Shown here: positions 1 through 64,000 of the stretch, piece after piece
Numbering within the stretch: position 1 is the stretch's first letter
Layout: every line of letters begins with the position of its first letter
Assembly (NCBI GenBank): GCA_963767115.1
Contig: CAVYCR010000012.1
Span: 16,598-80,597 of the forward strand
Direction: 5' to 3'
DNA length: 64,000 bases
Origin: Candidatus Kaiserbacteria bacterium
Lineage (GTDB): Bacteria > Patescibacteriota > Minisyncoccia > Phycocordibacterales > UBA2100
Notes under the pieces: model-generated
Database searches by the model: none
What the model was told of the DNA's origin: nothing
What the model saw: the letters and a program-made list of their open reading frames with translations, nothing else
Program-made: the position numbers and the translations under genes

Positions 1-544
1 AATGCTCGAAAAAGAGTGACGCTATTTCTTCTTGTTCAGCTGGTGAAAAATTCTTCTCAATTTCAACTAAAGAAAGCTGGTATTTACTCTTAAATTGTTC
101 AATTTCCTTCTCAAGGGTCATAAACGGAGCCTCAGTAAGATTGAGTTCGTGGAGTTGTTTAAGAAATCCTCCAATCCGACGACCTATTAACTTTCGATCA
201 GCTTCGGTTAGATTTTCTATCGACAATTCAAGCCTATCTCCCATGATGCCTTCGTAGCCGAAGTAGTCGAGATAAGGGTGCTCCCATTTAACATTAGGAA
301 TGGCGATTTCAGTTTCAATCTGTGAGGCAAGTTTGTAGGCGGCAACTTCCAACTTGTACTGTTCTTTGATTTCTTCAGATCGAGGAAACTTAAAAACGAA
401 TTCACCCGAGTTAATTATATATACGCGACTATCCCAACCAATATCATTTACGACTATGCCTTTGTCATCATTTAATTGGAGTAAATCTAAAATCACCCTC
501 TTTTCTTGCTCTATTGGCTCTTTGTCTGCTATTTGTGACATCAT
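1..544 (-). CDS. phosphotransferase-family protein (APH/choline-kinase-like), N-terminal part; truncated by left window edge
   Basis: Hand translation of minus strand from ATGATG at 544/541: MMSQIADKEPIEQEKRVILDLLQLNDDKGIVVNDIGWDSRVYIINSGEFVFKFPRSEE... stays open to position 1. G-W-D-x-x-V-Y...F-K-F-P-R resembles the N-lobe of aminoglycoside/kinase-like phosphotransferases. Absent from the ORF track because it runs off the edge. Region is AT-rich. Confidence 0.55.
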   Translation of the reverse strand, partial: MMSQIADKEPIEQEKRVILDLLQLNDDKGIVVNDIGWDSRVYIINSGEFVFKFPRSEEIKEQYKLEVAAYKLASQIETEIAIPNVKWEHPYLDYFGYEGIMGDRLELSIENLTEADRKLIGRRIGGFLKQLHELNLTEAPFMTLEKEIEQFKSKYQLSLVEIEKNFSPAEQEEIASLFFEH

Positions 545-610
545 ACCTTCATTTTATCCTAAAAAGGATACGATAGCCCTCGTCATACCTCCGATACTTT
601 TTTCTTAAGG

Positions 611-681
611 CGGGCGATGAGGGAATCGAACCCCCGATAGCGGTTTTGGAGACCGCAGTTATGCCATTTAACTAATCGCCC
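611..681 (-). tRNA. tRNA-Trp (anticodon CCA)
   Basis: Reverse complement folds as a cloverleaf: acceptor GGGCGAT/ATCGCCC, anticodon stem GCGGT/ACCGC, loop CUCCAAA, T-loop TTCGATT. No encoded CCA. Confidence 0.85.
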
Positions 682-787
682 AAAACAGCTTGTAGCCGTT
701 AGCTTGTAGCTTATAGTTAAAATGCAAAAAATCCAACATTTTGAGTGGCTTTTCTACAAGCTACCAGCTATCAAGCTAAAAGCTATG

Positions 788-943
788 TTATTTCTTCGTC
801 TCCTTGAAGACGACGTGCTTGCGGAGCTTCTTGCTGTACTTCTTGAGAGTGACCTTGCGCTCGACGAGCTTCCTGTTCTTGCGCGTCCAATACACCTCGC
901 CAGTGGGCGCGTGCTTGAGCATTATCAATTGATCCTGCGACAT
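788..943 (-). CDS. rpmG: 50S ribosomal protein L33
   Basis: 51-aa ORF (below ORF-track cutoff), hand-translated: MSQDQLIMLKHAPTGEVYWTRKNRKLVERKVTLKKYSKKLRKHVVFKETKK. Typical L33 length and basic pattern; classic tRNA-Trp/rpmG neighbourhood. Confidence 0.8.
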   Translation of the reverse strand: MSQDQLIMLKHAPTGEVYWTRKNRKLVERKVTLKKYSKKLRKHVVFKETKK

Positions 944-996
944 AGTGTGTCAACTATAGCTGAAAAGGTACGATAAGTCAAAACACGAGCAGTCTC

Positions 997-1392
997 TTAG
1001 AGGTTGCAGACCGACCCCCAGGGTATGAGCGGCGCCCCCACGAGCGTCCGCATGACCGTGTCGACGACCAAGTACGCTGCCAAGATCACGACGAGCCCGA
1101 TCACGACATTGCCGAAGACTTGCTTGGCTTTCTTGAATTTGCCCGCGTCTCCCCCCGCCGTAGCGCTCAAGAAGCCTGCGTAGACGAAGGCGATCGCGGA
1201 GAAGAAGACGGCCAGATAGATGGCGTCGGTCAGCATGTTTTGGGCAAACTGCGCGATGTCGCAGATCGATGCACAACCGCCGGCGTTGTTGCAATCACTC
1301 GGCACGATCTGTACCAAACCTGCGGCGGAGGCGAGTGCAGGGGCCGAGACGATGACCGTCATCGCTATAGTCATGAGCCACAGGCGCCACAT
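997..1392 (-). CDS. TrbC/VirB2-like (T4SS-pilin-like) small membrane protein
   Basis: 131 aa with a signal peptide (…SAPALASAAG) and two hydrophobic helices flanking a GGDAGKFKKAK loop. Same architecture as the five tandem paralogs at 25.5-27.5 kb. Confidence 0.5.
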   Translation of the reverse strand: MWRLWLMTIAMTVIVSAPALASAAGLVQIVPSDCNNAGGCASICDIAQFAQNMLTDAIYLAVFFSAIAFVYAGFLSATAGGDAGKFKKAKQVFGNVVIGLVVILAAYLVVDTVMRTLVGAPLIPWGSVCNL

Positions 1393-1440
1393 ATGATGAA
1401 TATTGTATCACGCGGCAAAATGCGGCATACTAACACCACT

Positions 1441-1524
1441 GCGTCGGTGGCGGAGCGGTCAATCGCACTTGGCTGTAAACCAAGCGACTTCGGTCTACGG
1501 GGGTTCGAATCCCTCCCGGCGCAC
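1441..1524 (+). tRNA. tRNA-Tyr (anticodon GTA), long variable arm
   Basis: Acceptor GCGTCGG/CCGGCGC (one G-U), anticodon stem CTTGG/CCAAG, loop CUGUAAA, variable arm GAC-TTCG-GTC, T-loop TTCGAAT. Confidence 0.85.
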
Positions 1525-1530
1525 AAAAAG

Positions 1531-1567
1531 CCAAAGCCAGAGCATGTCTCTGGCTTTGTGCGTTTTT
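1531..1567 (+). terminator. intrinsic terminator-like hairpin after tRNA-Tyr
   Basis: CAAAGCCAGAG-catgt-CTCTGGCTTTG followed by TGCGTTTTT. Confidence 0.55.
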
Positions 1568-1570
1568 GTA

Positions 1571-1678
1571 GCGTCCGGAGGGATTCGAAAGCCGCAGCCG
1601 AAGCCCCGCACAGTAGTGCGGGCGGCGAGGCGGGGTCGCGAAAAAATACTTGCGGCGGCAAGTATTTTATTTGTGACC
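1571..1678 (+). repeat. tRNA-trailer structured repeat, array A (GGATTCGAAAGCC module, CAGTAG-loop hairpin, full unit 1627-1678)
   Basis: GAGGCGGGGTCGCG-aaaaaatacttgcggcggcaagtattttattt-GTGACC. The outer stem GGTCGC/GTGACC encloses an AT-rich inner hairpin. Homologous units lie at 12.1, 19.1, 25.4 and 57.7-57.9 kb. Confidence 0.7.
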
Positions 1679-2146
1679 GAACCTTATGGAGCATAACAAC
1701 CTCCAAGGCAGGAGATGCGACGGTACTGGTGAACATCCGACAGGCATTGTCGATGAAAGCGACTTCGACATCGACGACGAATATGACCCCGACGATGATG
1801 GTTCGTTTGACGTGCCTTGGGGTTAGGCAACACTGATCGCCTCAACGTAACCAAGCAAAGCCATGCATTCTGATTAACTGCTCAACCTAAATGCCGCTCG
1901 ATCCTCTGTGGGTCGGGCGGTTCTTTTTTGCTCAGGCTAAGTTTTTATTATGCATTCGCATCACTTTGTCCCGTACAGTCCTTTGCTGATAATGCCGCAA
2001 AAGGTTGCCCCCGAGGGGCCCAAAAAAATATAACCCGTAGTTATTTTTAGATTCTTTTCTTCTTCCTGTTTTGAGCCAACAGAAGGTCGGTGTATCTCAC
2101 AAAGATCATCAATGATATAATTCCGATCATAAGGTAACTGGAAATT

Positions 2147-2449
2147 ATGATACTCTTCCTCATTCTTGGGATCCTCTTGGGCGCCGCTGCAGTGCTCTTC
2201 GCGCTGCAAAACGTCACGGTAATAACGGTGAGTTTCTTCGCGTGGCATCTGCAAGGCTCACTTGCGCTCATTCTACTGGTGTCGATCGGGGTCGGCATGA
2301 TTATTTCCCTCCTCATCATTCTTCCCGAAAGTATTTCCAACTATTTCAACTTCAGGCGTCTCAAGAAAGAAAACGCGAACCTCGAAGAGGCTCTTCGCAA
2401 ACAAAAAGAACTGACCGTCTTCGCGAAGCAAGCTCCGCCGACTCTATAA
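2147..2449 (+). CDS. LapA-domain (DUF1049-like) small inner-membrane protein
   Basis: 100 aa. Two N-terminal TM helices are followed by a charged coiled tail (RRLKKENANLEEALRKQKEL), the typical LapA_dom layout. Confidence 0.55.
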   Translation: MILFLILGILLGAAAVLFALQNVTVITVSFFAWHLQGSLALILLVSIGVGMIISLLIILPESISNYFNFRRLKKENANLEEALRKQKELTVFAKQAPPTL

Positions 2450-2500
2450 ATAAAAAGAGGGCCAAGCAGATCATAGCGATCTGCCTGGCTGTGGCCTGCC

Positions 2501-2845
2501 CTATGGGCGGCCGAGAACGGTGACCTCAAGAGAGGCGACGCCATCCTGCTTCATGCCGAGGACTGTGGCGATCTGTGTCGAAACATCGAGATCCCGGTGG
2601 GTCCATTTCTCAGGACCATAATCGCGGACGACGCCAATCGTCGTTCTGCGAGTCTTTGGGTTATAGAGTCTGAGCATCGTTCCTTTGGGATATTTCCTGT
2701 TGGCGACGCAGTCCGCCTTGAACGGGCACGCATACCACGTGGTGACCATCGTCTCAGCGACAGCGGGCGCTGTAGAGATGAGACATGCCGATACCAGTGC
2801 GGAAGACAGCAGGCCCGTCGTCAAAGATGCGCTCATTCGAGACAT
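2501..2845 (-). CDS. RlpA-like double-psi beta-barrel (DPBB) secreted protein
   Basis: Start chosen at ATG 2845 (MSRMSASL…, RBS AAGGAAAA). Signal peptide, then TTWYAC…GTMLRLYNPKTRRTTIGVVRDYGP…RDLDVS…LG, matching the RlpA/DPBB pattern (WY…V.V.DRGP…R.iDLS). Confidence 0.55.
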   Translation of the reverse strand: MSRMSASLTTGLLSSALVSACLISTAPAVAETMVTTWYACPFKADCVANRKYPKGTMLRLYNPKTRRTTIGVVRDYGPEKWTHRDLDVSTQIATVLGMKQDGVASLEVTVLGRP

Positions 2846-2929
2846 TCGATTTTCCTTGTTGAACCCCCCGTGCGCTACCTTACTTCTTCTCTGATGAACA
2901 AGGCATGAAATGAGCACACAAAACATAAT

Positions 2930-2957
2930 TTGACAATGGTATATAATATGCTATAAT
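2930..2957 (+). promoter_or_regulatory. sigma70-like promoter (TTGACA-16 nt-TATAAT)
   Basis: TTGACA at 2930-2935 and TATAAT at 2952-2957, about 25 nt upstream of the ORF starting at 2982. Confidence 0.45.
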
Positions 2958-2981
2958 TTCGAGAGCACTAGGGAGAAGAAA

Positions 2982-3197
2982 ATGAAAGTTGTTATGATCC
3001 TCGGAATAGTCTTGATTTTGGGGACGCCCGCGCTTGCGGATCGTGGTAGTCCTCCGACCGCCGTACCGATCATCGAGAAAGCGAAGGCGCCGACCGAAGT
3101 GCCGCTGCAACCAGTCACGGGCAAAAAGAAATGCATGCCGTACTGGGAGCTGGGCGCTAACGGCGAGTGCACACCGCCGCACTATCCCGAAGAATGA
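2982..3197 (+). CDS. small secreted hypothetical protein
   Basis: 71 aa. RBS GGGAGAAG, signal peptide MKVVMILGIVLILGTPALA, consensus promoter upstream and terminator downstream. Confidence 0.5.
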   Translation: MKVVMILGIVLILGTPALADRGSPPTAVPIIEKAKAPTEVPLQPVTGKKKCMPYWELGANGECTPPHYPEE

Positions 3198-3218
3198 ATA
3201 ATCCGAACGTCGCAACGC

Positions 3219-3256
3219 AAAGGCCGCCCATACTTCGGGCGGCCTTTTACTTTTTA
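3219..3256 (+). terminator. intrinsic terminator between convergent genes
   Basis: AAAGGCCGCCC-atacttc-GGGCGGCCTTT followed by TACTTTTTAT. Confidence 0.6.
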
Positions 3257-3270
3257 TATTGTAAGGTGGC

Positions 3271-5972
3271 TTACGCTCGTGCTGCCGCTCGTGCGCGCAC
3301 CGAGTGCGATCGCTCCGGGCCTTTGCGCACGTCGAATTTGAATTCATCCTCAATGAAATCCACCTTGACCATTCCCCCTTCGAGCACGCCGCGTGCGACC
3401 ATCATGTTGGCGATTGGCGTGAGGATCTTGGTCTGGATCAGACGCTTCAAGGGGCGCGCGCCGTATTGCGGGTTGTAGCCATCTTTGGCGAGATGTTCGA
3501 TCGCCGCTTCGGTGAGCGTGAGCGTGATGCGCTTCTCTTCGAGGCGCTTCGCGACGATGTCGACCTGCATGCGGACGATATCCTTGATCGCTTCCGGCGT
3601 GAGAATGTTGAAGAGAATGATCTCGTCGAGACGGTTGAGGAACTCGGGTCGGAAGAATTCTTTGAGCGAATCCGTGACCTTGTCCTTGGCCTGCTCGTAG
3701 CGGTCGCTGCTCGGTGACCGATGAGCCCGCTACCGAAGCCGAGGCCCGACATCTTGTCGATGTGTTCGGCGCCGATGTTGCTCGTCATGATGATGACGCA
3801 GTTCTTGAAGTTGACCGTGCGACCCTTGGAGTCGGTGAGGCGGCCGTTGTCGAGGACCTGCAGAAGCACGTTGAAGACTTCTGGATGCGCCTTCTCGATC
3901 TCGTCGAAGAGGATGACGGAGTACGGGCGATGGCGCACGAGCTCCGTGAGGTCGCCGCCTTCGTCGTAGCCGACATAGCCTGGCGGCGAGCCGATCATTT
4001 TGGAGACGCGAGTGCTTCTCCATGTATTCCGACATATCGACGCGGATGAGCGATTTATCGCTCGTTGAAGAGGAATTCGGCGAGCGCGCGCGTGAGCTCG
4101 GTCTTGCCGACGCCGGTCGGACCGAGGAAGAGGAACGATCCGACGGGCCTGATTGGGGTCGGAGATGCCCGCGCGCGAGCGCTTGATGGCGTCGGAGACC
4201 TTCTGGACGGCTTCGTCTTGGCCGACGATGCGCGCCTTGAGGTCGACGTCCATGCGCGAAAGTTTCTCGGCTTCTTCTTCGAGCATGCGCGAAACCGGTA
4301 CGCCCGTCCAGCGCGAGACGACGCCGGCGATATCTTCCTCGGTGATCTCTTCTTTGAGGACGCGGCGCGTCTGCTGGAGCTTCTTGAGACGTTTCATCGC
4401 AGCTTCGATGTCGCGTTCGAGCGCCGGGATCGTGCCGTAGCGCATCTCGGCGGTCTTGGTGAGGTCGGCGATGTTCTCTGCGGCGTCGGCCTCGCGTGCG
4501 CGCTGCTTCGAGCTCGCCCTTGGCGGTCTTGATCTCGGCGAGCGTTTCTTTCTCGTTCTTCCATTTCATCTCAAGCTCGCGGGTGGAATCGCGAAGGTCG
4601 GCGACCTCGGCCTCGATTGTCTTCACACGCGTCTGTCGCTTTCTCGTCGCCTGCTTCGGCCTCTTTCTTCAGAGCTTCGCTTTCGATCTCGAGGCGCGTG
4701 ATCTTGCGGTGCGCTTCTTCAAGCTGACCGGCGGCATGTTCTCAAGCGAGAGGCGCAGCGCCGAAGACGCCTCATCGATGAGGTCGATCGCCTTGTCGGG
4801 GAGGAATCGCTCGGTGATGTAGCGCGTAGAAAGTTGCACGGCTGCAACGAGCGCGTCGTCGGTGATATGCACGCCATGATAGAGCTCGTAGCGCTCCTTG
4901 AGACCGCGCAGGATCGCGATCGGCGTCTTCGACAGACGGCTCGTTGACGTAGACAGGCTGGAAACGGCGCGTGAGCGCGGCATCGTGCTCGATGTGCTTC
5001 TGATATTCTTTAAGAGTGGTCGCGCCGATGACGCGCATTTCACCACGAGCAAGCGCGGGCTTGAGCATGTTGGAAGCATCCATCGAGCCTTCTGCGGCAC
5101 CGGCTCCCACGAGCGTGTGGATCTCGTCGATGAAAAGGATGATCTTGCCTTCGGAGCGTTCGACTTCTTTCATGACCGCCTTGAGACGCTCTTCGAATTC
5201 GCCGCGATATTTCGTACCGGCAATCAAGAGCCCAAGGTCGAGCTGGACGATCTCCTTGCCGCGCAAGGACTCTGGCACATCGCCGGAAGCGATGCGCTTG
5301 CAAGACCTTCGGCAACGGCGGTCTTGCCGACGCCTGCTTCGCCGATAAGGATGGGGTTGTTCTTGGTGCGACGCGAGAGGATCTGAATGACGCGCGTGAT
5401 CTCGGTGTCGCGGCCAATGACCGGGTCGAGCTTGTTCTCGCGAGCGCGCTCCGTGAGTGAACGCGCGAAGCGCGAGAGCGCGCGCGGTTTGCGACGCTGC
5501 TTCCGTGTCGCCGCGGATCTTGCCCTCCTTGATATCGGTGAGTACGCGAGCGAGCGCGGTGCGGTCGATGCGGAAACGCGCGAAGAGATCCGAGGCAGGG
5601 CCCGGATGTTCGGCAATACCGAGCAAGCAAGATGCTCGGGCGAGACGAACTGATCGTTGAAAGAAGCCGCGATGCGCGGCGCAGCCTCGAAGACGCGGAC
5701 GAGCTCTGGCGTGAGATAGAGTTGGAAGCTCGGAGAGACCGCGGTCGCGCCGCTCGAGCCTTCGATCATTTCGAGGACCGAATCAGTGAGATGCGCCGTG
5801 TCGATCTCGACTTGCTCGAGCATCGGCAAGACCATGACTCTCTTCTTGCATGAGAAGCGCGGCGAGCAAGATGCAGGGTCGAGACCTGGTTGTGGCCGCG
5901 CTCGACAGCAAGCTGATGCGCGCGATGGATCGCTTCCTTTGCTTTGGTCGTGTAGTTGTTGAATGGTGCCAT
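3271..5972 (-). pseudogene. clpB: ClpB chaperone (AAA+ disaggregase), reading frame broken roughly ten or more times
   Basis: ClpB-like segments are spread over all three minus frames of the ORF track. Segments: [22 protein letters not shown]…; …[15 protein letters not shown]…; …[16 protein letters not shown]…; …[21 protein letters not shown]; [17 protein letters not shown]; [18 protein letters not shown]…; …[10 protein letters not shown]…. Length 2702 nt is not a multiple of 3. Confidence 0.85.
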
Positions 5973-6016
5973 GAGATATTTATAGGTTAGTTCCCTTCTA
6001 TACTATCATCAGTATA

Positions 6017-6877
6017 TTACTGCTCGGAGGTACCTGTTTCTTTCGCGGATTCATTAGTACTTTCCGCTATGATCGATGACGCGGGGATGAAGTCGCCGGC
6101 TCCTTGGGCGCGCGAAGCGCTCGTGCTGATGCCGATGAGCTCTCCCGCAGTGTCGATGAACGGGCTTCCGTACGTTAGATTATCACCCGAAATGTTGCTT
6201 TCTGCAAGGGCTGGCGCATGGCTATCGGCCGGGATGATCTGAGTGATGAGCCCTGAGGCAATACGAGTGCTCGCCTTGCCCGCAAAAGAGATGACATTTT
6301 CCCCGAGTGAAGGCTCTACCGCGGCGAGCGCTACAGGCGACCACTGCGAGGTCGATGTGGCAAGGCTCGAAGTGGCGGGCGAGAGAAACGCGAGCTGATT
6401 GAATGAATCACGCGTACCGACTGTGCCGGAGATACTGGTACCATCGGAGCGCAAGATCATGACCTGTGAGGTGCCGGGAATGGTGCTCATGTCTGTCACG
6501 ATAGTGCCTGAGGAGTTGATCACAACACCAAGGCCGAGGAAAGTCGTACCGTCACTCGAATACAGGCGCACGAGCGAAGGCGTCACCTTGGCCACCGATT
6601 GCGCGCTCTGATCAGAAATCACCACGATGGATTTGGTGGGCAGAGGAGATGCTGCCGAAGCGACCGACGTCTTGCTCGGCGCCGCCGCCTCGTCGATCGT
6701 CTGCTCTATCACCCGGTTGACCGTCTGCGCCACTTCAGGTGTGGACTGCGACATGAGCGAGATAGTCACGATGCAGGTGGCTGTCGAAGTAATGAACGAT
6801 ATAAGGAGAGTCAGAAGAACCAATTGGGATCGTGAGAGTTCTTCAATATCCATGAACGAAGCATACCACTGCCTCAA
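6017..6877 (-). CDS. membrane-anchored trypsin-like (S1) serine-protease-like protein, divergent catalytic motif
   Basis: 286 aa with an N-terminal TM anchor and a chymotrypsin-fold-like pattern (…SLVRLY…GLGVVINSSGTIVTD…, …YGSPFIDTAGELIGIST…). The canonical GNSGGP is not present. Confidence 0.45.
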   Translation of the reverse strand: MRQWYASFMDIEELSRSQLVLLTLLISFITSTATCIVTISLMSQSTPEVAQTVNRVIEQTIDEAAAPSKTSVASAASPLPTKSIVVISDQSAQSVAKVTPSLVRLYSSDGTTFLGLGVVINSSGTIVTDMSTIPGTSQVMILRSDGTSISGTVGTRDSFNQLAFLSPATSSLATSTSQWSPVALAAVEPSLGENVISFAGKASTRIASGLITQIIPADSHAPALAESNISGDNLTYGSPFIDTAGELIGISTSASRAQGAGDFIPASSIIAESTNESAKETGTSEQ

Positions 6878-8106
6878 ACGTGCCCAAAATCAGCCGCTAG
6901 TGTACAAGCTTTCGCGAGCGCTTGAGCGGCAAGAGAGAGGTCGAGGACAGTCGTTGCGCGTCCAAATGAGAAACGCAACGTGCTTGTCGCACGCCAGTGT
7001 AGTCCCGCCTCCTTCGCCAAAGCTTCGGCGGCCACGGCAAGCGCCTTCACTACGTGTGATTCCCGCGCCTCCCCTTCGCGGCAAGCACTTTTGGTCGAGA
7101 GCGCGAAGCCCGCATGGTCGAGCGCGAGGACGACGTATTCGCTGTTGATATTCGGTACTGAAATATTGAGGATGTGCGGGAGTGAATTCCGCAGATCGGT
7201 GTTGAAAACCACAGCAGGAATGAGTGCGGCGATTTCGCGTGCGAAGTCATTGCGAAGCTCGCGCAGACGTCTTCCTTCATCAACACGCTCGAGAGCGATG
7301 ATATCGAACGCTTTTGCAAAACCGGCGGCAAGCGCGACGTTTTCCGTCCCGGCACGCAATCCCCGCTCCTGCGAACCGCCAAAAGTGACCCCCGAGATAT
7401 CTGCACGATCGCTCATATACAAAGCGCCGATTCCCCGCGGACCATAGAGCTTACCGGAGTCTAGTGAGAGCAGGTCGACGCCAAGCGAGCGTGGATGTGC
7501 GGCTTCGTAGAGTGGCGCTTGGCCTGCGTCGCTATGCAAGAGGATCGTCGTGCCGTATACCTTCCCATGCGCGGCAATGACCCGTGCGATCCGTGCGAGC
7601 GGCTGGATCGTCCCGATCTCGCCGTTGCCCCAGCCGATCGATACAAAAACGGTTTCTTTACGAAGCAGTCGCTCTATTTCTTCAGGCATTATCACACCGT
7701 GCGCATCGCATGGCGCAAACGTGACTTCGCCGCCGAGGCGTTCGACTTCCCCATATGCTTCGAGCACCGAAGGATGCTCGATCGCGCTCACGATCCAATG
7801 CGTGTGCGCAAGCGTGCCACGCAGCAAAAGCTGCTTACGTGCAAAACCAAGGATCGCAAGGTTGTTGCCCTCGGTACCACCGGAGGTAAAAATTATTTCC
7901 CGCGGCTTGCAGCCGAGCTGCCGTGCCACAGACTCTCGTGCACGGGTCAGTGAGACATGTGCTTCCACGCCTTCTGTATGAATCGCTCCGGGATTACCAT
8001 ACTCTTGAGAGGCCACCTCATACGCACGTATTGCCTCAGGCAAGACCGGTGTCGAGCCCGCATAATCGAGGTAGATACGGGTTTTTATTGCTGTGTCATC
8101 AGACAT
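6874..8106 (-). CDS. cysteine desulfurase (class V aminotransferase, NifS/IscS-like)
   Basis: Start at ATG 8106 (MSDDTAIKTRIYLDYAGSTP…). Shows TSGGTEGNN, the PLP-lysine context SLDSGKLYGPRGIGALY and the active-site Cys context ALSTKSAC. Confidence 0.8.
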   Translation of the reverse strand: MSDDTAIKTRIYLDYAGSTPVLPEAIRAYEVASQEYGNPGAIHTEGVEAHVSLTRARESVARQLGCKPREIIFTSGGTEGNNLAILGFARKQLLLRGTLAHTHWIVSAIEHPSVLEAYGEVERLGGEVTFAPCDAHGVIMPEEIERLLRKETVFVSIGWGNGEIGTIQPLARIARVIAAHGKVYGTTILLHSDAGQAPLYEAAHPRSLGVDLLSLDSGKLYGPRGIGALYMSDRADISGVTFGGSQERGLRAGTENVALAAGFAKAFDIIALERVDEGRRLRELRNDFAREIAALIPAVVFNTDLRNSLPHILNISVPNINSEYVVLALDHAGFALSTKSACREGEARESHVVKALAVAAEALAKEAGLHWRATSTLRFSFGRATTVLDLSLAAQALAKACTLAADFGHV

Positions 8107-8198
8107 AAGCGTATTGTGTACGGAGGAGGAATTTTTTGCAAAGACCATGATTTTGAAGTATAATACTGCGATAAGGCCTATGGCTGAATACATCCGTT

Positions 8199-9697
8199 AT
8201 GTCTCAAAAGCAATCACACTCGATAGAGCGTCCTCCCGTCGTGGTGGTGATGGGACATGTCGACCACGGCAAGTCGACGCTGCTTGACTTCATCCGCCAA
8301 TCCAACACGGTCGCCAAGGAAGCCGGCGGCATCACGCAGCACGTCGCGGCATACGAAGTAGAACGCGAACGAGGTGGTTTGCACAAAAAGATAACCTTTA
8401 TCGATACCCCCGGCCACGCGGCCTTCAGCGCGATCCGCGCGCGCGGCGCCAACGTCGCCGACATAGCGATCCTCGTCGTCGCAGCTGACGACGGCGTCAA
8501 GGCGCAGACGCTCGAAGCGCTCGCGCAGATCCGCGAAGCGGGCATCCCCTTCATCGTCGCGATCAACAAGATCGACAAGCCAAACGCGAGCGTCGAGCGC
8601 ACGCAAGCGTCGCTCCTGGAGCAGCAGGTCTTCCTCGAAAACCTCGGCGGCGACGTGCCGTGGGCGGCAATCTCCGCGAAGGCCGGCACCGATGTCGAAG
8701 AATTGCTCGACCTGATCCTCCTCGTCGCCGAATTGAACGAGTTCAAAGCCGACCCTTCGCTAAGCGCATCCGGCTACGTCATAGAAGCGCATCGCGACCA
8801 GAAGCGCGGCATCGCAGCAACGCTCATCATCAAGAAGGAGCGCTCGAGAGCGGCATGGCAGTGCTTGCAGGAAGCGCGATCGCGCCGGTGCGCATCATGG
8901 AAGACTACGCCTCGCATACGTTGAAGTCCGCTTCTTTTTCGACACCGGTCACGCTCGTCGGCTTCGATACCCTGCCGGAAGTCGGCGCGGAATTTCAAAC
9001 ATTCAAGAACAAACGCGAGGCTGAAACAGCGCGCGGTGAAATCACCACAGCACGCGAGATCCCTACGGTCGGAGTATCGAGCGCGAGTCGGTACCTTCTG
9101 CCGGTCATCGTCCGCGCCGACGCAAGCGGCTCTCTCGAAGCGATCGCACACGAGATCGTGAAAATCGGCGACGAGCACGCTGGCGTCTCGATCGTACTCT
9201 CGGGCATCGGCAATATTTCGGAAAACGACGTGAAAACCGCGATGGCGGGCTCCACACAGGCGCTCCTCATCGGCTTCAACGTGACCATCGACCCCGTCGC
9301 CGAAGCACTCGCCCGCCAGCATGCGGTGCCGATCGAGACATTCGCCATCATCTACAAGCTCACCGAGCATCTTGAGGAGCGGCTCGCTGCGCTCAAGCCG
9401 AGCCGCACCGTCGAAGTGGTCTCCGGCGTCGCACGCATCCTGCGCCGCTTCAGCTCGCAGCACAACGTGCATGTGGTCGGCGGATCGGTGAGCGAAGGCA
9501 TCCTTGAGGTCCACAAAGACGTGCGCATCAACCGTCGCAAGATCATGATCGGCAAGGGCGAGATCATCAACATCCAGATCAACAAGCAAAATGCCTCGAA
9601 GGTCGAGGCAGGCAACGAATTCGGCGCGCAGATAGAAGCGACCTTTGAGATCGCCGAGGGTGATACGCTCGAATACATAACGACCAAAAAAGAATAA
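8199..9697 (+). pseudogene. infB: translation initiation factor IF-2 (short form) with one apparent -1 frameshift near 8833
   Basis: G-domain GHVDHGKSTLLD/DTPGH/NKID lies in frame 8199; domains II-IV (…GALESGMAVLAGSAIAPVRIM…EGDTLEYITTKKE) lie in frame 8660..9697. The junction aagaaGGAGcgc looks like loss of one G. The 1499-nt length needs +1 nt. Confidence 0.85.
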
Positions 9698-9822
9698 TAT
9701 GGTGGGACACTCGCGCGGAATAAGTATTTTGGGGTCTTTGCATCGCGGCGGCGCGAAACAGAGTTCTTTTTCAGCAGAAAAAGAACGACCCCAAAATACC
9801 TATTCCGCGCGAGTGTCCATAT
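9697..9822. repeat. long inverted-repeat element filling the infB-rbfA spacer
   Basis: Arms 9697-9736 and 9787-9822 (ATATGG(TG)GGACACTCGCGCGGAATAAGTATTTTGGGGTC vs its complement, few mismatches). The core contains the hairpin TTCTTTTT-CAGCAG-AAAAAGAA. Confidence 0.8.
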
Positions 9823-9826
9823 AGAT

Positions 9827-10147
9827 ATGAGCCGTCGTACCAACCAATTTGGTGAGCAAATCGCGCATCTTGCTGCCGACTTTTTCGCACGCGAGAGCAA
9901 TGGCACGTCTTTGATTACGGTCACCCATGCCGATATTTCGCCCGATCTCCGCAATGTTAGGATATTCTTCTCCGTGATACCCGAGAGTTACGAAGAATCC
10001 GCGCTTCATTTCGCCCGGCGCAGCCGCACCGACTTCCGCGAATACCTTAAGCATCACGCCCGCATGCAATACCTCCCCAACGTCGATTTCGAAATCGATT
10101 ACGGCGAGAAAAACCGCCAGCGCGTGGATGAGCTTACCAGAAAATAA
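9827..10147 (+). CDS. rbfA: ribosome-binding factor A
   Basis: 106 aa directly after infB. RbfA-like sequence (…ITVTHADISPDLRNVRIFFSV…FEIDYGEKN…). Confidence 0.8.
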   Translation: MSRRTNQFGEQIAHLAADFFARESNGTSLITVTHADISPDLRNVRIFFSVIPESYEESALHFARRSRTDFREYLKHHARMQYLPNVDFEIDYGEKNRQRVDELTRK

Positions 10148-10264
10148 GAGCGGATTGTCTTTTGTAGACAACCCGCCTTGTTGGAATTCCTCAATCGACT
10201 GATTCGCTCAATACCGTTCTTGAATGTCCAATTTGAGGTACCCCGTGTCATTGGATGTTAGATG

Positions 10265-10609
10265 TTATACGATGGCGAGATTGGCGACACCTACTTTGTA
10301 AATGTCCGAAAACGGGGACGGTACAGCCCCCTTTAAAGACTCAGCTGATTGCGTGGCGCGCGACCACATCGTTTCGTATTCCTCATCAACTTCCTGATTC
10401 AGGATCGCGTCAACTTGCTGCGGTCGAAAGCCTTTTTGAAGTTTCTTGGCAGCCTCAAGGTATCCGATCACAGCTTCCTGAAGCTCAGCCTCGACAACGC
10501 GCGGGTCGTCCCCTTCGACGACGATGTTGAATTCCAAGGCAACGCCGAACCACGCATCATCTTCCCTGAAAATCATCCACCGATATGTCCCGGACGAGGT
10601 AGTGTTCAT
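10265..10609 (-). CDS. HicB-like / UPF0150-fold small protein (tentative)
   Basis: Start at ATG 10609 (MNTTSSGTYRWMIFREDDAWFGVALEFNIVVEGDDPRVVEAELQEAVIGYLE…). The 'W.a.…l.…v.G.…eeA.…l.eai…l' pattern is typical of HicB-type antitoxin N-domains. Confidence 0.4.
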   Translation of the reverse strand: MNTTSSGTYRWMIFREDDAWFGVALEFNIVVEGDDPRVVEAELQEAVIGYLEAAKKLQKGFRPQQVDAILNQEVDEEYETMWSRATQSAESLKGAVPSPFSDIYKVGVANLAIV

Positions 10610-10692
10610 AAAAGTCACTGTATCATTTGAAATACTGACTGACAAACGATGATCCCGCGATGAAAATCGGAGTGACACGTCTCTATAATAAA

Positions 10693-11259
10693 CTAACTAG
10701 AAGGTATTGAACGACCTTCGATATATCTATTTTCGATCTGGTTAACCAATTCTGCGTATGGAGTACTACGAATAATCTGAAACCCTTTCTCCTCAAACGA
10801 TTTAAAACTTTCAGGAAGAATGTTAATGAGTCGGACAGCGTAATCGCTTTCCGGGAAGTCAGAATGTGTCAGTTTTCCAAGTCTTAGTAAATACCATGCA
10901 GCTATAAATAAGGAGCAGGGGTATTTCTTACTCTTTACGATGTAATCAGTAATCTCCTCTCGCAATTTACCTTCTATCATTAGAGCGAGAACTTGATCGC
11001 ATTGCGGAATAAGTTGAGATTCTCTTATTACAACGCCAGGCTTATGTCCTTGCTCACTAAGCCAAACAATAAAGGAAACATAATCAAAAGACGGATCAGG
11101 AAACGAGTAGTCATCTACCATTACCACGAGAGACTCGTTTGATCCTCGCACATCATTCAATTGTTTGATAGAAAGTTCGTGTTCTTCACTAATCTTAGAA
11201 TTTGTATAGATATGAGCATATTCAATGGAAACATCTTTCATAGAATATTTTTGTTGCAA
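10693..11259 (-). CDS. hypothetical protein in an AT-rich island
   Basis: 188-aa ORF in an uninterrupted frame. Local GC is roughly 35-40% by hand count, against about 60% in neighbours. No family recognised. Confidence 0.5.
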   Translation of the reverse strand: MQQKYSMKDVSIEYAHIYTNSKISEEHELSIKQLNDVRGSNESLVVMVDDYSFPDPSFDYVSFIVWLSEQGHKPGVVIRESQLIPQCDQVLALMIEGKLREEITDYIVKSKKYPCSLFIAAWYLLRLGKLTHSDFPESDYAVRLINILPESFKSFEEKGFQIIRSTPYAELVNQIENRYIEGRSIPSS

Positions 11260-11272
11260 GTTTCCAACTGAT

Positions 11273-12034
11273 TCAAGATGTAGATATTGAATCTTGCTTG
11301 AGTGTCTTCAAGGCCTCTTCAACAGTAGTCATAAACTGCGCGGGGAAAATAATCGTCGAATTCTTCTCGGTGGCGATCTCGGCCATGGTCTGAAGCGTGC
11401 GCAGCTGAAGTGCTACAGGATGCGCAGTGATCACGTCGGCTGCTTCGCCGAGCTTGGTCGCCGCTTGGAACTCCCCTTCTGCCGCGACGATCTTGGCGCG
11501 GCGCTCGCGCTCAGCCTCCGCTTCTTTCGCCATCGCGCGCTGCATGTTGTCGGGCAGTGTGATGTCTTTGATCTCGACCGCGGTCACCTGTGTGCCCCAC
11601 GGCTCGGTGTGCGAATCGATCACGTCCTTGATCTGCTCGTTGATCGTCGAAGTGTCGGAGAGGAGCTGGTCGAGGCTGAAGCGGCCGACGACGTTGCGCA
11701 CCGTCGTCTGGCTGATCTGGTTGATCGCGCTCTGCACATTTTCGATAGCGATCACGGCCTTCTCCGGGTCCATGATGTGATAGTACGCGACCGCCGCGAT
11801 GTCGATCGAGACATTGTCTTTCGTAATGATCTTCTGCGAAGGGATCTGCATGGTAATGGTGCGGAGCGACACACGCGTCATTGTCTGAAAAAGCGGAAAG
11901 ACGAGCGTGAGCCCCGGCCCACGCACGCCGGTAAACTTGCCGAGGGAGAAGACAACGCCGCGCTCGTATTGGCGCAAAACCCTGATCGAACCGAGGATGT
12001 AGAGTGCGACGAGGCCGACGATGATCCATGTCAT
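11273..12034 (-). CDS. SPFH/band-7 (stomatin/prohibitin-like) membrane protein
   Basis: 253 aa. N-terminal TM helix then …[17 protein letters not shown]…GPGL…[15 protein letters not shown]…[12 protein letters not shown]…, the classic SPFH domain. Confidence 0.85.
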
Positions 12035-12078
12035 GAGGCAACTCTAGCACTCCCTACGCGCGATGCAATCACTGATTT

Positions 12079-12289
12079 TTTTGAGGCCACAGTGGGAGTT
12101 CCACGGATAATTTCCTCGCCGTCGCTCGGAAATTTCCGTGGCCGAGCTCGCCGCCCGCGCTACTGCGCGGGACCCCGGCACCACAAGAGTACTTCCATTT
12201 TTCCAATCGGAATACCGCTAAGAAAAATTGGTCGCTGCGCTTTGCAACTCCCACCCTCAAAACTGCGTTTTGAGGCCACAGTGGGAGTT
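12079..12289 (-). repeat. 22-bp direct duplication of the tRNA-Cys 3' end bracketing a 167-bp insert made of tRNA-trailer repeat sequence
   Basis: TTTTGAGGCCACAGTGGGAGTT occurs at 12079-12100 and 12268-12289. The second copy is the 3' end of tRNA-Cys. The insert 12101-12267 carries a minus-oriented unit (…CGCGCAGTAGCGCGGGCGGCGAG-CTCGG-CCACGG…CCGTGG). Confidence 0.8.
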
Positions 12290-12345
12290 GCACCCACCCA
12301 ATAGCGGTTTTGCAGACCGCCGCGTTGCTACTTCGCCATATGGCC
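12273..12345 (-). tRNA. tRNA-Cys (anticodon GCA), non-canonical T-loop
   Basis: Reverse complement: acceptor GGCCATA/TGTGGCC (one G-U), anticodon stem GCGGT/ACCGC, loop CUGCAAA. The T-arm GTGGG-TGCAACT-CCCAC has G rather than U at position 55. Confidence 0.75.
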
Positions 12346-12454
12346 TATGTGCGTGTACTGTATCACAAAACAGCGGTATCATGCGCATGTCCGCCTCCGC
12401 CCCACGGCTTCGGCGTGACGAAGGCAGCCCTCGCTCAAGCTACGGCTTGCCGAA

Positions 12455-12536
12455 GCCGGGATGATGAAACTGGTAGACATAGGGGACTTAAAATCCCCAG
12501 ACGCAAGTCGTGTGGGTTCGATTCCCACTCCCGGCA
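12455..12536 (+). tRNA. tRNA-Leu (anticodon TAA)
   Basis: Acceptor GCCGGGA/TCCCGGC, anticodon stem GGGGA/TCCCC, loop CUUAAAA, long variable arm, T-loop TTCGATT. Confidence 0.85.
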
Positions 12537-12539
12537 CAC

Positions 12540-13190
12540 ATGAGATGGATTTTTCATAGGCGGTCTGTACAGACTGAGAAAAACGGCGCGCTCAGCGTGC
12601 AGACTATTCTCGGGACTACGCGGATCCTCAGCGGCTCTATCGAAAAGAGTGGTCCTGCTCTCACGAAGGTAATTGGGCTTGCTTTGAGAGAAGTCAGGGG
12701 TCGCATCCGACCAAACCCTTCTGTATTATTCATTGGTCTCGGAATGGGAGGTGGCACCTACGAGGTATATAAGCTCTTTGATGGAGCGTGCATCACCGCT
12801 ATCGAGTATGATTCCGATATGATTTCTTTTGCGAAAGAATTCAAGCCGTGGCAGCCGTTTCCCGAGCCCACAATACTCTACCGGGACGCGGCCGCGGTCC
12901 TCAAGGATCTGGCGCGCGGTGCTTTTGACCTCGTCGTAGTAGATATATTTGAACTGACCGAGGCCGACGATTGGAAATCGAGCCGACCCTCTCACCTGCT
13001 ACTCCAAGAAGAATTCATCGCGGATCTCAAGTGCGTGCTCAAACAAGACGGGTTGGTCGTCGTGAATGCTTTCCGCAATCCCGAGTACCTCGCGAATCTC
13101 AGTGATCATTTCCACACTGAGACCAGTCTCATCGGCGAAAATCATATCGGATATTTTTCTCACAAGCCTGAGACTGAATCATTACTATGA
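12540..13190 (+). CDS. spermidine-synthase-like SAM-dependent methyltransferase-fold protein
   Basis: Start at ATG 12540, just after the tRNA. VLFIGLGMGGGTYEV…ITAIEYDSDMISFAKEF…DLVVVD matches the Rossmann motif I/II layout of spermidine-synthase-like enzymes. Confidence 0.5.
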   Translation: MRWIFHRRSVQTEKNGALSVQTILGTTRILSGSIEKSGPALTKVIGLALREVRGRIRPNPSVLFIGLGMGGGTYEVYKLFDGACITAIEYDSDMISFAKEFKPWQPFPEPTILYRDAAAVLKDLARGAFDLVVVDIFELTEADDWKSSRPSHLLLQEEFIADLKCVLKQDGLVVVNAFRNPEYLANLSDHFHTETSLIGENHIGYFSHKPETESLL

Positions 13191-14095
13191 CAGACATCGA
13201 TGCTATGCCTGCAGAGTTACTGCCGCGTGAACTGTGGGGCCCGGCGGGATACCAGGAAGTCGAGATGTTTGCTCCATGGTACATGTTTGCCCGGCGTGTC
13301 GGACCGGAGAAAGAAATAGTGCGAGTCGGACTCTGGCCGGTCTGTAGCGAATGGCATTCGTCTCGGAAAGAACCTCTGAAGAATGCGGCGGGTCATCGAT
13401 GGCCAGGGATGCAGATTGTTTATTGGAACAAATTTGAAGACTCTCCAGCCGAGAAGGGGTGGTCGCGAGTGACGCAGTCTCCTCGCGCCAAGATAGGATA
13501 TGTAATACTCGAAGCAGAAAAGGCATATTATGCGTCATGGTCCCCGCGCATGCGGACTCATAGAAGAAACCAGTGGCTCAAACTTCTGGGCGAAGGAGTA
13601 TACTCGATTGAGACAATCGACAAAGCAAGTTTTGTCAGCGCCTTTAGTACGAGTGATTCGGTCAGGAAGTTTGACGCACGTCATCGGCGCGGATATCGCA
13701 AGCTCCTTGATACATGCACCGGAGATACGGAGTTTTATGTGATGCGACGTTCAGAAGACGGCTCGATAGCCGCAGGCAGGGCCGTCGCATACAACGTACG
13801 ACACAAGACCGCCGAAGCGCTCGTTTATTTTCATAATTTCCGTAAGACGGATCTGCACACGGCAGTAGGTCTGTGGGATCATCTCTATAGAGAAGCAAGC
13901 CAAAAAGGCATTCGCTATATCACTTTTGGAGAATCGTGGATGAAAGGAAGACCGGAGGCGTGGAAGGGATTCTCTGATTTCAAATCAAAGTTCGGTTTGC
14001 GGTACTTCTACCTGCCGAGTACTCTCTGCCGTATCGAGATCACCAACCCATTCCATTCCCTCTTCAAGAAATGTAATACTTATAAAAAAGATTGA
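13187..14095 (+). CDS. FemAB-like / GNAT-fold acyltransferase (tentative)
   Basis: 302 aa, overlapping the upstream gene by 4 nt. The C-terminal …GIRYITFGESW…WKGFSDFKSKFG… resembles the conserved FemAB/Acetyltransf_6 tail (G.…FK.…FG). Confidence 0.4.
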   Translation: MTDIDAMPAELLPRELWGPAGYQEVEMFAPWYMFARRVGPEKEIVRVGLWPVCSEWHSSRKEPLKNAAGHRWPGMQIVYWNKFEDSPAEKGWSRVTQSPRAKIGYVILEAEKAYYASWSPRMRTHRRNQWLKLLGEGVYSIETIDKASFVSAFSTSDSVRKFDARHRRGYRKLLDTCTGDTEFYVMRRSEDGSIAAGRAVAYNVRHKTAEALVYFHNFRKTDLHTAVGLWDHLYREASQKGIRYITFGESWMKGRPEAWKGFSDFKSKFGLRYFYLPSTLCRIEITNPFHSLFKKCNTYKKD

Positions 14096-15290
14096 CGAGT
14101 GCATCTGCTACAGTACGGACCACACGTTCGTCGGTCTCAGCATGTATATCGATGCCGGGTAAGTTGTTGATCTCGAGAACGGCAGAGCGTTGTGTGTACC
14201 ATGCACGTGATATGTCCTCCATAAGGACATCGACTCCGGCGCAATGTATGTCTATGTACTCAGCTATAGACTCAAATAAAGCCTTGTTTTCAGGATGCAT
14301 ATCATGAGTCTGATCGATCGTTTCGGCCCCCAATCGAAGGAAGGGGTATTTTTGCAGTTCAATCCTGTGCCCACGGGAAGGCACGTCTTCGTATTGCATT
14401 CCCGATTCTTTCAATACAGATAGCATCGTTTCATCTTGTGGTATTTTCCAAGTAAGCGAAACGTGGCTCTGAGATGCATGTCGAGAATCGTGAGCGTTCT
14501 TTGCTACGAGCAATTCGTGAATGCTCGATACGCCGTCCCCTACTACATGCGCGGTATCATAGCGCGCGCAGGCGATATATCTCTTGTCGATCAAAGTAAC
14601 ACGATACGCACGGGTCTCAGGTAAATATGTTTCTATGAGAAATCTCGGCTGATACTCGAGCGCCCGCGAGACCGCTTCTCTCAACTGCGCAACTGTCTTG
14701 ATAGCGAGCGTGACGTGGCGTCCGTACGTCCCGGCGTCAGGCTTCACTACGAGTGGAAAACCAAATTGCACTGGTACTTCTCTGAGAGCTCGTTCTTTTT
14801 GCCAGAACCAATAAGCCTTCCCAGCAGCAACAGGAAATCCACCCGTCGCCAAATACTTTTTTATCGTATGCTTGCGCGCGACAAGCGCCGCCTTCGGTCC
14901 GTCGAGAAATCCCGCCGTCGGGTAGGCTTCGCAATAATATATGCGGCCCTTCCAATACAACACGACATGTTCGGTATATCTATTTCTTATCATTAGTATT
15001 TTGCAACGTAAACCTCTCTCCCGAGCAGTCTGTACAAAAAAACGTGTACGTGGTTCCAGTCGATTCAAGTCTTGTTCATCGTTCAAATCTCCACAACGAA
15101 GCATGACGACAGCACGTATGAGAAATATCGCCACGGCATTTTCTAACCAATATGGGATATGCCGGCCTCGAGGTATACAATAACTAACCAGAGAATCGAT
15201 CCATGTGATGATATGAATCGAACGAGATGCTTCGCAATCAGAGCAAATGGTATCGGAGGCCATATACGCCATTATAAGCGTACCTCTCAA
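14064..15290 (-). CDS. ATP-grasp ligase (cyanophycin-synthetase-N/RimK-like)
   Basis: 408 aa. FGFPLVVKPDAGTYGRHV…RFLIETYLPETRAYRVTLID…HVVGDG…AGVDVLMEDI…AVLEINNLPGI is the typical ATP-grasp core. Confidence 0.65.
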   Translation of the reverse strand: MRGTLIMAYMASDTICSDCEASRSIHIITWIDSLVSYCIPRGRHIPYWLENAVAIFLIRAVVMLRCGDLNDEQDLNRLEPRTRFFVQTARERGLRCKILMIRNRYTEHVVLYWKGRIYYCEAYPTAGFLDGPKAALVARKHTIKKYLATGGFPVAAGKAYWFWQKERALREVPVQFGFPLVVKPDAGTYGRHVTLAIKTVAQLREAVSRALEYQPRFLIETYLPETRAYRVTLIDKRYIACARYDTAHVVGDGVSSIHELLVAKNAHDSRHASQSHVSLTWKIPQDETMLSVLKESGMQYEDVPSRGHRIELQKYPFLRLGAETIDQTHDMHPENKALFESIAEYIDIHCAGVDVLMEDISRAWYTQRSAVLEINNLPGIDIHAETDERVVRTVADALVNLFYKYYIS

Positions 15291-15344
15291 TCCAAGATAC
15301 TGATCCCCTTATCAAAGAAACAATTTCATGTAAAATGCCTCAAT

Positions 15345-15417
15345 CCGCCCGTAGCTCAGTTGGTAGAGCAGTCGCCTCTTAAGCGAACGGTCGTTGGTTC
15401 GAATCCAACCGGGCGGA
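15345..15417 (+). tRNA. tRNA-Lys (anticodon CTT)
   Basis: Acceptor CCGCCCG/CGGGCGG, D-loop AGCTCAGTTGGTAGAGC, anticodon loop CUCUUAA, T-arm GTTGG-TTCGAAT-CCAAC. Confidence 0.9.
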
Positions 15418-16360
15418 CACTATAGGACTTTGCGAGTAGATTTCCTCATAATCGCTTTGGTTCATGCGGTCTTTTTGAGGTTCGAGCGCTGCGTGAATAT
15501 CGCGTATCGCATCCGCGAGCCTTCGCATGGGCAAAAGCGTTTTCTCCACGTCAATGCCCACTATTCTGTCTTTCAGCGTGAGGTTCGAGCCGATCGCAAG
15601 GAAGATGCGGCGGCGCTTCTCCAAACTGCCATTCTCAAACTCCTCTTTGGCGCGGGTAACGAACTTAAATGCGCTTTCCATGTTGTTTGCCCAGCGCGTG
15701 ATCCGCGCATCCGTATCGTTCAAGAGTCCAAAGCGGCGTTTTTTCTCCTTGAGCCAGTGTTCCTTCTTTTCTCGGTACTCATCCTCGCTCAACTCCTCAC
15801 GAGCCCGCATATCGGAGTATCGGTCGAGCATCTGTACCGCCTCATCGTAGGATTTTTGCTGCGTGGTGCGTATACCCTCGCGCAGGTCGATCTCTTTTGC
15901 GTTTTCGTTCTCCAGCCACTTCATGCCCCATTGGTGGAAACTGTCGGGAAACTCGAACTTCATCAGCTTGTCGGTTATCTGCTCCATCAATTTCGACTCT
16001 TCGATTGAACCCTGCGTGCACGGCCCACTTTTTTTGGTGCAGTGATAGTAGATGTAGCGGTGGACGTTGCCGTTTTTCTGCGTCTTTATTTTCTCCTCGG
16101 CGGTGATCGCCAAGCCACACTCGCCGCATTTCATCGTGCCGATAAAGGCGAACGCGCGGCTTTTTGGCCGAGGTCGTCCGCGCCTGCCGAGCAATGCCTG
16201 CACTCTGTCGTACTCGTCTATCGTTATCATCGGCTCGTGTGCGCCCTGATACCAGTTGCCGCTTCCGCGCGGCCACTCAAACGAGCCGTAGTAAAACGGG
16301 TTGGTGAGCAGGTGGTAGATGTTGCTACGCGCCATCAGTCTCGACTTGCTCCTCTTGTGG
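15379..16360 (-). pseudogene. large serine recombinase, C-terminal two-thirds only (catalytic resolvase domain missing)
   Basis: …RLMARSNIYHLLTNPFYYGSFEWPRGSGNWYQGAHEPMITIDEYDRVQALL…GTMKCGECGLAITAEEK…YIYYHCTKK… gives the recombinase-domain end, zinc ribbon and coiled coil. Upstream of about 16360 the 539-aa ORF is read-through with no resolvase motifs. The last 13 codons are tRNA-Lys sequence. Confidence 0.75.
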
Positions 16361-16384
16361 GGTCGCATCCGGAGCCCCCATTCG

Positions 16385-16606
16385 GCCGCATTCCTCAGTC
16401 GCGACGAGAAAATGCCGTATGTGCGGCTCGCCGCGCGGAAGATCGACGCGCTCAAACTGCTTCTGATGGTTCTCTGGGAAACGAAATCACTCGAGCCGAA
16501 GAAATATGCCGCGCTCTCGGAAAAGATGGACGAAATCGGCAAGATGCTCGGCGGATGGGGCGGACAGCTTAAAAAACAAAACTCCCCCGCCAAAAAAGAT
16601 AATTGA
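16385..16606 (+). pseudogene. four-helix-bundle protein (Avd / 23S-IVS-protein family) C-terminal fragment
   Basis: …RLAARKIDALKLLLMVLWETKSLEPKKYAALSEKMDEIGKMLGGWGGQLKK matches the C-terminal half of CPR-type four-helix-bundle proteins. The N-terminal half is absent, and the fragment lies head-to-head with the truncated recombinase. Confidence 0.5.
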
Positions 16607-16628
16607 CGGAGGAGAAACGGAGAGAGTA

Positions 16629-16763
16629 GCGGAGACGGAACACGATGCGATTGTCGAGCTTCCAGCGATCGTCGGGATTTGTCCAATCGTTGTTGAGCCA
16701 CAACTTGCCGTCGTCGTTGCGCTTCACATCGAAGACGTTCGGGTTGCCATCGGAGTCGGGATT
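16629..16763 (-). repeat. DGR template repeat (TR)
   Basis: 135-nt repeat of 17107-17241. It holds 34 adenines (minus strand), 17 of which are substituted in the other copy. No other position differs. In the VR frame it translates to an Asn/Asp/Lys-rich peptide. Confidence 0.85.
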
Positions 16764-17061
16764 GTGCGCCGCGCCATCTATGCCACTGCCCGTCGAATAC
16801 TCTCAGGGCTGAATCTAATTCGGGATCTAAAATCCACCAGCGCAACGCACCAAGTATCTTCGTTTTTTGAAGTTTCTGCATACACCACGCCGTTTCAAAC
16901 CGTAATCGGAAACGTTCCGGATGTATGGATACTGGTTTCGGCAGCGGGAAACCGTAATCGCCCGCATATTCGCCTACTACCGCTCCTAAGTGTATCAAAA
17001 AGAATGAGCCCTCGGCGCGAGATGCGTCGAGGACTCGAATGCAAGGGCAAAGCCCAAAGGA

Positions 17062-17790
17062 TCAAGTGCAGTGCAAGGGTAAAACAGCCGAAGCCGAGGA
17101 TACCTTGCGGAGACGGAACACGACGCGATAGTCGAGCCCCCAGCGACCGTCGGGACTCGTCCAACCGTCGTAGAGCCACAACCTGCCGTCGTCGTTGCGC
17201 TCCACAGCGAAGACGTACGGGTGGCCAACGGAGTCGGGAATCCGTTCCATCGCAATCCACAGGACTTCGCCTTTCGGCTGATCCTTGTATTGGATTGCGA
17301 GATGCGGGCCGGTCTCAGCGGGACAGAGATCGAGGACGTGGCCGTCGAGGTTCGCTTCGCTCCACGCCGTGAGGCGCTTCACGTCGAAAAGCTCGGTGGT
17401 CGTCGGGTTCTCGGTGAAGCCGAGATCCGCCGGGCACAGGTCGATCAGCGTGATCATCTCCGGCTCGGCGAGCGTGGTGAACAGCTTGTGGTTCATCATG
17501 CTTTTGGCGTAGCCGCTGATTTCGCGGGTTGCCGTTCCGAGCTGCACGATGAGATCGTCCTTCGACACGCCGCCGATCAAGATCGGCATCGTGCGGATGA
17601 AACGACCGCGCAAGCCACTCGCAAATGGGGTGAGCTTGCCTTCGGTCATGCCCTGCAGAGTAGCGATGACACGCTCAGGATCGAGCGCGGTATCGTTCTG
17701 TAGGAAAACCTGTCGCTGCAACTCAGCGATTCTCTTTGAGATCCGGTGAGCTTGGTCGCGGTCAACAACGAACCTTTCGGTCGTCGCCAT
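17062..17790 (-). CDS. DGR target (variable) protein, no signal peptide
   Basis: Start at ATG 17790 (MATTERF…, RBS GGAGG). The C-terminal roughly 45 aa are encoded by the VR. The …NRIVFRLR ending is reminiscent of the conserved end of C-type-lectin-fold VRs; the fold assignment is an inference. Confidence 0.7.
   Translation of the reverse strand: MATTERFVVDRDQAHRISKRIAELQRQVFLQNDTALDPERVIATLQGMTEGKLTPFASGLRGRFIRTMPILIGGVSKDDLIVQLGTATREISGYAKSMMNHKLFTTLAEPEMITLIDLCPADLGFTENPTTTELFDVKRLTAWSEANLDGHVLDLCPAETGPHLAIQYKDQPKGEVLWIAMERIPDSVGHPYVFAVERNDDGRLWLYDGWTSPDGRWGLDYRVVFRLRKVSSASAVLPLHCT
17107..17241 (-). repeat. DGR variable repeat (VR) at the 3' end of CDS 17062..17790
   Basis: In frame with the target CDS (…IPDSVGHPYVFAVERNDDGRLWLYDGWTSPDGRWGLDYRVVFRLR). 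It differs from the TR only at TR adenines (A>G x10, A>T x5, A>C x2). Confidence 0.85.
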
Positions 17791-17953
17791 AACAACCTCC
17801 ACTATGATTGCTGCTGCGAAATCGCACTTAGGCATCGCGTTTGCTTTGCCGCAGCGGAAAGAAGCTCTAACAGAGCCGCTTTCAGCTGTGGCAAATGTCT
17901 AAACCGCTGTGTGAAAGATCGAATCACGATTATACATTTGTGCGGACTCCGTG

Positions 17954-18301
17954 TCAACTTGCTGCGGTAATGTGTCCGGCCTCAAGCATCCCCTTAAACC
18001 TTCGACTTCGATATTCCAGTCCAAGGCACTTCCTGCAGCCGATTGCACCCGTGAACGGATGCACAAAAAGCGTTCCGGCGCGGTGAGCGCCGAGCGGACA
18101 CTTGAACCAATATCGAGTACCGCCGAATTGTGTCTTTGAGGGCATCAGCTCGATTGTTAGATTGTAGAGCGCGATCTCTGTCGCGATCAGTTCCTTTTTC
18201 AGCCTCGCTTTTGCTTTGCGGAGATACGCAGAGATCGAGACGCGCTGACAGTCCTCCACCAAAATTGGTGTTCCTGAATCGTATGGGCGTGATACTTTCA
18301 C
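17954..18301 (-). CDS. hypothetical protein with putative zinc ribbon
   Basis: 115 aa. …RYWFKCPLG…GCRKCLGLEY gives a C-x-n-C…C-x2-C arrangement. The start overlaps the stop of the upstream gene by 4 nt. Lies inside the tRNA-Lys island. Confidence 0.4.
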   Translation of the reverse strand: MKVSRPYDSGTPILVEDCQRVSISAYLRKAKARLKKELIATEIALYNLTIELMPSKTQFGGTRYWFKCPLGAHRAGTLFVHPFTGAIGCRKCLGLEYRSRRFKGMLEAGHITAAS

Positions 18302-18924
18302 GGTTTTGCAGGTGTCGCGTTGATTTGCTGGTTGCCCGCCACAAAAGCGTTCTTGGCTCTTATATTCACCTCGAGCTGCGGTTGCTTGATCTGCCTCAAC
18401 ATTGCGAACGACGATAAGAACTGCCTGTGCGCTCGGTCAATCTGTTTGCTCATCACTGCAAGGAGGTGGTTCTGCTCAGAGGAAGTGGAATCTCCGGGTA
18501 CATAACTGTTGTACCGCTTTGAACTATCGATATATCGAACAAACGAGCCTGCGATGGTTTCAGCAAGCATTTTCTCCATGTGAGTTGAGCAGTTGTTTTC
18601 CCGTATGATCTGGGCACAGAGCTCTTTTGCCATACCGCGATATTTTTCATTAAAGCTGTCCATCAGAGCAACATGAGTCTCGACCTCAAGCGCGAACATT
18701 GCAGATAGCGCCGGTTCCTGAAGCTCCCTTTGCTCCTCATCTTTATCACGCCTACCTTTGGATTTCGGTCTTGAAAAGATCTCGCTACAGCGCTCAAGCG
18801 CGTCGCCAAGATCTCCTTTTACTTTTGAGTTTTGTAGCAGTAGCGCTTTTGCGTCTTCTGGCGTGTAGCGTTTTACGAGAGCCTTCGATTTCTGTATTGG
18901 CGTGCTTGGGCTGGGCATCTGCAT
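18298..18924 (-). CDS. hypothetical protein (island-encoded)
   Basis: 208-aa ORF, lower GC than the core genome. No recognisable family. Confidence 0.4.
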   Translation of the reverse strand: MQMPSPSTPIQKSKALVKRYTPEDAKALLLQNSKVKGDLGDALERCSEIFSRPKSKGRRDKDEEQRELQEPALSAMFALEVETHVALMDSFNEKYRGMAKELCAQIIRENNCSTHMEKMLAETIAGSFVRYIDSSKRYNSYVPGDSTSSEQNHLLAVMSKQIDRAHRQFLSSFAMLRQIKQPQLEVNIRAKNAFVAGNQQINATPAKP

Positions 18925-19034
18925 AAAGTAAATCTGACGTTGTGCTGCTCATGCAACGATATCAAAAGCCGTGCAGTAAAACGGGCTCGGCTCTCCGGCG
19001 GCCTCTATAAAAATGGTTCGAGCGTCGTACAACA

Positions 19035-19230
19035 GGGCGGACAAGTACACAACAACGTTGCGGGGCAACGTTTTGTGACTTGTCCGGGCCGCAGCTCGTT
19101 TCGCGAGCTCGCGAAACGAGCGAGGCGGGGTCGCGGAAACTCTTTTGAGGCGACAAAAGAATTATCCGTGACGACATGAACTCTCCAAGGCGGGCCCGCG
19201 CAAATTTTCAGTAGAAAATTATGCGTGGGG
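19035..19230 (+). repeat. tRNA-trailer structured repeat, array B (three units: 19035-19090, 19122-19172, 19187-19230)
   Basis: Unit 1: GGCGGACAAGT…ACTTGTCC. Unit 2: GAGGCGGGGTCGCGG…CCGTGAC. Unit 3: AAGGCGGGCCCGCG-caaattttCAGTAGaaaattatg-CGTGGGG. Outer stems differ in sequence but stay complementary. Confidence 0.7.
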
Positions 19231-19263
19231 ACAAGATATCAAGTATACTATTCGTAAGCTGCG

Positions 19264-22200
19264 ATGAAGGAGCGCCACATCGATAATCAAAAAGGATCAC
19301 TGCGCGCGTTGCTTACGACGACCTTTCTGGCGTCGCTTCTCTTTACCACTATGACAGGCACAGCATTCGCAAGTGCTCCGCCAAGCTGGTTGCAAGCGCA
19401 CCCGCCGTTCCATCTAAGAATCAGAAGAATAAGTGCTAATCAAACAATAAGTCCAAACGCTCTGACGCCACAAGGTCTCACCCCGGCGCAGATAAAAAGC
19501 ATCTACAATCTTCCCTCGACGGGAGGGTCTGGAACGATCGCACTCATCGAGGCGTATGACAACCCTAATGCCGAAAGCGATTTAGGGACCTTTGATACGC
19601 AATTCAGTCTCGCGCCGTGTACCACCGCAAACACCTGCTTCACAAAACATCAGATGTCGGTGAGCACATCGACCAACAGCGGCTGGACCGTCGAATCGTC
19701 GCTCGACGTAGAATGGGCGCATGCGATCGCTCCCAACGCGAAGATTCTTCTCGTGGAAGCACAGAGCTCGAGTGATAACGATCTTATCGCCGCGGTCGAT
19801 TATGCGCGCAACCAGCCGGGCGTCGTTGCGATATCGATGAGCTGGGGCAGTGCGGAATTTTCGGGCGAATCATCCGACGATTACCACTTTGTCTCGCCGT
19901 ACGGAGCCGTATTCTTTGCTTCCACCGGTGACACAGGGAGCGGTGTAGCGTGGCCGGCCGTTTCCACAAACGTGGTCGCGGTCGGCGGAACCACACTTAA
20001 TTTCACTGGTAATACCTTTACCTCAGAGACAGCGTGGAGTGGGAGCGGCGGAGGCTTGAGCAAATATGTGAACGAACCCAGCTATCAATTACTGTATGGC
20101 GTGCCGCAAGCAAACGGCTTTCGGGCAATTCCCGACGTCTCCTACGACGCAGATCCCAACTCCGGTTTTTCTATCTACGACAGCACGGGCTATCAAGGCC
20201 AGTCGGGCTGGCTCGTTGTCGGTGGGACAAGTGCCGGCGCGCCTCAATGGGCTGCAATTGATGCTCTCGCGAGTACCACGAATAATACAAACCTGTATGC
20301 TGTTGCTTCGAGCAGCGGCAGCTATGCTTCAGACTTTCGGGACATTACAAGCGGGACCAACGGGAGTTGCGGATTCGATTGTACCGCACAGGTGGGTTAT
20401 GATTACGTAACCGGGCTCGGCAGCCCTCTCACCGATATCTTCAACACTCCGCCGACATATGCCCATGTCACACCGGCAACAGGCGCAGTGAACGTCTCGA
20501 TAGACACAACATCATATGCGGGGGGCACGGCCACGTGGACCACTCTTACCGGACCGGTGATTCAGGAAACGTCCGCTGATCAAATCACTTCGGGCGTTTA
20601 TACGCTCACATTGCCTTCAGGCTGGCAGTTCAATACGACACACAATGTAAACATAACAACAGGAGGCGGCACCTCTTTGAGCGTGGCGTCGACGACAATA
20701 ACGCCAAATGCCAGCAGTCTTTCCTTTGACGTGACGGCGGTATCAGCAACCGGAACCGCGACACTCACATTGAGTGGCATTCAGGTACAGCCGACCGGAA
20801 CCAGTTCGCCGTCGATCGGCACGATCACGTATTCCGGCCCCACGATTGCCGGAGCCGACAACACCACCTCGTTCGGTACACTTTCAACGACGGCAGGCGC
20901 CTCCACGACGGTGAATGTGGAAACTGTGGCAAACGGCACTGGTACTGTAGTCCAAGCGCAGAATCTTGCCTCAGGAAGCAGTACTACGGTCTATACAGTT
21001 ACCAGGGACCAATTCGGAAATTTTGTCGCAAATGCTCCCGCCGTCTGGTCTCTCGTATCCAAAACTGGCGGCGTTGCAAACGGAGACCTCTCCGCAAGTA
21101 GCAGCCAAGAAAGCGCAACTCTGACGGGAACCTTGGACGGCAGCTGCAAGATCCATGCCTCCATTGGCGGTCTTGCCAGTGTTGATTCGGGCTTGATCAC
21201 GGTCGTTCCCGGTACAATAACCAGCCTTTCGCTTTCTCCACAGAGTGCGACCACCACGACAGGCACTACGGTAACGTACTCCGTACAGGGATTTGACACG
21301 CAAGGCAACGGCGCAACGACCACCGCGAGCAGCACCTTTTCTATATCATCGGGTGCAGGCGGGTCCTTCAGCGGGTCCACATACGCTCCGCAGAACACGG
21401 GGAATTGGATTGTTTCCGCTTTGTATGGGAGCCTCACGGGTAGCTCGACCCTCACTGTCATACCGCAAGTTGCACAGAAGCTCATCTTCTCCACTGAGCC
21501 CACAAGCACTGCCGCGAGTTCGAGCCTGACCACAACAGTCAGTACTGAAGATTCATTGGGCAATCTAGATACAAATTACTCCGGCATCATAACGCTCGAC
21601 GTTTATAACAACCCGGGACTTTTACAAGGAGTGACATCCACTCCCGCCGTCGCCGGCGTGGCAGCATTTAATGCCATCACGATCAATCAGCCCGGAAGCG
21701 GTTATGTTTTGGACGCGACTGCCGCCGGATTAACGAGTACCACATCGAGCGCATTCGATATGACCGCTGCGCCATCGGTGCTTCCCGCGGCAGGTACCTA
21801 CACTTCCAATCAAAGCGTCGTGCTTTCCGCTGCGCCCGGATCAAACGGCTTGTACTATACAGTTGACGGATCCACTCCCGATTGCACCGTTCCCACAGGC
21901 ATAAGCGGAACAAGCAGCGTATCGATTTCCGTTGCCTCAACTGAGACAATTTCCGCCCGCTCTTGCTATGCAGGCGCAGTTCAATCGAGCGTAGGATCCT
22001 TCGCGTACACATTGCAATGCACTGTGCCTTCGGTAAGTAACGGTTCCGTCGCGAGTTATCCCGCATGCACTATTACCTGCAATGTGGGTTACTCGCTTTC
22101 GGGAAATTCGTGCGTCGCTGTTGGCGGCGGTAGTGGCGGGGGCGGGGGTGGAGGCGCGCCCATCAGTGCCTCCGCAATTTCTTTAGCGTCGACCTCAACA

Positions 22201-22848
22201 ACTGTTGCTACGAATACCGTGCAGGTTGTATCGAACACCGCGGCGGCTCTCGCAAGCACATCAAACACCGTGCGCGTTCCCGCCGCCACGAGTCTCGTAT
22301 CGACCAACGATGGGGTCGCACTGCCTAGCTTTTCGCGCAATCTCTGGAAAGGCATGACCGACCCGCTCGTTCGTTCACTACAGGAGTTGCTTAATCACCT
22401 CGGCTTTACTATCGCGCAGAGCGGCCCGGGCTCTCCGGGCGATGAAAGCGATTATTTTGGGGCAGCCACGCAGCGCGCACTGATCGCATTCCAGAGTGCC
22501 CACGCTATCACGCCCGCGAGCGGCTATCTCGGGCCGGCCACGCGAGCACTCATTAGCACGATGACGAGCAGTACAACGCCGCCGATCCAGACAACCCAAG
22601 TAGCGAGCAACACGCCAAGCACGCCGACGCCGTTCACCCGCAATCTCCAGCTCGGCTCTCAAGGCAGCGATGTCGCTTCGCTCCAGCAATTGCTGATTAC
22701 CGCGGGATATTCGCTTCCTGCTGGTGCGACCGGCTATTTCGGCACGCAGACACGCGAAGCGCTCATGCAATATCAGGGCGCTCACGGCATCACACCCGCC
22801 AGCGGATACTTCGGACCTGCGACACGCGCTTTCGTCGCAGGACAATAA
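19264..22848 (+). CDS. secreted multidomain S53 (sedolisin-like) peptidase with Ig-like repeats and two C-terminal peptidoglycan-binding domains
   Basis: 1194 aa with a signal peptide. The S53 core shows (…ESSLDVEWAHAIAPNAKILLVEA…STGDTGSG…GGTSAGAPQWAA…). Long T/S-rich beta-repeat region, poly-Gly linker, and two PG_binding_1-like repeats (…YFGAATQRALIAFQ…; …YFGTQTREALMQYQ…). Confidence 0.8.
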   Translation: MKERHIDNQKGSLRALLTTTFLASLLFTTMTGTAFASAPPSWLQAHPPFHLRIRRISANQTISPNALTPQGLTPAQIKSIYNLPSTGGSGTIALIEAYDNPNAESDLGTFDTQFSLAPCTTANTCFTKHQMSVSTSTNSGWTVESSLDVEWAHAIAPNAKILLVEAQSSSDNDLIAAVDYARNQPGVVAISMSWGSAEFSGESSDDYHFVSPYGAVFFASTGDTGSGVAWPAVSTNVVAVGGTTLNFTGNTFTSETAWSGSGGGLSKYVNEPSYQLLYGVPQANGFRAIPDVSYDADPNSGFSIYDSTGYQGQSGWLVVGGTSAGAPQWAAIDALASTTNNTNLYAVASSSGSYASDFRDITSGTNGSCGFDCTAQVGYDYVTGLGSPLTDIFNTPPTYAHVTPATGAVNVSIDTTSYAGGTATWTTLTGPVIQETSADQITSGVYTLTLPSGWQFNTTHNVNITTGGGTSLSVASTTITPNASSLSFDVTAVSATGTATLTLSGIQVQPTGTSSPSIGTITYSGPTIAGADNTTSFGTLSTTAGASTTVNVETVANGTGTVVQAQNLASGSSTTVYTVTRDQFGNFVANAPAVWSLVSKTGGVANGDLSASSSQESATLTGTLDGSCKIHASIGGLASVDSGLITVVPGTITSLSLSPQSATTTTGTTVTYSVQGFDTQGNGATTTASSTFSISSGAGGSFSGSTYAPQNTGNWIVSALYGSLTGSSTLTVIPQVAQKLIFSTEPTSTAASSSLTTTVSTEDSLGNLDTNYSGIITLDVYNNPGLLQGVTSTPAVAGVAAFNAITINQPGSGYVLDATAAGLTSTTSSAFDMTAAPSVLPAAGTYTSNQSVVLSAAPGSNGLYYTVDGSTPDCTVPTGISGTSSVSISVASTETISARSCYAGAVQSSVGSFAYTLQCTVPSVSNGSVASYPACTITCNVGYSLSGNSCVAVGGGSGGGGGGGAPISASAISLASTSTTVATNTVQVVSNTAAALASTSNTVRVPAATSLVSTNDGVALPSFSRNLWKGMTDPLVRSLQELLNHLGFTIAQSGPGSPGDESDYFGAATQRALIAFQSAHAITPASGYLGPATRALISTMTSSTTPPIQTTQVASNTPSTPTPFTRNLQLGSQGSDVASLQQLLITAGYSLPAGATGYFGTQTREALMQYQGAHGITPASGYFGPATRAFVAGQ

Positions 22849-22891
22849 TATCGCGAACATTGGGCATGTGCCGCTCCGCTGTTTTTAGGCT

Positions 22892-24694
22892 TTAGTGGCT
22901 GATATTGATCTGCACTGCCTGCTGCGCAATCATGTTGCCGATGCCGTCTTTGGCGACGAAGTTCACCGTATAAGGCCCGCTCCCGCGCCATGTCCACTGC
23001 GAGAGATCGACGTCGGACTCCATATGCGGGCTGTCTGTAGATGAGGGCTGCATCTGGTTGAGCGCTCCGCTATCGACCTGCCAGTACATGGTGTATTGCG
23101 AAGTAGGAAGAGTATTCACGACAGCCTTAAATGGCTGCACGCCCGAGACACTCACGCCATTGGTCGGCCACCACACATGTATTATTTGTCCGCCCTGACT
23201 ACTCGTCGATCCCCCGCTCGATCCAGTCGAAGCGCTTACAGCGATAGTTGCTGCACTGTTATTCCAAGTATACAGTGTCGACCAATCGCTACTAAAGACC
23301 CCGATCTTGATCGTATAGGTGCCGCTGCTACTGGGTGTCCAGGAAACCGCGTACTGTAGATTTTGGCCCGATGAGAAATTCTGCGATCCGAATGTGTGCT
23401 GCAACACCTGCGCACCCGATGAGTTATAGACTTCAATATCGACATTGGCGTTTGAGATTGCACTGCCCTGGTCGGTGATCGAGGCCGTGAGATTCACGCT
23501 CCCGCCAGTAGAAGCCGAAGATGGATTCGCGCCGCCAGCGACAGCAAATGCCGCGTTGCTGGTAGTTCCTCCATTAGACCCTCCGCCATTTGAAGCCGGC
23601 GGCGACAGGAAGTATTGCTGTATCGTCTGCTCCGCCGGTTTGTTGGCTATCAAATAATCGGTATCGCCGCTTCCTCCGGAAGAAGGATTGCTGTTGTCGT
23701 ACCAGATGCCGAGCCCTTGCATATATGAATAGTTGTTCCAGTATTGCAGGAGCGCCGTATAATCGTTCACCTGTTCCTGCGGGTCGTAGCTGCCGCCCAT
23801 GCTCGAATTCCACGGCTCGAGATGGGCGTTTGTGACGCTTCGGTAGCCAACTTCGGAGAACAGGATCGGCTTGCCCCACTGACTCTCAAGCGGCTCTATC
23901 GTCGAGCTGTTGATCGTACTCCAGTCGTTCTCCAAGTTTGCCACAGAATCATCGCCGTCGAGGTTGTAATACGCCGAGATGCCGATATAGTCGAGGTCGC
24001 TCCAGAAACCGATCTGCGGCGGCTCGTCTACGGCACTGCTGCCGCCCCAATTGGCGTCGTAGAAGAGCTTGCCGTGGTAGACGCTTCGCACCGCGCTGAT
24101 CATACTCTCCCATGCCGAGGTATTGCCCGGATTGACCGTTGCCGAAGACATGTCGATGAGCTCGGTGCCGATGCAGTATTCCTCAACGCCGTATAGTTCT
24201 GCCATCTGCGCATATTTCATCAAAGCGGTCTTGTAATTGCTAAACCAAGTCGTGCGGTCGCTCGGGTTTATAGTGGCACGCCAAGCACCGTCTTCGGGGT
24301 CGAGGTGGAGCTTGAGTATCACGCCCATCCCCTGGGCATGCGCGTATTGGATCGCTGAGATAAGCGAGGAGTCAGTCGGCGTGTTGCCGCCCGGAGCGAC
24401 ATCGGTCGAGTAGATGTTGGACTGGTAGTACGGGATCACGAGCGTGACGTAGTTGAAGCCGAGCGATTTCGCATGCGTCACTACTTGTTCGAAGCCGCTA
24501 CTGCCGAAATCGCTCGGCGAATCGGGATAGATACTGATACTGCGCTGCCATGAAGCTATGTCGGCGTTTGCAAATCCCGCAGGCAGCAGAATCATCGCGG
24601 TAAGCGTCGCGATGCATGCTCGCGCGGCTAATGCGCGATAGCCGAATATTTGGAAGCTGCTTCTAGTAGGACTCTTTTGCGCAGCCGCTTTCAT
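22892..24694 (-). CDS. secreted glycoside hydrolase (TIM-barrel, clan GH-A-like) with C-terminal Ig-like domains
   Basis: 600 aa with a signal peptide. …GFNYVTLVIPYY…GMGVILKLHLDPEDG…EEYCIGTELI…PILFSEVGYRS… suggests NE…E catalytic glutamates on a (beta/alpha)8 barrel. Two C-terminal beta-sandwich-like repeats. Confidence 0.65.
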   Translation of the reverse strand: MKAAAQKSPTRSSFQIFGYRALAARACIATLTAMILLPAGFANADIASWQRSISIYPDSPSDFGSSGFEQVVTHAKSLGFNYVTLVIPYYQSNIYSTDVAPGGNTPTDSSLISAIQYAHAQGMGVILKLHLDPEDGAWRATINPSDRTTWFSNYKTALMKYAQMAELYGVEEYCIGTELIDMSSATVNPGNTSAWESMISAVRSVYHGKLFYDANWGGSSAVDEPPQIGFWSDLDYIGISAYYNLDGDDSVANLENDWSTINSSTIEPLESQWGKPILFSEVGYRSVTNAHLEPWNSSMGGSYDPQEQVNDYTALLQYWNNYSYMQGLGIWYDNSNPSSGGSGDTDYLIANKPAEQTIQQYFLSPPASNGGGSNGGTTSNAAFAVAGGANPSSASTGGSVNLTASITDQGSAISNANVDIEVYNSSGAQVLQHTFGSQNFSSGQNLQYAVSWTPSSSGTYTIKIGVFSSDWSTLYTWNNSAATIAVSASTGSSGGSTSSQGGQIIHVWWPTNGVSVSGVQPFKAVVNTLPTSQYTMYWQVDSGALNQMQPSSTDSPHMESDVDLSQWTWRGSGPYTVNFVAKDGIGNMIAQQAVQINISH

Positions 24695-24761
24695 CTGCTT
24701 ATTGTATGCGCAGATGAGATAAGTTTATGTGAAGTCTTTTAGACTTTGTCCTAAAAACCTC

Positions 24762-25205
24762 TTAGTAGTAATACGACGATGAGGGGCTGTACCCGTAGTT
24801 GTATCCGTAAGAATAGTTGTACGATGGCATCATGTAGCTGTACGTCATCGGATAACTAGAGCTGTATCCGGTGTTGTATGTGTACGACGGGGAGTACGAA
24901 TATTGTTGTTGCGGATAATAGCTGGAGTAGGAATACGGCACATATCCGCCACAGGGCGTGCTTGAGTAGAAACCGCCAGTGCAAACGAAACCGCCGTTAT
25001 TGTCTGACTGACCATAATTGGGCGAATAATAATAGCCAGTATTCTGCATATATTGGTACTGCTGATACTGCGGTTGGTATTGCGACTGATACTGATACGT
25101 CGGCTGATACTGATACTGGTAGTAACTTCCTGCTGAGGCGGTCAACGGCATTATGGTAAGGACTGCTCCTGCGACTACTGATGCGATTGCTGTTATATTC
25201 TTCAT
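24762..25205 (-). CDS. secreted Tyr/Gln/Ser-rich low-complexity protein
   Basis: 147 aa. Signal peptide MKNITAIASVVAGAVLTIMPLTASA, then YYQYQYQPTYQYQSQYQPQYQQYQY…YSYGYNYGYSPSSSYYY; about one residue in three is Tyr. Confidence 0.55.
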   Translation of the reverse strand: MKNITAIASVVAGAVLTIMPLTASAGSYYQYQYQPTYQYQSQYQPQYQQYQYMQNTGYYYSPNYGQSDNNGGFVCTGGFYSSTPCGGYVPYSYSSYYPQQQYSYSPSYTYNTGYSSSYPMTYSYMMPSYNYSYGYNYGYSPSSSYYY

Positions 25206-25278
25206 AAGTACATACTATAGAAAGTCTCCCGAATAATCAATGAAATTTGAGCTACATAATGCTACTATACTCTCGTAA

Positions 25279-25360
25279 GGGCAGATGGCGGAATTGGTAT
25301 ACGCGCCAGCCTTAGGAGCTGGTCCCGCAAGGGTTGGGAGTTCGAGTCTCCCTCTGCCCA
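25279..25360 (+). tRNA. tRNA-Leu (anticodon TAG)
   Basis: Acceptor GGGCAGA/TCTGCCC, anticodon stem CCAGC/GCTGG, loop CUUAGGA, long variable arm, T-loop TTCGAGT. Confidence 0.85.
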
Positions 25361-25488
25361 CCGAAGCGAAGCGAAGAGTGGTCAGAGAGCACAGTGCGGG
25401 GCACTGTGCGTGGAGACTCGAAAGCCGGACCCACCTTGGGCGGGGAGGCGGGGTCGCGCAAAATTTCAGCAGAAATTTATGCGTGACC
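25361..25488 (+). repeat. tRNA-trailer structured repeat, array C (unit 25445-25488)
   Basis: GCACAGTGC-ggg-GCACTGTGC hairpin, GGAGACTCGAAAGCC module, then GAGGCGGGGTCGCGC-aaaatttCAGCAGaaatttat-GCGTGACC. Confidence 0.7.
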
Positions 25489-25530
25489 GAGCTCCCTCTA
25501 CTTATAGATAGTATGAAGGAAAGCTAAAAA

Positions 25531-25848
25531 CTACGGGTTGGTAAATATATTACCCGTCGAGGGCGCGTTCAGCGTGGGGTTGGGGTTCGAGACTTGCAGG
25601 TTGAACGTGCTATCGAGGAGCGAAATGATCCCGTATACCGAGACCATGATGAACATCCCGAAGACACCGGAGATCATATGGCGCTTGCCGTTCTCGATGC
25701 CCGCTTTCTCACCGGTGCTCTGCGCCACCATGAACTCAAAGAGTCCCCACATAAACATGAAGAATCCCGCAGCGAATATCACCAACAAGATGGGGTTGAT
25801 GATATAGGTACTGATCGCAGTTACGATCTGGTTGGTCGCATTATTCAT
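25531..25848 (-). CDS. TrbC/VirB2-like pilin paralog 1
   Basis: 105 aa. Two TM helices flank a STGEKAGIENGKR loop. Tandem with four similar genes. Confidence 0.5.
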   Translation of the reverse strand: MNNATNQIVTAISTYIINPILLVIFAAGFFMFMWGLFEFMVAQSTGEKAGIENGKRHMISGVFGMFIMVSVYGIISLLDSTFNLQVSNPNPTLNAPSTGNIFTNP

Positions 25849-25900
25849 GACTCTGTGAGTCCGTTATCGGACTTGATACTAACGAGACTAGTCGGTGAGA

Positions 25901-26278
25901 TTATGGGACCTGCAGTGATTGAGGTGCTTGCGCTTGATCAGTACTACTCACGCCGAAGGTCGATTGCAAGACGTGAATGATGCCCCAGATAGATACCATC
26001 ACGAAGATGGCGATGATGCCGTAGATCATCGTGTTGAGACCGTCGCTTCTCTCTTCGGTATTGCTCTTGTTGAAGATGTACCGTACGAGGCCCCAGAAGA
26101 AGGCGGCGATGGCACAGGTAATGAGGAGAATGATGATGTCGTTGAGCGCTGAGTTGGCGAAACGAATAAGGCCAACGATGCCCGACGATACGGTATAGGT
26201 GCTGCTCTGTGCATTTGCGATGAAGGGCGCAGCAAGCATCGCTGCCGTCGATCCTAGAAGTACGATACTTTTGCGCAT
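25901..26278 (-). CDS. TrbC/VirB2-like pilin paralog 2
   Basis: 125 aa. Signal peptide (…PFIANAQ), two TM helices and a charged loop NKSNTEERSDG. The C-terminal …VSIWGIIHVLQSTF is shared with paralog 4. Confidence 0.5.
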   Translation of the reverse strand: MRKSIVLLGSTAAMLAAPFIANAQSSTYTVSSGIVGLIRFANSALNDIIILLITCAIAAFFWGLVRYIFNKSNTEERSDGLNTMIYGIIAIFVMVSIWGIIHVLQSTFGVSSTDQAQAPQSLQVP

Positions 26279-26373
26279 AACGATTCTTGAAATTTACTAT
26301 TTTTAAGTCCCCTCATTGTATATTCAGGCTCCCTCCGCACAAGGCCCTCCGACCTAGGCTGTGGATAAGGGTT

Positions 26374-26748
26374 TTACTCGCTTTTGGGCGCTACTTTGCT
26401 CGCACTCACCGAGATCGCCATGAAACCGACGACTACGATGACGAAGCCGACGACGGCAAAGAAGGCTGCTTGGATGATGTCGGCAACGGCGACAAGGAGC
26501 ACGTCGACGAACAGGACGGTCACGCCCCATGCCATCCTATGAAGCCCGCGTACGCGGTAGTCGCTCCCGAGGAAAACGAGGTATTCGATGAAGCCGGCGA
26601 GAAACAGAAGCAGCGAGAGCACGATGAGTACGCCGACCACGATGTTGAGGAGGCCGAGTACGGTGGAGATCGTGTCGGTCGTTTGCGCAAACGCGACAGC
26701 GGGAGCGACAAGAGACACTATCCCCGCTGAGAATAAAAGGCGACGCAT
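26374..26748 (-). CDS. TrbC/VirB2-like pilin paralog 3 (divergent)
   Basis: 124 aa. Signal peptide (…AVAFAQT) and multiple hydrophobic helices. Confidence 0.4.
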   Translation of the reverse strand: MRRLLFSAGIVSLVAPAVAFAQTTDTISTVLGLLNIVVGVLIVLSLLLFLAGFIEYLVFLGSDYRVRGLHRMAWGVTVLFVDVLLVAVADIIQAAFFAVVGFVIVVVGFMAISVSASKVAPKSE

Positions 26749-26751
26749 ACC

Positions 26752-27120
26752 TTATGGTGTAGTCGCAGGACCGCTATACACGCCGCTTCCGTTGCCGTTT
26801 GCAGCCTCTGGAGAACCGAAGACGGTGTATTGGAGTACTTGGACGATGCCCCAGATCGAGACCGCGACGAAGAGAATGATGATGCCCTGCAAGAGCAGCT
26901 TGCGGAACGCTCCCCTGTCGACCTTGCCTGATTGTGCGTCCCAGATGTGCTTCGTGATGCCGTAAAAATAATACATGATCATCGCGGTGATCAGGAGTAT
27001 CGCGCCGTCGTTGAGGATCTGCACAATGGCAGTTGCGAGGTCGGATAGGTCGCTGCTCGCCGCCGAAGCGGCGATGGGCATCGCGAGAATGACGAGCGGG
27101 CTGTAGTTGATAAGACGCAT
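26752..27120 (-). CDS. TrbC/VirB2-like pilin paralog 4
   Basis: Start at ATG 27120 (MRLINYSPLVILAMPIAASAA…); the longer 226-aa ORF upstream is Arg-rich read-through. Two TM helices; …VSIWGIVQVLQYTV. Confidence 0.5.
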   Translation of the reverse strand: MRLINYSPLVILAMPIAASAASSDLSDLATAIVQILNDGAILLITAMIMYYFYGITKHIWDAQSGKVDRGAFRKLLLQGIIILFVAVSIWGIVQVLQYTVFGSPEAANGNGSGVYSGPATTP

Positions 27121-27125
27121 ACATG

Positions 27126-27500
27126 CTATGGGTTGGTCGTGCTGGTCGTGATCTGCGAGACGGTCCCGCCTATGATGTTGGCGAGTTCCCACGCGCCGAG
27201 TATGAGGATAGCGCCGATGATCACATACACGAAGTTGTCCCTCGCCTTGGTGATCTGCGCTTCCTTGCCTTGTGCCGTCACGAAGAGAAAACCAGAATAG
27301 ACGATGAAAAGAGTAAGGATTGGGAGCGATATTTCGACGATCGCTTTGAGAAGCGCCGCAATCAGGTCTTGGATAGATGAGACACTGAGGGGGTTTTGGA
27401 GACTGTTGCTCGAGGTCTGCGCATGTGCGCACGCGATCATGAGGGAGAAGACGATTACTCCAAATAACACTGGGGCTGTGCGTCGGATTGTAGTGGTCAT
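27126..27500 (-). CDS. TrbC/VirB2-like pilin paralog 5
   Basis: 124 aa. Signal peptide (…ACAHAQT), then …IVYSGFLFVTAQGKEAQITKARDNFVYVIIGAILILGA…, the same pattern as the gene at 997..1392. Confidence 0.5.
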   Translation of the reverse strand: MTTTIRRTAPVLFGVIVFSLMIACAHAQTSSNSLQNPLSVSSIQDLIAALLKAIVEISLPILTLFIVYSGFLFVTAQGKEAQITKARDNFVYVIIGAILILGAWELANIIGGTVSQITTSTTNP

Positions 27501-27508
27501 ATCGCGTA

Positions 27509-28822
27509 TTAATTTTGACTATTGATAGCCTCCCCTATCTGCCCGTCGGCGCGCGAGACGGCGTTGTTGCCCGAGAGCGCTCCGCTTGCCGTGTCTTCGA
27601 TCATAGCTTGGAAAATACCGGCTGTCGCCTGCGGATCGGGGTCAACCCATGAATACGACATGACGGCGGCCTTGTCGATAAGTACTTGGTTGCCTTGCGT
27701 GATCTCAGCGAGCACGTCGCGTCGGGCCGGAGCCATGCCAAAGGCGAGAGCGAGCGCGCTTGTGTTGGCCTGTGATGCGAGGTCATACGCGACAGCAATT
27801 GCACCCGTGGGGTTCTTGCTCGTGCGCGCGACCGCGAGCGCGTAGACTTCTGATGAGTCGACGGAGACGGAGCTGCTCCTGATCTGCGGCAGAAGCGCCA
27901 CGCCGTAATTGAGGTTGGGGTTCTTCTGCGCGATGATGGATTGCTCGCTTGCGCGTCCGATATAGAGGCCTAAGCTTCCGTCGGCAAAGGCTTGGATACT
28001 CTCAGGAAGCGAACCGTTCCACGTGTATTCCTCGTTCGAAGGGTCGGCGAATTCGATATAGAAATCGAGCGCGGTGAGCGTCGGCGGGGTCGATCCGGAA
28101 AGCGAGCCCCCGTTTGAGGCGATAGCGGAGACAAGCTTACTCTGGTCGTAGCGGGTGATCTGCCCGCCTGCCTGCATGATGAGTGTCGAGAGGATATCCT
28201 TGGCGTGGTCGACGTTGGCGTAGGTACCGAAGTCGATAGCGCTCTTTTTGATATTTCCCGAGTCGTCTTTGACCGTGAGCGCGGTTGTAATGCTCAAGAG
28301 CTGGTCCCAGTATTGCGGAGGCTGCGAAAGGCCCGCGGAGGCAAGCATGTCTTTGTTCCAGTAGAGCATCAGCGGGTCGGCGATGATCGGTATCGCGATC
28401 GCTTGGCCCGCCTGCGAGAAAAAAGGATCGGCCGCCTCGATGAAAGTGTTTTGGAATTGCGAGAGCGAGAGCGAGGTGGACTGTATCGGAGTCGCCTCGC
28501 CGGCGTCGATAATGGTCTCGTCTTGGGTCATCAGGAAAAGATCAGGGCCCTGCCCACTCGCGAGGGCCTTGGCGAGATCTGACTGATAGGTCGAAGGATC
28601 CTTCTGCACGTAGGTCGTCTGCTGGAGCGTCGTATCTCCCGCCTCGGACGCAGTTTGGATCGCTGCCGAGAAGGTGTTGGCGTCAAGTGTACCCCAGATA
28701 ACGACCGGCCCCGTCGAGGAAGACTTACTCGTGTTGGTTGCGATCGCAAATATAATGACCCCGACTACGGCAAATGCGCCGAAGGCCGCGAGAAGAATGA
28801 TCTGAAAGGGGCTGAGTTTCAT
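27509..28822 (-). CDS. ABC-transporter extracellular solute-binding protein (family 1-like), membrane-anchored
   Basis: 437 aa. N-terminal TM anchor then a periplasmic-binding-protein-like sequence (…VVIWGTLD…GPDLFLM…LMLYWNKDML…YWDQL…). No cognate permease or ATPase lies adjacent. Confidence 0.6.
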   Translation of the reverse strand: MKLSPFQIILLAAFGAFAVVGVIIFAIATNTSKSSSTGPVVIWGTLDANTFSAAIQTASEAGDTTLQQTTYVQKDPSTYQSDLAKALASGQGPDLFLMTQDETIIDAGEATPIQSTSLSLSQFQNTFIEAADPFFSQAGQAIAIPIIADPLMLYWNKDMLASAGLSQPPQYWDQLLSITTALTVKDDSGNIKKSAIDFGTYANVDHAKDILSTLIMQAGGQITRYDQSKLVSAIASNGGSLSGSTPPTLTALDFYIEFADPSNEEYTWNGSLPESIQAFADGSLGLYIGRASEQSIIAQKNPNLNYGVALLPQIRSSSVSVDSSEVYALAVARTSKNPTGAIAVAYDLASQANTSALALAFGMAPARRDVLAEITQGNQVLIDKAAVMSYSWVDPDPQATAGIFQAMIEDTASGALSGNNAVSRADGQIGEAINSQN

Positions 28823-28828
28823 AGCTTT

Positions 28829-29413
28829 TTATGCGGGGACTACAGCCGGACGCAGGAGAAGCCCGTAATGATGCGCGCCGGCGGCAAATTCGCCCACCAG
28901 ATCAAACCCCGCCTTGCGCGCGATATCGAATGCCTCGTCTTTCTTGATGACATCAGCCTTCTGCGGCCCCATGCCACCATATGAGTCGCTCCAATCGACG
29001 AGCGCGAGACGGCCCGTGCTCTTCAAGACACGACGAGCTTCAAGGAGTGCTGCGCGCTTGTCAGGCAGCTGGAAGAGTAGATTGGAGACCAGTACAAAGT
29101 CTAAGAGACCATCGGCAATTTTAGAGCCATTGCGCTCCTCGACGTCGCCCCAGATGAATTCAATATGCGAATCGAAACCGCGCGCGTGAGAATCGTTCCT
29201 GATGCGCCGCAGAAGATCCCTTTGGACCTCGATCGCGTACACGCGGCCGCTCTCGCCGACCGCGCGCGCAAGCTCGAGCGTATACGCGCCGCTCCCTGCC
29301 CCGAAGTCCGCCGCTTTCATGCCTTCTTCCACGCCAAGGGCGGCGATATTTTTCGCCGGATCAGCGAAGCCTACTGTCGGCATATGCAAAGTACGGTGCG
29401 AGTGCACATTCAT
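28829..29413 (-). CDS. class I SAM-dependent methyltransferase
   Basis: Start at ATG 29413. Motif I is AADFGAGSGAYTLELA; also …VYAIEVQ… and …DFVLVSNLLFQLPD…. Confidence 0.7.
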   Translation of the reverse strand: MNVHSHRTLHMPTVGFADPAKNIAALGVEEGMKAADFGAGSGAYTLELARAVGESGRVYAIEVQRDLLRRIRNDSHARGFDSHIEFIWGDVEERNGSKIADGLLDFVLVSNLLFQLPDKRAALLEARRVLKSTGRLALVDWSDSYGGMGPQKADVIKKDEAFDIARKAGFDLVGEFAAGAHHYGLLLRPAVVPA

Positions 29414-29547
29414 GCCGTAATTATACCGCGCCGCAAGCATTATTTGTTGCGCTGCTGGGGAGATGTACAGTGTGCGGAAACCCAAGCACAAAAGACGACG
29501 TGAAAACGCCTTCGAAAAATCTCGCGGGCATCATCTTTGTTTTGAAT

Positions 29548-30334
29548 ATAGTGATGTCGGACATCGCTATTTATTGTATTTGGAATTGGATGATACAATA
29601 GTGTGTAATGGGGGTCGGGGTCTACCATGCTCTGAATCGCGGCGTCGACAAACGTCAGACTTTTATGTGTGAAATAGATTATGTGCGTTTCGTGCATGAT
29701 CTCTACGAATTTAACGACGTACATCCAGCAACAAACACATGGTATGAATTCAAAAATAGTGATGTCCGACATCCCTATATCGTGCGCGAACGGCAACCCA
29801 TCGTGCAGATTCATGCGTGGTCGCTTATGGAAAACCACTACCACTTGCTCCTCTCAGAAATCCGCGAAGGTGGCATTACGTCATTCTTACGAAAAATTAA
29901 TACCGGGTATACGAATTATTTCAATGACAAATACGAACGAAGCGGCGTATTGTTCCAAGGCAAGACGAAGAAGATTCTCATCCATGAGGAAGCTCATTTC
30001 TTACATATGCCGCATTACATACACTTGAATCCGCTCGATTATCTGGAAGGCGCAAGCGATTGGCGCTCATATGCCCTAGAAGACCCAGTTGCCGCGCTCG
30101 AGTATCTTTCTACCTATCGTTGGAGCAGCTATCTCGATTACTGCAACATGGATAATTTTCCTTCTATCATAGAGAAGGGTCTGTATTCGGATATATTTCC
30201 AGACTACGCCCCAACGATCAAATCCTACTTACAATCTTTAGATAGACCTTCAATCGATCTCGAACCAGTGACTTTGGAATAAAAATCAATACTATGGCTT
30301 ATTTCTTATATATTAGTGATGTCCGACATCACTA
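29548..30334 (+). mobile_element. RAYT/IS200-like Y1-transposase cassette 1 with flanking REP-type hairpins
   Basis: Hairpins ATAGTGATGTCgGACATCGCTAT (29548-29570) and TAGTGATGTCcGACATCACTA (30314-30334) flank the transposase in opposite polarity. A third copy (29756-29778) lies inside the CDS. Confidence 0.65.
29608..30282 (+). CDS. HUH/Y1 tyrosine transposase (REP-associated, IS200-like fold)
   Basis: 224 aa. YHALNRGVDKRQTF…, HUH motif MENHYHLLL, and catalytic-Tyr helix HMPHYIHLNP. Confidence 0.7.
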   Translation: MGVGVYHALNRGVDKRQTFMCEIDYVRFVHDLYEFNDVHPATNTWYEFKNSDVRHPYIVRERQPIVQIHAWSLMENHYHLLLSEIREGGITSFLRKINTGYTNYFNDKYERSGVLFQGKTKKILIHEEAHFLHMPHYIHLNPLDYLEGASDWRSYALEDPVAALEYLSTYRWSSYLDYCNMDNFPSIIEKGLYSDIFPDYAPTIKSYLQSLDRPSIDLEPVTLE

Positions 30335-30344
30335 TTTTTGATCA

Positions 30345-32856
<2,512 letters not shown>

Positions 32857-32899
32857 ACGTTGTTGACTTCATTATAGCAAAAACTGTTTCTTTGTGCAC

Positions 32900-33017
32900 G
32901 GCCACATACGAAAAGGGCCTGTTTTGCCGTCGCTATCTGGCCTTGCTAGGCCAGCGCTCGGACTCGGCCCCGCCGGGCCTGCGTAGACGGCAAAACAGGC
33001 CCTTTTCGTATGTGGCC
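32900..33017. repeat. long inverted-repeat element upstream of gyrA (perfect 32-bp arms)
   Basis: GGCCACATACGAAAAGGGCCTGTTTTGCCGTC (32900-32931) and its exact complement (32986-33017). The 54-nt core is about 80% identical to the reverse complement of the core of the element at 41228-41347. Confidence 0.85.
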
Positions 33018-33037
33018 GCCGCGAAGACTCGCGAGCA

Positions 33038-33322
33038 TTATTGCGAACCAACCTCCATCACCTGCAGCTGCTGTGCGGTATCCAAGTCATATGATGTGCT
33101 CGAGGCTTTCTCTGCCGCTTCTTCGGCCGCGGCGGCTTGCTGTGCACGCGCATCGGCGGCTGCAGTCTGCGCCTGCACGGTCTGGTCGAGATTGGTAAAG
33201 AAAAAAACGACCGAGACAAAGGTGAGCACGCCGACGACGCCGAGAGACACCATCGCAGCTATCGCACGCCGCTCGTGGTGGGGACGGCTGCGCAGATTTT
33301 CCAGATGCCTCTGAAGAGCCAT
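33038..33322 (-). CDS. small single-pass membrane protein (hypothetical)
   Basis: 94 aa. Basic N-terminus, one TM helix (AIAAMVSLGVVGVLTFVSVVFFF) and an Ala/Gln-rich tail. Confidence 0.4.
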   Translation of the reverse strand: MALQRHLENLRSRPHHERRAIAAMVSLGVVGVLTFVSVVFFFTNLDQTVQAQTAAADARAQQAAAAEEAAEKASSTSYDLDTAQQLQVMEVGSQ

Positions 33323-33334
33323 ACCACTATTGTA

Positions 33335-33955
33335 TCAGTTCGAAAGCACGACCACTTCGTTTTCCTTGTCGGCCACATCACGCGCCTTGAGCGTGAGCTT
33401 GTCGACTGGCACCACGGCTTCAGAAGCAGCCTCCTTGAGAAACGTCTTGAGCGATTTGTCGTCGTAGAGTATCGGGATCACGACCTTGGCCTCGAGCTTC
33501 ACCGCGAGCTTCTGAGCTTCTGAAGGATTGAGCGTACCCTCGCCGCCAACCGGAATGATGAGGATGTCCGGCGCATCCATCTCCAAGACTTCGGCAGGCA
33601 GGTCGAGATCGCCGAGCGCGCCGAGGTAGAGCACCGAGAGCCCGTCGAAGTGCACGGAGTACACAGTGTTGATCCGTCCGGCACCGCCGTACATCGAGCC
33701 CGAAGGAAAACCTGCGACCGTGATTTCCTTTACTTCGTATTCACCCGGGCCGGAGATCACGAAAGGTTGACGCTCTCCGCGAGCTGCTTCATCAGCACCG
33801 TTCATGTCGGGATGGTTGAGTGAGATGAAAGCGACGTCGGCGCCGAAGTTCACTGCCTTGAAACTCTTAGAGGCCTTTGAGACAGGGCCGAAAACAAGCG
33901 TCGTATCCCCTGCCGTAGCCTTCACGCACGCGCCTTCATGGAATGTCAGTATCAT
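33335..33955 (-). CDS. MBL-fold metal-dependent hydrolase (UPF0173-like)
   Basis: Start at ATG 33955 (MILTFHEGACVK…). …DVAFISLNHPDMNG…YLGALGD…ILIIPVGGEGTLNPSEA… The longer 383-aa ORF upstream is unsupported. Confidence 0.65.
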   Translation of the reverse strand: MILTFHEGACVKATAGDTTLVFGPVSKASKSFKAVNFGADVAFISLNHPDMNGADEAARGERQPFVISGPGEYEVKEITVAGFPSGSMYGGAGRINTVYSVHFDGLSVLYLGALGDLDLPAEVLEMDAPDILIIPVGGEGTLNPSEAQKLAVKLEAKVVIPILYDDKSLKTFLKEAASEAVVPVDKLTLKARDVADKENEVVVLSN

Positions 33956-34366
33956 GAGCGACAGTATAGCAGAAGAGGCCTCAAATACGCCATCTTTGGG
34001 CGATATCCACAGCCTGCTTGACAAATATTCATGAGGGTATATAACGCCACCACTCGAAATAGTTCGAGAATATTGAGGAGTCGGAAATGACGAAATCAGA
34101 AAAAGAAGCTCTTTCCCTTGAATTGGCCCCAACATCATCGCGCGGGACGGCGCCCAGTGCGCAAATGCAGACCTCGACGGTCGACGGCGGCGGTACCCAG
34201 AACGATCCCGCGGCGCGCCTGTTTCGTCGGCACGTGTCCGGCCTGATCGCTGCGCGCCGGCCCCTCTCTTCGGAGAGGGGTTTCTTTTTGTATATGCAAT
34301 CAAGTGATTCAAGTGATTAAAATAAGAGTAGTCAGGGACGGGGTATTTTTCATGAACAGATCTGCA

Positions 34367-34395
34367 TTGCAATTCATGCTCTTTTGCGTTACACT
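34367..34395 (+). promoter_or_regulatory. candidate sigma70-like promoter for rpsA (TTGCAA-17 nt-TACACT)
   Basis: TTGCAA at 34367-34372 and TACACT at 34390-34395, about 100 nt upstream of the rpsA start. Confidence 0.35.
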
Positions 34396-34491
34396 CTCCG
34401 AGCTCATTATTAATTGAGCGTGACAGGCTAACCCTGCTTCCCTTCCCGGCCCGGTTGCATGCGAAGCAAAACCTGAAACGCCCCAACTACA

Positions 34492-35622
34492 ATGACAGAC
34501 GAAACAAAGGCTCCCGAAATGGAGCTCGATAACGAGACAGTGGTCTCGTCAGACATTACTACCAAGGAAGGCCCGATGGCCGAACTCCTCAAGAACGCTG
34601 GCAAGCCGCCTGCGCTCGACGACGTGGTCGAAGGACCGGTCGTTGCTGTGGGCCGCGCGCGCGTCTTCATCGACCTGCATCCGTACGGCACCGGCATCAT
34701 CTACGGCCGCGAATACCTCTCGGCGCGCGAGACGTTGAAAAATGTAAACATCGGCGACGTCGTGACGGCGAAGGTCGTCGGCACCGACAACGCCGAAGGC
34801 TACGTCGAGCTCTCGCTGCGCGAGGCGCGCCAAGCCCTGATGTGGAGCGAAGCGGAAGTCGGCACTGCAGAAGAAGACTGTCTTCGAACTCGAGATCAGC
34901 GACGCCAACAAGGGCGGACTCATCATCAACTGGAACGGCATCCAAGGATTCTTGCCGGCATCGCAACTCGGCACAGCGCACTATCCGCGCGTCGCTGACG
35001 GCGACAAGGACAAGATCTTCGTCGAGCTCAAGCGCATGATCGGCACCAAGATCGAGGTCATGATCATCACCGCGAATCCCGAAGGAGCAGAAGCTGATCT
35101 TCAGCGAGAAGGGCGCGGCCCCGACCGAGCGCGGATCGCTCGTGGAGAAATACCATGTCGGCGATACGATCGACGGCATCGTCACCGGCGCGACGGAGTT
35201 CGGCGTCTTCGTGAAGCTCGAGGAAGGCCTCGAGGGCTTGGTGCACATCTCGGAGATGGACTGGGCGCTCGTCGAAAACCCGAAGACCCGCTACAAAGGC
35301 GGCGACGCGGTGAAGGTCAAGGTCATCGAGATCAAGGACGACAAGATCTCACTCTCGATCAAGGCGCTCTTGGAAGATCCGTGGAAATCCGCTGCCGCGA
35401 AGTACAAGAAGGACCAGCGCGTCGAGGCAGTCGTCATCAAGTACAACAAGCACGGCGCACTCGCCTCTATCGAGGAAGGTGTCGCGGGCTTGGTGCACAT
35501 CTCGGAGTTCGGCAAGCGAAGACGAGCTGCGCGCGAAGCTCGAGCTCGGCAAGGTGTATCCGTTCACGATCACCTTCTTCGAGCCGAAAGAACGCCGCAT
35601 GACTCTCAAACCCATCGCCTGA
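34492..35622 (+). pseudogene. rpsA: 30S ribosomal protein S1 (short, multi-S1-domain) with three apparent frameshifts
   Basis: S1-domain segments lie in three frames. Segments: …GPVVAVGRARVFIDL…; …LIINWNGIQGFLPASQLG…; …GDTIDGIVTGATEFGVFVKLEEGLEGLVHISEM…GVAGLVHISEFG; the tail …ELGKVYPFTITFFEPKERRMTLKPIA ends at TGA 35620-35622. Breaks are near 34860, 35090 and 35517. Net length is a multiple of 3. Confidence 0.85.
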
Positions 35623-36421
35623 GGTTAAACCTCGACAAATATAAGCCACATTTCCACCCGTCGAGGTTAAACCTCGACGGGTTTTGGCTTTTTGCGGTAT
35701 ACTATTTACATGGCGCGAGGGGTCACGCTAGCTCAGGGAGAGTTTTATCATATTTACAACCGCGGAACTGACAGGCGGCGAGTCTTTGAAACACATCATG
35801 ATTACGATCGTTTTTTAGCGCTTCTTTTCATTTGCAATCAGGCGCATCCGATTCAGAATCAAATTCGCGAACTGACATCAGATATATTTATTCTCGCAAG
35901 AAACACGGACACTATTGTTGATATAACCGCGTATTGTTTGATGCCCAATCATTTTCATATTGTAGTCAGGGAAAAGACGGACGGAGGTATTAGCAAATTC
36001 ATGCAAAAGGTCACGACCGGCTATACCATGTACTTCAATAAGAAATACGAGCGCACTGGAAGCTTGTTCGAGGGCACCTTCAAAGCACAACACGCGGCCG
36101 ACGACGAATATCTAAGGTACCTGCTCACCTATGTTCATTTGAATCCAGTAAAACTTTGGGATCCAGACTGGAAAACAAACGGGATTAGAGACCTAGTCAA
36201 GACCATGCAGGATTTGGACGAGTACAAATACTCGAGTTACAAGGAATACGTTGGGAAGTTTCGTCCTGAGAGTTCCATATTAAATAGGACTGTTCTGCCC
36301 GAATACTTTAATTTACCAAGAGATTTCAAGTCCGAGCTTATGGATTGGCTTACAATCCGAGGTTAAACCTCGACAACGTTAAGCCATTTTTTGGCATTTG
36401 AGGTTTAACCTCGACAAATAT
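35621..36421 (+). mobile_element. RAYT/IS200-like Y1-transposase cassette 2, bounded by 22-bp direct repeats and paired REP palindromes
   Basis: GAGGTTAAACCTCGACAAATAT (35621-35642) and GAGGTTTAACCTCGACAAATAT (36400-36421) bound the cassette. Further GAGGTTAAACCTCGAC copies lie at 35660-35678 and 36359-36374. The cassette sits exactly between the rpsA stop and the pth stop. Confidence 0.7.
35710..36366 (+). CDS. HUH/Y1 tyrosine transposase (REP-associated, IS200-like fold), paralog 2
   Basis: Start at ATG 35710 (MARGVTLAQGEFYHIYNRGTDRRRVF…). HUH motif MPNHFHIVV; Tyr helix YLLTYVHLNP. The stop codon lies inside a REP copy. Confidence 0.7.
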   Translation: MARGVTLAQGEFYHIYNRGTDRRRVFETHHDYDRFLALLFICNQAHPIQNQIRELTSDIFILARNTDTIVDITAYCLMPNHFHIVVREKTDGGISKFMQKVTTGYTMYFNKKYERTGSLFEGTFKAQHAADDEYLRYLLTYVHLNPVKLWDPDWKTNGIRDLVKTMQDLDEYKYSSYKEYVGKFRPESSILNRTVLPEYFNLPRDFKSELMDWLTIRG

Positions 36422-37012
36422 TCAATTAAACGCATTCATCGCGATCTGCGGACCTTTGGTGACGATCAACCCGATCGCTTCGCCCGCTTTTTTGAAGACT
36501 TTTTTCAATTCATCGCCCTCGGAGACTTTGAAGCGCGCGAGAATGAATTCCGCCACCTCATCTTCGCCCTTGGGCTTCTTGAGCGTGCCAGCAGGTGTCG
36601 ACGGCGAGATGCCGATGCGCACGCGGGTAAACTTTTTTGTCTTCAAGGCGGTCATGATCGACTCGACACCCTTGTGTCCCCCACTTCCACGGTCAAACGA
36701 GAGCTTGAACGTGCCTACAGAGAGGTCGAGATCGTCATACACGACGATCAGGCGTTCTGCGGCCTTGACTGACTTCACATATTTGCCTACCGCAGCGCCC
36801 GATTTGTTCATAAAGGTGTCGGGCAAGACGAGAGCTGCAAGAGTTTTGTCGATTGCGCCCTTCGCGACTGTCGCTTTTGCATTTTTGTCTTCCTTCCAAT
36901 CACTGAAGTTATGACTTCTTGCAAAATGTTCGAGCATCATGCGACCCGTGTTGTGCCGCGTGCCCACGTATTCCTCTCCAGGATTCCCGAGACCGACGAT
37001 TACCCATGTCAT
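36422..37012 (-). CDS. pth: peptidyl-tRNA hydrolase
   Basis: Start at ATG 37012 (MTWVIVGLGNPGEEYVGTRHNTGRMM…). Also …LPDTFMNKSG… and …DDLDLSVGTFKL…GGHKG…. Confidence 0.9.
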   Translation of the reverse strand: MTWVIVGLGNPGEEYVGTRHNTGRMMLEHFARSHNFSDWKEDKNAKATVAKGAIDKTLAALVLPDTFMNKSGAAVGKYVKSVKAAERLIVVYDDLDLSVGTFKLSFDRGSGGHKGVESIMTALKTKKFTRVRIGISPSTPAGTLKKPKGEDEVAEFILARFKVSEGDELKKVFKKAGEAIGLIVTKGPQIAMNAFN

Positions 37013-37167
37013 ATGCAAACATACTACCTCAAATTTCAAATCTCAAAACTAGTTGTACGCAGTTTTGAATTTTATTTTTGAGATTTGAGATTTAAATTTT
37101 GAGATTTTACGGTGGAACACCGCAAATGCTTTGCGTCAACGGCATCGTTGATATACAATGCGCGCAC

Positions 37168-37830
37168 ATGAATGACTCTGAGATGCACAGTGATTCATCA
37201 TCGGATGCTCTTGAAGCTCATTCTTCTCTCGCTCAAACTAAACGTGCTACTGCACAAGAAAAAATTCCCGCCAAGCAATCCGACCGCACACTTTTTGCTT
37301 CAGTCGCCGTCGCACTCGCGCTCGCATTCCTGATTCGCTTCTTCGTCGCGGCGCCCTACGTCGTCTCCGGCACTTCGATGGAGCCAAATTTCCAAAATTG
37401 GAATTATTTGATCGTCGATCGGCTCACGTATGACTTCATCGGCCCCGCGCGCGGCGACGTGATAGTACTCGACCTTCCGCAAGACACGAGCCGCGCCTTG
37501 ATCAAGCGTGTCATCGGGCTCCCAGGCGACACAGTCGTGCTCTCGGGCACCGATCCGACTGTCACGATCTACAACAAAGCGCATCCACAGGGCTTCACGC
37601 TCAACGAGCCGTATATTTCTCCCGCAAATTATGGCGGCACCACCAATACGAGCTATACGCTCGGACCAAACCAGTACTTCGTGCTCGGCGACAACCGCGT
37701 CGTCTCTGCCGACTCGCGCATCTGGGGCATCTTGCCGCGCTCCGACATCGTCGGCCGCGTCCTGTTGCGCCTCTATCCCTTCAACGAGATCTCGATCCTT
37801 CCGGAGGAAGCGCGTTACTCAGACGATTAA
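37168..37830 (+). CDS. lepB: signal peptidase I
   Basis: Start chosen at ATG 37168. TM helix, catalytic Ser box VSGTSMEPN, …RGDVIV…IKRVIGLPGD…, and box E FVLGDNRVVSADSR. Confidence 0.8.
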   Translation: MNDSEMHSDSSSDALEAHSSLAQTKRATAQEKIPAKQSDRTLFASVAVALALAFLIRFFVAAPYVVSGTSMEPNFQNWNYLIVDRLTYDFIGPARGDVIVLDLPQDTSRALIKRVIGLPGDTVVLSGTDPTVTIYNKAHPQGFTLNEPYISPANYGGTTNTSYTLGPNQYFVLGDNRVVSADSRIWGILPRSDIVGRVLLRLYPFNEISILPEEARYSDD

Positions 37831-37866
37831 ACTTCTCGTACGTTTATCAATATAAGTATTGAAGCG

Positions 37867-39066
37867 ATGATACGTCTCAAAGATACAACTTATCAGAAGA
37901 CAAGCGACCTACTTGAGGACGCCGTGCGGATTGCGGAGTATTACGGCTTCGCACCGCTTGAGGAGATCCCGCGCGCACCGCGCGAAGGCAAGCGCGAGGG
38001 AGGCGCCACAGAACCGGATATCAGCTTCGCGCGGCGCGATGAGCGTGCGCTCGCCGCAAGTGCACGACGCACACTCATGTGTATGCGCCCGGCACATGGG
38101 ACACTGCTCGCGTGGCGTCTGAGCAACCCGGGTAGTTCAGTACCTGCAGCATCTTTTGAATTGCACGTAGTAGGCAGTAGCTCAATGATCGCAGAAGCAC
38201 TTCTCATCGTCGTTACGCAAGCGATCGCACGCGGCGCCGGCATTGCCGAGCCCCTGCTCTCCATCAACAACATCGGCGGCGCCGAATCCTCCGGCCGCTA
38301 CGTGCGCGACGTCGGCACTTACTTGCGCAAACACATCGATTCAATCAGCCCGACGCTGCGAGAGCGCGCCTCGAGCGACCCCGTCGGCACGCTCGTGCAG
38401 CTGATCGAGAAGGGGCATCCGGCCGTACCGCGCGCACCGCAAGCAATGGAATATCTCACTGAGGAGGAGCGGCGGCGCTTCTGGGAATTGCTCGAATATC
38501 TCGAGACAGCCAATATCCCGTACGAGCTCAACCCTCAAATTCTCGGCAGCCGCGATTGTTGGTCGCACACACTCTACGAGATCGGCTCCGTCGACCAGGA
38601 GACCGGCACGCGCGTGCCCTTCGCACTCGGCGGCCGCTACGACCCGCTTGCGAGTCGCTTCAAGAAAGGCCCTGAGAAAAGCGCGATGATCGCTATCTCG
38701 ATCGAGGCACGCGGCAAGGTGCGTGCGCGCCGAAGCAGCATCGGTGTACCACTTATCTATTTCACCCAGCTCGGCCCCGAAGCACGACGACGAGCGATCC
38801 CTGTCCTTGAGGTGCTGCGCCAAGCCTCCATCTCAGTGCATCACGGACTTTGGTACGATCGTATGGGCGACCAGATGCTCGAGGCGCGCAATCTCGGCAC
38901 TCCTTATATACTCATCCTCGGCCATAAAGAAGCAGTAGAAGGCACCGTGATCGTGCGCGAAGTCGCCACCAACTCACAACAAGCAGTTCCCGTCGCAGAG
39001 CTTCCTGGCTATCTCAAACGCCGACGAGTCTTTCTCAATGCGCCGCTACAGGCCTCGCGGGGATAA
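37867..39066 (+). CDS. HisRS-like class II aaRS paralog (HisZ-like; motif 2 degenerate)
   Basis: 399 aa, collinear with histidyl-tRNA synthetase from the insertion domain onward (…INNIGG…SGRYVRD…, motif-3-like ALGGRYDPLA, C-terminal anticodon-binding-like …PYILILGHKEAVEGTVIVREV…). The motif-2 region reads LLAWRLSNPGSSVPAASFELH. Confidence 0.5.
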   Translation: MIRLKDTTYQKTSDLLEDAVRIAEYYGFAPLEEIPRAPREGKREGGATEPDISFARRDERALAASARRTLMCMRPAHGTLLAWRLSNPGSSVPAASFELHVVGSSSMIAEALLIVVTQAIARGAGIAEPLLSINNIGGAESSGRYVRDVGTYLRKHIDSISPTLRERASSDPVGTLVQLIEKGHPAVPRAPQAMEYLTEEERRRFWELLEYLETANIPYELNPQILGSRDCWSHTLYEIGSVDQETGTRVPFALGGRYDPLASRFKKGPEKSAMIAISIEARGKVRARRSSIGVPLIYFTQLGPEARRRAIPVLEVLRQASISVHHGLWYDRMGDQMLEARNLGTPYILILGHKEAVEGTVIVREVATNSQQAVPVAELPGYLKRRRVFLNAPLQASRG

Positions 39067-39116
39067 ATGACTAGGCCTTGCCCCTTTATGAAGGGCGTGC
39101 TACACTTCTCCCACCT

Positions 39117-39428
39117 ATGATAAATGCAGAAGTGCAGAAGAGCGGCAGCGAAAATTCCCTTTCGACGATCCGCAAATTCTCCCGCCGTGTGCAGGGCACC
39201 GGCCTTGTGAAGACCACACGCGCCAACCGCTACTACGTCCGCCCCGGCTCCAAGATCGTCAAGAAGAAGCGCGCACTTAAGCTCATTAAGCGCCGCGAGG
39301 ATTACCGCCAGCAGATCAAGGAGGGCAAGATCACGGAGACCCCCAAGCGCGGATATCAAAACCAACAGCAGCAGCCTCGTGAGACCGGTCCGGCTAAGTT
39401 TGGCGAAAGTACTCCGATCGCCCGCTAA
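39117..39428 (+). CDS. rpsU: 30S ribosomal protein S21 (with extended basic/Gln-rich tail)
   Basis: Start at ATG 39117 (MINAEVQKSGSENSLSTIRKFSRRVQGTGLVKTTRANRYYVRPGSKIVKKKRAL…), an S21-like pattern. Confidence 0.6.
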   Translation: MINAEVQKSGSENSLSTIRKFSRRVQGTGLVKTTRANRYYVRPGSKIVKKKRALKLIKRREDYRQQIKEGKITETPKRGYQNQQQQPRETGPAKFGESTPIAR

Positions 39429-39821
39429 ATGCTTGACATAAGAGTCACACTGCGCCGCAAGATGTCGAGAGATGTCTTGCGGCGTATTCCTTTTGCGCGC
39501 ATAGCCGAACATATTTTGGGCCAGAAGTATGAGCTCTCCCTCGTCGTCTGCGGCGACGACCTCGCGCAGCAGATGAACAAGAAATATCGTAAGAAAGAGT
39601 ACAAACCCAACGTGCTCTCCTTCCCACTCGACAAAGATGAAGGCGAGATTTTCCTCAATGTCCGCAAAGCCGAGCGCGAAGCCAAAGAGTACGACGCGAC
39701 ATTCATGGCGCATCTCGCTTATCTCTATGTCCACGGATGTTTTCACCTACGCGGGCTTGATCATGGTGCGCAGATGGAGCGCCTCGAGGAACAAGTAATG
39801 AAACGATTCAAGTTGAAGTAA
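39429..39821 (+). CDS. ybeY: rRNA maturation endoribonuclease YbeY
   Basis: 130 aa with the zinc motif HGCFHLRGLDH. Confidence 0.8.
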   Translation: MLDIRVTLRRKMSRDVLRRIPFARIAEHILGQKYELSLVVCGDDLAQQMNKKYRKKEYKPNVLSFPLDKDEGEIFLNVRKAEREAKEYDATFMAHLAYLYVHGCFHLRGLDHGAQMERLEEQVMKRFKLK

Positions 39822-39824
39822 TTA

Positions 39825-39949
39825 TCGAGACAGATTGCCCCCTGAGAATTCTCGCAGCCGAGGACTCGAACCCGCAGACCGCGAAGCGGGCGTGAGGGCG
39901 CTTGCGTCCCGCAGGCAAGAGAATTCTCAGGGGGCAATCTGCCTCGATT
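39825..39949. repeat. long inverted-repeat element filling the ybeY-ftsA spacer (30-bp arms, 1 mismatch)
   Basis: ATCGAGACAGATTGCCCCCTGAGAATTCTC (39825-39854) pairs with 39920-39949. The core contains CAGCCGAGGACTCGAACCC, a module shared with the tRNA-trailer repeats. Confidence 0.8.
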
Positions 39950-40038
39950 ATCCACGGTTTTTTTTGAATACGTGGCGTAATGCCGTACAATGCTTCATAA
40001 GAACCGCAAGTTCTTGTTTGAGTGCGGTGCTTTTAAGT

Positions 40039-41214
40039 ATGGCCAAAGGGAAAATTTACACTGGAATAGATATCGGCACGTATCACGTCAAGGTCGTGAT
40101 CGCAAGCGCACCAGAGCGTCCCGATGTACCGATGCAAATACTTGGCACCGGCACTGCCTCGAGCAAAGGCATGCGGCACGGTTACATCATCGACCAAGCC
40201 GAGGCAAGCCGTTCGATCCGCGAAGCTCTGATGCGCGCGCAGGGCGCCGCAAAAGTCTCGGTGAAGAGCGCGCGTGTATCCGTCGGCGGAGTTTCTCTGG
40301 ACGAGGTGCGCTCGACCGGGGACATCTCACTGACTGCTTCGGGTGGCATCGTGACAGAGCGTGAAATAGCACGGGTCAAGAACGAAGCCGAGAAGCGCGC
40401 TTCAAGCAAGCTTGCCAACCGCACCGTCATTCACGTGATCCCGATCGAGTACCGTCTCGACGGCCAGAAGATCCTCGGCACGCCGGAGGGCATGCAAGGT
40501 ACGAAGCTCTCCCTCGATACACTCCTGGTCACTATGCTCAGCCAGCACCACGACGATCTCATCGCCGCTGTCGAGAAAACCGGCGTCGAAGTCGAAGATG
40601 TGATGGCTTCCCCGCTTGCCGCGAGCCTCGTCACCCTTACCAAAGCGCAGAAGACCGCGGGCGTCGTCCTTGCAAACATCGGCGCGGAGACACTCTCGAT
40701 CATTGTTTTCGACAACGACATCCCGATCTCCTTGAAGATGTTCCCGGTCGGCAGTAGCGACATTACCAACACGATCGCACTTTCCTTCCAGATACCACTC
40801 TCGGAAGCAGAACAAATGAAACGAGGCGCGGTCACCGGCTCCGACATTCCGCAGAAGAAAATGCAGACGATCGTAAGCAACCGGCTGAAGGATATGTTTG
40901 AACTCGTGAATGCGCATCTCAAATCGATCGGCCGGGCACGACTTCTCCCTGCAGGTATCGTGATCACGGGCGGTGGCAGCGGCCTTATGAATGCATCAGA
41001 TGTCGCACGTGCCGTACTGAAGCTGCCTTCACAGATCGGCCACGTAGGATTCATGACACGCACGTCTTCTGTTGACGCTACGTGGGCCGTAGCATATGGA
41101 CTCTGTCGTTGGGGTTTTGCCGATGATATGTCAGGCCCCACACATTCGATGCTCGATGTCGTTGGAAGTGCTTGGGATGCACTCAAACAAACACTTCGAT
41201 CTCTGCTCCCATAG
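40039..41214 (+). CDS. ftsA: cell division protein FtsA
   Basis: Start at ATG 40039 (MAKGKIYTGIDIGTYHVKVVIA…). Actin-like ATPase motifs; …AGIVITGGGSGL… The ORF-track extension upstream runs through the inverted repeat. Confidence 0.85.
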   Translation: MAKGKIYTGIDIGTYHVKVVIASAPERPDVPMQILGTGTASSKGMRHGYIIDQAEASRSIREALMRAQGAAKVSVKSARVSVGGVSLDEVRSTGDISLTASGGIVTEREIARVKNEAEKRASSKLANRTVIHVIPIEYRLDGQKILGTPEGMQGTKLSLDTLLVTMLSQHHDDLIAAVEKTGVEVEDVMASPLAASLVTLTKAQKTAGVVLANIGAETLSIIVFDNDIPISLKMFPVGSSDITNTIALSFQIPLSEAEQMKRGAVTGSDIPQKKMQTIVSNRLKDMFELVNAHLKSIGRARLLPAGIVITGGGSGLMNASDVARAVLKLPSQIGHVGFMTRTSSVDATWAVAYGLCRWGFADDMSGPTHSMLDVVGSAWDALKQTLRSLLP

Positions 41215-41227
41215 ATCAAAAATACGG

Positions 41228-41347
41228 GAGACATATCGGGCCACGCAGTATTTTGCCGGCTACGCAGGCGCGACGGCGCCGAGTCCGAGCGCTGGGTCAG
41301 CAGACCCAGATAGCGACGGCAAAATACTGCGTGGCCCGATATGTCTC
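41228..41347. repeat. long inverted-repeat element in the ftsA-ftsZ spacer (perfect 31-bp arms)
   Basis: GAGACATATCGGGCCACGCAGTATTTTGCCG (41228-41258) and its exact complement (41317-41347). Core: GCTACGCAGGCGCGACGGCGCCGAGTCCGAGCGCTGG-GTCAGCAGAC-CCAGATAGCGA. Confidence 0.85.
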
Positions 41348-41439
41348 TATTGTTATAGATATGAAGTGCATTTTTGAATGCGACGCCTATACTTCGGTGT
41401 CAAGTTTGCTTTTCGAAAAATCTGCTATGATGTCGACAT

Positions 41440-42698
41440 ATGAAGCAAGTTAAGTCCGACGTCGAATCATTTGCTCGAATCCGCGTCATGGGCGTCGGCG
41501 GCTCCGGCGGCAACGCCGTCAACCACATGGTCGCACGCACGTCCAGGGCGTCGAATTCATCGCGGTCAACACCGACGCGCAAGACCTCCACAAGTGCAAG
41601 GCGCCAAGAAGAAGATCCACATCGGCAAGACCCTCACCCGCGGCCTCGGCACGGGCATGAACCCGGACCTCGGCAAGCAAGCCGCGGAAGAGACGCGCGA
41701 GGAGATCCAGGAAGCGATCAAAGGCTCCGACATGGTGTTCATCACCTGCGGCATGGGCGGCGGCACCGGCACCGGCGCTGCACCGGTCGTCGCGAAGATC
41801 GCGCGCGAGCTCGGCGCACTCACCGTCGGCGTCGTGACAAGGCCGTTCGTCTTCGAAGGCGCACAGCGCCTGCGCCTCGCCGAGCAAGGCCTCGCAGAGC
41901 TTCAAGAAGGCAGTCGACGCGCTCATCATGATCCCCAACGACAAGCTTCTCCAGATCGTCTCTCGCGACACTGGCATCAAGAACGCCTTCGCGATGTGCG
42001 ACGACATCCTGAAGCAAGCAGTCGAGGGTATCTCCGACCTCATCACCACGACCGGCATCATCAACGTCGACTTCGCCGACGTCCGCGCGATCATGCAAAA
42101 CGCTGGCTCCGCGCTCATGGGCATCGGCATCGCAATCGGCGAGAAGCGTGCCGAGAACGCCGCACGCGCCGCTATCAACTCCCCGCTTCTCGAAGTCTCG
42201 ATCCACGGTGCCAAGGGCGTGCTCTTCTCGATCGCCGGCGGCGACGACCTCGGTATGCTCGAAGTGCAGGATGCGGCCAACGTCATCACCGAGGCGATCG
42301 ATCCGGACGCAAAGGTCATCTTCGGCGCCGTCACCGACGAGACCCTCAAGAAAGGTCAGGTCCGCGTCACCGTCATCGCCACCGGCTTCCCCGAGACAAG
42401 CCAATTGACGCAACAACAGCGACCTGTGAGTACTCCGAGCGCGCCAGCAAGCGTATTTTCCAGCTCACAACGCTTCAGTGCCAAGAAGGATCAGGATGTA
42501 CCACCCGCACGCGCCGAGCGCGAGTCAAAAGAACCCAGGAAGATCATCGATGCGGGCGTTGATCGACCCGAGAAAGACAAGTCAGTCAAAGAGATCAAGA
42601 TTGCGCCGGCAGAGCCGACGCATGATGCGACATCACAAAGCGATGAGGATTCTGATGATGCATGGGGTGGCCTGCCTTCGTTCCTGCGCAGAAAGTAA
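41440..42698 (+). pseudogene. ftsZ: cell division GTPase FtsZ with three apparent frameshifts
   Basis: Frame 1: [32 protein letters not shown]. Frame 2: …[21 protein letters not shown]…[16 protein letters not shown]…. Frame 3: …[12 protein letters not shown]…[10 protein letters not shown]…. Breaks are near 41540, 41605 and 41905. The first two look like single-base losses in short A runs. Confidence 0.85.
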
Positions 42699-42799
42699 AT
42701 AGCTTTCAGGTTCTAGTTGTCAGCTTTCAGCACACATCGTGCAAATGCGGTATACTACGCGCATTATTACTGAAAGCTGAAACCTGACACCTGAAAGTT

Positions 42800-43722
42800 A
42801 TGTATGATCTGATTATCGTGGGCGGCGGACCAGCAGGGACAAGTGCGGCAGTGTACGCCGCACGCAAGCGTCTCAAGACACTCTTCATTACTTCTGAGTG
42901 GGGCGGTCAGAGCACTGTCTCGACAGAGATCCAAAACTGGATCGGATCTACAGCAATCTCCGGTGCCGATCTCGGCAAGCGATTGCGCGAGCACGTGGAG
43001 AAATACGCAGGCGACGCACTCACTATCCACTCGGGCACAACTGCCGAGACACTCGTCTTGCATGACGACATGGTCGAGGTAAAGACTGCAGACGACACAA
43101 GCTATCAGGGCCGCACGCTTCTCGTAGCCTCGGGCGCAAGCCGCCGCAAGTTGGAGTGCCCGGCGCCCTAGAGTTCGACCAGAAAGGTCTCACCTACTGT
43201 GCGAGCTGCGACGGCCCGCTTTTTGCAGGAGCTGATGTCGCGGTCATCGGCGGCGGAAACGCTGCCTTCGAGACCGCGCTCCAGTTGCTGGCGTATTGCA
43301 AGAGTGTCACGCTCGTCAATCGCACTGAGACCTTCCGCGCCGACGAGATCACCGTTGCTGCCGCGACCGCACACGAAAACATGCGCATCATCACCAATGC
43401 AGAAATCCTCGCTGTGGAGGGCGAAAAGTTCGTCTCCGGGATCCGCTACAAAGATGGAAAGACGAACTCAGAGATTGCACTTCCCGTTACCGGCGTCTTC
43501 GTCGAGATCGGCCTTCTGCCCAACACGGGATGGATCGGTACCTCGCTTGAGAAGAATCCAATCGGTCAGATCAAGGTCGACCCACGCACGCAGAAAGCAT
43601 CGCATGCGCGCGTTTGGGCCGCAGGAGATTGCACCGACGGTCTCTACCATCAGAACAACATCGCCGCCGGCGACGCTGTGAAGGCACTTGAGGATATTTA
43701 CTTGTTTGTACACAAGGGATAA
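42800..43722 (+). pseudogene. trxB: thioredoxin-disulfide reductase with one apparent -1 frameshift near 43150
   Basis: N-terminal half 42800..43171 (IIVGGGPAGTSAAVYAAR…) and C-terminal half 43156..43722 (…YCASCDGPLF…VIGGGNAAFE…AAGDC…). The junction ttGGAGtgccc is consistent with loss of one G. Length 923 nt. Confidence 0.85.
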
Positions 43723-43730
43723 GAAGTGCG

Positions 43731-43938
43731 GGCACATTCGCAGCCACAGGGTTTTGCGAACATGCCGCAATAGCTTGCGTAACGACCCCTAAAATAAAAG
43801 CGCCTTGCTAGGCGTTTTTATTTTCCCCTACCGTATGATGTGGGGATGTGATATCTGCTGCGCGAGGTTCGCAAAACCCTGTGGCTGCGAATGTGCCGAG
43901 GCGTGAGTAGGTATTCATATTTGCGAACCTCGCGCAGC
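43731..43938. repeat. long inverted-repeat element downstream of trxB with a second, overlapping inverted repeat
   Basis: Perfect 31-bp arms GGCACATTCGCAGCCACAGGGTTTTGCGAAC (43731-43761) and 43867-43897. Inner hairpin AAAAGCGCC-ttgctag-GGCGTTTTT. A second pair, 43857-43875 and 43920-43938 (GCTGCGCGAGGTTCGCAAA), shares the GTTCGCAAA segment. Confidence 0.8.
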
Positions 43939-44034
43939 ACACTCTCCATCAATGATCAGTACTGTAGTGGATGTAGATGATACATTATTAATCAGTAACA
44001 GTTCGCAAACACTGATACTCTTCGCGCCCTCAAT

Positions 44035-45167
44035 TCAAAACACATCAGTAATGGGTGAGCCCAAGCCAGTCACATAATCATAATGCGCTCGCGCGCTGCA
44101 GAGATAACCGCAAGCGCCGTTGGTACCGCTCATGATGTCCCTGAAGTAGTCGCTCGCGTTTGCCGAGAGCTTGTCCGAATAGAGGTTCTTGAGGCTGATG
44201 CCTTTGCCGAGTGCCGTGATCGCTGCCCATTGCGGCGAACCGGCCGAGGTCCCGCCGACTTCCTCCCATTTGCCCGCGTGATAAATCGGGAAACCTGATG
44301 GACGGATCAGCATCATAAGAGACATCGGGGATCGCGCGCATACCGCCGGATTTGGGTATCTCGTATGAGGATTGGAAACGTCGGTTCTTTTTCGTACGCC
44401 GAGACGCCACCTCCCGAGCCGGCCCATGCCGTTTCTTTGGCGAACGATCCGTCTGGCCTCGTCATAAGAGATGTGCCGCCGACCCCAATGACATCCGGTG
44501 AGCTCGCCGGCCAGCTGGCGCCCGCACCGTTGTCGCCGGAAGAAGCAAAGAATACAGCGCCGTATTTCGAGACAAAATGCGAATCGAGCGAAGTCTCTTC
44601 GGGGAATTCCGCGCCTCCCCAGCTCATCGAGATCGCGACGACGTCGCTGCGGCTTGTCGCATAATCGACTGCGGCGAGCAGGTTGGCGCCGCTCTGAGTC
44701 TTCGCTTCGACCAAGAGGATCTTGGCGCTTGGCGCGATCGCATGCGCCCATTCGATATCGAGCGAGGTCTCGGTGTCCCAGCCGCTATTGTCGCTTCTCG
44801 CTCGCACTCATCAGATGCTGTTCGAAGCAGCCATCGGCTTTGGTGCATGCGGGCAGCCCAAACTGCTTGCTAAAAGCCGCAAGATCGGCTTCCGCGCTCT
44901 TGTCATCGTAAGCGCCGATGATCGCGATCGTGCCTTTGCCGCCGCTTGACGGAAGATTATAGAGAGCTTTTTGATCTCGGTCGGCGTCATACCGACCGGC
45001 ACCTTGGTCTTCGCATAGACATGTATCGGCGGCGTACCTTTGTAATTGGAGAAATGATATGCAGCTTCAGCGGTATGCGGCATGAGCGCCATACATATAC
45101 ACGCGATCACTCCGGCAAATACCGTTGTACTAATGTCTAGTCTCCAAAATAATGACCCCATATACAA
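44035..45167 (-). pseudogene. stand-alone S53 (sedolisin-like) peptidase, paralog of the N-terminal domain of 19264..22848, frame broken at least four times
   Basis: Signal peptide + …MTPTEIKKL | YNLPSSGGKGTIAIIGAYDD… | …SGWDTETSLDIEWAHAIAPSAKILLVEA…SSGDNGAG…GVGGTS… | …MRAIPDVSYDADP… | …VGGTSAGSPQWAAITAL…GLGSPITDVF lie in different minus frames. Confidence 0.8.
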
Positions 45168-45220
45168 GATACGGTATCAGCGCCAAGGCAAAAGCCTCCG
45201 ACTTATCCCCTTTTCCATTA

Positions 45221-45237
45221 CAGAGGTCAGACCTCTG
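45221..45237. repeat. REP-like palindrome CAGAGGTCAGACCTCTG (identical copy inside tsaD at 60523-60539)
   Basis: Perfect 8-bp stem. Same GAGGT-nnn-ACCTC design as the REP copies flanking transposase cassette 2. Confidence 0.6.
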
Positions 45238-45307
45238 CAAGATAACTCTCTAGAAAGAGCCCCTAACCCCTAGTTGTCATTTTGGGGATCTGCGTTAGCA
45301 TACAGCG

Positions 45308-46090
45308 ATGAGAAACGATCAAACGACCCAGCTGTGGATCGCCGGCGGATTCATCGTGCTGGTCATTATTATCACTATTATTGCGGCCGTTGTATCTGCT
45401 CATCAGAGCACCACAGCCGCGAGCTTCGACGCGACCAAAACCTCGGCGATCACTTCGACCGACCATCAACACGGCGACGGAAGTGCCAAAGTCACCCTGA
45501 TCGAATATGGCGACTTCGAATGTCCTGCCTGCGGCGCCTACGAGCCTCTGGTAGAGCAGCTCTATCAGCAGTACGGCAACCAAGTACTCTTCGTCTTCCG
45601 CAACTTCCCGCTCTACCAGATCCATCCCTTCGCTATGATCGCAGCTCAAGCCGCTGAGGCGGCCAACCTGCAAGGCAAATATTGGGAAATGCATGATCTC
45701 TTGTACAAGGACCAGAGTCAGTGGACTGCCGACACGACACTCTCCACCGACACTGTCGTATCCAAATACTTCGACCAATACGCCCAGCAGCTCGGCCTCA
45801 ACGTGACGCAGTTCAACACAGACATCAACTCTGCGGCGGTCAAAAGTAAGGTGCAGGCCGACCTCGCGCTCGGCAACGCCGCGCAGATCGATCACACGCC
45901 GACTTTCTTCATCAACCTTACACAGATCCAGAACCCCGGCAGTTATCAAGATTTCGTGAAAGTACTCGACGCCGCGATCGCATCATCGACTGGTTCTGCA
46001 GCCGTACCGCAAACGTCTAGCTCTTCGGCACCTTCTCTCAACGGCGCCACGAGTTCAAGTGCCTCATCGCGAACAAGCACCGCCAAATAA
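45308..46090 (+). CDS. DsbA-family thiol:disulfide oxidoreductase, membrane-anchored
   Basis: 260 aa. TM anchor, thioredoxin fold with active site FECPACG, …FRNFPL…, and a Ser-rich C-terminal tail. Confidence 0.75.
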   Translation: MRNDQTTQLWIAGGFIVLVIIITIIAAVVSAHQSTTAASFDATKTSAITSTDHQHGDGSAKVTLIEYGDFECPACGAYEPLVEQLYQQYGNQVLFVFRNFPLYQIHPFAMIAAQAAEAANLQGKYWEMHDLLYKDQSQWTADTTLSTDTVVSKYFDQYAQQLGLNVTQFNTDINSAAVKSKVQADLALGNAAQIDHTPTFFINLTQIQNPGSYQDFVKVLDAAIASSTGSAAVPQTSSSSAPSLNGATSSSASSRTSTAK

Positions 46091-46091
46091 T

Positions 46092-46610
46092 ATGATCATC
46101 CTGATGGCCGTGGGGACCGTTCTACTCGGCGTCGCAATCATCGTGAGTATACTTGCACTCTTCAATGCTCGGTGGCGCGTACAGGTCCGCAGTTTGTGCA
46201 GACAATACGGTATCCTCGCACTTTTCCTTCTTTCGGGCGTCTCGATCGCCGGTTCGCTGTATCTACAGTACGGCGTCAACCTCAACCCCTGCCTCTTCTG
46301 TTGGTGGCAACGCATCTGCATGTACCCGGTCGCGCTCATCGCGCTTGTAGCGCTCGTCAAAGGCCGCAGACTCTCAGACATCGCCGACTACGTGCTCTCG
46401 CTCTCGGTAATTGGCACAGTAATCGCGCTCTATCAGTCGCTCCTACAAATGCTTCCGAGCGGCTCCTTGATCCCTTGTGACGCAGCAGACGACTGCGCCG
46501 TGCGGAGCGTCTTGGAATTCGGATTTGTCACACTACCCTTGATGGCAGCAGTCGTCTTCATAGCGCTCGCGCTCGTCGCCTTGCTCGGGCGCCAAGAATA
46601 TTCTGAATAA
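46092..46610 (+). CDS. disulfide bond formation protein B (DsbB/BdbC family)
   Basis: Start at ATG 46092 (MIILMAVGT…). Four TM helices, CLFCWWQR motif and a second Cys pair (PCDAADDC). Confidence 0.7.
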   Translation: MIILMAVGTVLLGVAIIVSILALFNARWRVQVRSLCRQYGILALFLLSGVSIAGSLYLQYGVNLNPCLFCWWQRICMYPVALIALVALVKGRRLSDIADYVLSLSVIGTVIALYQSLLQMLPSGSLIPCDAADDCAVRSVLEFGFVTLPLMAAVVFIALALVALLGRQEYSE

Positions 46611-46613
46611 CCT

Positions 46614-47729
46614 ATGGAAAAGCCCTTGCTCTATGATGAGATGAAGGAGAAGACGGACATTGCGATCTCGTACAAGCCCCTCCTGGTGAGTGGTGTCACA
46701 CTCGAAGTAGTTCAAGATGCCCTGCCGCCGATAAGTGCATGGTTTACCGCGGGTAGGATCGACGAAGCGCACATACTCTATATGGAGGCGACGGAGCTCG
46801 TCCGCTCGCGTGTCAGTATTGGCCAGAGTCCGAGCCAGATCTTGGAGGCACTCAAAGTGCTTTTTGCGCTCTTCCGCAACGAGAAGGTCTTACCACAAGA
46901 GATCGTTGCAGTCAGTGTCCCTCGTGTGACGTCGTTGAAACTCAAAGAAGAGGGTACGTCACTTACAGCCTCAGTCCCCAATCCCGGCAAGTCGCTCGAA
47001 ATCGACGTCGATGGCGTCACGTACCTGCGCCTGCCAGTGAAGACACGGCTCATCGATACGCACGACAAAGACATTCTCCCTGTCATCGAAGAGTACGCCC
47101 TGCCAAGAATTCATCATGGGGATCTTTTCTTCGTCAGCGAAAAGGCGCTCACCATCACGCAAGGTCGCGTCGTCGACATGAGCGACATTCATCCTGGATC
47201 GCTCGCGCGCATGCTCGCGCGCAACGTCGGCAACTCCTACGGCACGCAAGACTTCCACGGCTTCGGCCATGGCACATCACTCGCCATGCAGCTCTTTATC
47301 GAAGAAGCAGGCTATATGCGAGTACTCTTCGCCGCCGCAGTTTCTGCCATCACCCGTCCGCTCGGCATCCGCGGTGCCTTCTATTATCTCTGCGGCAAGA
47401 GCGCCAAATCGATCGACTGTCCGATGTCATTTCTCATCCTTGAATACGCACATGCAGCCAAGCTCGCACCCAAGGATAGCGACGGCGAGGCCAGACGTAT
47501 CAGAGAGAAGATCGGCTGCGAGACGGTCATCCTCGACGCCAACTACCGCGGCGCATTCAGCCTCGGCAAATCATCAAGCGCTATCACCGAAGAATTTATC
47601 GGTAAGCTCTTCCGAGACAATCCGCTGGGCCAGAGCGACGAAATGACGCCGTTTTGCATCGTGCGCAAAGCAAATATAAAATCGCAGGCCCTAGATTTTA
47701 CTCCGGGGCCTGCAACGAAACACGGGTAA
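46614..47729 (+). CDS. F420-0:gamma-glutamyl ligase (CofE)-like domain protein
   Basis: 371 aa. …HHGDLFFVSEKALTITQGRVVDM… and the C-terminal …NPLGQSDEMTPFCIVRK resemble the CofE-family signature. The N-terminal roughly 130 aa are unassigned. Confidence 0.5.
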   Translation: MEKPLLYDEMKEKTDIAISYKPLLVSGVTLEVVQDALPPISAWFTAGRIDEAHILYMEATELVRSRVSIGQSPSQILEALKVLFALFRNEKVLPQEIVAVSVPRVTSLKLKEEGTSLTASVPNPGKSLEIDVDGVTYLRLPVKTRLIDTHDKDILPVIEEYALPRIHHGDLFFVSEKALTITQGRVVDMSDIHPGSLARMLARNVGNSYGTQDFHGFGHGTSLAMQLFIEEAGYMRVLFAAAVSAITRPLGIRGAFYYLCGKSAKSIDCPMSFLILEYAHAAKLAPKDSDGEARRIREKIGCETVILDANYRGAFSLGKSSSAITEEFIGKLFRDNPLGQSDEMTPFCIVRKANIKSQALDFTPGPATKHG

Positions 47730-47737
47730 AACTTTTT

Positions 47738-49561
47738 TTACCCGAAGGTGAAGGTATACGCATCCAAGGTCCCCGATTCAAGATCGATCTCGAGCGTGTG
47801 AGTGCCATAATCAGGCAGGCTGATGATCTTGTAGAGACGGTCTTGGTCGATCGTCATTTCGCTGTTGCTATCGACATCCGCTCCCGCGTCCGCTCCTACC
47901 GGCTTGCCGTCGAGTAAGACCCTTACCTTAGCAGTTGGGTTGCCTGTCGCTACCATGTACACATTCTTGGCTTGGAATTGGTACTCGATCTTGCCTGCCG
48001 CTGTGTCAGACGTCTCGGCGTATTCAGCGTCGAAGGTCCAGGTGCCGCCGAGGTAGAGGCCGTTGGTCTGCAGCGAGGAAGGAATGGTCATGGTAGTCGT
48101 CGTTGCGTCTCCCACGGGCCCGTCAGCGAGCGGCTGATTGCGGTTGTAGCCGAAGTAGGTCTCGGGGCTGCCGAGCTCAGCAGCGTTGACCTCAGGCGCG
48201 TTTGGCGAGACGGTGCCTGTCGAGACCGTATCGGGGAGATTCTCATTTTGATCACGCTGCGTGAGCGCTTTCTGGATAGCGGCTTCGGTCTGCGCGTAAT
48301 CCCCTTCGCCCGAGTGGCTGTAGACGACAAAGCCGTCGCTGTTGATGAGATAGATCTGCGGCCAATATTCGTTTTGGAAGGCGTTCCATGTGGCATAGTC
48401 GTTGTCCATAACGACCGGGTACGTGATCCCGAGCGAAGTCACTGCAGCCTGTAGGTTGGATTGCAGTTTCTCGAAGGCAAACTCCGGCGTATGCACGCCG
48501 ATGATCGTCAATCCCTCGCTCTTGTACTTGTTCCACCACGCATTCACATAGGGGATCTCGCGCTGGCAGTTGATGCAGCTGTAGTCCCAGAAGTCGACCA
48601 GGACTACATTGCCCTTGGCCACCTGTCCTGCAATCGTGATCGGCTGCCCGCCGGTATTGATGTATCCGGCAGCGCCCGTGATCTCAGGAGACTTCGAGTA
48701 TTGCTGCGCTTCCTCGCTGATACGCTCTGCACTCGACGTCGCCGAAGCGCCCACTGCCGGAGCGTTACTCGTCGCATAGTCAGTGCCCGGCGCGATCAGC
48801 GCGGTCGAGGTGCCACTGCCGGTGTTCAAGGGTCCGGCGCTGTTGATGAGACCCTCTTCGAGCCCTGAGAATTTCTGGAAAGCGGCGGAGTTGGCGAAGA
48901 AGAGCTCCACATTGGCCTCGACGCCGAAGCCTATCGCAAGACCGATCGCTATGAAGAGGACGCCGATCGCCTTCTTGAAGATGCTGTTTGGGTTGGACGC
49001 AGCGCCGAATCTCTCGAGCAATTTTTGCCCAGCCACCGCCACGATAAGAAGCGTCACGCAGAGGCCAAATGTATATGCAAGCAGATACACGAGCCCCGCC
49101 AAGAAGCTGCGCGGCAGGACGGTCGCAATGATGAGGAAGTAGGTAGGGCTGCAGGAGGAAAAGACCGGCCCGAGCGAAGCGCCGACCAGGATATCTCCCG
49201 CGATGTTCTGCTTCTGATAGCCGGTGGCGAGGAGCTTGTTGGACTCGCGATTGATGCTGTTGACGAACGAGAGCCGGTCCCAGATCGACGGAAAAATGAT
49301 CGTAAGACCCAAGAAAACGATCACGACGCCCGAGAAGATCTGCCAGAAAGCGGGCGGGATGTTGATGAAAGCCGTACTGACCTTCAAGAACAAAGTAAAA
49401 AGTATCACCGATACGCCAAGCGAGATGGTCACCGTTATGGCACGCTTGATGCTCGTGCCTCCTGCAAGCGATCCGCCGACTATGATCGGCAAGAGCGAGA
49501 TCGTACAGGGCGCGAGCACAGTGAGGACGCCAGCAAGGAGTGATATAAGAAAGAGAATCAT
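47738..49561 (-). CDS. DipZ-like fusion: CcdA/DsbD-type thiol-disulfide transporter + thioredoxin-like domain + C-terminal beta-domain
   Basis: 607 aa. N-terminal multi-TM region with …VLAPCTISLLP…, central redoxin domain …VVLVDFWDYSCINCQREIPY…, and a C-terminal roughly 150-aa soluble domain. Confidence 0.7.
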   Translation of the reverse strand: MILFLISLLAGVLTVLAPCTISLLPIIVGGSLAGGTSIKRAITVTISLGVSVILFTLFLKVSTAFINIPPAFWQIFSGVVIVFLGLTIIFPSIWDRLSFVNSINRESNKLLATGYQKQNIAGDILVGASLGPVFSSCSPTYFLIIATVLPRSFLAGLVYLLAYTFGLCVTLLIVAVAGQKLLERFGAASNPNSIFKKAIGVLFIAIGLAIGFGVEANVELFFANSAAFQKFSGLEEGLINSAGPLNTGSGTSTALIAPGTDYATSNAPAVGASATSSAERISEEAQQYSKSPEITGAAGYINTGGQPITIAGQVAKGNVVLVDFWDYSCINCQREIPYVNAWWNKYKSEGLTIIGVHTPEFAFEKLQSNLQAAVTSLGITYPVVMDNDYATWNAFQNEYWPQIYLINSDGFVVYSHSGEGDYAQTEAAIQKALTQRDQNENLPDTVSTGTVSPNAPEVNAAELGSPETYFGYNRNQPLADGPVGDATTTTMTIPSSLQTNGLYLGGTWTFDAEYAETSDTAAGKIEYQFQAKNVYMVATGNPTAKVRVLLDGKPVGADAGADVDSNSEMTIDQDRLYKIISLPDYGTHTLEIDLESGTLDAYTFTFG

Positions 49562-49634
49562 AATGAATGTAGTATACCAGCCTCTCCGATTATGCGTCGG
49601 AGAGGCTGGATGAAAGTCTGATAACTACCAAGTA

Positions 49635-50522
49635 TTAGTTGGTCGGCATCAGGACAGTGTCGACGACGAAGGTCACGCCATTGCTGGAGATGACATCCGG
49701 AGTCTCGACCATCGATACGCCGTTGACGCTGATCTGGCCGCTCGCCGACTTGTTGATCGTGAGCTGGCCGCCTTCGACAGTCGTGAGTTTCTCACCGTCG
49801 GTAAGGTCAGCCGAAGTATAGCGACCCGGTACGACATGGTACTCGAGAATCTTCGTGAGCTGTGAGACGTTTTGCGGAAGCAAGAGGCTCGCAAGCGTCG
49901 AAGACGAGATCTTCGCAAAAGCGTTGTTGTCTGGAGCAAAGACCGTGAACGGTCCGGTGCCCTCAAGTGTCGATACAAGTCCTGCAGCCTTCACTGCTGC
50001 GACGAGCGTCGTCACGTTGTTGGCGTTGACCGCATTCTGCACAATGTCCTTGTCGGGAGTCATGAGTGCGCCACCGACCATAACGCCGGTCATCGTGGAT
50101 CCCGTTGAACCACTCGATCCCATTGACCCTGAGGTAGATCCACTCATTGAAGTGCTACCTGAGGTCATGCTCATCGAGCCCATAGAACTCTGTATCTCAG
50201 CGCGCGTGAGCGCGCCGAAGTAGCCGTGCGCCGGCAAGCCGACGGAAGACTGGTACGAGGCGAGCGCCGCTTTGGTCAGAGAGCCGAAATAGCCCATCGA
50301 GACGCCCGCAGGCATGGTAAGGAAGCCGCCGGAGACCAAGAAGCTCTGGAGCGCGGAGACGTTGTCTCCAGTCGATCCGTAGCTCAAGTCGCTGCTCGAG
50401 GTGAGCGTGCTCTCAGTCGTCATCATGGTCATCGGAGCCTCGTTCATCGCGGTCTGTGCAAATGCTGATGCCGCAGGCACGAGCGCGAGTGCTACGAGTG
50501 CTGCAAACGATACTTTTTTCAT
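49635..50522 (-). CDS. secreted protein with peptidoglycan-binding domain + fasciclin (FAS1) domain
   Basis: 295 aa. Signal peptide; …VSALQSFLVSGGFL…YFGSLTKAALASYQ… is PG_binding_1-like; …[14 protein letters not shown]…ILEYHVV… is FAS1. Confidence 0.75.
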   Translation of the reverse strand: MKKVSFAALVALALVPAASAFAQTAMNEAPMTMMTTESTLTSSSDLSYGSTGDNVSALQSFLVSGGFLTMPAGVSMGYFGSLTKAALASYQSSVGLPAHGYFGALTRAEIQSSMGSMSMTSGSTSMSGSTSGSMGSSGSTGSTMTGVMVGGALMTPDKDIVQNAVNANNVTTLVAAVKAAGLVSTLEGTGPFTVFAPDNNAFAKISSSTLASLLLPQNVSQLTKILEYHVVPGRYTSADLTDGEKLTTVEGGQLTINKSASGQISVNGVSMVETPDVISSNGVTFVVDTVLMPTN

Positions 50523-50556
50523 AATTGTAGTGATAAGAATTAATTACTGCTGCTGA

Positions 50557-51066
50557 TTAATAGTGATAATAGCCTTTCGAATCTTTGTCCGAATCTTTGC
50601 CCAAATATTTATTGCTGGGCACATTCTCGATAATCGATTCAAGGACGGTGAGATACCCGAGGAGATCACGCGTACTTGCGCCTTTGACCAGCGGCCGCAT
50701 GCGCGAACGCAATACGACCTCCGTATCGGCGACGAACTTCCTGCCTGCTTCCGAAAGCCGCAGGGATTTGCGCCGCGCATCCTTCTCGTCACGCTCTTCG
50801 AGCATGAAGCCCTTCTCCTTGAGCTTGCCGACGAGCGATGTCACGAACGGTGCTTCTACGCCGAGCTCGTGCGCCGCCACTGTCGGGCTCATTGATCGCT
50901 CGTATAGAAGCCCGAGAAACGCCCATTCGACGGTCGAAATGCCGTGCTCGTCCAAGATCATTCCCGTCGTTTGCTTGAGCGCGCGGTACGCCTTGGCTTG
51001 CAAGAGTCCGACGCTGTAGCTCGTGCGGTTATCCCGGACGCGCTTGATCTGCTTGAAGATGCTCAT
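50557..51066 (-). CDS. MarR-family transcriptional regulator
   Basis: 169 aa. Winged-helix pattern …GISTVEWAFLGLLYE…MSPTVAAHELGVEAPFVTSLVGKLKEKGFM…DARRKSLRLSEAG…. Confidence 0.75.
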   Translation of the reverse strand: MSIFKQIKRVRDNRTSYSVGLLQAKAYRALKQTTGMILDEHGISTVEWAFLGLLYERSMSPTVAAHELGVEAPFVTSLVGKLKEKGFMLEERDEKDARRKSLRLSEAGRKFVADTEVVLRSRMRPLVKGASTRDLLGYLTVLESIIENVPSNKYLGKDSDKDSKGYYHY

Positions 51067-51254
51067 AGTGGCATAGAGGGTCGATCGATACTGATGCGAC
51101 TGTGATGAACGTTCGAATACAAAGATTGATCATATGTTTATAAAATCGACCACTGTGCCCCTATCTCATGTGGATAGTTAAGCTACTTAAGTATACAGTT
51201 TCCAGCGTAAGATGCAATGAAGCATCGTGTGAATAATCGTGGTACGCTTGCCGG

Positions 51255-51494
51255 ATGGATGCGATGGCATTAGCCCAGCTCAAAAGACAGGCAGAATGGC
51301 ACGCGCAGGAAGAGCGCCATACCGCGCAAGAGCTCCAGAGCGCGGAGCTGGCGCTCGAAGGCGACAAGAAGAAGATCGAAGCGCTGCGCAAAAAGCTCGC
51401 CGAGAGCAAGCGCAAGACAGAAAGCTTCAACCAAGAGGTCATGCACGCGCAAGAAGAAATGCGCAAGCACATCGCCAATGGGGAGCGACCTTAG
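51255..51494 (+). CDS. small coiled-coil hypothetical protein
   Basis: 79-aa ORF, Glu/Lys/Ala/Gln-rich with a heptad-like pattern. Terminator hairpin downstream. Confidence 0.35.
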   Translation: MDAMALAQLKRQAEWHAQEERHTAQELQSAELALEGDKKKIEALRKKLAESKRKTESFNQEVMHAQEEMRKHIANGERP

Positions 51495-51516
51495 CCCTCG
51501 CCGGTTTCGAGTACAC

Positions 51517-51545
51517 GAAAAGAGCCACGCAGGTGGCTTCTTTCG
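51517..51545. terminator. bidirectional terminator-like hairpin
   Basis: AGCCAC-gcag-GTGGCT, flanked by GAAAAG on one side and TCTTTC on the other, between the + ORF and the minus-strand tRNA-Glu. Confidence 0.45.
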
Positions 51546-51551
51546 GTCTCA

Positions 51552-51623
51552 TGACCCCACGGGGAATCGAACCCCGATTAACGGCTTGAAAAGCCGGCGT
51601 CCTAACCGTTAGACGATGGGGCC
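51552..51623 (-). tRNA. tRNA-Glu (anticodon TTC)
   Basis: Reverse complement GGCCCCATCGTCTAACGGTTAGGACGCCGGCTTTTCAAGCCGT…GGGGTTCGATTCCCCGTGGGGTCA. Anticodon loop UUUUCAA; closely resembles bacterial tRNA-Glu. Confidence 0.85.
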
Positions 51624-51807
51624 TCTATAAAAAGGCATACGCATCATAGCGCATTGGAAGCATGTATGAAAGTGTGGTATTTTATGCGCTGACAATGATC
51701 TTTATACGGGCGGTTTCCCCTATTGGGAAACGGCCAGGCCCGAGACGGAAGGTACATTTCGTGTCGGGTCTACCGGGCAAGCCTCACTTATGTCAGGCTT
51801 GCCCAAA

Positions 51808-51894
51808 GGAGAGGTGGCTGAGTGGTCGAAGGCACCGGTTTCGAAAACCGGCATGCTCGTAAGGGCATCAAGAGTTCGAATCTCTTCCTCTCCG
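51808..51894 (+). tRNA. tRNA-Ser (anticodon CGA)
   Basis: Acceptor GGAGAGG/CCTCTCC, anticodon stem CCGGT/ACCGG, loop UUCGAAA, long variable arm, T-loop TTCGAAT. Confidence 0.85.
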
Positions 51895-51953
51895 CCTTCG
51901 TCACGACGTAGCTTTAGCGAAGTCGGGATTCGGAAGCTGTGTAGAGTCAAGTT

Positions 51954-51969
51954 TGCAATTTAAATTGCA
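51954..51969. promoter_or_regulatory. perfect 16-bp palindrome TGCAATTTAAATTGCA (candidate operator)
   Basis: Seen directly about 140 nt upstream of the fasciclin gene at 52109. A MarR regulator is encoded about 0.9 kb away. Confidence 0.3.
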
Positions 51970-52108
51970 TCGTAGGGCTTGCCGAGCGTTTATAAAGAAA
52001 CACTTAGAGCGATCGTCACAGGTCGACAAAGAATCATGAGATATTCATCGGTGATAGGTGATGATGTACTTTCGACCATTATAAGTACATCTAATAATAA
52101 CCACACCT

Positions 52109-52507
52109 ATGAAAAACATCATCGAAACTGCATCAAGCAACCCGGACTTCTCGACGCTCGTCACTGCGATCAAAGCCGCAGGGCTTGTCGATACACTTTC
52201 AGCAACTGGCCCGTTCACCGTCTTCGCGCCGACCAACGAGGCTTTTGCAAAGATCCCGAAGGCCACCCTCGACTCTGTGCTCGCAGACAAAAAGAAACTG
52301 ACATCCATCCTCACCTACCATGTCGTCGCCGGCAAAGTGATGTCTAAGGACGTCGCCGCAATGAAAGAAGCCAAAACCCTTGAGGGCTCCGAAGTGAAGA
52401 TAAGCATGAAAGACGGCGTCATGATCAACGATGCGAAGGTTACCTCAGCGGATCTTGAATGCACCAACGGCGTGATCCATGTGATCGACACGGTACTGAT
52501 GCCGTAA
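52109..52507 (+). CDS. fasciclin (FAS1) domain protein
   Basis: 132 aa. …[38 protein letters not shown]…[10 protein letters not shown]…[13 protein letters not shown]. Confidence 0.8.
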
Positions 52508-52520
52508 GGCTGTATTTCTG

Positions 52521-53063
52521 CTATCTCTTGCGCGACCTCCGTCCGATGAAGGTCGTCACACGTCCTTCGGAGAGACTGCGGCCAAGGATACGGATACCGC
52601 GCGAGAGGTTGGTCGCCGCGACGATGAGAGAGAACTGCGAGAGCAGCAAGATGATGCCGAGCAGGACCTTTATGTATCTCCCCCACGCATAGTGCGAGGT
52701 CACTGCGTCCACTCGGAAGGTGAACCAACCGATGAGGAGCGTGATGAGAATGATCAGAAGCGCGTAGAAAAACATCTGCCCCGCCGAGACGAGCTCCATG
52801 CGCGCTTCTTCGTCGTTGGTCTTGGTCATCGAGTAGGTGAAGGTCACCGAAGCGAGGCTTATCACGAGCGCGATCGCGGAGAAGAAGGTCGCCGCGGTAT
52901 CGGTGAATGCGTCGCTTTGCACGAACTCCGTGAAAGACGAGACGATCAGGAGCGCGAGCGCGATCCACACGAGCACGTCGAGCACGTACGGCAAAGAATC
53001 GATCAGAAGGTTGATAGAACGTCGGATAATCGCCCACGTTCCAGTGTCGGTTTTGGTATTCAT
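52521..53063 (-). CDS. multi-pass membrane protein (hypothetical)
   Basis: Start at ATG 53063 (MNTKTDTGTW…). Four predicted TM helices. The upstream part of the 314-aa ORF is charged read-through antisense to the next gene. Confidence 0.45.
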   Translation of the reverse strand: MNTKTDTGTWAIIRRSINLLIDSLPYVLDVLVWIALALLIVSSFTEFVQSDAFTDTAATFFSAIALVISLASVTFTYSMTKTNDEEARMELVSAGQMFFYALLIILITLLIGWFTFRVDAVTSHYAWGRYIKVLLGIILLLSQFSLIVAATNLSRGIRILGRSLSEGRVTTFIGRRSRKR

Positions 53064-53126
53064 GATAGAGCAATAATAGAGTGCTTTCGCCAAAAGGAAA
53101 GGTCTCGAACATGATAGTATTGCAGT

Positions 53127-54161
53127 ATGAAAAATGATCGTACAGCCGCCAATTTCTTCCTCGCGCTTTTCATCATCGCGGCGGCCTTGGTGTGCTATCT
53201 CTTCCTGCCGACATTGAATGCGCTCACGCTCGGCGCGGTCTTTACCGTCCTCGCGCATCCGGTCTATCGCAGACTCCTGCGCCTGATGCCCAAGCATGAA
53301 TCGCTCGCCGCGATTCTCTCGCTCATACTTATATTCGTCGTCATCGTGGTACCGGTCGTCTTGCTCGCGTCTATCGTCTTCAACGAGGCGCAAGGCGTGT
53401 ATGCGAGCCTCACGATGGGCAGCGATTCGACCCTCGAGCAAAGGATCCTTGGCTATCTCGCACACGTAAGCCCGTCACTCGGGAGCGTCGACCTCAGCCA
53501 ATACACGAGAGACTTCTTCGTGTGGCTCATCGGCAACATTGGAGTGCTTTTCTCGCAGATCGCGAGCTCGGCTATCACGGTGATCTTGTCGGCCTTCACG
53601 CTCTTCTACCTCTTGCGCGACGGTGCACGCCTGCGCGAAGAGATCATCGAGACTTCGCCACTCACACACACCGATACGGCAAATATCCTGGACACGCTCA
53701 CCAGTATGGTCGGCTCTGTCATCCGCGGCACGCTCGTGGTCGCCGTGGTGCAAGGTGTGATAGTAGGCATCGGCTTCTATCTCTTCGGCTTGCACAACTC
53801 TGTCCTGTGGGGCTCCGTCTCGATCCTCTGCGCGCTCGTGCCTCTGATCGGCGCAGGTATCGTCTATATACCAGCCGCACTCGTACTTTGGGGTTGGGGG
53901 CACACGCTCGCCGCGATCGGCCTCGCGGTATGGGGATTCATTCTGTGCGGTTCGGTCGACAATTTCCTGCGCCCGCACCTCATCAAAAGCAGTGCCAACA
54001 TCAATCCCCTCCTGATACTCTTGAGCGTGATCGGCGGGCTCTCAGTCTTTGGGCCGATGGGGCTCGTCCTTGGCCCGCTCGCGCTGAGCCTTCTTTTGAC
54101 CCTCCTGCGGATCTACCCTTCCATGCGCGCCAAAGGACGGCAAAGTGCTAAGGCTTCCTAG
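53127..54161 (+). CDS. AI-2E family transporter (PerM/UPF0118-like)
   Basis: 344 aa with roughly 8 TM helices. The size and loop layout (…LRDGARLREEI…, …GSVIRGTLVVAVVQG…, C-terminal …FLRPHLI…NPLLILLSVIGG…GP) are typical of the family. Confidence 0.65.
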   Translation: MKNDRTAANFFLALFIIAAALVCYLFLPTLNALTLGAVFTVLAHPVYRRLLRLMPKHESLAAILSLILIFVVIVVPVVLLASIVFNEAQGVYASLTMGSDSTLEQRILGYLAHVSPSLGSVDLSQYTRDFFVWLIGNIGVLFSQIASSAITVILSAFTLFYLLRDGARLREEIIETSPLTHTDTANILDTLTSMVGSVIRGTLVVAVVQGVIVGIGFYLFGLHNSVLWGSVSILCALVPLIGAGIVYIPAALVLWGWGHTLAAIGLAVWGFILCGSVDNFLRPHLIKSSANINPLLILLSVIGGLSVFGPMGLVLGPLALSLLLTLLRIYPSMRAKGRQSAKAS

Positions 54162-54233
54162 CGAAGTAAAGATACTAAATGATTCTTAAAAAAAGAAAAC
54201 GCCCCTGTAAGGGAGCGCTGTTAGTCGTGGAGA

Positions 54234-54530
54234 TTACGATCGGAGTCTCTGGAAGTACGAAGTGATGCTCCGCGCGTATCTGTGGACCAAGTAATTGGCG
54301 GCGATCAGTAGCACGTACAAGATGAACGGGGCACAAATCGCCACGGCCCAACCGATACTTCCCGCGTAGAGAAGGAATATGTCAGTTACGCCGATAATAA
54401 ACGTCGGTGTGAGTGGCGGGAGATGGAATCGTTCATCGGTCCAATTGAAACGATTCATCCCAATACTTAGGATGAAACCGAGCCCGACGAGCCCAATGCT
54501 TTCCTCCAACCATGGGTACAAATCAAACAT
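54234..54530 (-). CDS. small membrane protein (hypothetical)
   Basis: 98-aa ORF with three hydrophobic helices. Confidence 0.35.
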   Translation of the reverse strand: MFDLYPWLEESIGLVGLGFILSIGMNRFNWTDERFHLPPLTPTFIIGVTDIFLLYAGSIGWAVAICAPFILYVLLIAANYLVHRYARSITSYFQRLRS

Positions 54531-54620
54531 GTCACTCTCCTGTGCTGCAATATATTATACCTATGATGTTCATATTGTCAATAAATCCTCAACAAAGGAA
54601 AGGCGTTTCCGTAGAGACGC

Positions 54621-54854
54621 CTAGACCAATCTTTTAGTCGCAAAATCACAAGTTATGTAACCATAGAAGATCAGAATCCATTGAAGACAAATCCCCGGGA
54701 TTGTTTCAAGCCCGTTCATATCTCCGTGGTACCAGAAATAGAAGGACGCCGGAATAGAAACCACGAAGCAGTACTGCGGCACTACTTCGAGGTCATATAC
54801 CCTCGAGAGTATCCCCACAAAGAAGTGGAGCGTGAGATACACTATGAAGAACAT
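54621..54854 (-). CDS. small membrane protein (hypothetical)
   Basis: 77-aa ORF with two or three hydrophobic helices. Confidence 0.35.
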   Translation of the reverse strand: MFFIVYLTLHFFVGILSRVYDLEVVPQYCFVVSIPASFYFWYHGDMNGLETIPGICLQWILIFYGYITCDFATKRLV

Positions 54855-54908
54855 CGCATTTCTCCTTCCCTGAAAAATATAATACTTCTCGTCTCTCTTG
54901 TAAACGGA

Positions 54909-55298
54909 TCATGCCACCGTGCCGGGCGCGATCGATTGGTGCTTCTTGATCTCGGTCACCTGGTTCTTGTCGTCGACAAACACCACCACGGGGTTGAGCG
55001 TCTCAAACTCCTTGGGCTCGATGAGGACCTCAGCAAGAATAATGATCTTGTCGCCTGGCGCGAAGAGCCGCGCGGGCGGGCCGTTGAGACAGATGTCGCC
55101 CTTCCCTCTCGCTCCGGCCATGATGTAGGTGCGCCACAGGGTCGCGTTGGAGAGATTGGTGATGTTCACGTATTGGAAGGGCTTCATGCCGCTCGCATCG
55201 AGTAGCGCTTCGTCGATCGTGATCGAGCCGACGTAATTGAGATCAGCCTGCGTGACCGTCGCGCGATGGATCTTGGCGGCACAAGCATGGATGAGCAT
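54909..55298 (-). CDS. panD: aspartate 1-decarboxylase
   Basis: 129 aa. MLIHACAAKIHRATVTQADLNYVGSITIDEALL… carries the self-processing G-S site. Confidence 0.85.
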   Translation of the reverse strand: MLIHACAAKIHRATVTQADLNYVGSITIDEALLDASGMKPFQYVNITNLSNATLWRTYIMAGARGKGDICLNGPPARLFAPGDKIIILAEVLIEPKEFETLNPVVVFVDDKNQVTEIKKHQSIAPGTVA

Positions 55299-55351
55299 GG
55301 GGCGATTGTACGCCTTTGGATCGATATGTAAACGCGTGATAACCTTGGCTT

Positions 55352-55657
55352 ATGAATACTCCCGAGAAAGGTTTCTACTATCATTACAAGCACGATCCGA
55401 ACGGAACCGTGAACAATTACGCTTACGAAGTAATGGGCGTCGGGCATCACACGGAAGACGATTCCCTTCTCGTAATGTATCGTCCGATTTACGAAGGCGA
55501 ACATTTGGATGCAAACGCCAATGCTTACCTGAGGCCGCGTGAGATCTTCTTGGAAGAAGTTACCAAAGAAGGCAAGACATTCCCCCGCTTCCGGAAAATC
55601 ACTGATCCAGCGGTCATCGCTGAGCTCGAAAATCTCCGCGATCAAATGTACCAATAA
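55352..55657 (+). CDS. DUF1653-like protein
   Basis: 101 aa. …GFYYHYKHDPNGTVNNYAYEVMGVGHHTEDDSLLVMYRPIY… matches my recollection of the DUF1653 signature. Confidence 0.55.
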   Translation: MNTPEKGFYYHYKHDPNGTVNNYAYEVMGVGHHTEDDSLLVMYRPIYEGEHLDANANAYLRPREIFLEEVTKEGKTFPRFRKITDPAVIAELENLRDQMYQ

Positions 55658-55712
55658 GAGAAAGGGCCGCGTAATACGCGGCCCCCGTTGTAGACAATCA
55701 GATTGTCTCAGA

Positions 55713-56288
55713 TTACGACTTCTTATACTCCTTCCAGAGCGGCTCCCAGCCTTCGCGGAAGACCGCCATCAATATCTCATCGCAGTATTCGCCATCGACG
55801 AAATGATGATCCTTGAGCTGCGCCTCGACTACATACCCGCATTTCTCGCTATAGCGCACACTCCGCTCGTTAAATGCAAATACACGTGAGCAGATCTTGC
55901 GCAAACCGAGAGAATTGAATGCGTAGTCCAAGAGCAACATCTTCGCATCGGTGCCGTACCCCTTCCCGATGAACTGCTTGGCTCCAATCACGGTACCCGT
56001 TGTCGCACGTCGATTGATCCAATCGATACTGTGTAACCCAATGAAGCCGATATGCTTGCCATCGAGTGTATCGATCGCAAACGAGATATCGCTGTGGTGC
56101 TTCTTATGATCGGCCGCAATCCATTCATCTTCTTCGAAGTACGAGAGCGGCATGCGCCTATTGAGAAACTTCGTTGTTTTTGGATGGTTTAGCCAGCGTA
56201 CCGCGCGCTCGCCATCGCCTTTTTCTTTGGGACGCAAGATCGTCTTCTTGCCTTTGCGGAAGATTATCTGTGAGGTCGTATCATTCAT
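55713..56288 (-). CDS. GNAT-family N-acetyltransferase (RimJ/RimL-like)
   Basis: Start at ATG 56288 (MNDTTSQIIFRKGKKTILRP…). …IGFIGLHSIDWINRRATTGTVIG…GKGYGTDA…AFNSLGLRKI…NERSVRYSEKCGY…. Confidence 0.7.
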   Translation of the reverse strand: MNDTTSQIIFRKGKKTILRPKEKGDGERAVRWLNHPKTTKFLNRRMPLSYFEEDEWIAADHKKHHSDISFAIDTLDGKHIGFIGLHSIDWINRRATTGTVIGAKQFIGKGYGTDAKMLLLDYAFNSLGLRKICSRVFAFNERSVRYSEKCGYVVEAQLKDHHFVDGEYCDEILMAVFREGWEPLWKEYKKS

Positions 56289-56529
56289 TACCATTCTCCT
56301 TTCAAGGTGCTTTGCCAAACAAAAACCTCGGCTTCCGTTCAGCCGAGGTCTTTCAAGGAGAGTTCTATGAATTACTGCGGCTGAGCACAAGCATCACTAG
56401 GAAGCGTGGCGATTGAGACGCCGCGCATCCAGAAATGTGTATTCTTACCGCAGTTATAGTGCTGCATAAATTGAAAGTAACACTGTATATGGATATGTCA
56501 AGTGCGCCCGATATGGTACCCTTCTTGGT

Positions 56530-57165
56530 ATGAAAAAGCCGGATTATTTCGAATCGCTGAAAGTGCTTAAGAAAGACCCGTTTTTGGCACCGCTTATCAA
56601 GCTATACGGCGAGCCGGATATGCGCTGGGGAGAGCGTACGGTCGTCTTCGAATCACTGCTTCGCTCGATCATCTATCAACAGCTCTCAGGCCGTGCGGCA
56701 GGCGCAATACACGCACGAGTACTCGCCCTCTTCCCCAAAAATAAACCAACGCCTGAATTGCTTTTGAAGATTCGCGCGCCAAGGCTTCGCAAGGCGGGCC
56801 TCTCTGCGCAGAAAGTCGACTATGTGCGCGACCTCGCACACAAGTGCCTCGACGGCACGATCGACGAGAAGAAGCTACCCAAGATGTCGAGCGCGGAGAT
56901 CATCGAGCATCTCACTGCGGTGCATGGCGTGGGCGAGTGGACGGCGCACATGGTCCTGATATTCACCCTGCACCGGCCCGACATCCTCCCCATCGGCGAC
57001 CTCGGGATCCGCAAAGGCTTCCAAACAGTCTACAAGCTCAAAAAGCTGCCGGGCAAGAAAGAAATGCAAAAGCTCGCTAGTGAATGGTCCGCCCACGCCT
57101 CGATCGCCTCGTGGTACCTATGGCGGGTCGCTGACGAGGAGAAGTCTGCCAAGCGCGACAAATGA
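56530..57165 (+). CDS. HhH-GPD base-excision DNA glycosylase (AlkA-type 3-methyladenine glycosylase II)
   Basis: 211 aa. …SIIYQQLSGRAA…, HhH LTAVHGVGEWTAHMVLIF, and the catalytic Asp context PIGDLGIRKG. Confidence 0.7.
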   Translation: MKKPDYFESLKVLKKDPFLAPLIKLYGEPDMRWGERTVVFESLLRSIIYQQLSGRAAGAIHARVLALFPKNKPTPELLLKIRAPRLRKAGLSAQKVDYVRDLAHKCLDGTIDEKKLPKMSSAEIIEHLTAVHGVGEWTAHMVLIFTLHRPDILPIGDLGIRKGFQTVYKLKKLPGKKEMQKLASEWSAHASIASWYLWRVADEEKSAKRDK

Positions 57166-57167
57166 TC

Positions 57168-57563
57168 TTAGTTTGCCTTTGAGCGATTCTCAATTATTTT
57201 GTAGGCAAGCGCGAGCGCAAATGCTGCACTTTCCAGCTTCTCCCCTTGAATCGAATCAGGAAAGAATTCCTCATTTTCTTTGGCGATTTGTCGGCAGATA
57301 ATCTCCTGCTTGCCTTCTCGCGAAGAGCGGATTTCCTGCAATCGTGCTTCGACCACCGCGACCAATCTTTTGGTATCTTCTCCGTTATCTTTGAGTGCCC
57401 TTTCGGCCTGCGGAGCGAATTTATTTGCCAATTCAACAAAGGGAGTCTGATCCTCTTTGAGCACCAAGGCTTTTTCTGGTGTGCTCTTCCCTTTTCTATA
57501 CCACGGTATTTCCATTGACATAGCTCTATAAAAGCACGATCGCGAGGCAATGTAACCCTTCAA
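57168..57563 (-). CDS. hypothetical protein
   Basis: 131-aa ORF (true start may be the internal MSMEIPW…). Helical and charged; no family recognised. Confidence 0.35.
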   Translation of the reverse strand: MKGYIASRSCFYRAMSMEIPWYRKGKSTPEKALVLKEDQTPFVELANKFAPQAERALKDNGEDTKRLVAVVEARLQEIRSSREGKQEIICRQIAKENEEFFPDSIQGEKLESAAFALALAYKIIENRSKAN

Positions 57564-57619
57564 ATCGAATAAGCTAAAACTACCGAAAATCAGACCATTC
57601 TGCTATACTAGCCCCGTTG

Positions 57620-57692
57620 CGCGGTTAGCTCAGTTGGTAGAGCATCGTCTTGACGTGACGAGGGTCATAGGTTCGAGTCCTATACCGCGCAC
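57620..57692 (+). tRNA. tRNA-Val (anticodon GAC)
   Basis: Acceptor GCGCGGT/ACCGCGC, D-loop AGCTCAGTTGGTAGAGC, anticodon stem TCGTC/GACGA, loop UUGACGU, T-loop TTCGAGT. Confidence 0.9.
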
Positions 57693-57920
57693 AAACCGAC
57701 GACAGGCAGGTTTGTGCGAGCCGGAGGCCGGCGGGCCGAGGCGGGGTCGCGCAATTTTCCAGCAGGAAAATATGGGTGACCACAAGAATGAAAAAGAGTG
57801 CCTGCGCACTGTTTTTTCATTACCAGTGCGGGCCCGGAGCTATGTTTCGCCAGCAGGTGAAACCAGCGAGGCGGGGTCGCGGAAATTTTCGAGCGACGGC
57901 GAGAAAATTATCTGTGACCA
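57693..57920 (+). repeat. tRNA-trailer structured repeat, array D (units 57739-57782 and 57869-57920)
   Basis: Unit 1: GAGGCGGGGTCGCGC-aattttcCAGCAGgaaaatatgg-GTGACC. Unit 2: GAGGCGGGGTCGCGG-aaattttcgagcgacggcgagaaaattatc-TGTGACC. Each is preceded by its own hairpin (e.g. GTTTCgCCAGCAGgTGAAAC). Confidence 0.75.
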
Positions 57921-57943
57921 CAAGGTCTACAAAATTCCATAGA

Positions 57944-57966
57944 AAAAGCCGCGCGTGAGCGCGGCC
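57944..57966 (-). terminator. intrinsic terminator of the minus-strand gene 57976..58392
   Basis: GCCGCGC-gtga-GCGCGGC. On the minus strand it is followed by TTTTT. Confidence 0.55.
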
Positions 57967-57975
57967 CTCGAGTTT

Positions 57976-58392
57976 CTACGCCGACTGAGTTCCTGACGGC
58001 GCCGTCTTTTTCAAGACAAAACGTTTTAGCAACGGCCAAACGAGGAACAGAAATGCGAGTGCGAGAAGCGTGCATGCAACTCTGACGGAAACGAATATAG
58101 TAGTTAGAAATATATACCTCATCAACAGAGGCTTGTATGACCTCTCATCGTAATGAGCAGCCGGCATGATGTCTGATAGAGCGATCAGAGGCGGAGTATA
58201 AGAATCATCGCATCCGCCGCTTACCGGGAAGAGAATCGTTCGGATAATGTTCCAAACGCGACCCTTCCTGCCGTATGATTTCTGGGTCAGGATCGCGATA
58301 CACGGCCCAAGGCATGTGCAGATTTCCACATAACGAAGCAGATACGTCAGCATATGAGACACCATGATTAACCTCCCTGTTGCTACCAACAT
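57976..58392 (-). CDS. membrane protein (hypothetical)
   Basis: 138-aa ORF with hydrophobic N- and C-terminal helices and a terminator downstream. Confidence 0.35.
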   Translation of the reverse strand: MLVATGRLIMVSHMLTYLLRYVEICTCLGPCIAILTQKSYGRKGRVWNIIRTILFPVSGGCDDSYTPPLIALSDIMPAAHYDERSYKPLLMRYIFLTTIFVSVRVACTLLALAFLFLVWPLLKRFVLKKTAPSGTQSA

Positions 58393-58459
58393 AATACCAC
58401 ACTATCTATTTTATGACAAATGAAAACCCCGCCACGCGTATATCGCTTGAATACAAGCT

Positions 58460-60241
58460 TTATTCCTCATCCTTCAAGAACCCTCCCGCCTGTATGCTCC
58501 AAAGCTTCTGATAGAGCCCGTCTTCCTTGAGAAGCTCGGTGTGCGTGCCCTGCGCCGCGATCTTGCCTTCTTCGATAACGAGAATGCGGTCCATGTTCCT
58601 GATGGTCGAGAGACGGTGCGCGATCACGAGCGTCGTGCGGCCCTGCATGAGCGTGCGCAGAGAATCTTGAATGAATGATTCGGATTCGCTATCGAGGCTC
58701 GAGGTCGCTTCGTCCAAGACGAGGATCGGCGCGTTTTTAAGTATTGCGCGGGCGATAGCGACGCGCTGACGCTCGCCGCCCGAGAGCTTCACGCCGCGCT
58801 CACCGACGAAGGTGTTGTAGCCCTCGGGCAGCTGCGCGATGAATTCATGACAATGCGCTTTCTTGGCGGCTTCTATCACCTCTTCGTCGCTTGCATCGCG
58901 CCTGCCATAGCGGATGTTTTCTAAGAGAGAGCGGTGGAAAAGTATCGGCTCCTGCGGCACAAATGCGATCGCGTTGCGCAGACTTTCCTGCGTCACTTGA
59001 GCGATATTTTGCCCGTCGATCTCGATCGTACCACTCTTTACGTCGTAGAAACGAAGCAAGAGCCGCGTGATCGTCGATTTACCCGCACCAGAGTGCCCTA
59101 CTAAAGCGATCTTCTCGCCGCCCTGCACTGAGAGGTTGAAACCGGTAAGGATCGGGCGTTCGGGGTTGAAGAAGAAGCCGACGTCTTTGAAATCCACCCC
59201 TCCTTTGGGCACGACAAGTGCGGGAGCGTCTGGTATATCGTGTATCTCGTGCTCAAGGTCGAGGATCTCGACCATTTCCGTGGCATTGGCGAATGCATCA
59301 TAAAACCGACGCAATTGTTGCCCGACACTACCGCAGACATTGAACGTGCCGATGAGATACGTCTGGATCAGTACGAAATCACCGATCGTGAGCTGCCCGC
59401 GTTCCCAGAAGGCGAGCGCGCCAAAAAGCAGCACGACGTTGATACCGACCATGAAAAACGCTTGCGAGCCCCACATGTACTCTTCTGCATTCCACGAACG
59501 AACCGTCGAATCCTGCCATCGCTCGACAAAGCCCTTGAACAACGCGTATTCATAGGCGATGCCCGCAAACATCACGACGGTGTTTTGGTTTGAGATGGCG
59601 TCTGAGAGCGCGCCCACCATCGCACTGTCGTCGGCCGAACGCTTGACACGCAGCGGCTGGCGCAGCTTGGAGACATAGATCTGAAACCAGATGAAAAGTA
59701 CGACCCAGACCGCGAGTACGAAGCCGAGCAAGTGGTTGCTCAGAAAGAGAATGCCCACCGCGCCAATGACGAAGACAGCCGACGGCAAGAAAGTCTGGAA
59801 GAAGACATCGAAAATAGTTTCAAACGCGTCGGAGAATTTGGAGACGCGTCGCGTAAGCGTGCCGGCGAAATGCGACGTGAAGAAGAAATACGAGTGCCCG
59901 AGAAGGTATTGAAACGCGGTGAGATACAGATCCGGCATTACGGCCGTCTCGAGATCAATGGTGGCGAAAATCTGAAGGCGCAAAAATGCCCAAGCGACAA
60001 AAGACGCAAGCCCGATCAAAGCGATCACGATTACCAAATGATGATTGGTATCCGCGGAAGGAGTGCCGCTCGCGAGCGTATTGAAAAGATCACGCATATA
60101 AAGCGGGCTGATGAGGCTCGCTACCTGCGTACCGATCGTGCCAATGACGACGAGTATGCTTGCGATCGGGTGCTTGCCGACTTCACGCAAATACATGCGC
60201 AACACATTGAGGTCAGAAACTGCTGTCTTGTCTGTTGCCAT
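58460..60241 (-). CDS. ABC exporter, fused permease/ATPase (MsbA-like)
   Basis: 593 aa. Six-TM N-terminal domain, Walker A GHSGAGKST, signature LSGGERQR, Walker B ILVLDEATS. Confidence 0.85.
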   Translation of the reverse strand: MATDKTAVSDLNVLRMYLREVGKHPIASILVVIGTIGTQVASLISPLYMRDLFNTLASGTPSADTNHHLVIVIALIGLASFVAWAFLRLQIFATIDLETAVMPDLYLTAFQYLLGHSYFFFTSHFAGTLTRRVSKFSDAFETIFDVFFQTFLPSAVFVIGAVGILFLSNHLLGFVLAVWVVLFIWFQIYVSKLRQPLRVKRSADDSAMVGALSDAISNQNTVVMFAGIAYEYALFKGFVERWQDSTVRSWNAEEYMWGSQAFFMVGINVVLLFGALAFWERGQLTIGDFVLIQTYLIGTFNVCGSVGQQLRRFYDAFANATEMVEILDLEHEIHDIPDAPALVVPKGGVDFKDVGFFFNPERPILTGFNLSVQGGEKIALVGHSGAGKSTITRLLLRFYDVKSGTIEIDGQNIAQVTQESLRNAIAFVPQEPILFHRSLLENIRYGRRDASDEEVIEAAKKAHCHEFIAQLPEGYNTFVGERGVKLSGGERQRVAIARAILKNAPILVLDEATSSLDSESESFIQDSLRTLMQGRTTLVIAHRLSTIRNMDRILVIEEGKIAAQGTHTELLKEDGLYQKLWSIQAGGFLKDEE

Positions 60242-60286
60242 TTCCTCACTCTAGCGCACACTACGACTTCAAGCTATAACGATGAT

Positions 60287-61465
60287 ATGAAAGTACTTGG
60301 GATAGAGACGAGTTGCGACGAGACAGGGGTCTGCATAATCGACGCGCAGGGCAACTTCGGCGCGGATTTCTCATACCAAATACTCGGCAATGCGCTCTAC
60401 AGCCAGGTCGCCATACACGCGCCGTACGGCGGCGTCTTCCCCAACCTCGCCAAGCGCGAGCACGCCAAGAACCTCGTCCCGCTCATGAGCCAAGCGCTTG
60501 ATCAGGCAGGACTTCTCCGGCGCAGAGGTCAGACCTCTGCAGGCACGGAAGAAGAAGCGCGGTTGATAGTGCCGGAGATCCTAGCGCGCGAGCCCGAGCT
60601 GCTCGAGCAATGGGAAGTGTTTTTTAGAGAGTACGAGAAGCCCGACATCGACTGCATTGCGGTCACACACGGGCCGGGGCTCGAGCCTGCGCTCTGGGTC
60701 GGTGTGAACTTCGCTCGCTCGCTTGCGCTCAACTGGGGCGTGCCGCTCGTCGCAGTCAACCACATGGAAGGACACGTGGTGATGTCGATGATGCAGGATG
60801 ATCATCTTGGTGAATTTGAATTCCCTGTGCTTTCATTACTCATCTCCGGCGGCCACACCGAGCTCGTTTTGTCGCAAGGCTGGCTGCAGTACGAGCTTCT
60901 TGGTGCCACCCGCGACGACGCGGTCGGCGAGGCATTCGACAAAGTCGCGCGCCTGCTCGACCTTCCCTACCCCGGCGGCCCCGAGATCTCGCGCCTCGCG
61001 AAAGAAGCTCGAGAACTCGAGCAAGGCGAAACCTTGCTCAAATTCACGCCGCCGATGTTGCATAGTGGCGATTATGATTTCTCATTCTCGGGCCTCAAGA
61101 CTGAGGTGCGCAAATATGTCGAGCAACATGCACCACTTGCTGATGATATGAAAAAAGAAATTGCCTGCGCTTTCGAGAATGCTGTAGCCGAAGTGCTCGT
61201 AGAGAAAACCATGAAAGCAGGCGACGAGTTTGGCGCACAATCGATCCTCGTGGGCGGCGGCGTCTCTGCCAACACCTACATTCGCCATCGCCTCGCTGAA
61301 GCGATTCGTAAAGCCCCGGCCTTTACAAAATTATTGATCCCGCCGGCACAGCTCGCGACGGACAACGCCCTCATGATCGCGCTTGCCGGCTATTTCCATG
61401 CAATCAAAGGCGATCTCGCCGACCCCCAGACGCTCAAAGCAAACGGTAATTTACGTCTCGCATAG
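60287..61465 (+). CDS. tsaD: tRNA N6-adenosine threonylcarbamoyltransferase
   Basis: Start at ATG 60287 (MKVLGIETSCDETGVCII…). …VNHMEGHV… and …GGGVSAN… The upstream part of the 577-aa ORF is antisense to the ABC exporter. Confidence 0.85.
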   Translation: MKVLGIETSCDETGVCIIDAQGNFGADFSYQILGNALYSQVAIHAPYGGVFPNLAKREHAKNLVPLMSQALDQAGLLRRRGQTSAGTEEEARLIVPEILAREPELLEQWEVFFREYEKPDIDCIAVTHGPGLEPALWVGVNFARSLALNWGVPLVAVNHMEGHVVMSMMQDDHLGEFEFPVLSLLISGGHTELVLSQGWLQYELLGATRDDAVGEAFDKVARLLDLPYPGGPEISRLAKEARELEQGETLLKFTPPMLHSGDYDFSFSGLKTEVRKYVEQHAPLADDMKKEIACAFENAVAEVLVEKTMKAGDEFGAQSILVGGGVSANTYIRHRLAEAIRKAPAFTKLLIPPAQLATDNALMIALAGYFHAIKGDLADPQTLKANGNLRLA

Positions 61466-61493
61466 ATGGCCATCACTGTGCTAAAGTGAAGCA

Positions 61494-63629
61494 ATGGAGC
61501 CACAAAAGTCAGTTCCCGAGGCATTTCTCAAGCCCTATAATCCTCAGGAAAATGAGGACGCGATATATACGCTTTGGAACGACAGCGGTTATTTTAATCC
61601 CGACAACCTTCCCGGAAACAGGAGCGAGCCATTTACCATCATCATGCCGCCGCCAAACGCCAACGGCTCGTTGCACGCCGGCCATGCGCTTTTCGTTACG
61701 CTGCAAGACATCATGATCCGCTTCGCCCGTATGAGGGGCAAGAGGGCGATGTGGGTGCCGGGCGCTGATCACGCAGGATTTGAGACGCAGGTCGTGTACG
61801 AAAAGAAATTGGAAAAAGAAGGCCGTTCGCGCTTCGACATGAAGCCTGATGAGCTTTACAAGGAGATTCTTGATTTCACACTTGAAAATAAATCATTCAT
61901 GGAGGGCCAGATCCGTCAGCTCGGTGCGAGCTGCGATTGGTCGCGCGAAGTATTCACCCTCGACGAGCGCGTGATCCGCACCGTTTACGACACGTTTCAG
62001 AAACTTTCTGATGACGGCTTGCTCTATCGCGGCGAGCGCATCGTCAACTGGTGCCCGAAGCACCAGACGTCGCTGAGCAATCTTGAGACCGAGCGTGAGA
62101 CGCGCACGGATCCTTTCTACTACCTCACATACGGACCATTCACGATTGCCACCGCGCGCCCCGAGACGAAGTTTGGCGACAAGTACGTGGTCATTCACCC
62201 CGACGATCCGCGTTACGCGCAATACAAAGACGGCGATGTCTTCGATCTTGAATGGATCAACGGCCCTATCAAGGCCACACTCATCAAAGACGACGTAATC
62301 GACACGGCGCTCGGCACTGGTGCAATGACGATCACGCCCTGGCACGACCCTATCGACTTCGAGATCGCGCAGCGGCATCACTTGCCCTACGAACAGGTCA
62401 TCGATTGGCGCGGCAAATTACTTCCTATCGCAGGAGAATTCGCCGGTATGAACATCAAGGAGGCACGCGGCAAGATCATCGAGAAACTGCAGAGCAAAGG
62501 CCTCGTCGAGAAAATCGATGACAAATACGTGCACGAAGTGCCGGTCTGCTACAAATGCGGTCGCGAGATCGAGCCGCAGGTGCGCCCGCAGTGGTTCGTG
62601 AATATGAAGCCGCTTGCCGCGCGCGCGATCGAAGCGGTAAAGAGCAAAGAGGTGCATGTACTTACCGAAAACCATGAACGAATCCTCTTGAATTGGCTCG
62701 GAAACATCCAGGATTGGAATATTTCCCGCCAGATCGTCTGGGGCATTCCGATCCCTGCGTGGCAAAAAGGCGATGAATGGAAGATCGGCGAGGAGTGCCC
62801 CGGCGAAGGCTGGACGCGCGATCCCGATACCTTCGACACATGGTTCTCATCGGGCCAATGGCCTTTTACTACGCTCGGATATCCCGACCACAGCGATTTC
62901 AAAACGTATTATCCGACTTCAGTAATGGAAACGGCCGCCGACATCCTCTTCTTCTGGGTAGCGCGCATGATCATGCTCGGGCTGTATCGCACGGGCCAAG
63001 TCCCCTTCAAATACGTGTACTTGCACGGGCTCGTGCGTGATGCTAAAGGCATCAAGATGAGCAAATCGAAGGGCAACGTGATCTCGCCACTCGAAGTATC
63101 AAATGAATACGGCACCGATGCACTGCGCATGGGACTTATCGTAGGCAATACACCCGGCACCGACCTCAACCTCGATACGCGCAAGATCGGCGCGTACAAG
63201 AAGTTCGCCAACAAGCTCTGGAACGTCACTCGCTTCGTCCTGACTGCAAGCGCTCCTTTTGACCTTTCGACTCACCCGCCTCTTACGGAGAGTGATGATG
63301 CGCTCTACAAGCAATTCGAGGGCATCGCAATCGATATCACGGCCGACATCGACAACTTCCGCTTCCACTTGGCTGCCGAGAAGATTTACCATTATATCTG
63401 GCACAATTTCGCCGATGAGATCATCGAGACAAGCAAGCCGGTGCTCGATACCGGCACCGCTGAGGAGAAAACTTCTCGCGCATGCCTGTTGTATATGATC
63501 CTGCGCGATTCGCTCAAGCTTCTGCACCCTTTCATGCCCTTCGTCACCGAGGCCATCTGGCAGCAATTGCCGTATAAGGATTCGGATTTATTGATGGTAG
63601 CCGAGTGGCCCGCAAAATCGGGCTCATAG
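61494..63629 (+). CDS. valS: valine--tRNA ligase (short form without long C-terminal coiled coil)
   Basis: 711 aa. HIGH-type PPPNANGSLHAGHAL, …VPGADHAGFETQ…, …NWCPKHQTSLSNLE…, and KMSKSKGN. Confidence 0.85.
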   Translation: MEPQKSVPEAFLKPYNPQENEDAIYTLWNDSGYFNPDNLPGNRSEPFTIIMPPPNANGSLHAGHALFVTLQDIMIRFARMRGKRAMWVPGADHAGFETQVVYEKKLEKEGRSRFDMKPDELYKEILDFTLENKSFMEGQIRQLGASCDWSREVFTLDERVIRTVYDTFQKLSDDGLLYRGERIVNWCPKHQTSLSNLETERETRTDPFYYLTYGPFTIATARPETKFGDKYVVIHPDDPRYAQYKDGDVFDLEWINGPIKATLIKDDVIDTALGTGAMTITPWHDPIDFEIAQRHHLPYEQVIDWRGKLLPIAGEFAGMNIKEARGKIIEKLQSKGLVEKIDDKYVHEVPVCYKCGREIEPQVRPQWFVNMKPLAARAIEAVKSKEVHVLTENHERILLNWLGNIQDWNISRQIVWGIPIPAWQKGDEWKIGEECPGEGWTRDPDTFDTWFSSGQWPFTTLGYPDHSDFKTYYPTSVMETAADILFFWVARMIMLGLYRTGQVPFKYVYLHGLVRDAKGIKMSKSKGNVISPLEVSNEYGTDALRMGLIVGNTPGTDLNLDTRKIGAYKKFANKLWNVTRFVLTASAPFDLSTHPPLTESDDALYKQFEGIAIDITADIDNFRFHLAAEKIYHYIWHNFADEIIETSKPVLDTGTAEEKTSRACLLYMILRDSLKLLHPFMPFVTEAIWQQLPYKDSDLLMVAEWPAKSGS

Positions 63630-63744
63630 GTATTTCGAACCTCGCCTGCGAAATCAACAGCACTACAGGGTACGGCCGTAGTGGGGTGCATAGCATTGTA
63701 CTCATAGTACGGTTCGCAAATACCTATGAGCCCGATTTTGCGGG
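63610..63744. repeat. long inverted repeat overlapping the valS stop codon
   Basis: CCCGCAAAATCGGGCTCATAGGTATTT(G)CGAACC at 63610-63642 pairs with 63711-63744 (one indel). Shares the GGTATTTGCGAACC string with the 43.9-kb element. Confidence 0.7.
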
Positions 63745-63759
63745 CTATAATGGCACTCA

Positions 63760-64000
63760 ATGGACATAAACTGGACCTCGATAGCCTGGTCTGCCACCGG
63801 GGGCATCATCCCCGCACTCTTGTGGCTGTGGTTCTGGCTGCGCGAGGACAGCAAAAGGCCGGAACCGCGCCGATTGATCGCGCTCGCTTTCTTTGCCGGC
63901 ATGTGTACCGTGGTCGTCGCCATGCCTGTCGAGCAATACGTGCAGCTCTACATCTCCAACCAAACCGAGCTTTTTAGCGCTTGGTCGGCTATCGAGGAGA
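63760..64000 (+). CDS. PrsW-family intramembrane protease, N-terminal part; runs off the right window edge
   Basis: Hand translation from ATG 63760: MDINWTSIAWSATGGIIPALLWLWFWLREDSKRPEPRRLIALAFFAGMCTVVVAMPVEQYV… stays open to the window end. The W..…ED…PEP…L…F..G pattern is typical of PrsW. Confidence 0.5.
   Translation, partial: MDINWTSIAWSATGGIIPALLWLWFWLREDSKRPEPRRLIALAFFAGMCTVVVAMPVEQYVQLYISNQTELFSAWSAIEE

Follow-up and report, generated by a model that had tools for sequence, protein, structure and literature searches.

The 64,000-nt stretch of DNA analysed here, referred to as the window, comes from a metagenome-assembled contig. On its minus strand lies a tRNA-Cys(GCA) gene whose 3' end is present twice (Table 1). 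The 22-mer concerned, TTTTGAGGCCACAGTGGGAGTT, has exactly two occurrences on the plus strand of the window, with no third match at up to three mismatches, and the chance expectation for its repetition is 0 (100 shuffles). The tRNA calls of ARAGORN and Rfam agree, and from the span of the gene on the minus strand it follows that the proximal copy consists of tRNA positions 57-73 plus a C and the trailer AAAA; the initial annotation was right in describing a 22-bp duplication that includes the last 17 nt of tRNA-Cys and its trailer. It was also right in calling the 167-bp insert between the two copies (12101-12267) gene-less, as only short overlapping ORFs are found there, as in any G+C-rich stretch, none of them credible.

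What had been overlooked is an antisense copy of the tRNA 3' end, which we name X', lying 5 nt past the proximal 22-mer and reading UUUUGAGG-GUGGGAGUUGCA in tRNA orientation. It misses only the complement of UGUGG (tRNA positions 66-70), which is left unpaired in the tRNA-Cys copy of the window. According to the folds, X' can pair either with the proximal copy X1 or with the distal copy X2, and the minimum free energy fold of the trailer closes X' with X2 (z = -4.6). Between X' and X2 lies a core unit recognised by the covariance model of the family described below. The proposal that a full unit ends at the duplicated fragment holds for the end itself, which is exact (...CCGUGG followed directly by AACUCCCAC, in a match of 47.6 bits); the unit is nonetheless atypical and partly degenerate, with a degenerate junction helix P2 and perfect X' and X. 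The A+U-rich hairpin that precedes it either belongs to a long P3 region or represents the 5' portion of a first unit that was truncated.

Further observations concern the surroundings of the element. The T-loop UGCAACU, formerly described as unusual, is standard for tRNA-Cys in more than 20 related genomes and so is no property of this locus. Synteny followed through the flanking SPFH gene led, in relatives 88-90% identical, to another upstream context without tRNA-Cys, and a promoter and terminator scan of the tRNA-Cys locus gave no signal above chance.

Table 1. Features of the tRNA-Cys locus, other family members and the tRNA-Lys island, in window coordinates
Feature	Position	Strand	Basis and remarks
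tRNA-Cys(GCA)	12273-12345 (Rfam) or 12272-12345 (ARAGORN)	-	No encoded CCA; T-loop UGCAACU
X1, proximal 22-mer	12268-12289	-	Exact repeat; 17 nt of tRNA, C, trailer AAAA
Loop CGCAG (5 nt) of the hairpin of tRNA 3' end with X'	12263-12267	-	Sequence, folds
X', antisense copy of tRNA 3' end	12243-12262	-	Inverted repeats, folds
A-like motif AAAGCGCAGC	12233-12242	-	Family consensus AAAG-S-CGGAGC; one deletion here
A+U-rich hairpin CCAAUUUUUC...GGAAAAAUGG	12194-12231	-	Fold; comparison with truncated units of L031 and L044
Core unit	12091-12196	-	Family covariance model (cmsearch), 47.6 bits, E 4e-10
Core hairpin	12154-12171	-	cmsearch
B-like motif GCGAGCUCGG-CCACGG		-	cmsearch
P4 hairpin	12101-12141	-	cmsearch
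X2, distal 22-mer, 3' strand of closing helix P1	12079-12100	-	Exact repeat; directly after the last stem of the core
SPFH/Band-7 gene, flanking, outside the element	11273-12034	-	Pfam PF01145, E 8.6e-44; start 45 nt past X2
Family member behind tRNA-Tyr	1580-1688	+	91.8 bits; X' = tRNA positions 54-74; distal copy decayed
Large serine recombinase	15379-16998		Sole recombinase among the window ORFs scanned
Repeat of the tRNA-Lys island	19014-19043		Imperfect repeat of tRNA positions 52-74
Two class-2 members	19077-19229	+	78.6 bits and partial 16.4 bits; after the displaced original tRNA-Lys 3' end
Family member behind tRNA-Leu(tag)	25413-25498	+	53.7 bits; decayed distal copy CGAGCUCCCUCU
Two tandem class-2 members behind tRNA-Val	57709-57929	+	45.2 and 84.5 bits

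Spread of the family and its copies of the adjoining tRNA

The family covariance model finds six copies in the window, and the same layout, which in tRNA orientation runs from the tRNA through antisense X' and a three-way-junction core to sense X, occurs in genomes of the Paceibacterota/Kaiserbacteria type (CPR). A pattern scan of metagenome contigs gave 128 units, 87 of them less than 400 nt past a same-strand tRNA. In 49 of these 87 tRNA-adjoining members GTGACC leads directly into 10 nt or more (mostly 17-26 nt) copied from the 3' end of their own tRNA, starting at T-loop position 56/57, and every type of tRNA is represented. The conservation of the B-motif and GTGACC in this metagenome set is partly imposed by the search pattern. 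At the tRNA-Cys loci of 25 relatives, a sample not chosen for the element, the covariance model gave 17 matches, all 17 lying 20-108 nt past a same-strand tRNA. In 100 metagenome loci it gave 115 matches; among the 100 metagenome matches with enough upstream sequence, 76 have an ARAGORN tRNA at most 250 nt away, and two of the remaining ones lie behind annotated tmRNA genes. One and the same core is found behind tmRNA and no fewer than 18 tRNA types, the matching X' and X being particular to each, and consistently on the strand of the adjoining tRNA wherever that tRNA is annotated.

The element is dispensable in cis, being present at only 3 of the 25 tRNA-Cys loci and behind about a fifth of the sampled tRNAs, while the tRNA-Lys of the window is parted from its own elements by a 3.6-kb island. 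In more than 20 relatives tRNA-Cys is single-copy, and two others (L006 and L028) show the same architecture of tRNA, X', core and X; the flanks are non-orthologous, and no exact empty site was found among them. A spurious duplication from reads mis-joined at the tRNA is very unlikely, to the point of being negligible, because these two other assemblies have the architecture at tRNA-Cys as well, and independent assemblies show it at dozens of further tRNAs.

With regard to earlier descriptions, the gathering-threshold scan of the window against Rfam 15 returned tRNAs only, and E-value scans of the tRNA-Cys copy and two well-conserved copies returned only chance (miRNA-like) hairpin matches. 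No description of the element was found in the literature searched, and the family is apparently undescribed so far. In a viral collection of 2.9 million contigs there was one match only, probably on the same contig as our metagenome locus L089, and a phage origin was rejected on this account.

The sense copy starts at C56/R57 in class 1 and at about C72 plus trailer in class 2, and its left boundary (C56) is constant while its right boundary varies, the duplicated stretch being about 5 nt at its shortest and more than 75 nt at its longest. The antisense copy X' is a true complement and not a copy of the tRNA 5' strands; it is limited to tRNA positions 56-65 in many copies and is often interrupted by a small hairpin, P0. 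When P0 is skipped, 8 of 32 elements, compared with none of 32 controls, have a first part of X' that agrees with the acceptor strand at 7 or all of 8 positions. Of the tRNAs with an element, 59% are followed by an inverted match to their end that is exact over 9 nt or more, vs. 12% of those without. The distal copy carries CCA in 15 of 40 cases, in 7 of which the gene encodes none. Fold-back copying of X' as the origin of the distal copy is rejected, because distal copies equal the tRNA also where X' does not pair. Only 13 of 119 elements, compared with 3 in the control, have a second antisense copy past the distal repeat, so that a hairpin-core-hairpin arrangement is no general feature.

RNA structure and covariation

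The core has the consensus AAAG-S-CGGAGC, hairpin P3, GCGAG-S'-CGGGGUCGCG, hairpin P4 and YGUGACC, in which S and S' are Watson-Crick partners in 91 of 96 cases, 60 C-G vs. 29 G-C for the two main motif combinations. Paired cells amount to 88% in the MAFFT alignment, compared with 31-40% in slid controls, and compensatory double changes that preserve the common secondary structure, as generally expected of a structured non-coding RNA, are present in 29 of 40 pairs, a value reached by none of 500 shuffles. G.U pairs are tolerated and A.C mismatches avoided on the strand presumed to be transcribed, the ratio being 262:53 overall and 90:53 without the fixed G.U columns, and the folds of the trailer RNAs have z values of -4.6 to -7.2. 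These data show that the helices covary on the tRNA-sense strand, that P1, the helix closing the junction, is built from X' and X, and that X' has two options, X':tRNA or X':X, given that it is complementary to the tRNA too. The register of P1 relative to the core is fixed, with 3 unpaired nucleotides on one side, while on the other the helix begins with the final C of GUGACC, and the core keeps conserved unpaired nucleotides in addition to its covarying three-way junction. A terminator-like segment of A-tract, hairpin and U-tract is frequent between the tRNA and X', and it might halt transcription before the element.

The terminator-like hairpin is also the centre of long near-perfect palindromes made of the tRNA 3' end, the apical hairpin and X', which brings up the idea that the whole arrangement is a functionless by-product of local DNA mutation, with the core as a common terminator-type repeat. 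Template switching at the hairpin (a quasi-palindrome correction) would then make and maintain X', and tandem duplication or slippage would make the direct copy. This could account for X' and X remaining identical to the tRNA without evident need, and for the tandem and truncated units, but it does not agree with the strong link of X' to the presence of the core (the 59% vs. 12% given above), with the conserved unpaired nucleotides and the covarying junction, or with the fixed register of P1. Moreover, at locus L018 the P1 pairs are preserved by G.U changes where the distal copy leaves the sequence of the tRNA trailer. For these reasons, we regard the by-product explanation as quite improbable.

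Inheritance, copying and the origin of the repeats

Orthologous loci show how the copies change with time. At tRNA-Arg(ccg) there are compensatory changes in P0, P2, P3 and P4, with X' and X remaining identical to the tRNA, and at tRNA-Lys the trailer ACG/AUG/AAA/AUA covaries with CGU/CAU/UUU/UAU in X'. Copies on the same contig are as similar to each other as copies on different contigs (0.43 vs. 0.45, p = 0.81), and neither recent intragenomic spread nor homogenisation was seen on comparing the copies. Together, the orthologous loci and the equal divergence within and between contigs speak for a long-term, vertical and constrained evolution of the family. On the other hand, truncated second units and tandem units exist (L031, L044, L139, and L037), and some cores are 95-98% identical behind different tRNAs, both of which hint at a copying process; at tRNA-Cys, the broken P2 between perfect repeats is more readily explained by recent templating than by selection acting on the core.

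The tRNA 3'-end duplications of genomes are routinely read as integrase footprints, and the initial annotation read the 22-mers in this way, as att-like ends of an integrative remnant without recombinase. On that view, a site-specific recombinase whose gene has since disappeared would have placed a CIME-like cassette in tRNA-Cys, and the 22-mers would represent the cores of attL and attR. In agreement with this, tRNA 3'-end direct repeats bracket a gene-less insert, relatives have mostly a single copy, and there is a large serine recombinase in the window. An element carrying attP, however, is expected to be specific for one tRNA, and here a single core stands behind at least 18 tRNA types and tmRNA with sense and antisense copies made to match each; this view explains neither the inverted copy nor the RNA-type helices with their covariation; and decay of a neutral remnant should affect core and repeats alike, yet the repeats are perfect. 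As for att sites of the serine recombinase that would resemble the unit, the recombinase of the window bounds an island of its own at tRNA-Lys, whose imperfect repeat differs from that of tRNA-Cys and outside which the family units lie. Given the many tRNA types with matching X' and X, the equal divergence of the copies and the dissimilarity to the tRNA-Lys island, the remnant reading is unsupported; the family-wide data largely refute it, and we give it hardly any probability. Of the suggested tie between the trailer family and integration at tRNA 3' ends, the association with 3'-end duplication stands (the 49 of 87 members mentioned above), and the integration by a recombinase finds no support.

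A more serious competitor, which we still consider unlikely, is a non-autonomous mobile element homing to tRNA and tmRNA 3' ends, with X' as the guide pairing with the target and the 22-bp repeat as target-site duplication. Duplication would run from a fixed point (T-loop position 56/57 or the end of the tRNA) to a downstream point that varies, by way of staggered breaks or of a polymerase that restarts (target-primed or template-jumping copying), and the tRNA would stay intact. Several features agree with it: at one and the same tRNA some relatives carry the element and others do not; the duplication has a constant left boundary and a right boundary that varies between 0 and more than 75 nt; second units cut short at the 3' end form a series, and full tandem units exist too; nearly identical cores stand behind different tRNAs; perfect repeats flank a decayed core at tRNA-Cys; and mobile DNA classically targets the 3' ends of tRNA and tmRNA genes, two elements lying behind tmRNA. 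Against it, copies of one genome resemble each other no more than they resemble copies elsewhere, compensatory changes separate orthologous loci in which X and X' still track the tRNA, only one copy was found among the 2.9 million viral contigs, and a duplication of 5 to more than 75 nt matches no transposase known to us. Neither a transposase nor a reverse transcriptase nor a nuclease was found beside the elements or among the window ORFs scanned, and group II introns are reported absent from Patescibacteria (PMC13011429), which also speaks against this explanation.

On balance, we favour, with modest confidence, the explanation that the 22-bp duplication is part of a somewhat degenerate copy of a phylum-wide family of structured RNAs in the tRNA and tmRNA 3' trailers of Patescibacteria/CPR. 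The element would be co-transcribed with the upstream tRNA, the sense copy X would hold the antisense X' away from the tRNA, and X' and X together would imitate the acceptor/T-stem minihelix as a perfect duplex bearing a discriminator and, in some copies, CCA. Because of this mimicry, the tRNA-processing machinery (RNase Z, RNase P and the CCA-adding enzyme) could recognise and cut out the trailing RNA, or alternatively, another factor that binds tRNA ends could bind it. More speculatively, and in our view with rather low probability, these would be a hitherto unnoticed class of companion RNAs of Patescibacteria, each programmed for its own tRNA, which could serve as guide or recognition module in an RNA-guided system directed at tRNAs or their genes. 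They might control unfolding or processing, take part in the quality control or modification of the T-arm and acceptor end, or bring about an RNA-guided, self-templating insertion at tRNA 3' ends.

If the family is as it seems, a conserved structured RNA accompanies tRNA and tmRNA genes across a very large and poorly understood bacterial radiation, and its design is unusual in that one sense and one antisense copy, both taken from the 3' half of the adjacent tRNA, close a constant core. It would bear on the processing, checking and regulation of single-copy tRNAs in genome-reduced CPR bacteria, and on how an RNA or DNA element is re-programmed for each tRNA, and it would make the inference of an integrase footprint from a tRNA 3'-end duplication wrong in this case. 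The guide or self-templating reading, if true, would mean a new mechanism joining a structured RNA to specific tRNAs. In practical terms, the covariance model is able to annotate hundreds of intergenic regions that are now blank.

Comparison with known systems

In DNA terms, the element resembles the tRNA and tmRNA islands and CIMEs, which share the tRNA 3'-end direct repeat from the T-loop, the tRNA and tmRNA hosts, and perhaps the empty sites of relatives; the present element differs from them in having no recombinase, one core for all tRNA types, an extra antisense copy, helices that covary in RNA fashion, and an insert of only about 110-190 nt. A DNA transposon of the MITE type, with terminal inverted repeats and target-site duplication, was rejected because the inverted segments X' and X are local tRNA copies that differ from copy to copy, and because the duplication length is not fixed (about 5 to more than 75 nt). 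With REP/REPIN sequences, the family has in common many diverged extragenic copies just after genes, the compensatory upkeep of hairpins and long-term vertical inheritance, but those are simple hairpin pairs with a RAYT transposase, not tied to tRNAs and without copies of the neighbouring gene.

Among RNA-guided mobile systems, the IS110 bridge RNA, the tigRNA of TIGR-Tas and the omega-RNA of IS200/605 TnpB are likewise structured RNAs with segments matching their own flanking target, but their guides adjoin a protein gene (for example, the 3' guide by tnpB) or sit in arrays. TIGR-Tas systems are hosted by CPR genomes, and their architecture of 8-12 nt spacers flanked by box C/D motifs differs from that of our element (PMC12045711). 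Both TIGR-Tas and the IS110 bridge RNA were rejected on the grounds of this spacer and box architecture and because no recombinase or Tas (Nop-domain) gene was found beside the elements. In a comparison of layouts by eye, the hammerhead, twister, group II domain V, H/ACA, box C/D and retron msr/msd did not fit, the core showing no CUGANGA or box motifs, no pseudouridylation pocket and no adjacent reverse transcriptase.

Attenuators and riboswitch three-way junctions have mutually exclusive pairings comparable to those of X' with the tRNA 3' half or with X, and riboswitch junctions also share the conserved junction and a P1 strand used in an alternative structure. In our element, unlike in them, the alternative partner lies upstream, inside the tRNA, and downstream genes are only half co-directional; a role as 5'-UTR or riboswitch for the downstream gene was rejected for this reason, the genes downstream being 45 co-directional and 45 convergent.

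Small RNAs linked to tRNAs include the plant dicistronic tRNA-snoRNA genes, MALAT1 with mascRNA, and the bacterial 3' external transcribed spacer of glyW-cysT-leuZ. They resemble the family in placing an RNA directly behind a same-strand tRNA and in tRNA-like helices, and a dependence on tRNA 3' processing is probable for our element as well, although we know of none that carries sense and antisense copies of the neighbouring tRNA or this three-way-junction core. Finally, while the element differs from the tRNA-like domain of tmRNA and the tRNA-like 3' ends of viruses in having a large conserved junction instead of a T-loop, and perfect duplexes copied from the adjacent tRNA, it may have in common with them a stack of an acceptor-like and a T-stem-like helix with a discriminator and, in some copies, CCA.

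The tRNA-Cys locus and the tRNA-Lys island

Exactly two copies of the 22-mer TTTTGAGGCCACAGTGGGAGTT lie in the window, 12079-12100 and 12268-12289 as given in the initial annotation. Allowing up to 3 mismatches adds no other match in the window, and 100 dinucleotide-preserving shuffles gave none. The intervening 167 bp, described in that annotation as lacking an ORF, hold spurious overlapping ORFs only. The copy at 12268-12289 is made up of tRNA-Cys positions 57-73, a C and the AAAA of the trailer. A third, inverted copy of the tRNA-Cys end, overlooked at that stage, runs from 12262 down to 12243; in tRNA orientation the order is tRNA-Cys, loop CGCAG and this copy, UUUUGAGG-GUGGGAGUUGCA, which is the complement of positions 54-65 and 71-74 plus trailer and misses only the complement of UGUGG. 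X1 denotes the tRNA-Cys segment, X' its inverted copy and X2 the downstream 22-mer (X, the distal sense copy, in the family at large). The trailer RNA alone gives a multi-branched fold closed by X':X2 (z = -4.6), and when tRNA-Cys is included in the fold, X' is able to pair with X1 in place of X2.

The element at tRNA-Cys is degenerate, with a broken helix P2, a B motif GCGAGCUCGG-CCACGG and a 3' stem end CCGUGG, and upstream it has an additional A-like motif and hairpin (12194-12242) that look like the 5' portion of a truncated unit. The T-loop UGCAACU of this tRNA, taken in the initial annotation to be odd, is a lineage trait common to more than 20 related genomes; the SPFH protein next to the locus has homologues that carry the name Candidatus Paceibacterota, which, with the MAGs that share the tRNA-Cys end (below), places the window in a CPR/Patescibacteria genome. 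The tRNA neighbourhood Cys / Leu(taa) / Lys(ctt) / Leu(tag), at 12272-25362 in the window, is conserved with variable orientation and spacing in Paceibacterota and Kaiserbacteria MAGs (loci L004-L028; L numbers denote loci from relatives' genomes or metagenome contigs). A different kind of tRNA 3'-end duplication is seen at L008 335-499 (-), where the second of two tandem tRNA-Cys copies is mutated in its 5' half and has an anticodon-loop insertion, its 3' 33 nt being intact.

An island of about 3.6 kb (15345-19043), integrated at tRNA-Lys, shows the picture of recombinase-mediated integration in this genome: the 3' end of a serine recombinase gene overlaps the 3' half of tRNA-Lys, an imperfect copy of the tRNA end lies at the far side, and beyond it follows the native tRNA-Lys trailer with two class-2 units (19077-19229). 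It is also evident from this arrangement that the family units have remained with the displaced tRNA-Lys end and form no part of the island att sites. None of the three other island ORFs has a Pfam match. Inside the island, a 133-nt direct repeat of 88% identity (16629-16761 and 17107-17239) joins the 5' region of the recombinase gene to the adjoining ORF 17062-17835 and may be a partial gene duplication. Two small repeat sets also occur in the window, at 29545-30335 and 35621-36432, one made of three palindromic boxes, AATATAGTGATGTCGGACATCGCTAT, and the other of GAGGTTAAACCTCGACAA... in three copies.

tRNA genes, trailer elements and island features in the window, with scores of R1, the covariance model of the element family
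Feature	Position	Strand	Detail
tRNA-Tyr element	1580-1688		R1 91.8 bits
tRNA-Cys element	12091-12196	minus	R1 47.6 bits
tRNA-Cys(GCA)	12273-12345	minus	
tRNA-Lys(ctt)	15345-15418		
Large serine recombinase, 539 aa	15379-16998	minus	Pfam Recombinase + Zn_ribbon_recom
Imperfect copy of tRNA-Lys positions 52-74	19014-19043		
Class-2 element beyond tRNA-Lys island	19077-19183		R1 78.6 bits
tRNA-Leu(tag) element	25413-25498		R1 53.7 bits
tRNA-Val element	57709-57791		R1 45.2 bits
tRNA-Val element	57821-57929		R1 84.5 bits

Distribution of the element behind tRNA genes

Related units are present in the window trailers of tRNA-Tyr, tRNA-Leu(tag) and tRNA-Val. Scanning genome contigs with the 18-nt tRNA-Cys end as query gave 25 loci from Kaiserbacteria, Parcubacteria and "Saccharibacteria" MAGs, the majority being plain tRNA-Cys; L006 and L028 have the window-type layout of tRNA, inverted T-arm copy, hairpins and a unit ending GTGACC, followed by AACUC(UC)CCACUGUGGCCUC, and tRNA-Leu(taa) of L004 and L009 is laid out as the window tRNA-Cys. 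In metagenomes, the unit pattern (GCGAGSCGGGGTCGCG, 18-46 nt, GTGACC) was matched at no fewer than 120 loci. The matches listed comprise 128 units, of which 87 have a same-strand tRNA less than 400 nt upstream, and in 49 of these 87 GTGACC runs straight into an exact duplicate of the tRNA 3' end, at least 10 nt and mostly 17-26 nt long; the link drawn in the initial annotation between the trailer repeats and tRNA 3'-end duplication is thus correct and general. The tRNAs concerned, among the same matches, are Arg, Leu, Ser, Val, Pro, Ala, Tyr, Asn, Met, Ile, Cys, Lys, Glu, Gln, Thr, Trp, Phe and His. On its left the duplicated stretch has a fixed boundary, the last C of GTGACC corresponding to tRNA C56; on its right it stops anywhere between the tRNA end and a point more than 75 nt further on. 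In class 2 elements, which in the window are the tRNA-Val and 19077-19229 units, the copy is restricted to the last tRNA nucleotides plus trailer (...GCAC/AAG, the slash marking the tRNA end), X' is (C)UUGUGC and the distal segment is CCACAAG.

R1 found six copies in the window (table); a weak match away from any tRNA, at 47143-47248 (-) (19.1 bits, E 0.0095), is probably a chance match within coding sequence. In the 25 tRNA-Cys-anchored loci, a sample chosen independently of element presence, all 17 R1 matches lie 20-108 nt after a same-strand tRNA, about one-fifth of the 91 tRNAs carry the element, and tRNA-Lys(ctt) does so in 8 of the genomes. R1 gave 115 matches in 100 metagenome loci, and among the 100 matches having enough upstream sequence, ARAGORN placed a tRNA within 250 nt for 76. 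The remainder includes two matches behind annotated tmRNA genes (L029 3104-3681 (-) and L078 944-1504 (+), with the element 64 and 61 nt beyond the gene), two behind tmRNA-like 3' ends uncalled as genes by ARAGORN, and one behind a tRNA that it overlooked. Since elements also stand behind tmRNA genes, the family tracks tRNA-like 3' ends in general. At L054 (8948-10287), also among this remainder, tRNA-Gln and an element with a copy of its 3' end are about 1.1 kb apart, which suggests another insertion between tRNA and trailer element, like that at the window tRNA-Lys. Viral contigs gave a single match.

Structure of the element and its antisense tRNA copy

In tRNA orientation, the consensus reads X' - AAA - G-S-C-GGA-GC - [P3] - GC-GA-G-S'-C - GG - GGUCGCG - [P4] - YGUGAC-C and then X. 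The closing helix P1 (X':X) begins with the final C of GUGACC; on the other side, three nucleotides stay unpaired ahead of G-S-C. S and S' covary, being Watson-Crick in 91 of 96 copies (main motif combinations, 60 C-G and 29 G-C). With the three-way-junction structure written onto 25 copies aligned by MAFFT, 88% of cells were paired against 31-40% in slid controls, and compensatory changes occurred at 29 of 40 pairs, the observed values being reached by 0 of 500 shuffles. That the B motif and GTGACC never vary in the metagenome set is a consequence of the search pattern; in the independently found copies (L004-L028) both vary with compensation, for example GGGUCGGGA/UUCCUGACC. G.U pairs outnumber A.C pairs 262:53 (90:53 once fixed G.U columns are removed) and the elements lie on the strand of the adjacent tRNA; both facts suggest that it is the tRNA-sense transcript which adopts the structure.

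X' goes with the element: 59% of tRNAs that have one are followed by an exact inverted match to the tRNA end (at least 9 nt), vs. 12% of tRNAs that do not. It is a true complement of the tRNA 3' strand, distinct from a copy of the 5' strands, as seen in GAGGG opposite a G.U pair in tRNA-Tyr and in AGUUGCA for the non-palindromic T-loop of tRNA-Cys. Usually the complement of positions 56-65 abuts the core, and in many copies X' is split by P0, a hairpin of 22-25 nt with 9 bp and a CUGC or UUCG loop, upstream of which lies the complement of acceptor strand 66-73 (at least 7 of 8 positions in 8/32 elements vs. 0/32 controls). X':X would then be a perfect duplex of acceptor-like and T-stem-like parts, in which P0 apparently stands in for the D and anticodon arms and the core for the T-loop. 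At its end lies the discriminator, and CCA comes next in 15 of 40; a distal CCA where the functional gene lacks it occurs in 7/32 (L081, L084, L099, L116, L050, L033, L107), and the reverse was never seen in 8 cases with CCA encoded in the gene. The tRNA 3' part and X' also make up, on their own, a long hairpin topped by an apical and often terminator-like hairpin. A conserved feature, very common in the hairpins between tRNA and core, is a CUGC (or UUCG) tetraloop with A/U-pair flanks (...CAAACUGCUUUG...), as in the P0 and terminator-like hairpins of L044, L048, L128, L073 and L028.

Interpretation, evolution and closest analogies

The reading of the 22-bp duplication as an integrase remnant is unsupported, given that one core with individually matched copies lies behind all tRNA types and tmRNA, that an antisense copy is present besides the direct repeats, that the helices covary RNA-fashion, and that the copies are old and diverged. 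We lean, with some reserve, towards a co-transcribed structured RNA whose closing helix is made of antisense and sense copies of the tRNA 3' half, the 22-mer being its 3' strand. The sense copy would neutralise the antisense segment and create a tRNA-minihelix-like end, through which tRNA-processing or tRNA-end-binding factors could gain access to the trailing RNA; the element may act as a regulatory switch on tRNA folding or processing. It is unlikely to be a 5'-UTR device, since the genes downstream are convergent as often as co-directional.

At orthologous tRNA-Arg(ccg) loci (L086 and L107 vs. L113), compensatory changes are seen in P0, P2 (S/S'), P3 and P4, with X' and X still identical to the tRNA. 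At orthologous tRNA-Lys loci, X' (CGU, CAU, UUU, UAU) covaries with the first trailer bases (ACG, AUG, AAA, AUA), and at L018, where the distal segment has diverged from the trailer, most pairs with X' are retained via G.U changes. Judged by these sequence comparisons, the elements are old, independently evolving copies under structural constraint. A recently spreading repeat was rejected, copies on one contig being no closer than those between contigs (mean identity 0.43 vs. 0.45, p = 0.81). The main rival, a non-autonomous element homing to tRNA ends with target duplication, accounts better for the duplication boundaries and truncated units, but is contradicted by two negative results, no recent intragenomic similarity and no candidate enzyme beside the elements or among the window ORFs scanned, and we hold it to be rather improbable. 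A copying mechanism is nonetheless kept in play by tandem and 3'-truncated second units (L031, L044, L139, L037), by cores 95-98% identical behind different tRNAs, by the CCA asymmetry, and by the perfect repeats around the decayed tRNA-Cys core.

Neither the tRNA-Cys copy nor well-conserved copies of the structured RNA matched an Rfam family, and no description of the element was found in Rfam 15 or the literature searched. Among known systems, tRNA-gene islands, tRNA-linked small RNAs, tRNA-like domains, attenuators, RNA-guided transposon RNAs and REPINs each resemble it in one feature and fail in the others.

Follow-up and report, generated by a model that had tools for sequence, protein, structure and literature searches.

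Features of the locus

The window, which is the whole 64-kb stretch of DNA analysed, contains an element of ~3.6 kb that adjoins a tRNA-Lys(CTT) gene and carries a DGR cassette without a reverse transcriptase (RT). This tRNA is the best-scoring tRNA of the window (69.5 bits). The features of the locus, with the evidence for each in brackets, are as follows.

15345-15418, plus strand: host tRNA-Lys(CTT), intact; B arm of attL (ARAGORN and Rfam)
15379-16383, minus strand: large serine recombinase (LSR) fragment, equivalent to residues 214-545 of intact P0001 (Pfam, PHROG, tblastn)
15411-15419, no strand: attL core GGGCGGACA, consisting of the acceptor-stem 3' strand, the discriminator base and 2 further nucleotides (identical to 19035-19043)
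16382-16606, plus strand: avd, C-terminal ~75 codons, the first ~60 codons being deleted (bAvd-like profile; Avd of L010)
16383-16384, no strand: deletion junction between recombinase and avd (ends of homology; L099)
16629-16761, minus strand: DGR template repeat (TR), 133 nt (TR/VR comparison)
17062-17790, minus strand: DGR target gene, 242 aa, intact (VR at 17107-17239, 133 nt, encodes the C-terminus)
17954-18301, minus strand: 115-aa CxxC...CxxC zinc-ribbon gene (682 cluster representatives at E<=1e-3)
18298-18924, minus strand: 208-aa gene (only 4 homologues besides itself)
18949-19034, minus strand: detached last 28 codons and stop codon of the recombinase gene, forming the P arm of attP (in-frame join at the core)
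19035-19043, no strand: attR core GGGCGGACA (identical to 15411-15419)
19044-19234, plus strand: B' arm, the original tRNA-Lys trailer (comparison with L095; nhmmer)

The 115-aa gene has no Pfam, PHROG or PDB assignment, and the 208-aa gene has no family match in Pfam or PHROG.

The recombinase gene and its family

The LSR fragment aligns with residues 214-545 of the 555-aa homologue P0001 with 88% identity (tblastn) and matches the PHROG integrase family phrog_95 (E=3e-30). The zinc ribbon, the coiled coil and the C-terminal helices are retained in it, together with the last part of the recombinase domain. This layout was checked on the AlphaFold model of P0009, a homologue with 69% identity, in which antiparallel long helices (352-399 and 405-456) lie inside the zinc-ribbon region. 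Pfam assigns Recombinase (profile positions 35-101 of 102) and Zn_ribbon_recom to the fragment and detects no Resolvase domain in it, and homologue residues 1-213 are missing. Full-length relatives such as P0001 have a Resolvase-type catalytic domain. The lack of this domain and of residues 1-213 indicates that the recombinase of the window is a remnant and not a functional member of its family. Its ORF ends at 15379 with the stop codon located within the anticodon loop of the tRNA, and antisense tRNA sequence makes up its last ~12-13 codons (SARLDSNQRPFA). The first-pass annotation had described an LSR gene that has lost its catalytic domain, ends in 13 codons of tRNA sequence and abuts, head-to-head, a gene without its N-terminal half, followed by the TR, the DGR target and two unrecognisable genes, one with a zinc ribbon. 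This description agrees with the present results, which identify the abutting gene as the avd fragment.

The recombinase family has more than 1250 database relatives, few of them with a named source, mostly Patescibacteria. It is common in Patescibacteria (candidate phyla radiation, CPR) and appears to be undescribed so far. Among the best 120 homologues, 61 have antisense-tRNA tails and 27 have native tails, and ~13 are N-terminally truncated remnants as judged by sequence length, with individual checks on part of them only. The cargo of the related elements includes AAA_25 genes and restriction-modification genes, among others. No recombination directionality factor is recognised.

Boundaries of the element

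When the tRNA's 3' end is compared with the window at up to 2 mismatches, the sole other match is 19030-19044, which is identical to it at 13 of 15 positions. Because this match by itself is only modestly significant, with 0.09 expected by chance in the window, and because the gapped local alignment of the tRNA 3' half with 19013-19043 has a score of 24, which is unexceptional for the window, the locus might be regarded as a native one with a fortuitous match. This reading is hardly credible, being contradicted by empty sites in relatives, by conserved element ends and by the in-frame reconstruction of the recombinase tail described below.

In L092, in which the tRNA-Lys gene is 100% identical to that of the window, the tRNA is directly followed by a hairpin and a trailer unit. 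L092 is syntenic with 603-10137 of the window, and its contig ends ~370 nt past the tRNA, so that the synteny refers to the left side only. In L095, tRNA-Lys is directly followed by a sequence whose identity is 92.5% with 19030-19095 and 91.8% with 19188-19236. As read from these sequences, unoccupied target sites exist in both relatives. The trailer of the window consists of a hairpin (19044-19095) and trailer repeat units (19080-19182 and 19187-19234, identified by nhmmer), and such units are also located after tRNA-Tyr, tRNA-Cys, tRNA-Leu(TAG) and tRNA-Val (two units).

Identity to L001 is 85% over 15331-16384 and, at the far end of its element, 79.5% over 18923-19094, with no homology to L001 between these two stretches. 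Conservation of the ends with differing cargo supports the presence of an integrated element. An identical or equivalent core is also present at each end of three related elements. Insertion of an element between tRNA-Lys and its original trailer, with the match at 19.03 kb as the far boundary and a repeat array of the type found after four other tRNAs beyond it, had been proposed in the first-pass annotation. This proposal is borne out by the L001 ends and by the sites in L092 and L095, and the array is confirmed, with units that start at 19080. The 13/15 match is likewise confirmed and marks the far end, with the refinement that only the 9-bp core GGGCGGACA is shared through recombination, the T-arm likeness beside it being recombinase tail.

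Location of attP within the recombinase gene

An in-frame join of the recombinase ORF at the core gives ...IYSQSPIVSA followed by LLYDARTIFIEAAGEPSPFYCTAFDIVA and a stop codon, like the tails of un-split homologues. The in-frame join across the cores works in the window, L001, L098 and L097, and the restored tails resemble those of un-split P0005, P0031 and P0009. The gene for P0009 is located on L009 with no tRNA nearby. Restoration of the un-split C-terminal tail by this join indicates that the 3' end of the recombinase gene contains attP. Related elements with attP in this position are found in tRNA-Ile, tRNA-Lys(TTT) and tRNA-Gln. Because attP lies inside the 3' coding region, antisense tRNA takes the place of the last 14-31 codons on integration, and a tRNA-encoded recombinase tail is found family-wide.

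The P' arm of attL extends from 15420 to ~15465 and overlaps the LSR coding sequence, and the P arm contains the motif GGTTCGA 20 nt from the core. The core length varies from 7 to 10 bp across the four elements. In all four, the distance between the core and the start of GGTTC(G/T)A is 14-15 nt for the B arm and 19-20 nt for the P arm, and within each of the four element/tRNA pairs it is longer by exactly 5 bp on the element side than on the tRNA side. It has been reported that the ZD motif of LSR attachment sites is shifted by 5 bp between attB and attP and is nearer the centre in attB (PMC3783163). The predicted att arms of the four elements follow this spacing rule. The detached tail is modelled by AlphaFold with low confidence (pLDDT 30-61). 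Its sole conserved peptide motif, D(V/A)RT, is what GGTTCGA encodes when the DNA is read antisense, and therefore conservation may act on the DNA and not on the protein.

The resemblance of 19013-19044 to a tRNA allows another explanation, in which the element is a tRNA island of the tyrosine-integrase type, this region is the decayed and displaced 3' half of the original tRNA-Lys, and the present 3' end was supplied by the element. The tRNA 3' half can be aligned with 19013-19043 in a gapped form (TGGTTCGA ... CAAC.GGGCGGACA). However, no Phage_integrase match is found with Pfam or PHROG. The same pseudo-T-arm, with 5 extra bases, is present in the elements at tRNA-Ile, tRNA-Lys(TTT) and tRNA-Gln and in the un-integrated L009 gene, indicating that it belongs to the element and not to the host. 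In addition, its in-frame translation is the recombinase tail, and the direct repeat is limited to the 9-bp core. The tyrosine-integrase explanation is therefore very unlikely. Sequence comparison instead assigns the T-arm likeness at 19013-19034 to recombinase tail codons, not to displaced tRNA, and leaves GGGCGGACA as the only sequence that the two ends would have in common through recombination.

The DGR cassette

The avd fragment matches positions 64-103 of 107 of the bAvd-like profile with 29 bits, which is under the 40-bit Pfam cut-off, and shares 66% identity with the Avd of L010 (135 aa) over residues 56-132 of the latter. It represents the C-terminal ~55% of Avd. TR and VR differ at 16 positions, all of them at TR adenines on the coding (minus) strand and 15 in codon positions 1-2. 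Adenines account for 32 of the 133 bases of TR, and the chance that all 16 mismatches fall on them is ~1e-10. The sequences 3' of VR and TR part immediately after GTTCCGTCTCCGC.

No RT motif is found in the six frames of the window, and the best E-value obtained by tblastn with the RT of L011 is 7. An RT may be encoded elsewhere in the genome, beyond the window, and act in trans. In the intact relatives L011, L012 and L015, the gene order is target, TR, avd (on the opposite strand) and RT. The RT gene of these relatives is located next to avd, on the side on which the recombinase adjoins it in the window, and the deletion at 16383/16384 would also have taken the whole RT gene.

Patescibacteria genomes contain members of the target family at 257 places; 80 of these loci were fetched, and a DGR reverse transcriptase adjoins the target in at least 31 of them. 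LSR matches are detected at only two of these 80 loci, where they are distant in sequence and 3-8 kb away. This result suggests that a DGR is an unusual cargo for an element of this type and could have been acquired secondarily. No intact element with both this recombinase and a DGR is found.

The probable deletion junction

Homology of the recombinase to L001 stops at 16384 and homology of the DGR to L010 stops at 16383, and the junction fuses recombinase residue 214 to approximately residue 60 of Avd. A mis-joining of this junction, or of the whole block, from different places or strains would be a possible source of such a structure in a metagenome-assembled contig, in which repeats (tRNAs and trailer units) flank the block. 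It is contradicted by the independently assembled Logan contig L099 (run ERR11630394), which reproduces the junction and covers 15373-19083 with 3 mismatches over 3711 nt and no gaps. An assembly chimera is thus extremely improbable. A single deletion across two divergent 5' ends had been suspected from the outset, and the exact junction and its recurrence in L099 favour such a deletion over an assembly error, with the loss of the whole RT as an addition. The catalytic domain, the RT and the N-terminus of Avd were probably lost in one event, and the deletion would have removed roughly 2 kb or more (recombinase residues 1-213, the RT and the first ~60 avd codons).

Alternatively, the element is real but a fragment of a chromosomal DGR was joined to it by illegitimate recombination after it had integrated, with 16383/16384 as one of two acquisition junctions. 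The DGR module (16383-17832, as defined by homology to L010) is found in many other genomic contexts without this recombinase, and none of the DGR loci or recombinase elements fetched contains a homologue of the 115-aa or the 208-aa gene. This alternative requires two events, however, where one deletion suffices. The missing 5' ends of both truncated genes face the same gap, as a simple deletion predicts, and the lost parts (the avd N-terminus and then the RT) are exactly the next segments in the intact relatives. Later acquisition of the DGR is therefore unlikely, and a deletion within an element that already carried the DGR is preferred.

Proposed history of the element

The region 15411-19043 is most probably a non-autonomous remnant of a small LSR-driven site-specific integrative element, and the same confidence applies to the explanation as a whole, comprising integration, DGR cargo and decay. 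The recombinase would have exchanged strands inside the 9-bp sequence GGGCGGACA, which is common to attP and the 3' terminus of tRNA-Lys(CTT). The T-loop motif GGTTCGA of the tRNA is probably the binding motif for the zinc-ribbon domain in attB, with the attP copy 5 bp farther out. The tRNA would have remained intact and host-encoded after integration. The recombinase gene, without its last 28 codons, would have been left abutting the tRNA, so that its ORF continues on the antisense strand of the tRNA as far as a stop codon in the anticodon loop, and these 28 codons would have moved to the far end, beside the displaced tRNA trailer. The original cargo was presumably a complete DGR in the order typical of the clade (target with VR, TR, antisense avd and RT) with the two small genes. 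The later deletion, whose junction is revealed by comparison, probably occurred as a single event. The remnant is presumably unable to excise itself or to diversify its target. With its two att sites intact, it could in principle be mobilised in trans by a related full-length recombinase.

It is conceivable, although doubtful, that the exchange of tails is functional and that truncated remnants persist as DNA-binding proteins occupying the tRNA attachment site. In that case, the recombinase would have its native tail when made from the free element and a tRNA-encoded tail when made from the integrated one. This difference could help to set directionality or stability, and the system would be the counterpart, in bacteria and with a serine recombinase, of the self-splitting integrases of archaea.

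Taken singly, the locus is a fairly ordinary remnant. The analysis sets the limits of this 3.6-kb stretch to the base and supplies its history, where an annotation would otherwise list five hypothetical genes with no connection between them. It also indicates that the DGR at this locus is frozen, not active, given that no RT is present within the window. The targets of the recombinase family are 3' ends of tRNA genes of several kinds, a choice for which serine integrases were not known. Its attachment sites can be read from the C-terminus of the gene itself, which gives predicted attP/attB pairs for many recombinases and may be useful for integrase prospecting. The elements are also a candidate route by which defence genes and DGRs may move among the small genomes of these uncultivated bacteria.

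Comparison with known systems

The family resembles the LSR modules of Listeria A118/LI, phiC31 and Bxb1 in its catalytic domain, recombinase domain and zinc ribbon with embedded coiled coil, and in its short att sites with a small common core and a 5-bp motif shift between attB and attP. It differs from them in targeting the 3' end of tRNA genes and in having attP inside its own recombinase coding region. In a survey of 2020, tRNA 3'-end targeting by serine integrases was described as not previously reported, and 14 of 297 predicted cases were found (PMC7192596).

In the SSV-type ('suicidal') integrases of archaeal viruses and plasmids, attP is likewise located within the integrase gene, and integration splits this gene (PMC8371274); a tRNA gene is the target in both systems. 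In contrast, the SSV-type enzymes are tyrosine recombinases, described as exclusively archaeal, and integration separates functional parts of the enzyme, whereas the recombinases of the family analysed here are bacterial serine recombinases from which only 14-31 terminal codons are detached.

The tycheposons of Prochlorococcus and other tRNA-seeded islands are likewise of small size, carry cargo and have an integrase at the end that lies next to a tRNA. A replication gene is often present in them, as is defence or niche cargo, and degenerate remnants pile up beside the tRNA (bioRxiv 10.1101/2020.12.28.424599). Tycheposons use tyrosine recombinases and leave partial tRNA copies, whereas the elements described here use a serine recombinase and have only a 7-10-bp core in common with the tRNA.

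The DGR of the window is like other Patescibacteria DGRs in its target with a C-terminal VR, adenine-specific differences from TR, putative bAvd-like gene fragment and identical gene order. It is unlike them in lacking the RT and the N-terminus of Avd, and its location in a recombinase element is unusual for the clade.

Recombinase fragment at tRNA-Lys

The tRNA-Lys(CTT) gene (15345-15418, + strand) is the top-scoring tRNA of the window. Over its last dozen codons, the minus-strand ORF of a large serine recombinase is antisense tRNA, and it terminates at 15379 with a stop codon inside the anticodon loop of this tRNA. Pfam matches of the fragment are limited to the recombinase zinc ribbon and the final part of the Recombinase domain (profile positions 35-101 of 102); a Resolvase domain is absent. 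P0001 (555 aa), the closest full-length relative, aligns to the fragment with 88% identity at residues 214-545. These results agree with the first-pass annotation, which had described a truncated recombinase with a tRNA-encoded end. The family has more than 1250 relatives in the database, mostly of 530-557 aa; few have a source name, and those are mostly Patescibacteria. A scan of viral contigs (IMG/VR) with the recombinase alignment returns a single distant match, indicating that the family is not notably viral in IMG/VR.

A mechanical ORF of 539 aa (15379-16998, minus strand) stays open for 205 codons past the recombinase homology, antisense through avd and across the template repeat (TR). 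This extension is without homologues and looks non-coding, so that a gene caller could over-extend the recombinase fragment.

Ends of the element

The sequence at 19030-19044 is the sole other near-match to the tRNA 3' end within the window, where 0.09 are expected by chance. On L001, the contig encoding P0001, an intact element adjoins tRNA-Ile(TAT). Window 15331-16384 and 18923-19094 are 85% and 79.5% identical to L001, respectively, and nothing homologous is detected between these two stretches. This result indicates that the two elements have common ends and different cargo. A simple direct-repeat search of L001 reveals no far-end tRNA repeat; this end is found through homology to the window alone. 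The far-end arm resembles a degenerate tRNA T-arm and is the same in both elements despite their different host tRNAs, indicating that it is part of the element. The possibility that the arm is a decayed, displaced tRNA half is rejected on the same ground.

The core common to both ends is GGGCGGACA (15411-15419 and 19035-19043). When the recombinase ORF is joined to the far-end arm at this core, the frame continues, and the tail reads ...IYSQSPIVSA up to the joint and LLYDARTIFIEAAGEPSPFYCTAFDIVA from the joint to the stop codon. The L001 ORF joined in the same manner reads ...SPIVSA and then LLYDARTIFIEATGEPSPLYATAFDTV to the stop codon. Similar tails are present in the un-split homologues P0005 (...EARTVFIEAA...SPRY...), P0031 (...SALLYDVRTAF...) and P0009 (...SALWDDVRT...), and the P0009 contig contains an uninterrupted attP without a tRNA. 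The recurrence of the far end in L001 and the frame restored at the core support the boundary that had been placed at the 19.03-kb match.

Empty sites and trailer repeats

Metagenomes were scanned for the predicted empty junction (tRNA 3' end then A), and seven loci were returned, including two empty sites, L092 and L095. L092 is syntenic with window 603-10137 and has the same tRNA cluster, with a tRNA-Lys(CTT) that is 100% identical to that of the window. This tRNA is directly followed by a hairpin and a trailer unit, without a recombinase, and the contig ends ~370 nt further on. The tRNA-Lys(TTT) of L095 has the same 3' end as that of the window, and the sequence directly after it matches window 19030-19095 at 92.5% identity and 19188-19236 at 91.8%. 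These junctions indicate that the element lies between tRNA-Lys and its original trailer, as had been proposed from the window. A scan of the genome collection for an empty site, with the flanking ATP-grasp protein as query, finds no relative.

The repeat units after 19030-19044 belong to a family that is also located 3' of tRNA-Tyr, tRNA-Cys, tRNA-Leu(TAG) and tRNA-Val; such arrays had been noted after four other tRNAs in the first-pass annotation.

Trailer repeat units of the window (also present on the related contigs L001, L092, L095 and L096)
1583-1686
12102-12174, minus strand
19080-19182
19187-19234
25416-25495
57713-57788
57827-57928

The units are ~70-100 nt long, closely follow tRNA genes on the 3' side, invariably share the orientation of the tRNA, and are conserved in related genomes. 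Compensatory changes occur at 11 pairs of the 15-bp consensus stem formed by their 3' hairpin, and the 3' end of each tRNA pairs with the first hairpin downstream. Rfam gives no match in the element region or the trailers apart from the tRNAs.

DGR remnant and deletion junction

The + strand ORF abutting the recombinase fragment encodes the C-terminal part of a bAvd-like accessory protein of a diversity-generating retroelement (DGR).

Repeats of the DGR
16629-16761, TR
17107-17239, variable repeat (VR)

TR and VR differ at 16 of the 133 positions compared, all at TR adenines (coding strand), and 15 of these 16 are in codon positions 1-2. In the intact DGR relatives L011, L012 and L015, target/VR is followed by TR, then by avd on the opposite strand and finally by the reverse transcriptase (RT). 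The DGR remainder of the window keeps this order, and the missing part is what comes next there; no RT is detectable in the 64-kb window.

The recombinase homology to L001 ends at 16384, and the homology to the DGR of L010 (target 75% identical) ends at 16383. The junction is thus exact and single, in accordance with the single deletion across the divergent 5' ends of the recombinase and avd genes that had been suggested. The remaining gene order, which is that of the intact relatives, suggests that the lost interval would have held the N-terminus of avd (~60 codons), RT and recombinase residues 1-213, and we infer that it was ~2 kb or more. An assembly mis-join at the recombinase/avd junction, the error considered in the first-pass annotation, is ruled out by L099, a Logan contig independently assembled from run ERR11630394, which aligns without gaps over 15373-19083 and differs at three positions. 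All three mismatches lie outside VR, and therefore there is no sign of ongoing diversification.

One mismatch is in TR at 16680 (T in the window, C in L099), where L099 has the VR base in place of a TR adenine; VR is identical in both assemblies. The ends of L099 (15373 and 19083) lie 38 and 40 nt beyond the att cores, which could be due to the repeats (tRNA, trailer) or to an assembly-graph branch from occupied and empty alleles. In L010 (1974-3170), the closest related DGR, an IS481-type transposase interrupts the RT gene after ~85 codons. This is a second, independent RT loss in this DGR clade.

The DGR may have been captured secondarily by the element, because no intact element combining this recombinase with a DGR is found among the relatives examined, and this DGR clade is usually located away from such a recombinase. 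No TR, RT or recombinase is found within the flanking sequence examined of the close target homologues P0123, P0128 and P0124, and none of the three thus reveals an intact element with a DGR.

Both of the other cargo genes belong to real families: the 115-aa gene has 682 cluster representatives and the 208-aa gene has 4 homologues. No function is assigned to either by sequence searches against Pfam, PHROGs and PDB.

Related elements and their tRNA targets

The first-pass annotation had proposed a search for intact copies elsewhere, and L001 holds an intact related element with full-length P0001. Two distant recombinase relatives (39% and 37% identity in the alignment) lie against tRNA-Lys(TTT) on L098 and tRNA-Gln(TTG) on L097, respectively. 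One upstream 7-9-bp core copy in each restores a ...(Y/D)DVRT... tail, and the cores delimit elements of ~11.5 kb (L098) and ~9.3 kb (L097) with methylase, restriction, SMC-like and other cargo. A third family member, on L007, is also in tRNA-Lys(CTT). Among the best 120 of the homologues, the tail is antisense tRNA in 61 and native in 27, and 21 stop at most ~5 residues from the crossover.

Related recombinase elements
L097, 2249-11590
L098, 24-11585
L001, ~4890-11613

Across these three elements, the cargo includes restriction-modification genes, Vsr, an SMC-like ATPase, DUF6339/DUF8370/DUF8371 and AAA_25 replication-type genes, suggesting that elements of this family commonly carry defence cargo.

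Insertions in the tRNA cluster

The tRNAs Leu(TAG), Cys, Leu(TAA) and Lys(CTT) are tightly clustered on the related contig L093; on L092, Cys is next to Leu(TAA), with Lys(CTT) 1.3 kb beyond them. In window 12272-25362, the same tRNAs are spread apart by inserted blocks, and tRNA-Cys is inverted.

Inserted blocks
12538-15344, three genes including the ATP-grasp protein, GC 0.49 against 0.545 for the window
19264-25278, between window tRNAs, from comparison with L093 and L092

An exact copy of the last 18 nt of tRNA-Cys (AACTCCCACTGTGGCCTC) is present 172 nt downstream, and the two copies (12083-12100 and 12272-12289, minus strand) bracket the trailer unit. This arrangement resembles a miniature insertion or a duplicated tRNA end, and the tRNA cluster looks like an insertion hotspot.

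Att-site architecture and comparison with known systems

In all four element/tRNA pairs, the motif GGTTC(G/T)A precedes the core, with a distance from motif start to core of 14-15 nt in the tRNA arm, where the motif is the T-loop, and 19-20 nt in the element arm. In serine integrases, the motif for the zinc ribbon domain is shifted 5 bp inward in attB relative to attP (PMC3783163), and the same shift is seen in the window element and its relatives. The conserved peptide D(V/A)RT is the antisense reading of this motif, the tails are otherwise of variable length (14-31 aa), and the tail of P0009 is modelled by AlphaFold with low confidence (pLDDT 61 falling to 30). These results indicate that the conservation of the tail is probably imposed on the DNA, and exchange of the tail may be neutral.

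The shared ends, the empty sites and the exact junction show that the locus recognised in the first-pass annotation is real and that its interpretation was right. The locus taken alone is an ordinary decayed island, and its value lies in the apparently undescribed, coherent integration variant of serine recombinases that it brings to light; full-text literature searches, limited in reach, return no description of this Patescibacteria recombinase family. From comparison of the loci, the family is predicted to recombine at tRNA 3' ends. This targeting departs from a 2020 account in which serine integrases had no known tRNA gene targets and 14 of 297 predicted cases were still to be proven (PMC7192596). 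In Prochlorococcus, islands next to tRNAs are seeded by small cargo elements that use tyrosine recombinases (bioRxiv 10.1101/2020.12.28.424599), whereas the family of the window element uses a serine recombinase. Integrases with an att site inside their own gene were described as tyrosine recombinases restricted to archaea (PMC8371274); the recombinase family of the window resembles them in the location of its att site, but is bacterial and of the serine kind.

Follow-up and report, generated by a model that had tools for sequence, protein, structure and literature searches.

Two cassettes in the window (the whole 64-kb stretch of DNA that was analysed), each made up of a gene for a HUH/Y1 protein and a set of hairpins, are probably REPtron/TIRtron-like units of a large CPR clade of class-2 HUH/Y1 proteins, in which the enzyme acts on its cognate hairpin. 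In the layout common to these units, the gene has its own promoter right before the ATG, and one cognate hairpin stands on either side of the gene, as singlets or inverted doublets; many members have an extra in-frame copy, predicted from the structural model to lie in a loop at the surface, ahead of the HUH motif. This reading is built on the demonstrated family and fold of the proteins, the anatomy of the cassettes, the conservation, covariation and concerted evolution of the hairpins, the presence or absence of cassettes in relatives and their foreign base composition.

The two proteins

29608..30282, + strand: CDS1, 224 amino acids, paralogue of CDS2, with the motifs NHYH and YIHLNP
35710..36366, + strand: CDS2, 218 amino acids, class-2 HUH/Y1 protein (RAYT-type), with the motifs NHFH and YVHLNP and the tail motif YSSY

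Both reading frames are intact and BLASTP aligns the two proteins at 38% identity over 175 amino acids (E 2e-40), in line with a preliminary description of this DNA that had called them paralogues and had correctly read their HUH motifs (NHYHLLL and NHFHIVV) and tyrosine helices (YIHLNP and YVHLNP). Searching with the Pfam model PF01797 (Y1_Tnp), as had been proposed there, gave 37.7 bits for CDS2, above the cutoff of 23 bits, and 20.5 bits for CDS1, slightly below it. Among the NCBIfam models, the RAYT model is the sole match for both proteins, with scores of 44.1 and 32.1 bits that lie under the curated equivalog cutoff of 80 (NF047646), and no IS200 model matches at E ≤ 0.01. The HUH histidines His81 and His83 and Tyr141, the tyrosine of Y[IV]HLNP, are invariant across 28 homologues.

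In the TnpAY1 classification, Y-x3-NP defines class 2 and Y-x3-Q class 1 (Quentin 2018, PMC6006769). Both proteins carry NH[FY]H and Y-x3-NP, not the DH[VI]H and Y-x3-Q of IS200/IS605 class 1. Subclass 2.1 is described by the motifs NH[YF]H, FQ and Y[IV]HLNP, by SS in the proximal tail and by lengths with a median of 238 amino acids (PMC6006769); it has been equated with Bertels group 1 and with the TIRtron/TIRYT of Di Nocera 2013 (PMC3733652) (Quentin 2018, PMC6006769). Judged by motif inspection, CDS1 (NHYH, LFQG, YIHLNP, WSSY) and CDS2 (NHFH, LFEG with FE instead of FQ, YVHLNP, YSSY) appear to belong to this subclass. A second Pfam domain, such as an HTH or DnaA_C-like C-terminal domain, was detected in neither protein.

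The AlphaFold model (pLDDT 83.8, pTM 0.85) predicts an RRM-like beta-sheet fold with the tyrosine helix in place. Its top Foldseek match in the PDB is 4ER8 (E 4.9e-5, TM 0.62), the E. coli TnpA-REP with a bound REP hairpin, followed by 2A6O, 2XM3, 2EC2 and 2F4F, which include IS608, ISDra2 and IS200 TnpA structures. The same entry is the top sequence match among solved structures in a profile search; a profile was required, as a PDB search from the single sequence gave no match. Together, these results support both proteins as HUH/Y1 enzymes on the RAYT side, not IS200 TnpA.

More than 4,000 close homologues, corresponding to 448 clusters at 50% identity with E ≤ 1e-30, make up a very large clade of Patescibacteria proteins annotated as 'transposase'. 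Looking up the exact CDS2 protein returned no record, one copy being found on a 4.7-kb Logan contig, and plasmid tblastn gave distant 'transposase' matches alone (24–33% identity). The presence of two such genes in one window, singled out earlier as worthy of note, is ordinary: for subclass 2.1 the mean is 1.9 copies per genome, with 49% identity (PMC6006769), and three related loci (L048, L083 and L091) each carry two Y1 genes.

Anatomy of the cassettes

Cassette 2 occupies the rpsA-pth junction.

35621..35642, + strand: outer left hairpin H1 (GAGGTTAAACCTCGAC) plus AAATAT; left 22-bp direct repeat, with a 2-nt overlap with the rpsA stop codon
35656..35682, + strand: inner left hairpin H2, with a 12-bp stem, ACCCGTCGAGGTTAAACCTCGACGGGT, then TTTGGCTTTT; has the look of an intrinsic terminator of rpsA
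35698..35703, + strand: −10-like TATACT, 6 nt 5' of the CDS2 ATG
35863..35886, + strand: relic of an in-gene hairpin; the peptide IRELTSDI is retained and the palindrome is gone
36359..36374, + strand: hairpin H3, encoding the final codons of CDS2 (R, G, stop)
36400..36421, + strand: hairpin H4 plus AAATAT; right 22-bp direct repeat, adjoining the pth stop codon

The type-2 palindrome, GAGGTTWAACCTCGAC, is present without mismatches on the + strand at 35621, 35663, 36359 and 36400 and is absent elsewhere in the 64 kb; with up to two mismatches and both strands considered, there are 7 matches against 0.05 expected. These four exact copies bear out the palindromes that had been seen on both sides of the gene. 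The 22-bp direct repeats (35621–35642 and 36400–36421) match at 21 of 22 positions, the left one overlapping the rpsA TGA (35620–35622) and the right one abutting the pth stop (36422–36424), again as first reported. The 801 bp given for the unit, which had been described as lying between two stop codons, take in 2 nt of the rpsA stop. The placing of the transposase stop codon within a hairpin was likewise accurate, the TAA at 36364–36366 spanning the centre of H3. The left and right doublets are direct repeats in full (33 nt, 85% identical; family D8), and H3 and H4 are able to pair as one REPIN-like hairpin of 15 bp. The 3' arm of H2 overlaps a −35-like TCGACG. When folded as single-stranded DNA, the two doublets reach z-scores of −7.3 and −6.1.

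The counterpart of CDS2 in the related locus L173 keeps the internal palindrome (ttc cga ggt tta acc tcg gac gta, encoding FRGLTSDV); compared with this relative, the palindrome in CDS2 has been lost mostly via synonymous changes.

Cassette 1 lies at a methyltransferase-gyrA site.

29549..29569, + strand: upstream hairpin TAGTGATGTCGGACATCGCTA, with a T-rich tail and the look of a terminator
29591..29599, + strand: extended −10-like element TGATACAAT, 8 nt 5' of the CDS1 ATG, as read from the sequence
29757..29777, + strand: internal hairpin TAGTGATGTCCGACATCCCTA, in frame within CDS1, encoding NSDVRHP at codons 50–57 (repeat family D15)
30314..30334, + strand: downstream hairpin TAGTGATGTCCGACATCACTA, then TTTTT; terminator-like

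Its type-1 palindrome, TAGTGATGTCSGACATCRCTA, is found at 29549 and 30314 and in a third copy at 29757–29777. It has no further copy in the 64 kb, and its 6 strand-matches compare with an expectation of 0. The flanking hairpins had been described as lying in opposite polarity; the hairpins themselves are there, but only the central base and a single stem position give them a polarity. Folding of single-stranded DNA gives z-scores of −4.7 and −4.5 for the flanks and a weak −1.5 for the internal copy. Neither this in-frame hairpin nor its decayed relic in cassette 2 had been picked up before.

Conservation of the hairpins in related loci

About 85 related Patescibacteria loci share the cassette layout, which recurs in about 70 independent loci. 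A locus-specific hairpin with the conserved core AGG-N5-CCT is located upstream of the gene in 58 of the 85 (median 26 nt from the ATG, typically 10–40 nt) and at the stop codon in 56 (median +1); 46 loci have both, and 19 have the internal copy too. Their flanks often hold inverted REPIN-like doublets. About a quarter of the loci have a copy within the gene, at codons 48–66; of 20 such copies, 19 use one common reading frame, and the encoded peptide tracks the local hairpin sequence. In the cassette-1 lineage the hairpin core is ATGTC-S-GACAT instead of AGG-N5-CCT. Of two CDS1-type paralogues in other loci, L048b has yet another hairpin, CGTCGGACTTCGACG, and L091b one of the AGG class; the ATGTC core is therefore not shared by the whole CDS1 lineage.

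Pairing is maintained across the family: over 63 loci, paired cells make up 84.9% of the total, as against 57% in shuffles, and the covariation score is 0.708 versus 0.175, a value reached by none of 500 shuffles, with slid controls at 0.10–0.15. Outer arms compared within a locus have an identity of 0.70, those from different loci one of 0.35, showing that the hairpins of a locus evolve in concert; this concerted evolution might stem from gene conversion and not from the enzyme. Outside the stems, no conserved tag or cleavage motif was found (no position above 0.25 bit, and no GT[AG]G foot). A fixed rule for left/right orientation was also sought across the loci and none emerged, the loops being inverted in 21, direct in 18 and otherwise arranged in 7; with such mixed orientations, no single fixed mechanism fits.

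A −10 box recurs family-wide at a matching position 5' of the ATG, which suggests that the gene may be expressed from its own promoter as a leaderless transcript.

Presence, absence and foreign base composition

The rpsA-pth junction is empty in L170, the closest relative (pth 83% identical), as well as in L171, L175 and L176, which answers the suggestion made earlier to look for an empty site there. It is occupied in L173 by a cassette with the same hairpin type, whose upstream hairpin, a 15-bp stem then TTTT, comes directly after rpsA. The site of cassette 1 is occupied by a different lineage in L002. Two other loci, L030 and L034, have a cassette in common that is 95% identical; the homology sets in some 12 nt to the 5' side of the upstream hairpin. 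Both cassettes have a GC content of about 0.43, compared with 0.545 for the window. A near-identical second cassette was found neither in the window nor in any of the 85 loci, and P0098 occurs in one genomic context in 24 contigs.

An independent Logan assembly contains the cassette with 100% identity. The rpsA and gyrA genes are frameshifted in the window, and at least one of these frameshifts is absent from the independent assembly.

Hairpin copies away from the genes

Within the 64-kb window, neither cassette has a copy of its own hairpin type away from its gene. Calling these hairpins REPs probably overstated the case: that term implies dispersal, and within these 64 kb both types are confined to their cassettes. 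Such confinement had been named beforehand as speaking against a RAYT arrangement, but 64 kb are too short a stretch to decide on it. The window does hold 4 hairpins of the wider class against 0.2 expected, the following being orphans.

45221..45237, no strand assigned: CAGAGGTCAGACCTCTG, same class, intergenic, Y1 gene absent nearby
60522..60540, no strand assigned: GCAGAGGTCAGACCTCTGC, same 17-mer as at 45221, in frame in tsaD and encoding RRGQTSA
61019..61039, no strand assigned: GAGCAAGGCGAAACCTTGCTC, in frame in tsaD and encoding EQGETLL

In relatives, the background of class hairpins is 0.059 per kb and a count of locus-specific orphans over 455 kb gives 9, roughly one in every 50 kb, which is far lower than classical REP densities. 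Scanning a genome collection for GAGGTTWAACCTCGACR gave 76 matches, mostly single and scattered in unrelated genomes. A Y1 gene adjoins the match in L128 only, and L137 (Paceibacterota) has two copies with no gene beside them. Rfam at gathering thresholds detected tRNAs only.

A tRNA-linked repeat, GAGGCGGGGTCGCG..., was considered as a dispersed partner and rejected; it flanks neither gene, its nearest copy being 4 kb off. One end of this repeat, GGGGTCGC, loosely resembles the TIRYT motif GGGGWSAS.

Comparison with known systems

The REPtron, reportedly worked out by Nunvar (2010), by Bertels and Rainey (2011) and by Ton-Hoang (2012), consists of a RAYT/TnpA-REP gene with flanking REPs or REPINs, as in E. 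coli yafM and in Pseudomonas. The cassettes share with it a class-2 HUH/Y1 protein with Y-x3-NP, a low-copy gene with diverged paralogues, a hairpin family of its own for each paralogue (as singlets and inverted doublets), the top fold match to 4ER8 and a few gene-less copies, some within host genes. They differ from it in that the GTAG/GTGG foot is lacking and the hairpins form almost perfect palindromes around an AGG-N5-CCT core, in the very few copies off the gene (tens to hundreds for classical REPs), in a protein of about 220 amino acids with a C-terminal helical extension that scores below the NCBIfam RAYT cutoff, and in the host, which belongs to the Patescibacteria and not to the Proteobacteria. 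Of the RAYT/REP assignment in the preliminary description, the RAYT side and the private hairpin sets stand, while the sub-cutoff scores, the missing GTAG and the subclass 2.1 motifs set the cassettes apart.

The likeness to the TIRtron/TIRYT consists of the motifs (NH[YF]H, FQ, Y[IV]HLNP and the SS tail), a length of just over 200 amino acids, about 2 diverged copies per genome, private bracketing repeats (in some cases self-complementary, in some overlapping the gene ends), and the frequent absence of a dispersed family in the genome. Subclass 2.1/TIRYT is characterised by a C-terminal HTH-like domain (Bac_DnaA_C, HTH_23 or HTH_28) and by flanking TIRs, most of which carry GGGGWSAS; the flanks here lack GGGGWSAS, and no HTH or DnaA_C-like domain is detected by Pfam. 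Furthermore, no REP-like structures were found for subclass 2.1 (Quentin 2018, PMC6006769), whereas a conserved hairpin accompanies almost all members here, and an in-frame copy within the gene is unreported for that subclass. Such a copy is known from subclass 2.4 of Cyanobacteria and Bacteroidetes (Quentin 2018), where a cognate palindrome lies in frame within its own gene in a predicted peripheral loop. The inserts of subclass 2.4, however, are long or double-foot REPs that carry a GT[AG]G tag and vary in length, and its motifs are NH[IFV]H, WQ and YIxNNP; the copies described here lie ahead of the HUH motif, and 19 of 20 agree in both homologous position and codon phase.

IS200/IS605 elements (IS608, ISDra2, IS200) have the HUH/Y1 fold and subterminal hairpins beside the gene in common with the cassettes, and in IS200 the hairpin serves as a terminator too. 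Unlike the cassettes, they are class 1, exist as multiple near-identical copies (the two copies in the window are 38% identical), have their ends fixed on one strand where orientation here is mixed, and lack in-gene and orphan hairpins; tnpB is absent from the cassettes. The proteins thus do not group with multi-copy IS200 TnpA having canonical LE/RE ends, the outcome that had been named as speaking against a RAYT arrangement. A non-exhaustive search of the literature on RAYT, REPIN, IS200 and HUH together with Patescibacteria/CPR found no description of the arrangement, which is apparently a widespread variant of the known RAYT/REP arrangement and itself undescribed.

Proposed mechanism and alternatives

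From these observations we infer binding, cleavage and copying of the hairpin by the enzyme. The enzyme would recognise the hairpin in single-stranded DNA via the apical AGG-N5-CCT (ATGTC-S-GACAT in the cassette-1 lineage), and the catalytic tyrosine would cut and rejoin the DNA beside it. Hairpin units would thereby be copied or replaced locally, which is proposed to maintain the similarity among the 3 to 5 copies in a cassette. Now and then, orphan copies would be seeded elsewhere, in-frame positions in host genes included, and the whole cassette would be moved or lost. In a secondary role, the flanking hairpins may terminate rpsA, the upstream gene and the Y1 gene.

The cassettes are unlikely to be ordinary autonomous IS200-like insertion sequences, in which the hairpins would be the subterminal ends of a cassette of about 800 bp that moves by single-strand peel-and-paste. 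Such elements would have hairpins essentially restricted to both ends of each gene, as here, and the Y1 fold, the low GC content, the empty site in the closest relative, the use of one intergenic site by different lineages and the breakpoint of homology that L030 and L034 show at the foot of the hairpin are all in keeping with them. The proteins, however, have class-2 motifs (NH[FY]H, Y-x3-NP instead of DH[VI]H, Y-x3-Q) and match no IS200 model, tnpB is absent, and a near-identical second copy is missing from the window and all 85 loci, with P0098 in a single context in its 24 contigs. The ends of IS200/IS605 share one strand, which the mixed left/right orientation contradicts, and doublets, in-gene copies and gene-less orphans are foreign to insertion sequences. 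The stable context of the single-copy P0098 gene would suit a domesticated, immobile gene with purely regulatory palindromes (terminators, insulators or autoregulatory operators), as would the terminator-like scores of H2 and both cassette-1 flanking hairpins, the stem and T-tract directly behind rpsA in L173 and the upstream hairpin at the expected position of a −35 box or operator. We regard this as quite improbable: terminators need neither identical ends, nor an AGG-N5-CCT core across hundreds of lineages, nor an in-frame repeat within a coding sequence, and the orphans within tsaD, the presence or absence among close relatives and the foreign GC content oppose a fixed host gene. Moreover, the outer stem varies freely yet stays paired, pointing to a hairpin structure and not to a sequence-specific duplex operator. 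Chance palindromes or an assembly artefact, for which only the frameshifted rpsA and gyrA could be adduced, with at least one frameshift missing from the independent assembly, are refuted by palindrome counts greatly above those in shuffled sequence, by the identity of the Logan copy and by the repetition of the anatomy in about 70 independent loci, leaving this reading a negligible probability.

An enzyme acting on its cognate hairpin remains our preferred reading. A more far-reaching version, which we consider doubtful, treats the internal hairpin, with its fixed position in the gene, as a functional site in a self-acting circuit: the enzyme would cut or bind its own coding sequence. The promoter and the first ~55 codons might be excised or exchanged between the upstream and internal hairpins, or the enzyme might bind its own mRNA, or a single-stranded DNA copy, and so throttle expression. 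If this were true, enzyme and site would co-evolve as an inseparable, minimal, self-referential replicator across much of the CPR, and the synonymous loss of the palindrome in CDS2 would be an escape from self-targeting.

Implications

The DNA partner of a large clade of Patescibacteria 'transposases' seems to have gone undescribed until now, and the conserved core, the covarying stem and the in-gene copy make up a concrete, testable pair of enzyme and substrate. The cassettes raise the questions of how RAYT-like systems last in extremely small, gene-dense genomes and how their specificity shifts, given an AGG core in one lineage and an ATG core in another. They also raise the question of whether such systems reshape variable junctions, such as rpsA-pth, or insert peptides in essential genes, such as tsaD. 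As the hairpins mark the limits of the cassettes, they may be used for better annotation of CPR genomes.

Two cassettes with class 2 Y1 genes

As the preliminary description proposed, the proteins encoded by CDS1 and CDS2 are HUH/Y1 paralogs, sharing 38% identity (E 2e-40) and the Pfam Y1_Tnp domain. The HMM search suggested there (PF01797) places CDS2 above the cutoff of 23 bits (37.7 bits) and CDS1 slightly below it (20.5 bits). The RAYT (REP-associated tyrosine transposase) model is the only NCBIfam match for both, at 44 and 32 bits, with the equivalog cutoff of 80 not reached; no NCBIfam IS200 model matches either protein. Alignment of 28 homologs shows no variation at the HUH histidines, the tyrosine of Y[IV]HLNP or a tail SS pair. 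A profile search of the PDB has E. coli TnpA-REP (4ER8) as its top match. This is also the best structural match of the AlphaFold model (pLDDT 83.8, pTM 0.85; match E 4.9e-5, target TM 0.62), followed by the IS608, ISDra2 and IS200 transposases.

In the scheme of Quentin et al. 2018 (PMC6006769), Y-x3-NP marks class 2, the RAYT side, and Y-x3-Q marks class 1, that of IS200; CDS1 and CDS2 fall in class 2 because of their Y-x3-NP motif. With this motif and no IS200 model match, the clustering with IS200/IS605 TnpA that the preliminary description had named as contrary to its reading was not found. Subclass 2.1 proteins are just over 200 aa long, have NH[YF]H, FQ, Y[IV]HLNP and an SS tail, and average about 1.9 diverged copies per genome (PMC6006769). 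They correspond to Bertels group 1 and the 'TIRYT' proteins of Di Nocera 2013 (PMC6006769; PMC3733652), and no REP-like structure was found for them (PMC6006769). CDS1 and CDS2 carry this motif set, with FE for FQ in CDS2, and by motif would be assigned to this subclass; Pfam detects no HTH-like C-terminal domain of subclass 2.1 in either.

Features of the two cassettes (window positions)
29549: type-1 palindrome, TAGTGATGTCSGACATCRCTA
29591-29599: -10-like box of CDS1, TGATACAAT
29608-30282: CDS1, 224 aa
29757-29777: third type-1 copy, in frame within CDS1
30314: type-1 palindrome, TAGTGATGTCSGACATCRCTA
35620-35622: rpsA stop codon, TGA
35621: start of type-2 palindrome GAGGTTAAACCTCGAC (hairpin H1)
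35663: type-2 copy (in hairpin H2, 35656-35682)
35698-35703: -10-like box of CDS2, TATACT
35710-36366: CDS2, 218 aa (alternative TTG start at 35692)
36359: type-2 copy (hairpin H3)
36400: type-2 copy with T as central base (hairpin H4)
36422-36424, minus strand: pth stop codon

Pattern scans of the 64-kb window found neither hairpin type away from its own gene: type 1 gives six strand-matches (none expected), confined to cassette 1, and type 2 seven at up to two mismatches (0.05 expected), confined to cassette 2. The hairpin pair described earlier around cassette 1 is present, and a third, in-frame copy had been missed. The paired palindromes and 22-bp direct repeats of cassette 2 are borne out, the 22-mers at 35621-35642 and 36400-36421 matching at 21 of 22 positions. 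Likewise, the left repeat overlaps the rpsA stop, the right repeat abuts that of pth and the CDS2 stop codon TAA (36364-36366) forms the centre of H3. The left and right doublets are direct repeats of one another over their whole length (repeat families D8 and D12). Folded as single-stranded DNA, H3 and H4 pair into a single 15-bp REPIN-like stem; z-scores against shuffles are -7.3 and -6.1 for the cassette-2 doublets, -4.7 and -4.5 for the cassette-1 flanking copies and -1.5 for the weakly folding internal copy.

Cassette 2 recurs without a single difference in an independent Logan assembly (L001, run ERR11630394), whose overall identity to the window is 99.7% over 4.1 kb; it is therefore not an assembly artefact. 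Of the 12 positions at which L001 and the window differ, 11 cluster at the 3' end of rpsA (35301-35586, its final 290 nt); the other, at 36584, is the only difference in the remaining 3.8 kb (35587-39366), which includes all of cassette 2. The divergence boundary, some 35 nt to the left of cassette 2, could reflect strain recombination at the cassette or a chimeric contig. In the window, the essential genes rpsA (34492-35622) and gyrA (30345-32856) are each split into several reading frames; both Y1 genes are intact. The extra base at 35510 is missing from L001, where rpsA is in frame at this point, so at least some of these frameshifts look like assembly indel errors rather than pseudogenes.

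A conserved hairpin across the family

A word-indexed search yields more than 4,130 CDS2 homologs at E<=1e-5. Nearly all lack a name or are labelled 'transposase' and come from Paceibacterota, Minisyncoccota, Yanofskybacteria and other Patescibacteria. Clustered at 50% identity, the matches of an exhaustive search form 448 clusters at E<=1e-30 and 7,010 at E<=1e-10. For comparison, 80 metagenomic loci were fetched and several more retrieved by exact protein. About 70 of 83 loci have the same long palindrome at both gene ends, upstream of the ATG on one side and at the stop codon or overlapping it on the other. Under a strict pattern (AGG-N5-CCT plus at least three further base pairs; 85 loci scored), the hairpin lies upstream in 58 loci (median 26 nt from the ATG), at the stop codon in 56 (median +1) and at both ends in 46, with an in-gene copy as well in 19. 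The type-2 hairpin, GAGGTT-W-AACCTC, is an ordinary member of this class; the type-1 core, ATGTC-S-GACAT, is a variant also present in one related locus (L073).

The outer stem varies between loci with pairing kept: among 63 distinct hairpins, 84.9% of cells are paired versus 57% in shuffles, and the covariation score is 0.708 versus 0.175, reached by none of 500 shuffles (slid controls, 0.10-0.15). Columns 9/27, a pair not used in selection, are paired in 62 of the 63, by all four Watson-Crick types. Free stem sequence with conserved pairing argues for a single-strand hairpin rather than a sequence-specific duplex operator. No conserved tag accompanies the stems across family loci, and there is therefore no GTAG foot. 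Left and right loops are inverted in 21 loci, direct in 18 and otherwise arranged in seven; inverted doublets that could form a single long hairpin are frequent. A TGnTAnAAT-like -10 box is found 5-9 nt 5' of the ATG in most loci, a spacing which suggests that the Y1 transcript may be leaderless.

Other CPR contigs also have a pair of neighbouring, diverged Y1 genes that differ in their hairpins: L083 (3-629 and 1527-2162, in tandem, the second bracketed by GTGCGAAGGGTGGCCCTTCGCAC at 1478 and 2220), L048 (9764-10513) and L091 (2520-3233). L002 has a third flanking hairpin 440 nt further upstream (hairpins at 1015-1035, 1456-1478 and 2161-2178), and the stretch that it encloses holds a 91-aa ORF of unknown function. 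Passenger genes between hairpins may be a feature of some cassettes.

Hairpin copies inside the genes

Nucleotides 110-230 of the coding sequences of 85 cassettes contain 35 stems of at least 6 bp, about 27 of which we judged to be copies of the cassette's own hairpin, often with the same outer stem as the flanking ones (L019, with a 16-bp stem, L031, L054, L082 and L091). The encoded peptides track the hairpin sequence (LQGSTLL, IQGRTLK, REGRSFA, DIPIGEAYGNE, NSGKEPPYLS), and the CDS1-type paralog of L091 has CTATGGAGGTTSAACCTCGATAT upstream, in the gene (QPMEVEPRY) and downstream. Of the strict-pattern copies, 19 of 20 share one codon phase (xxA GGN NNN NCC Txx), at codons 48-66, which map to a low-confidence loop of the AlphaFold model that connects the first long helix to the strand preceding the HUH motif. 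Outer-arm identity is 0.70 within a locus versus 0.35 between loci, so the copies of one cassette evolve in concert. Cassette 1 has its in-gene copy at 29757 and cassette 2 only a relic: the palindrome of L173, ttc cga ggt tta acc tcg gac gta (FRGLTSDV), corresponds in CDS2 to att cgc gaa ctg aca tca gat ata (IRELTSDI), the peptide being mostly kept and the pairing lost. Subclass 2.4 (Quentin 2018) also has in-frame REPs in the gene, but the Patescibacteria copies precede the HUH motif and belong to a different subclass.

The flanking hairpins could also be read as terminators. H2, followed by TTTGGCTTTT, and both cassette-1 flanking hairpins score as intrinsic terminators, and the upstream hairpin of L173 has a 15-bp stem followed by TTTT, just past rpsA. 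A terminator role is likely on top of their main role; it cannot account for the presence of the same copy at either end, for core conservation or for copies in frame within genes.

Copies away from the gene

In 455 kb of flanks from 38 related loci, the locus-specific hairpin recurs nine times away from its gene. AGG-class hairpins overall reach 0.059 per kb in such flanks, against an estimated chance expectation of roughly 0.004 per kb, consistent with the mean of 0.2 per 64 kb in window shuffles. The window holds four, against 0.2 expected, three of them orphans: CAGAGGTCAGACCTCTG at 45221 and again at 60522, and a third type at 61019. The preliminary description had named hairpins unique to the two loci as contrary to its reading; within the 64 kb both types are cassette-confined. 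Two different orphans (60522-60540 and 61019-61039) lie in frame in the essential tsaD gene (Pfam TsaD, 269 bits), encoding RRGQTSA and EQGETLL in the codon phase of the in-gene copies of Y1 genes. That at 60522 is in a stretch of about 40 aa that we take to be absent from E. coli TsaD. The listed tsaD ORF (59732-61465, 577 aa) seems to start in an upstream gene and to continue into tsaD by read-through. Gene-less copies thus exist, at a density far below that of classical REPs.

GTCGAGGTTWAACCTCGAC, the fully palindromic type-2 form, occurs twice (L137, 57-77 and 1419-1439) in a 2.3-kb Paceibacterota contig, JAYVXX010000036.1, and on three contigs (L099, L121, L167) of one Saccharibacteria MAG, CAZKKG01; none of the fetched stretches contains a Y1 gene.

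In a separate plus-strand repeat family of the window (1627, 19122, 19187, 25445, 57738 and 57868), GAGGCGGGGTCGCG precedes an imperfect hairpin, which is followed by TAT-NN-GTGACC; the apical stem of this hairpin varies, with covariation, from copy to copy. At three sites a tRNA gene (Tyr, Leu, Val) is located about 100 nt upstream, and Rfam gives no match at gathering thresholds. It is probably the abundant hairpin family of the preliminary description. At its GGGGTCGC end the repeat is loosely similar to the TIRYT motif GGGGWSAS; as a partner of the Y1 genes it was rejected, flanking neither CDS1 nor CDS2.

Presence, absence and origin

Contents of the rpsA-pth junction in related loci (pth identity to the window)
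L170 (83%): no Y1 gene; the 70-nt spacer contains an ordinary bidirectional terminator
L171 (75%): HIT and NUDIX genes
L176 (74%): HAD hydrolase gene
L175 (73%): 91-aa ORF
L173/L174 (71%): Y1 gene at the position and in the orientation of CDS2, to which it is 58% identical

The empty rpsA-pth site sought in the preliminary description is thus found in the closest relative, L170. The hairpin of L173/L174 is of the same type as that of cassette 2 with compensated stem changes (TCCGAGG...CCTCGGA versus GTCGAGG...CCTCGAC). This pattern can be read as old residence with repeated loss or as a variable junction used repeatedly. The methyltransferase-gyrA site of cassette 1 is occupied in L002, another CPR contig, by a gene 55% identical to CDS2 and only 37% to CDS1. 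In L030 and L034, which share a 95% identical cassette, the right flank is syntenic and the left flanks are unrelated, homology setting in about 12 nt ahead of the upstream hairpin; by contrast, the homolog P0098 has one context in 24 contigs. No locus compared has a near-identical second cassette copy. Both cassettes have a GC content of 0.43 (window, 0.545; rpsA and gyrA, about 0.60), among the lowest 1-1.4% of 800-nt windows. The cassettes are accessory and probably mobile over evolutionary time. A third low-GC island (10265-11259, 0.39-0.45) with two minus-strand ORFs for hypothetical proteins of 137 and 188 aa and the likewise low-GC first 1 kb of the window are possibly other acquired DNA.

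Relation to known systems

The simplest filing, which we favour with moderate confidence, is as REPtron/TIRtron-like cassettes, a class 2 Y1 gene bracketed by cognate palindromes. To this extent the RAYT arrangement proposed earlier stands. Of the features that define strict RAYTs, both proteins miss the NCBIfam cutoff and the Patescibacteria hairpins lack the GTAG foot; as to high-copy dispersal of the palindrome, the copies seen off the gene are nine in the 455 kb of relatives' flanks and, for types 1 and 2, none in the window. Neither cassette has the defining features of IS200 elements. The literature searched, which falls short of all journals, holds no account of such an arrangement in CPR. 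Relative to the published descriptions consulted, what is new is Patescibacteria as a host group, a conserved AGG-N5-CCT hairpin for a subclass-2.1-like protein, a homologous in-frame hairpin copy in the gene, and the concerted evolution of all hairpin copies of each cassette.
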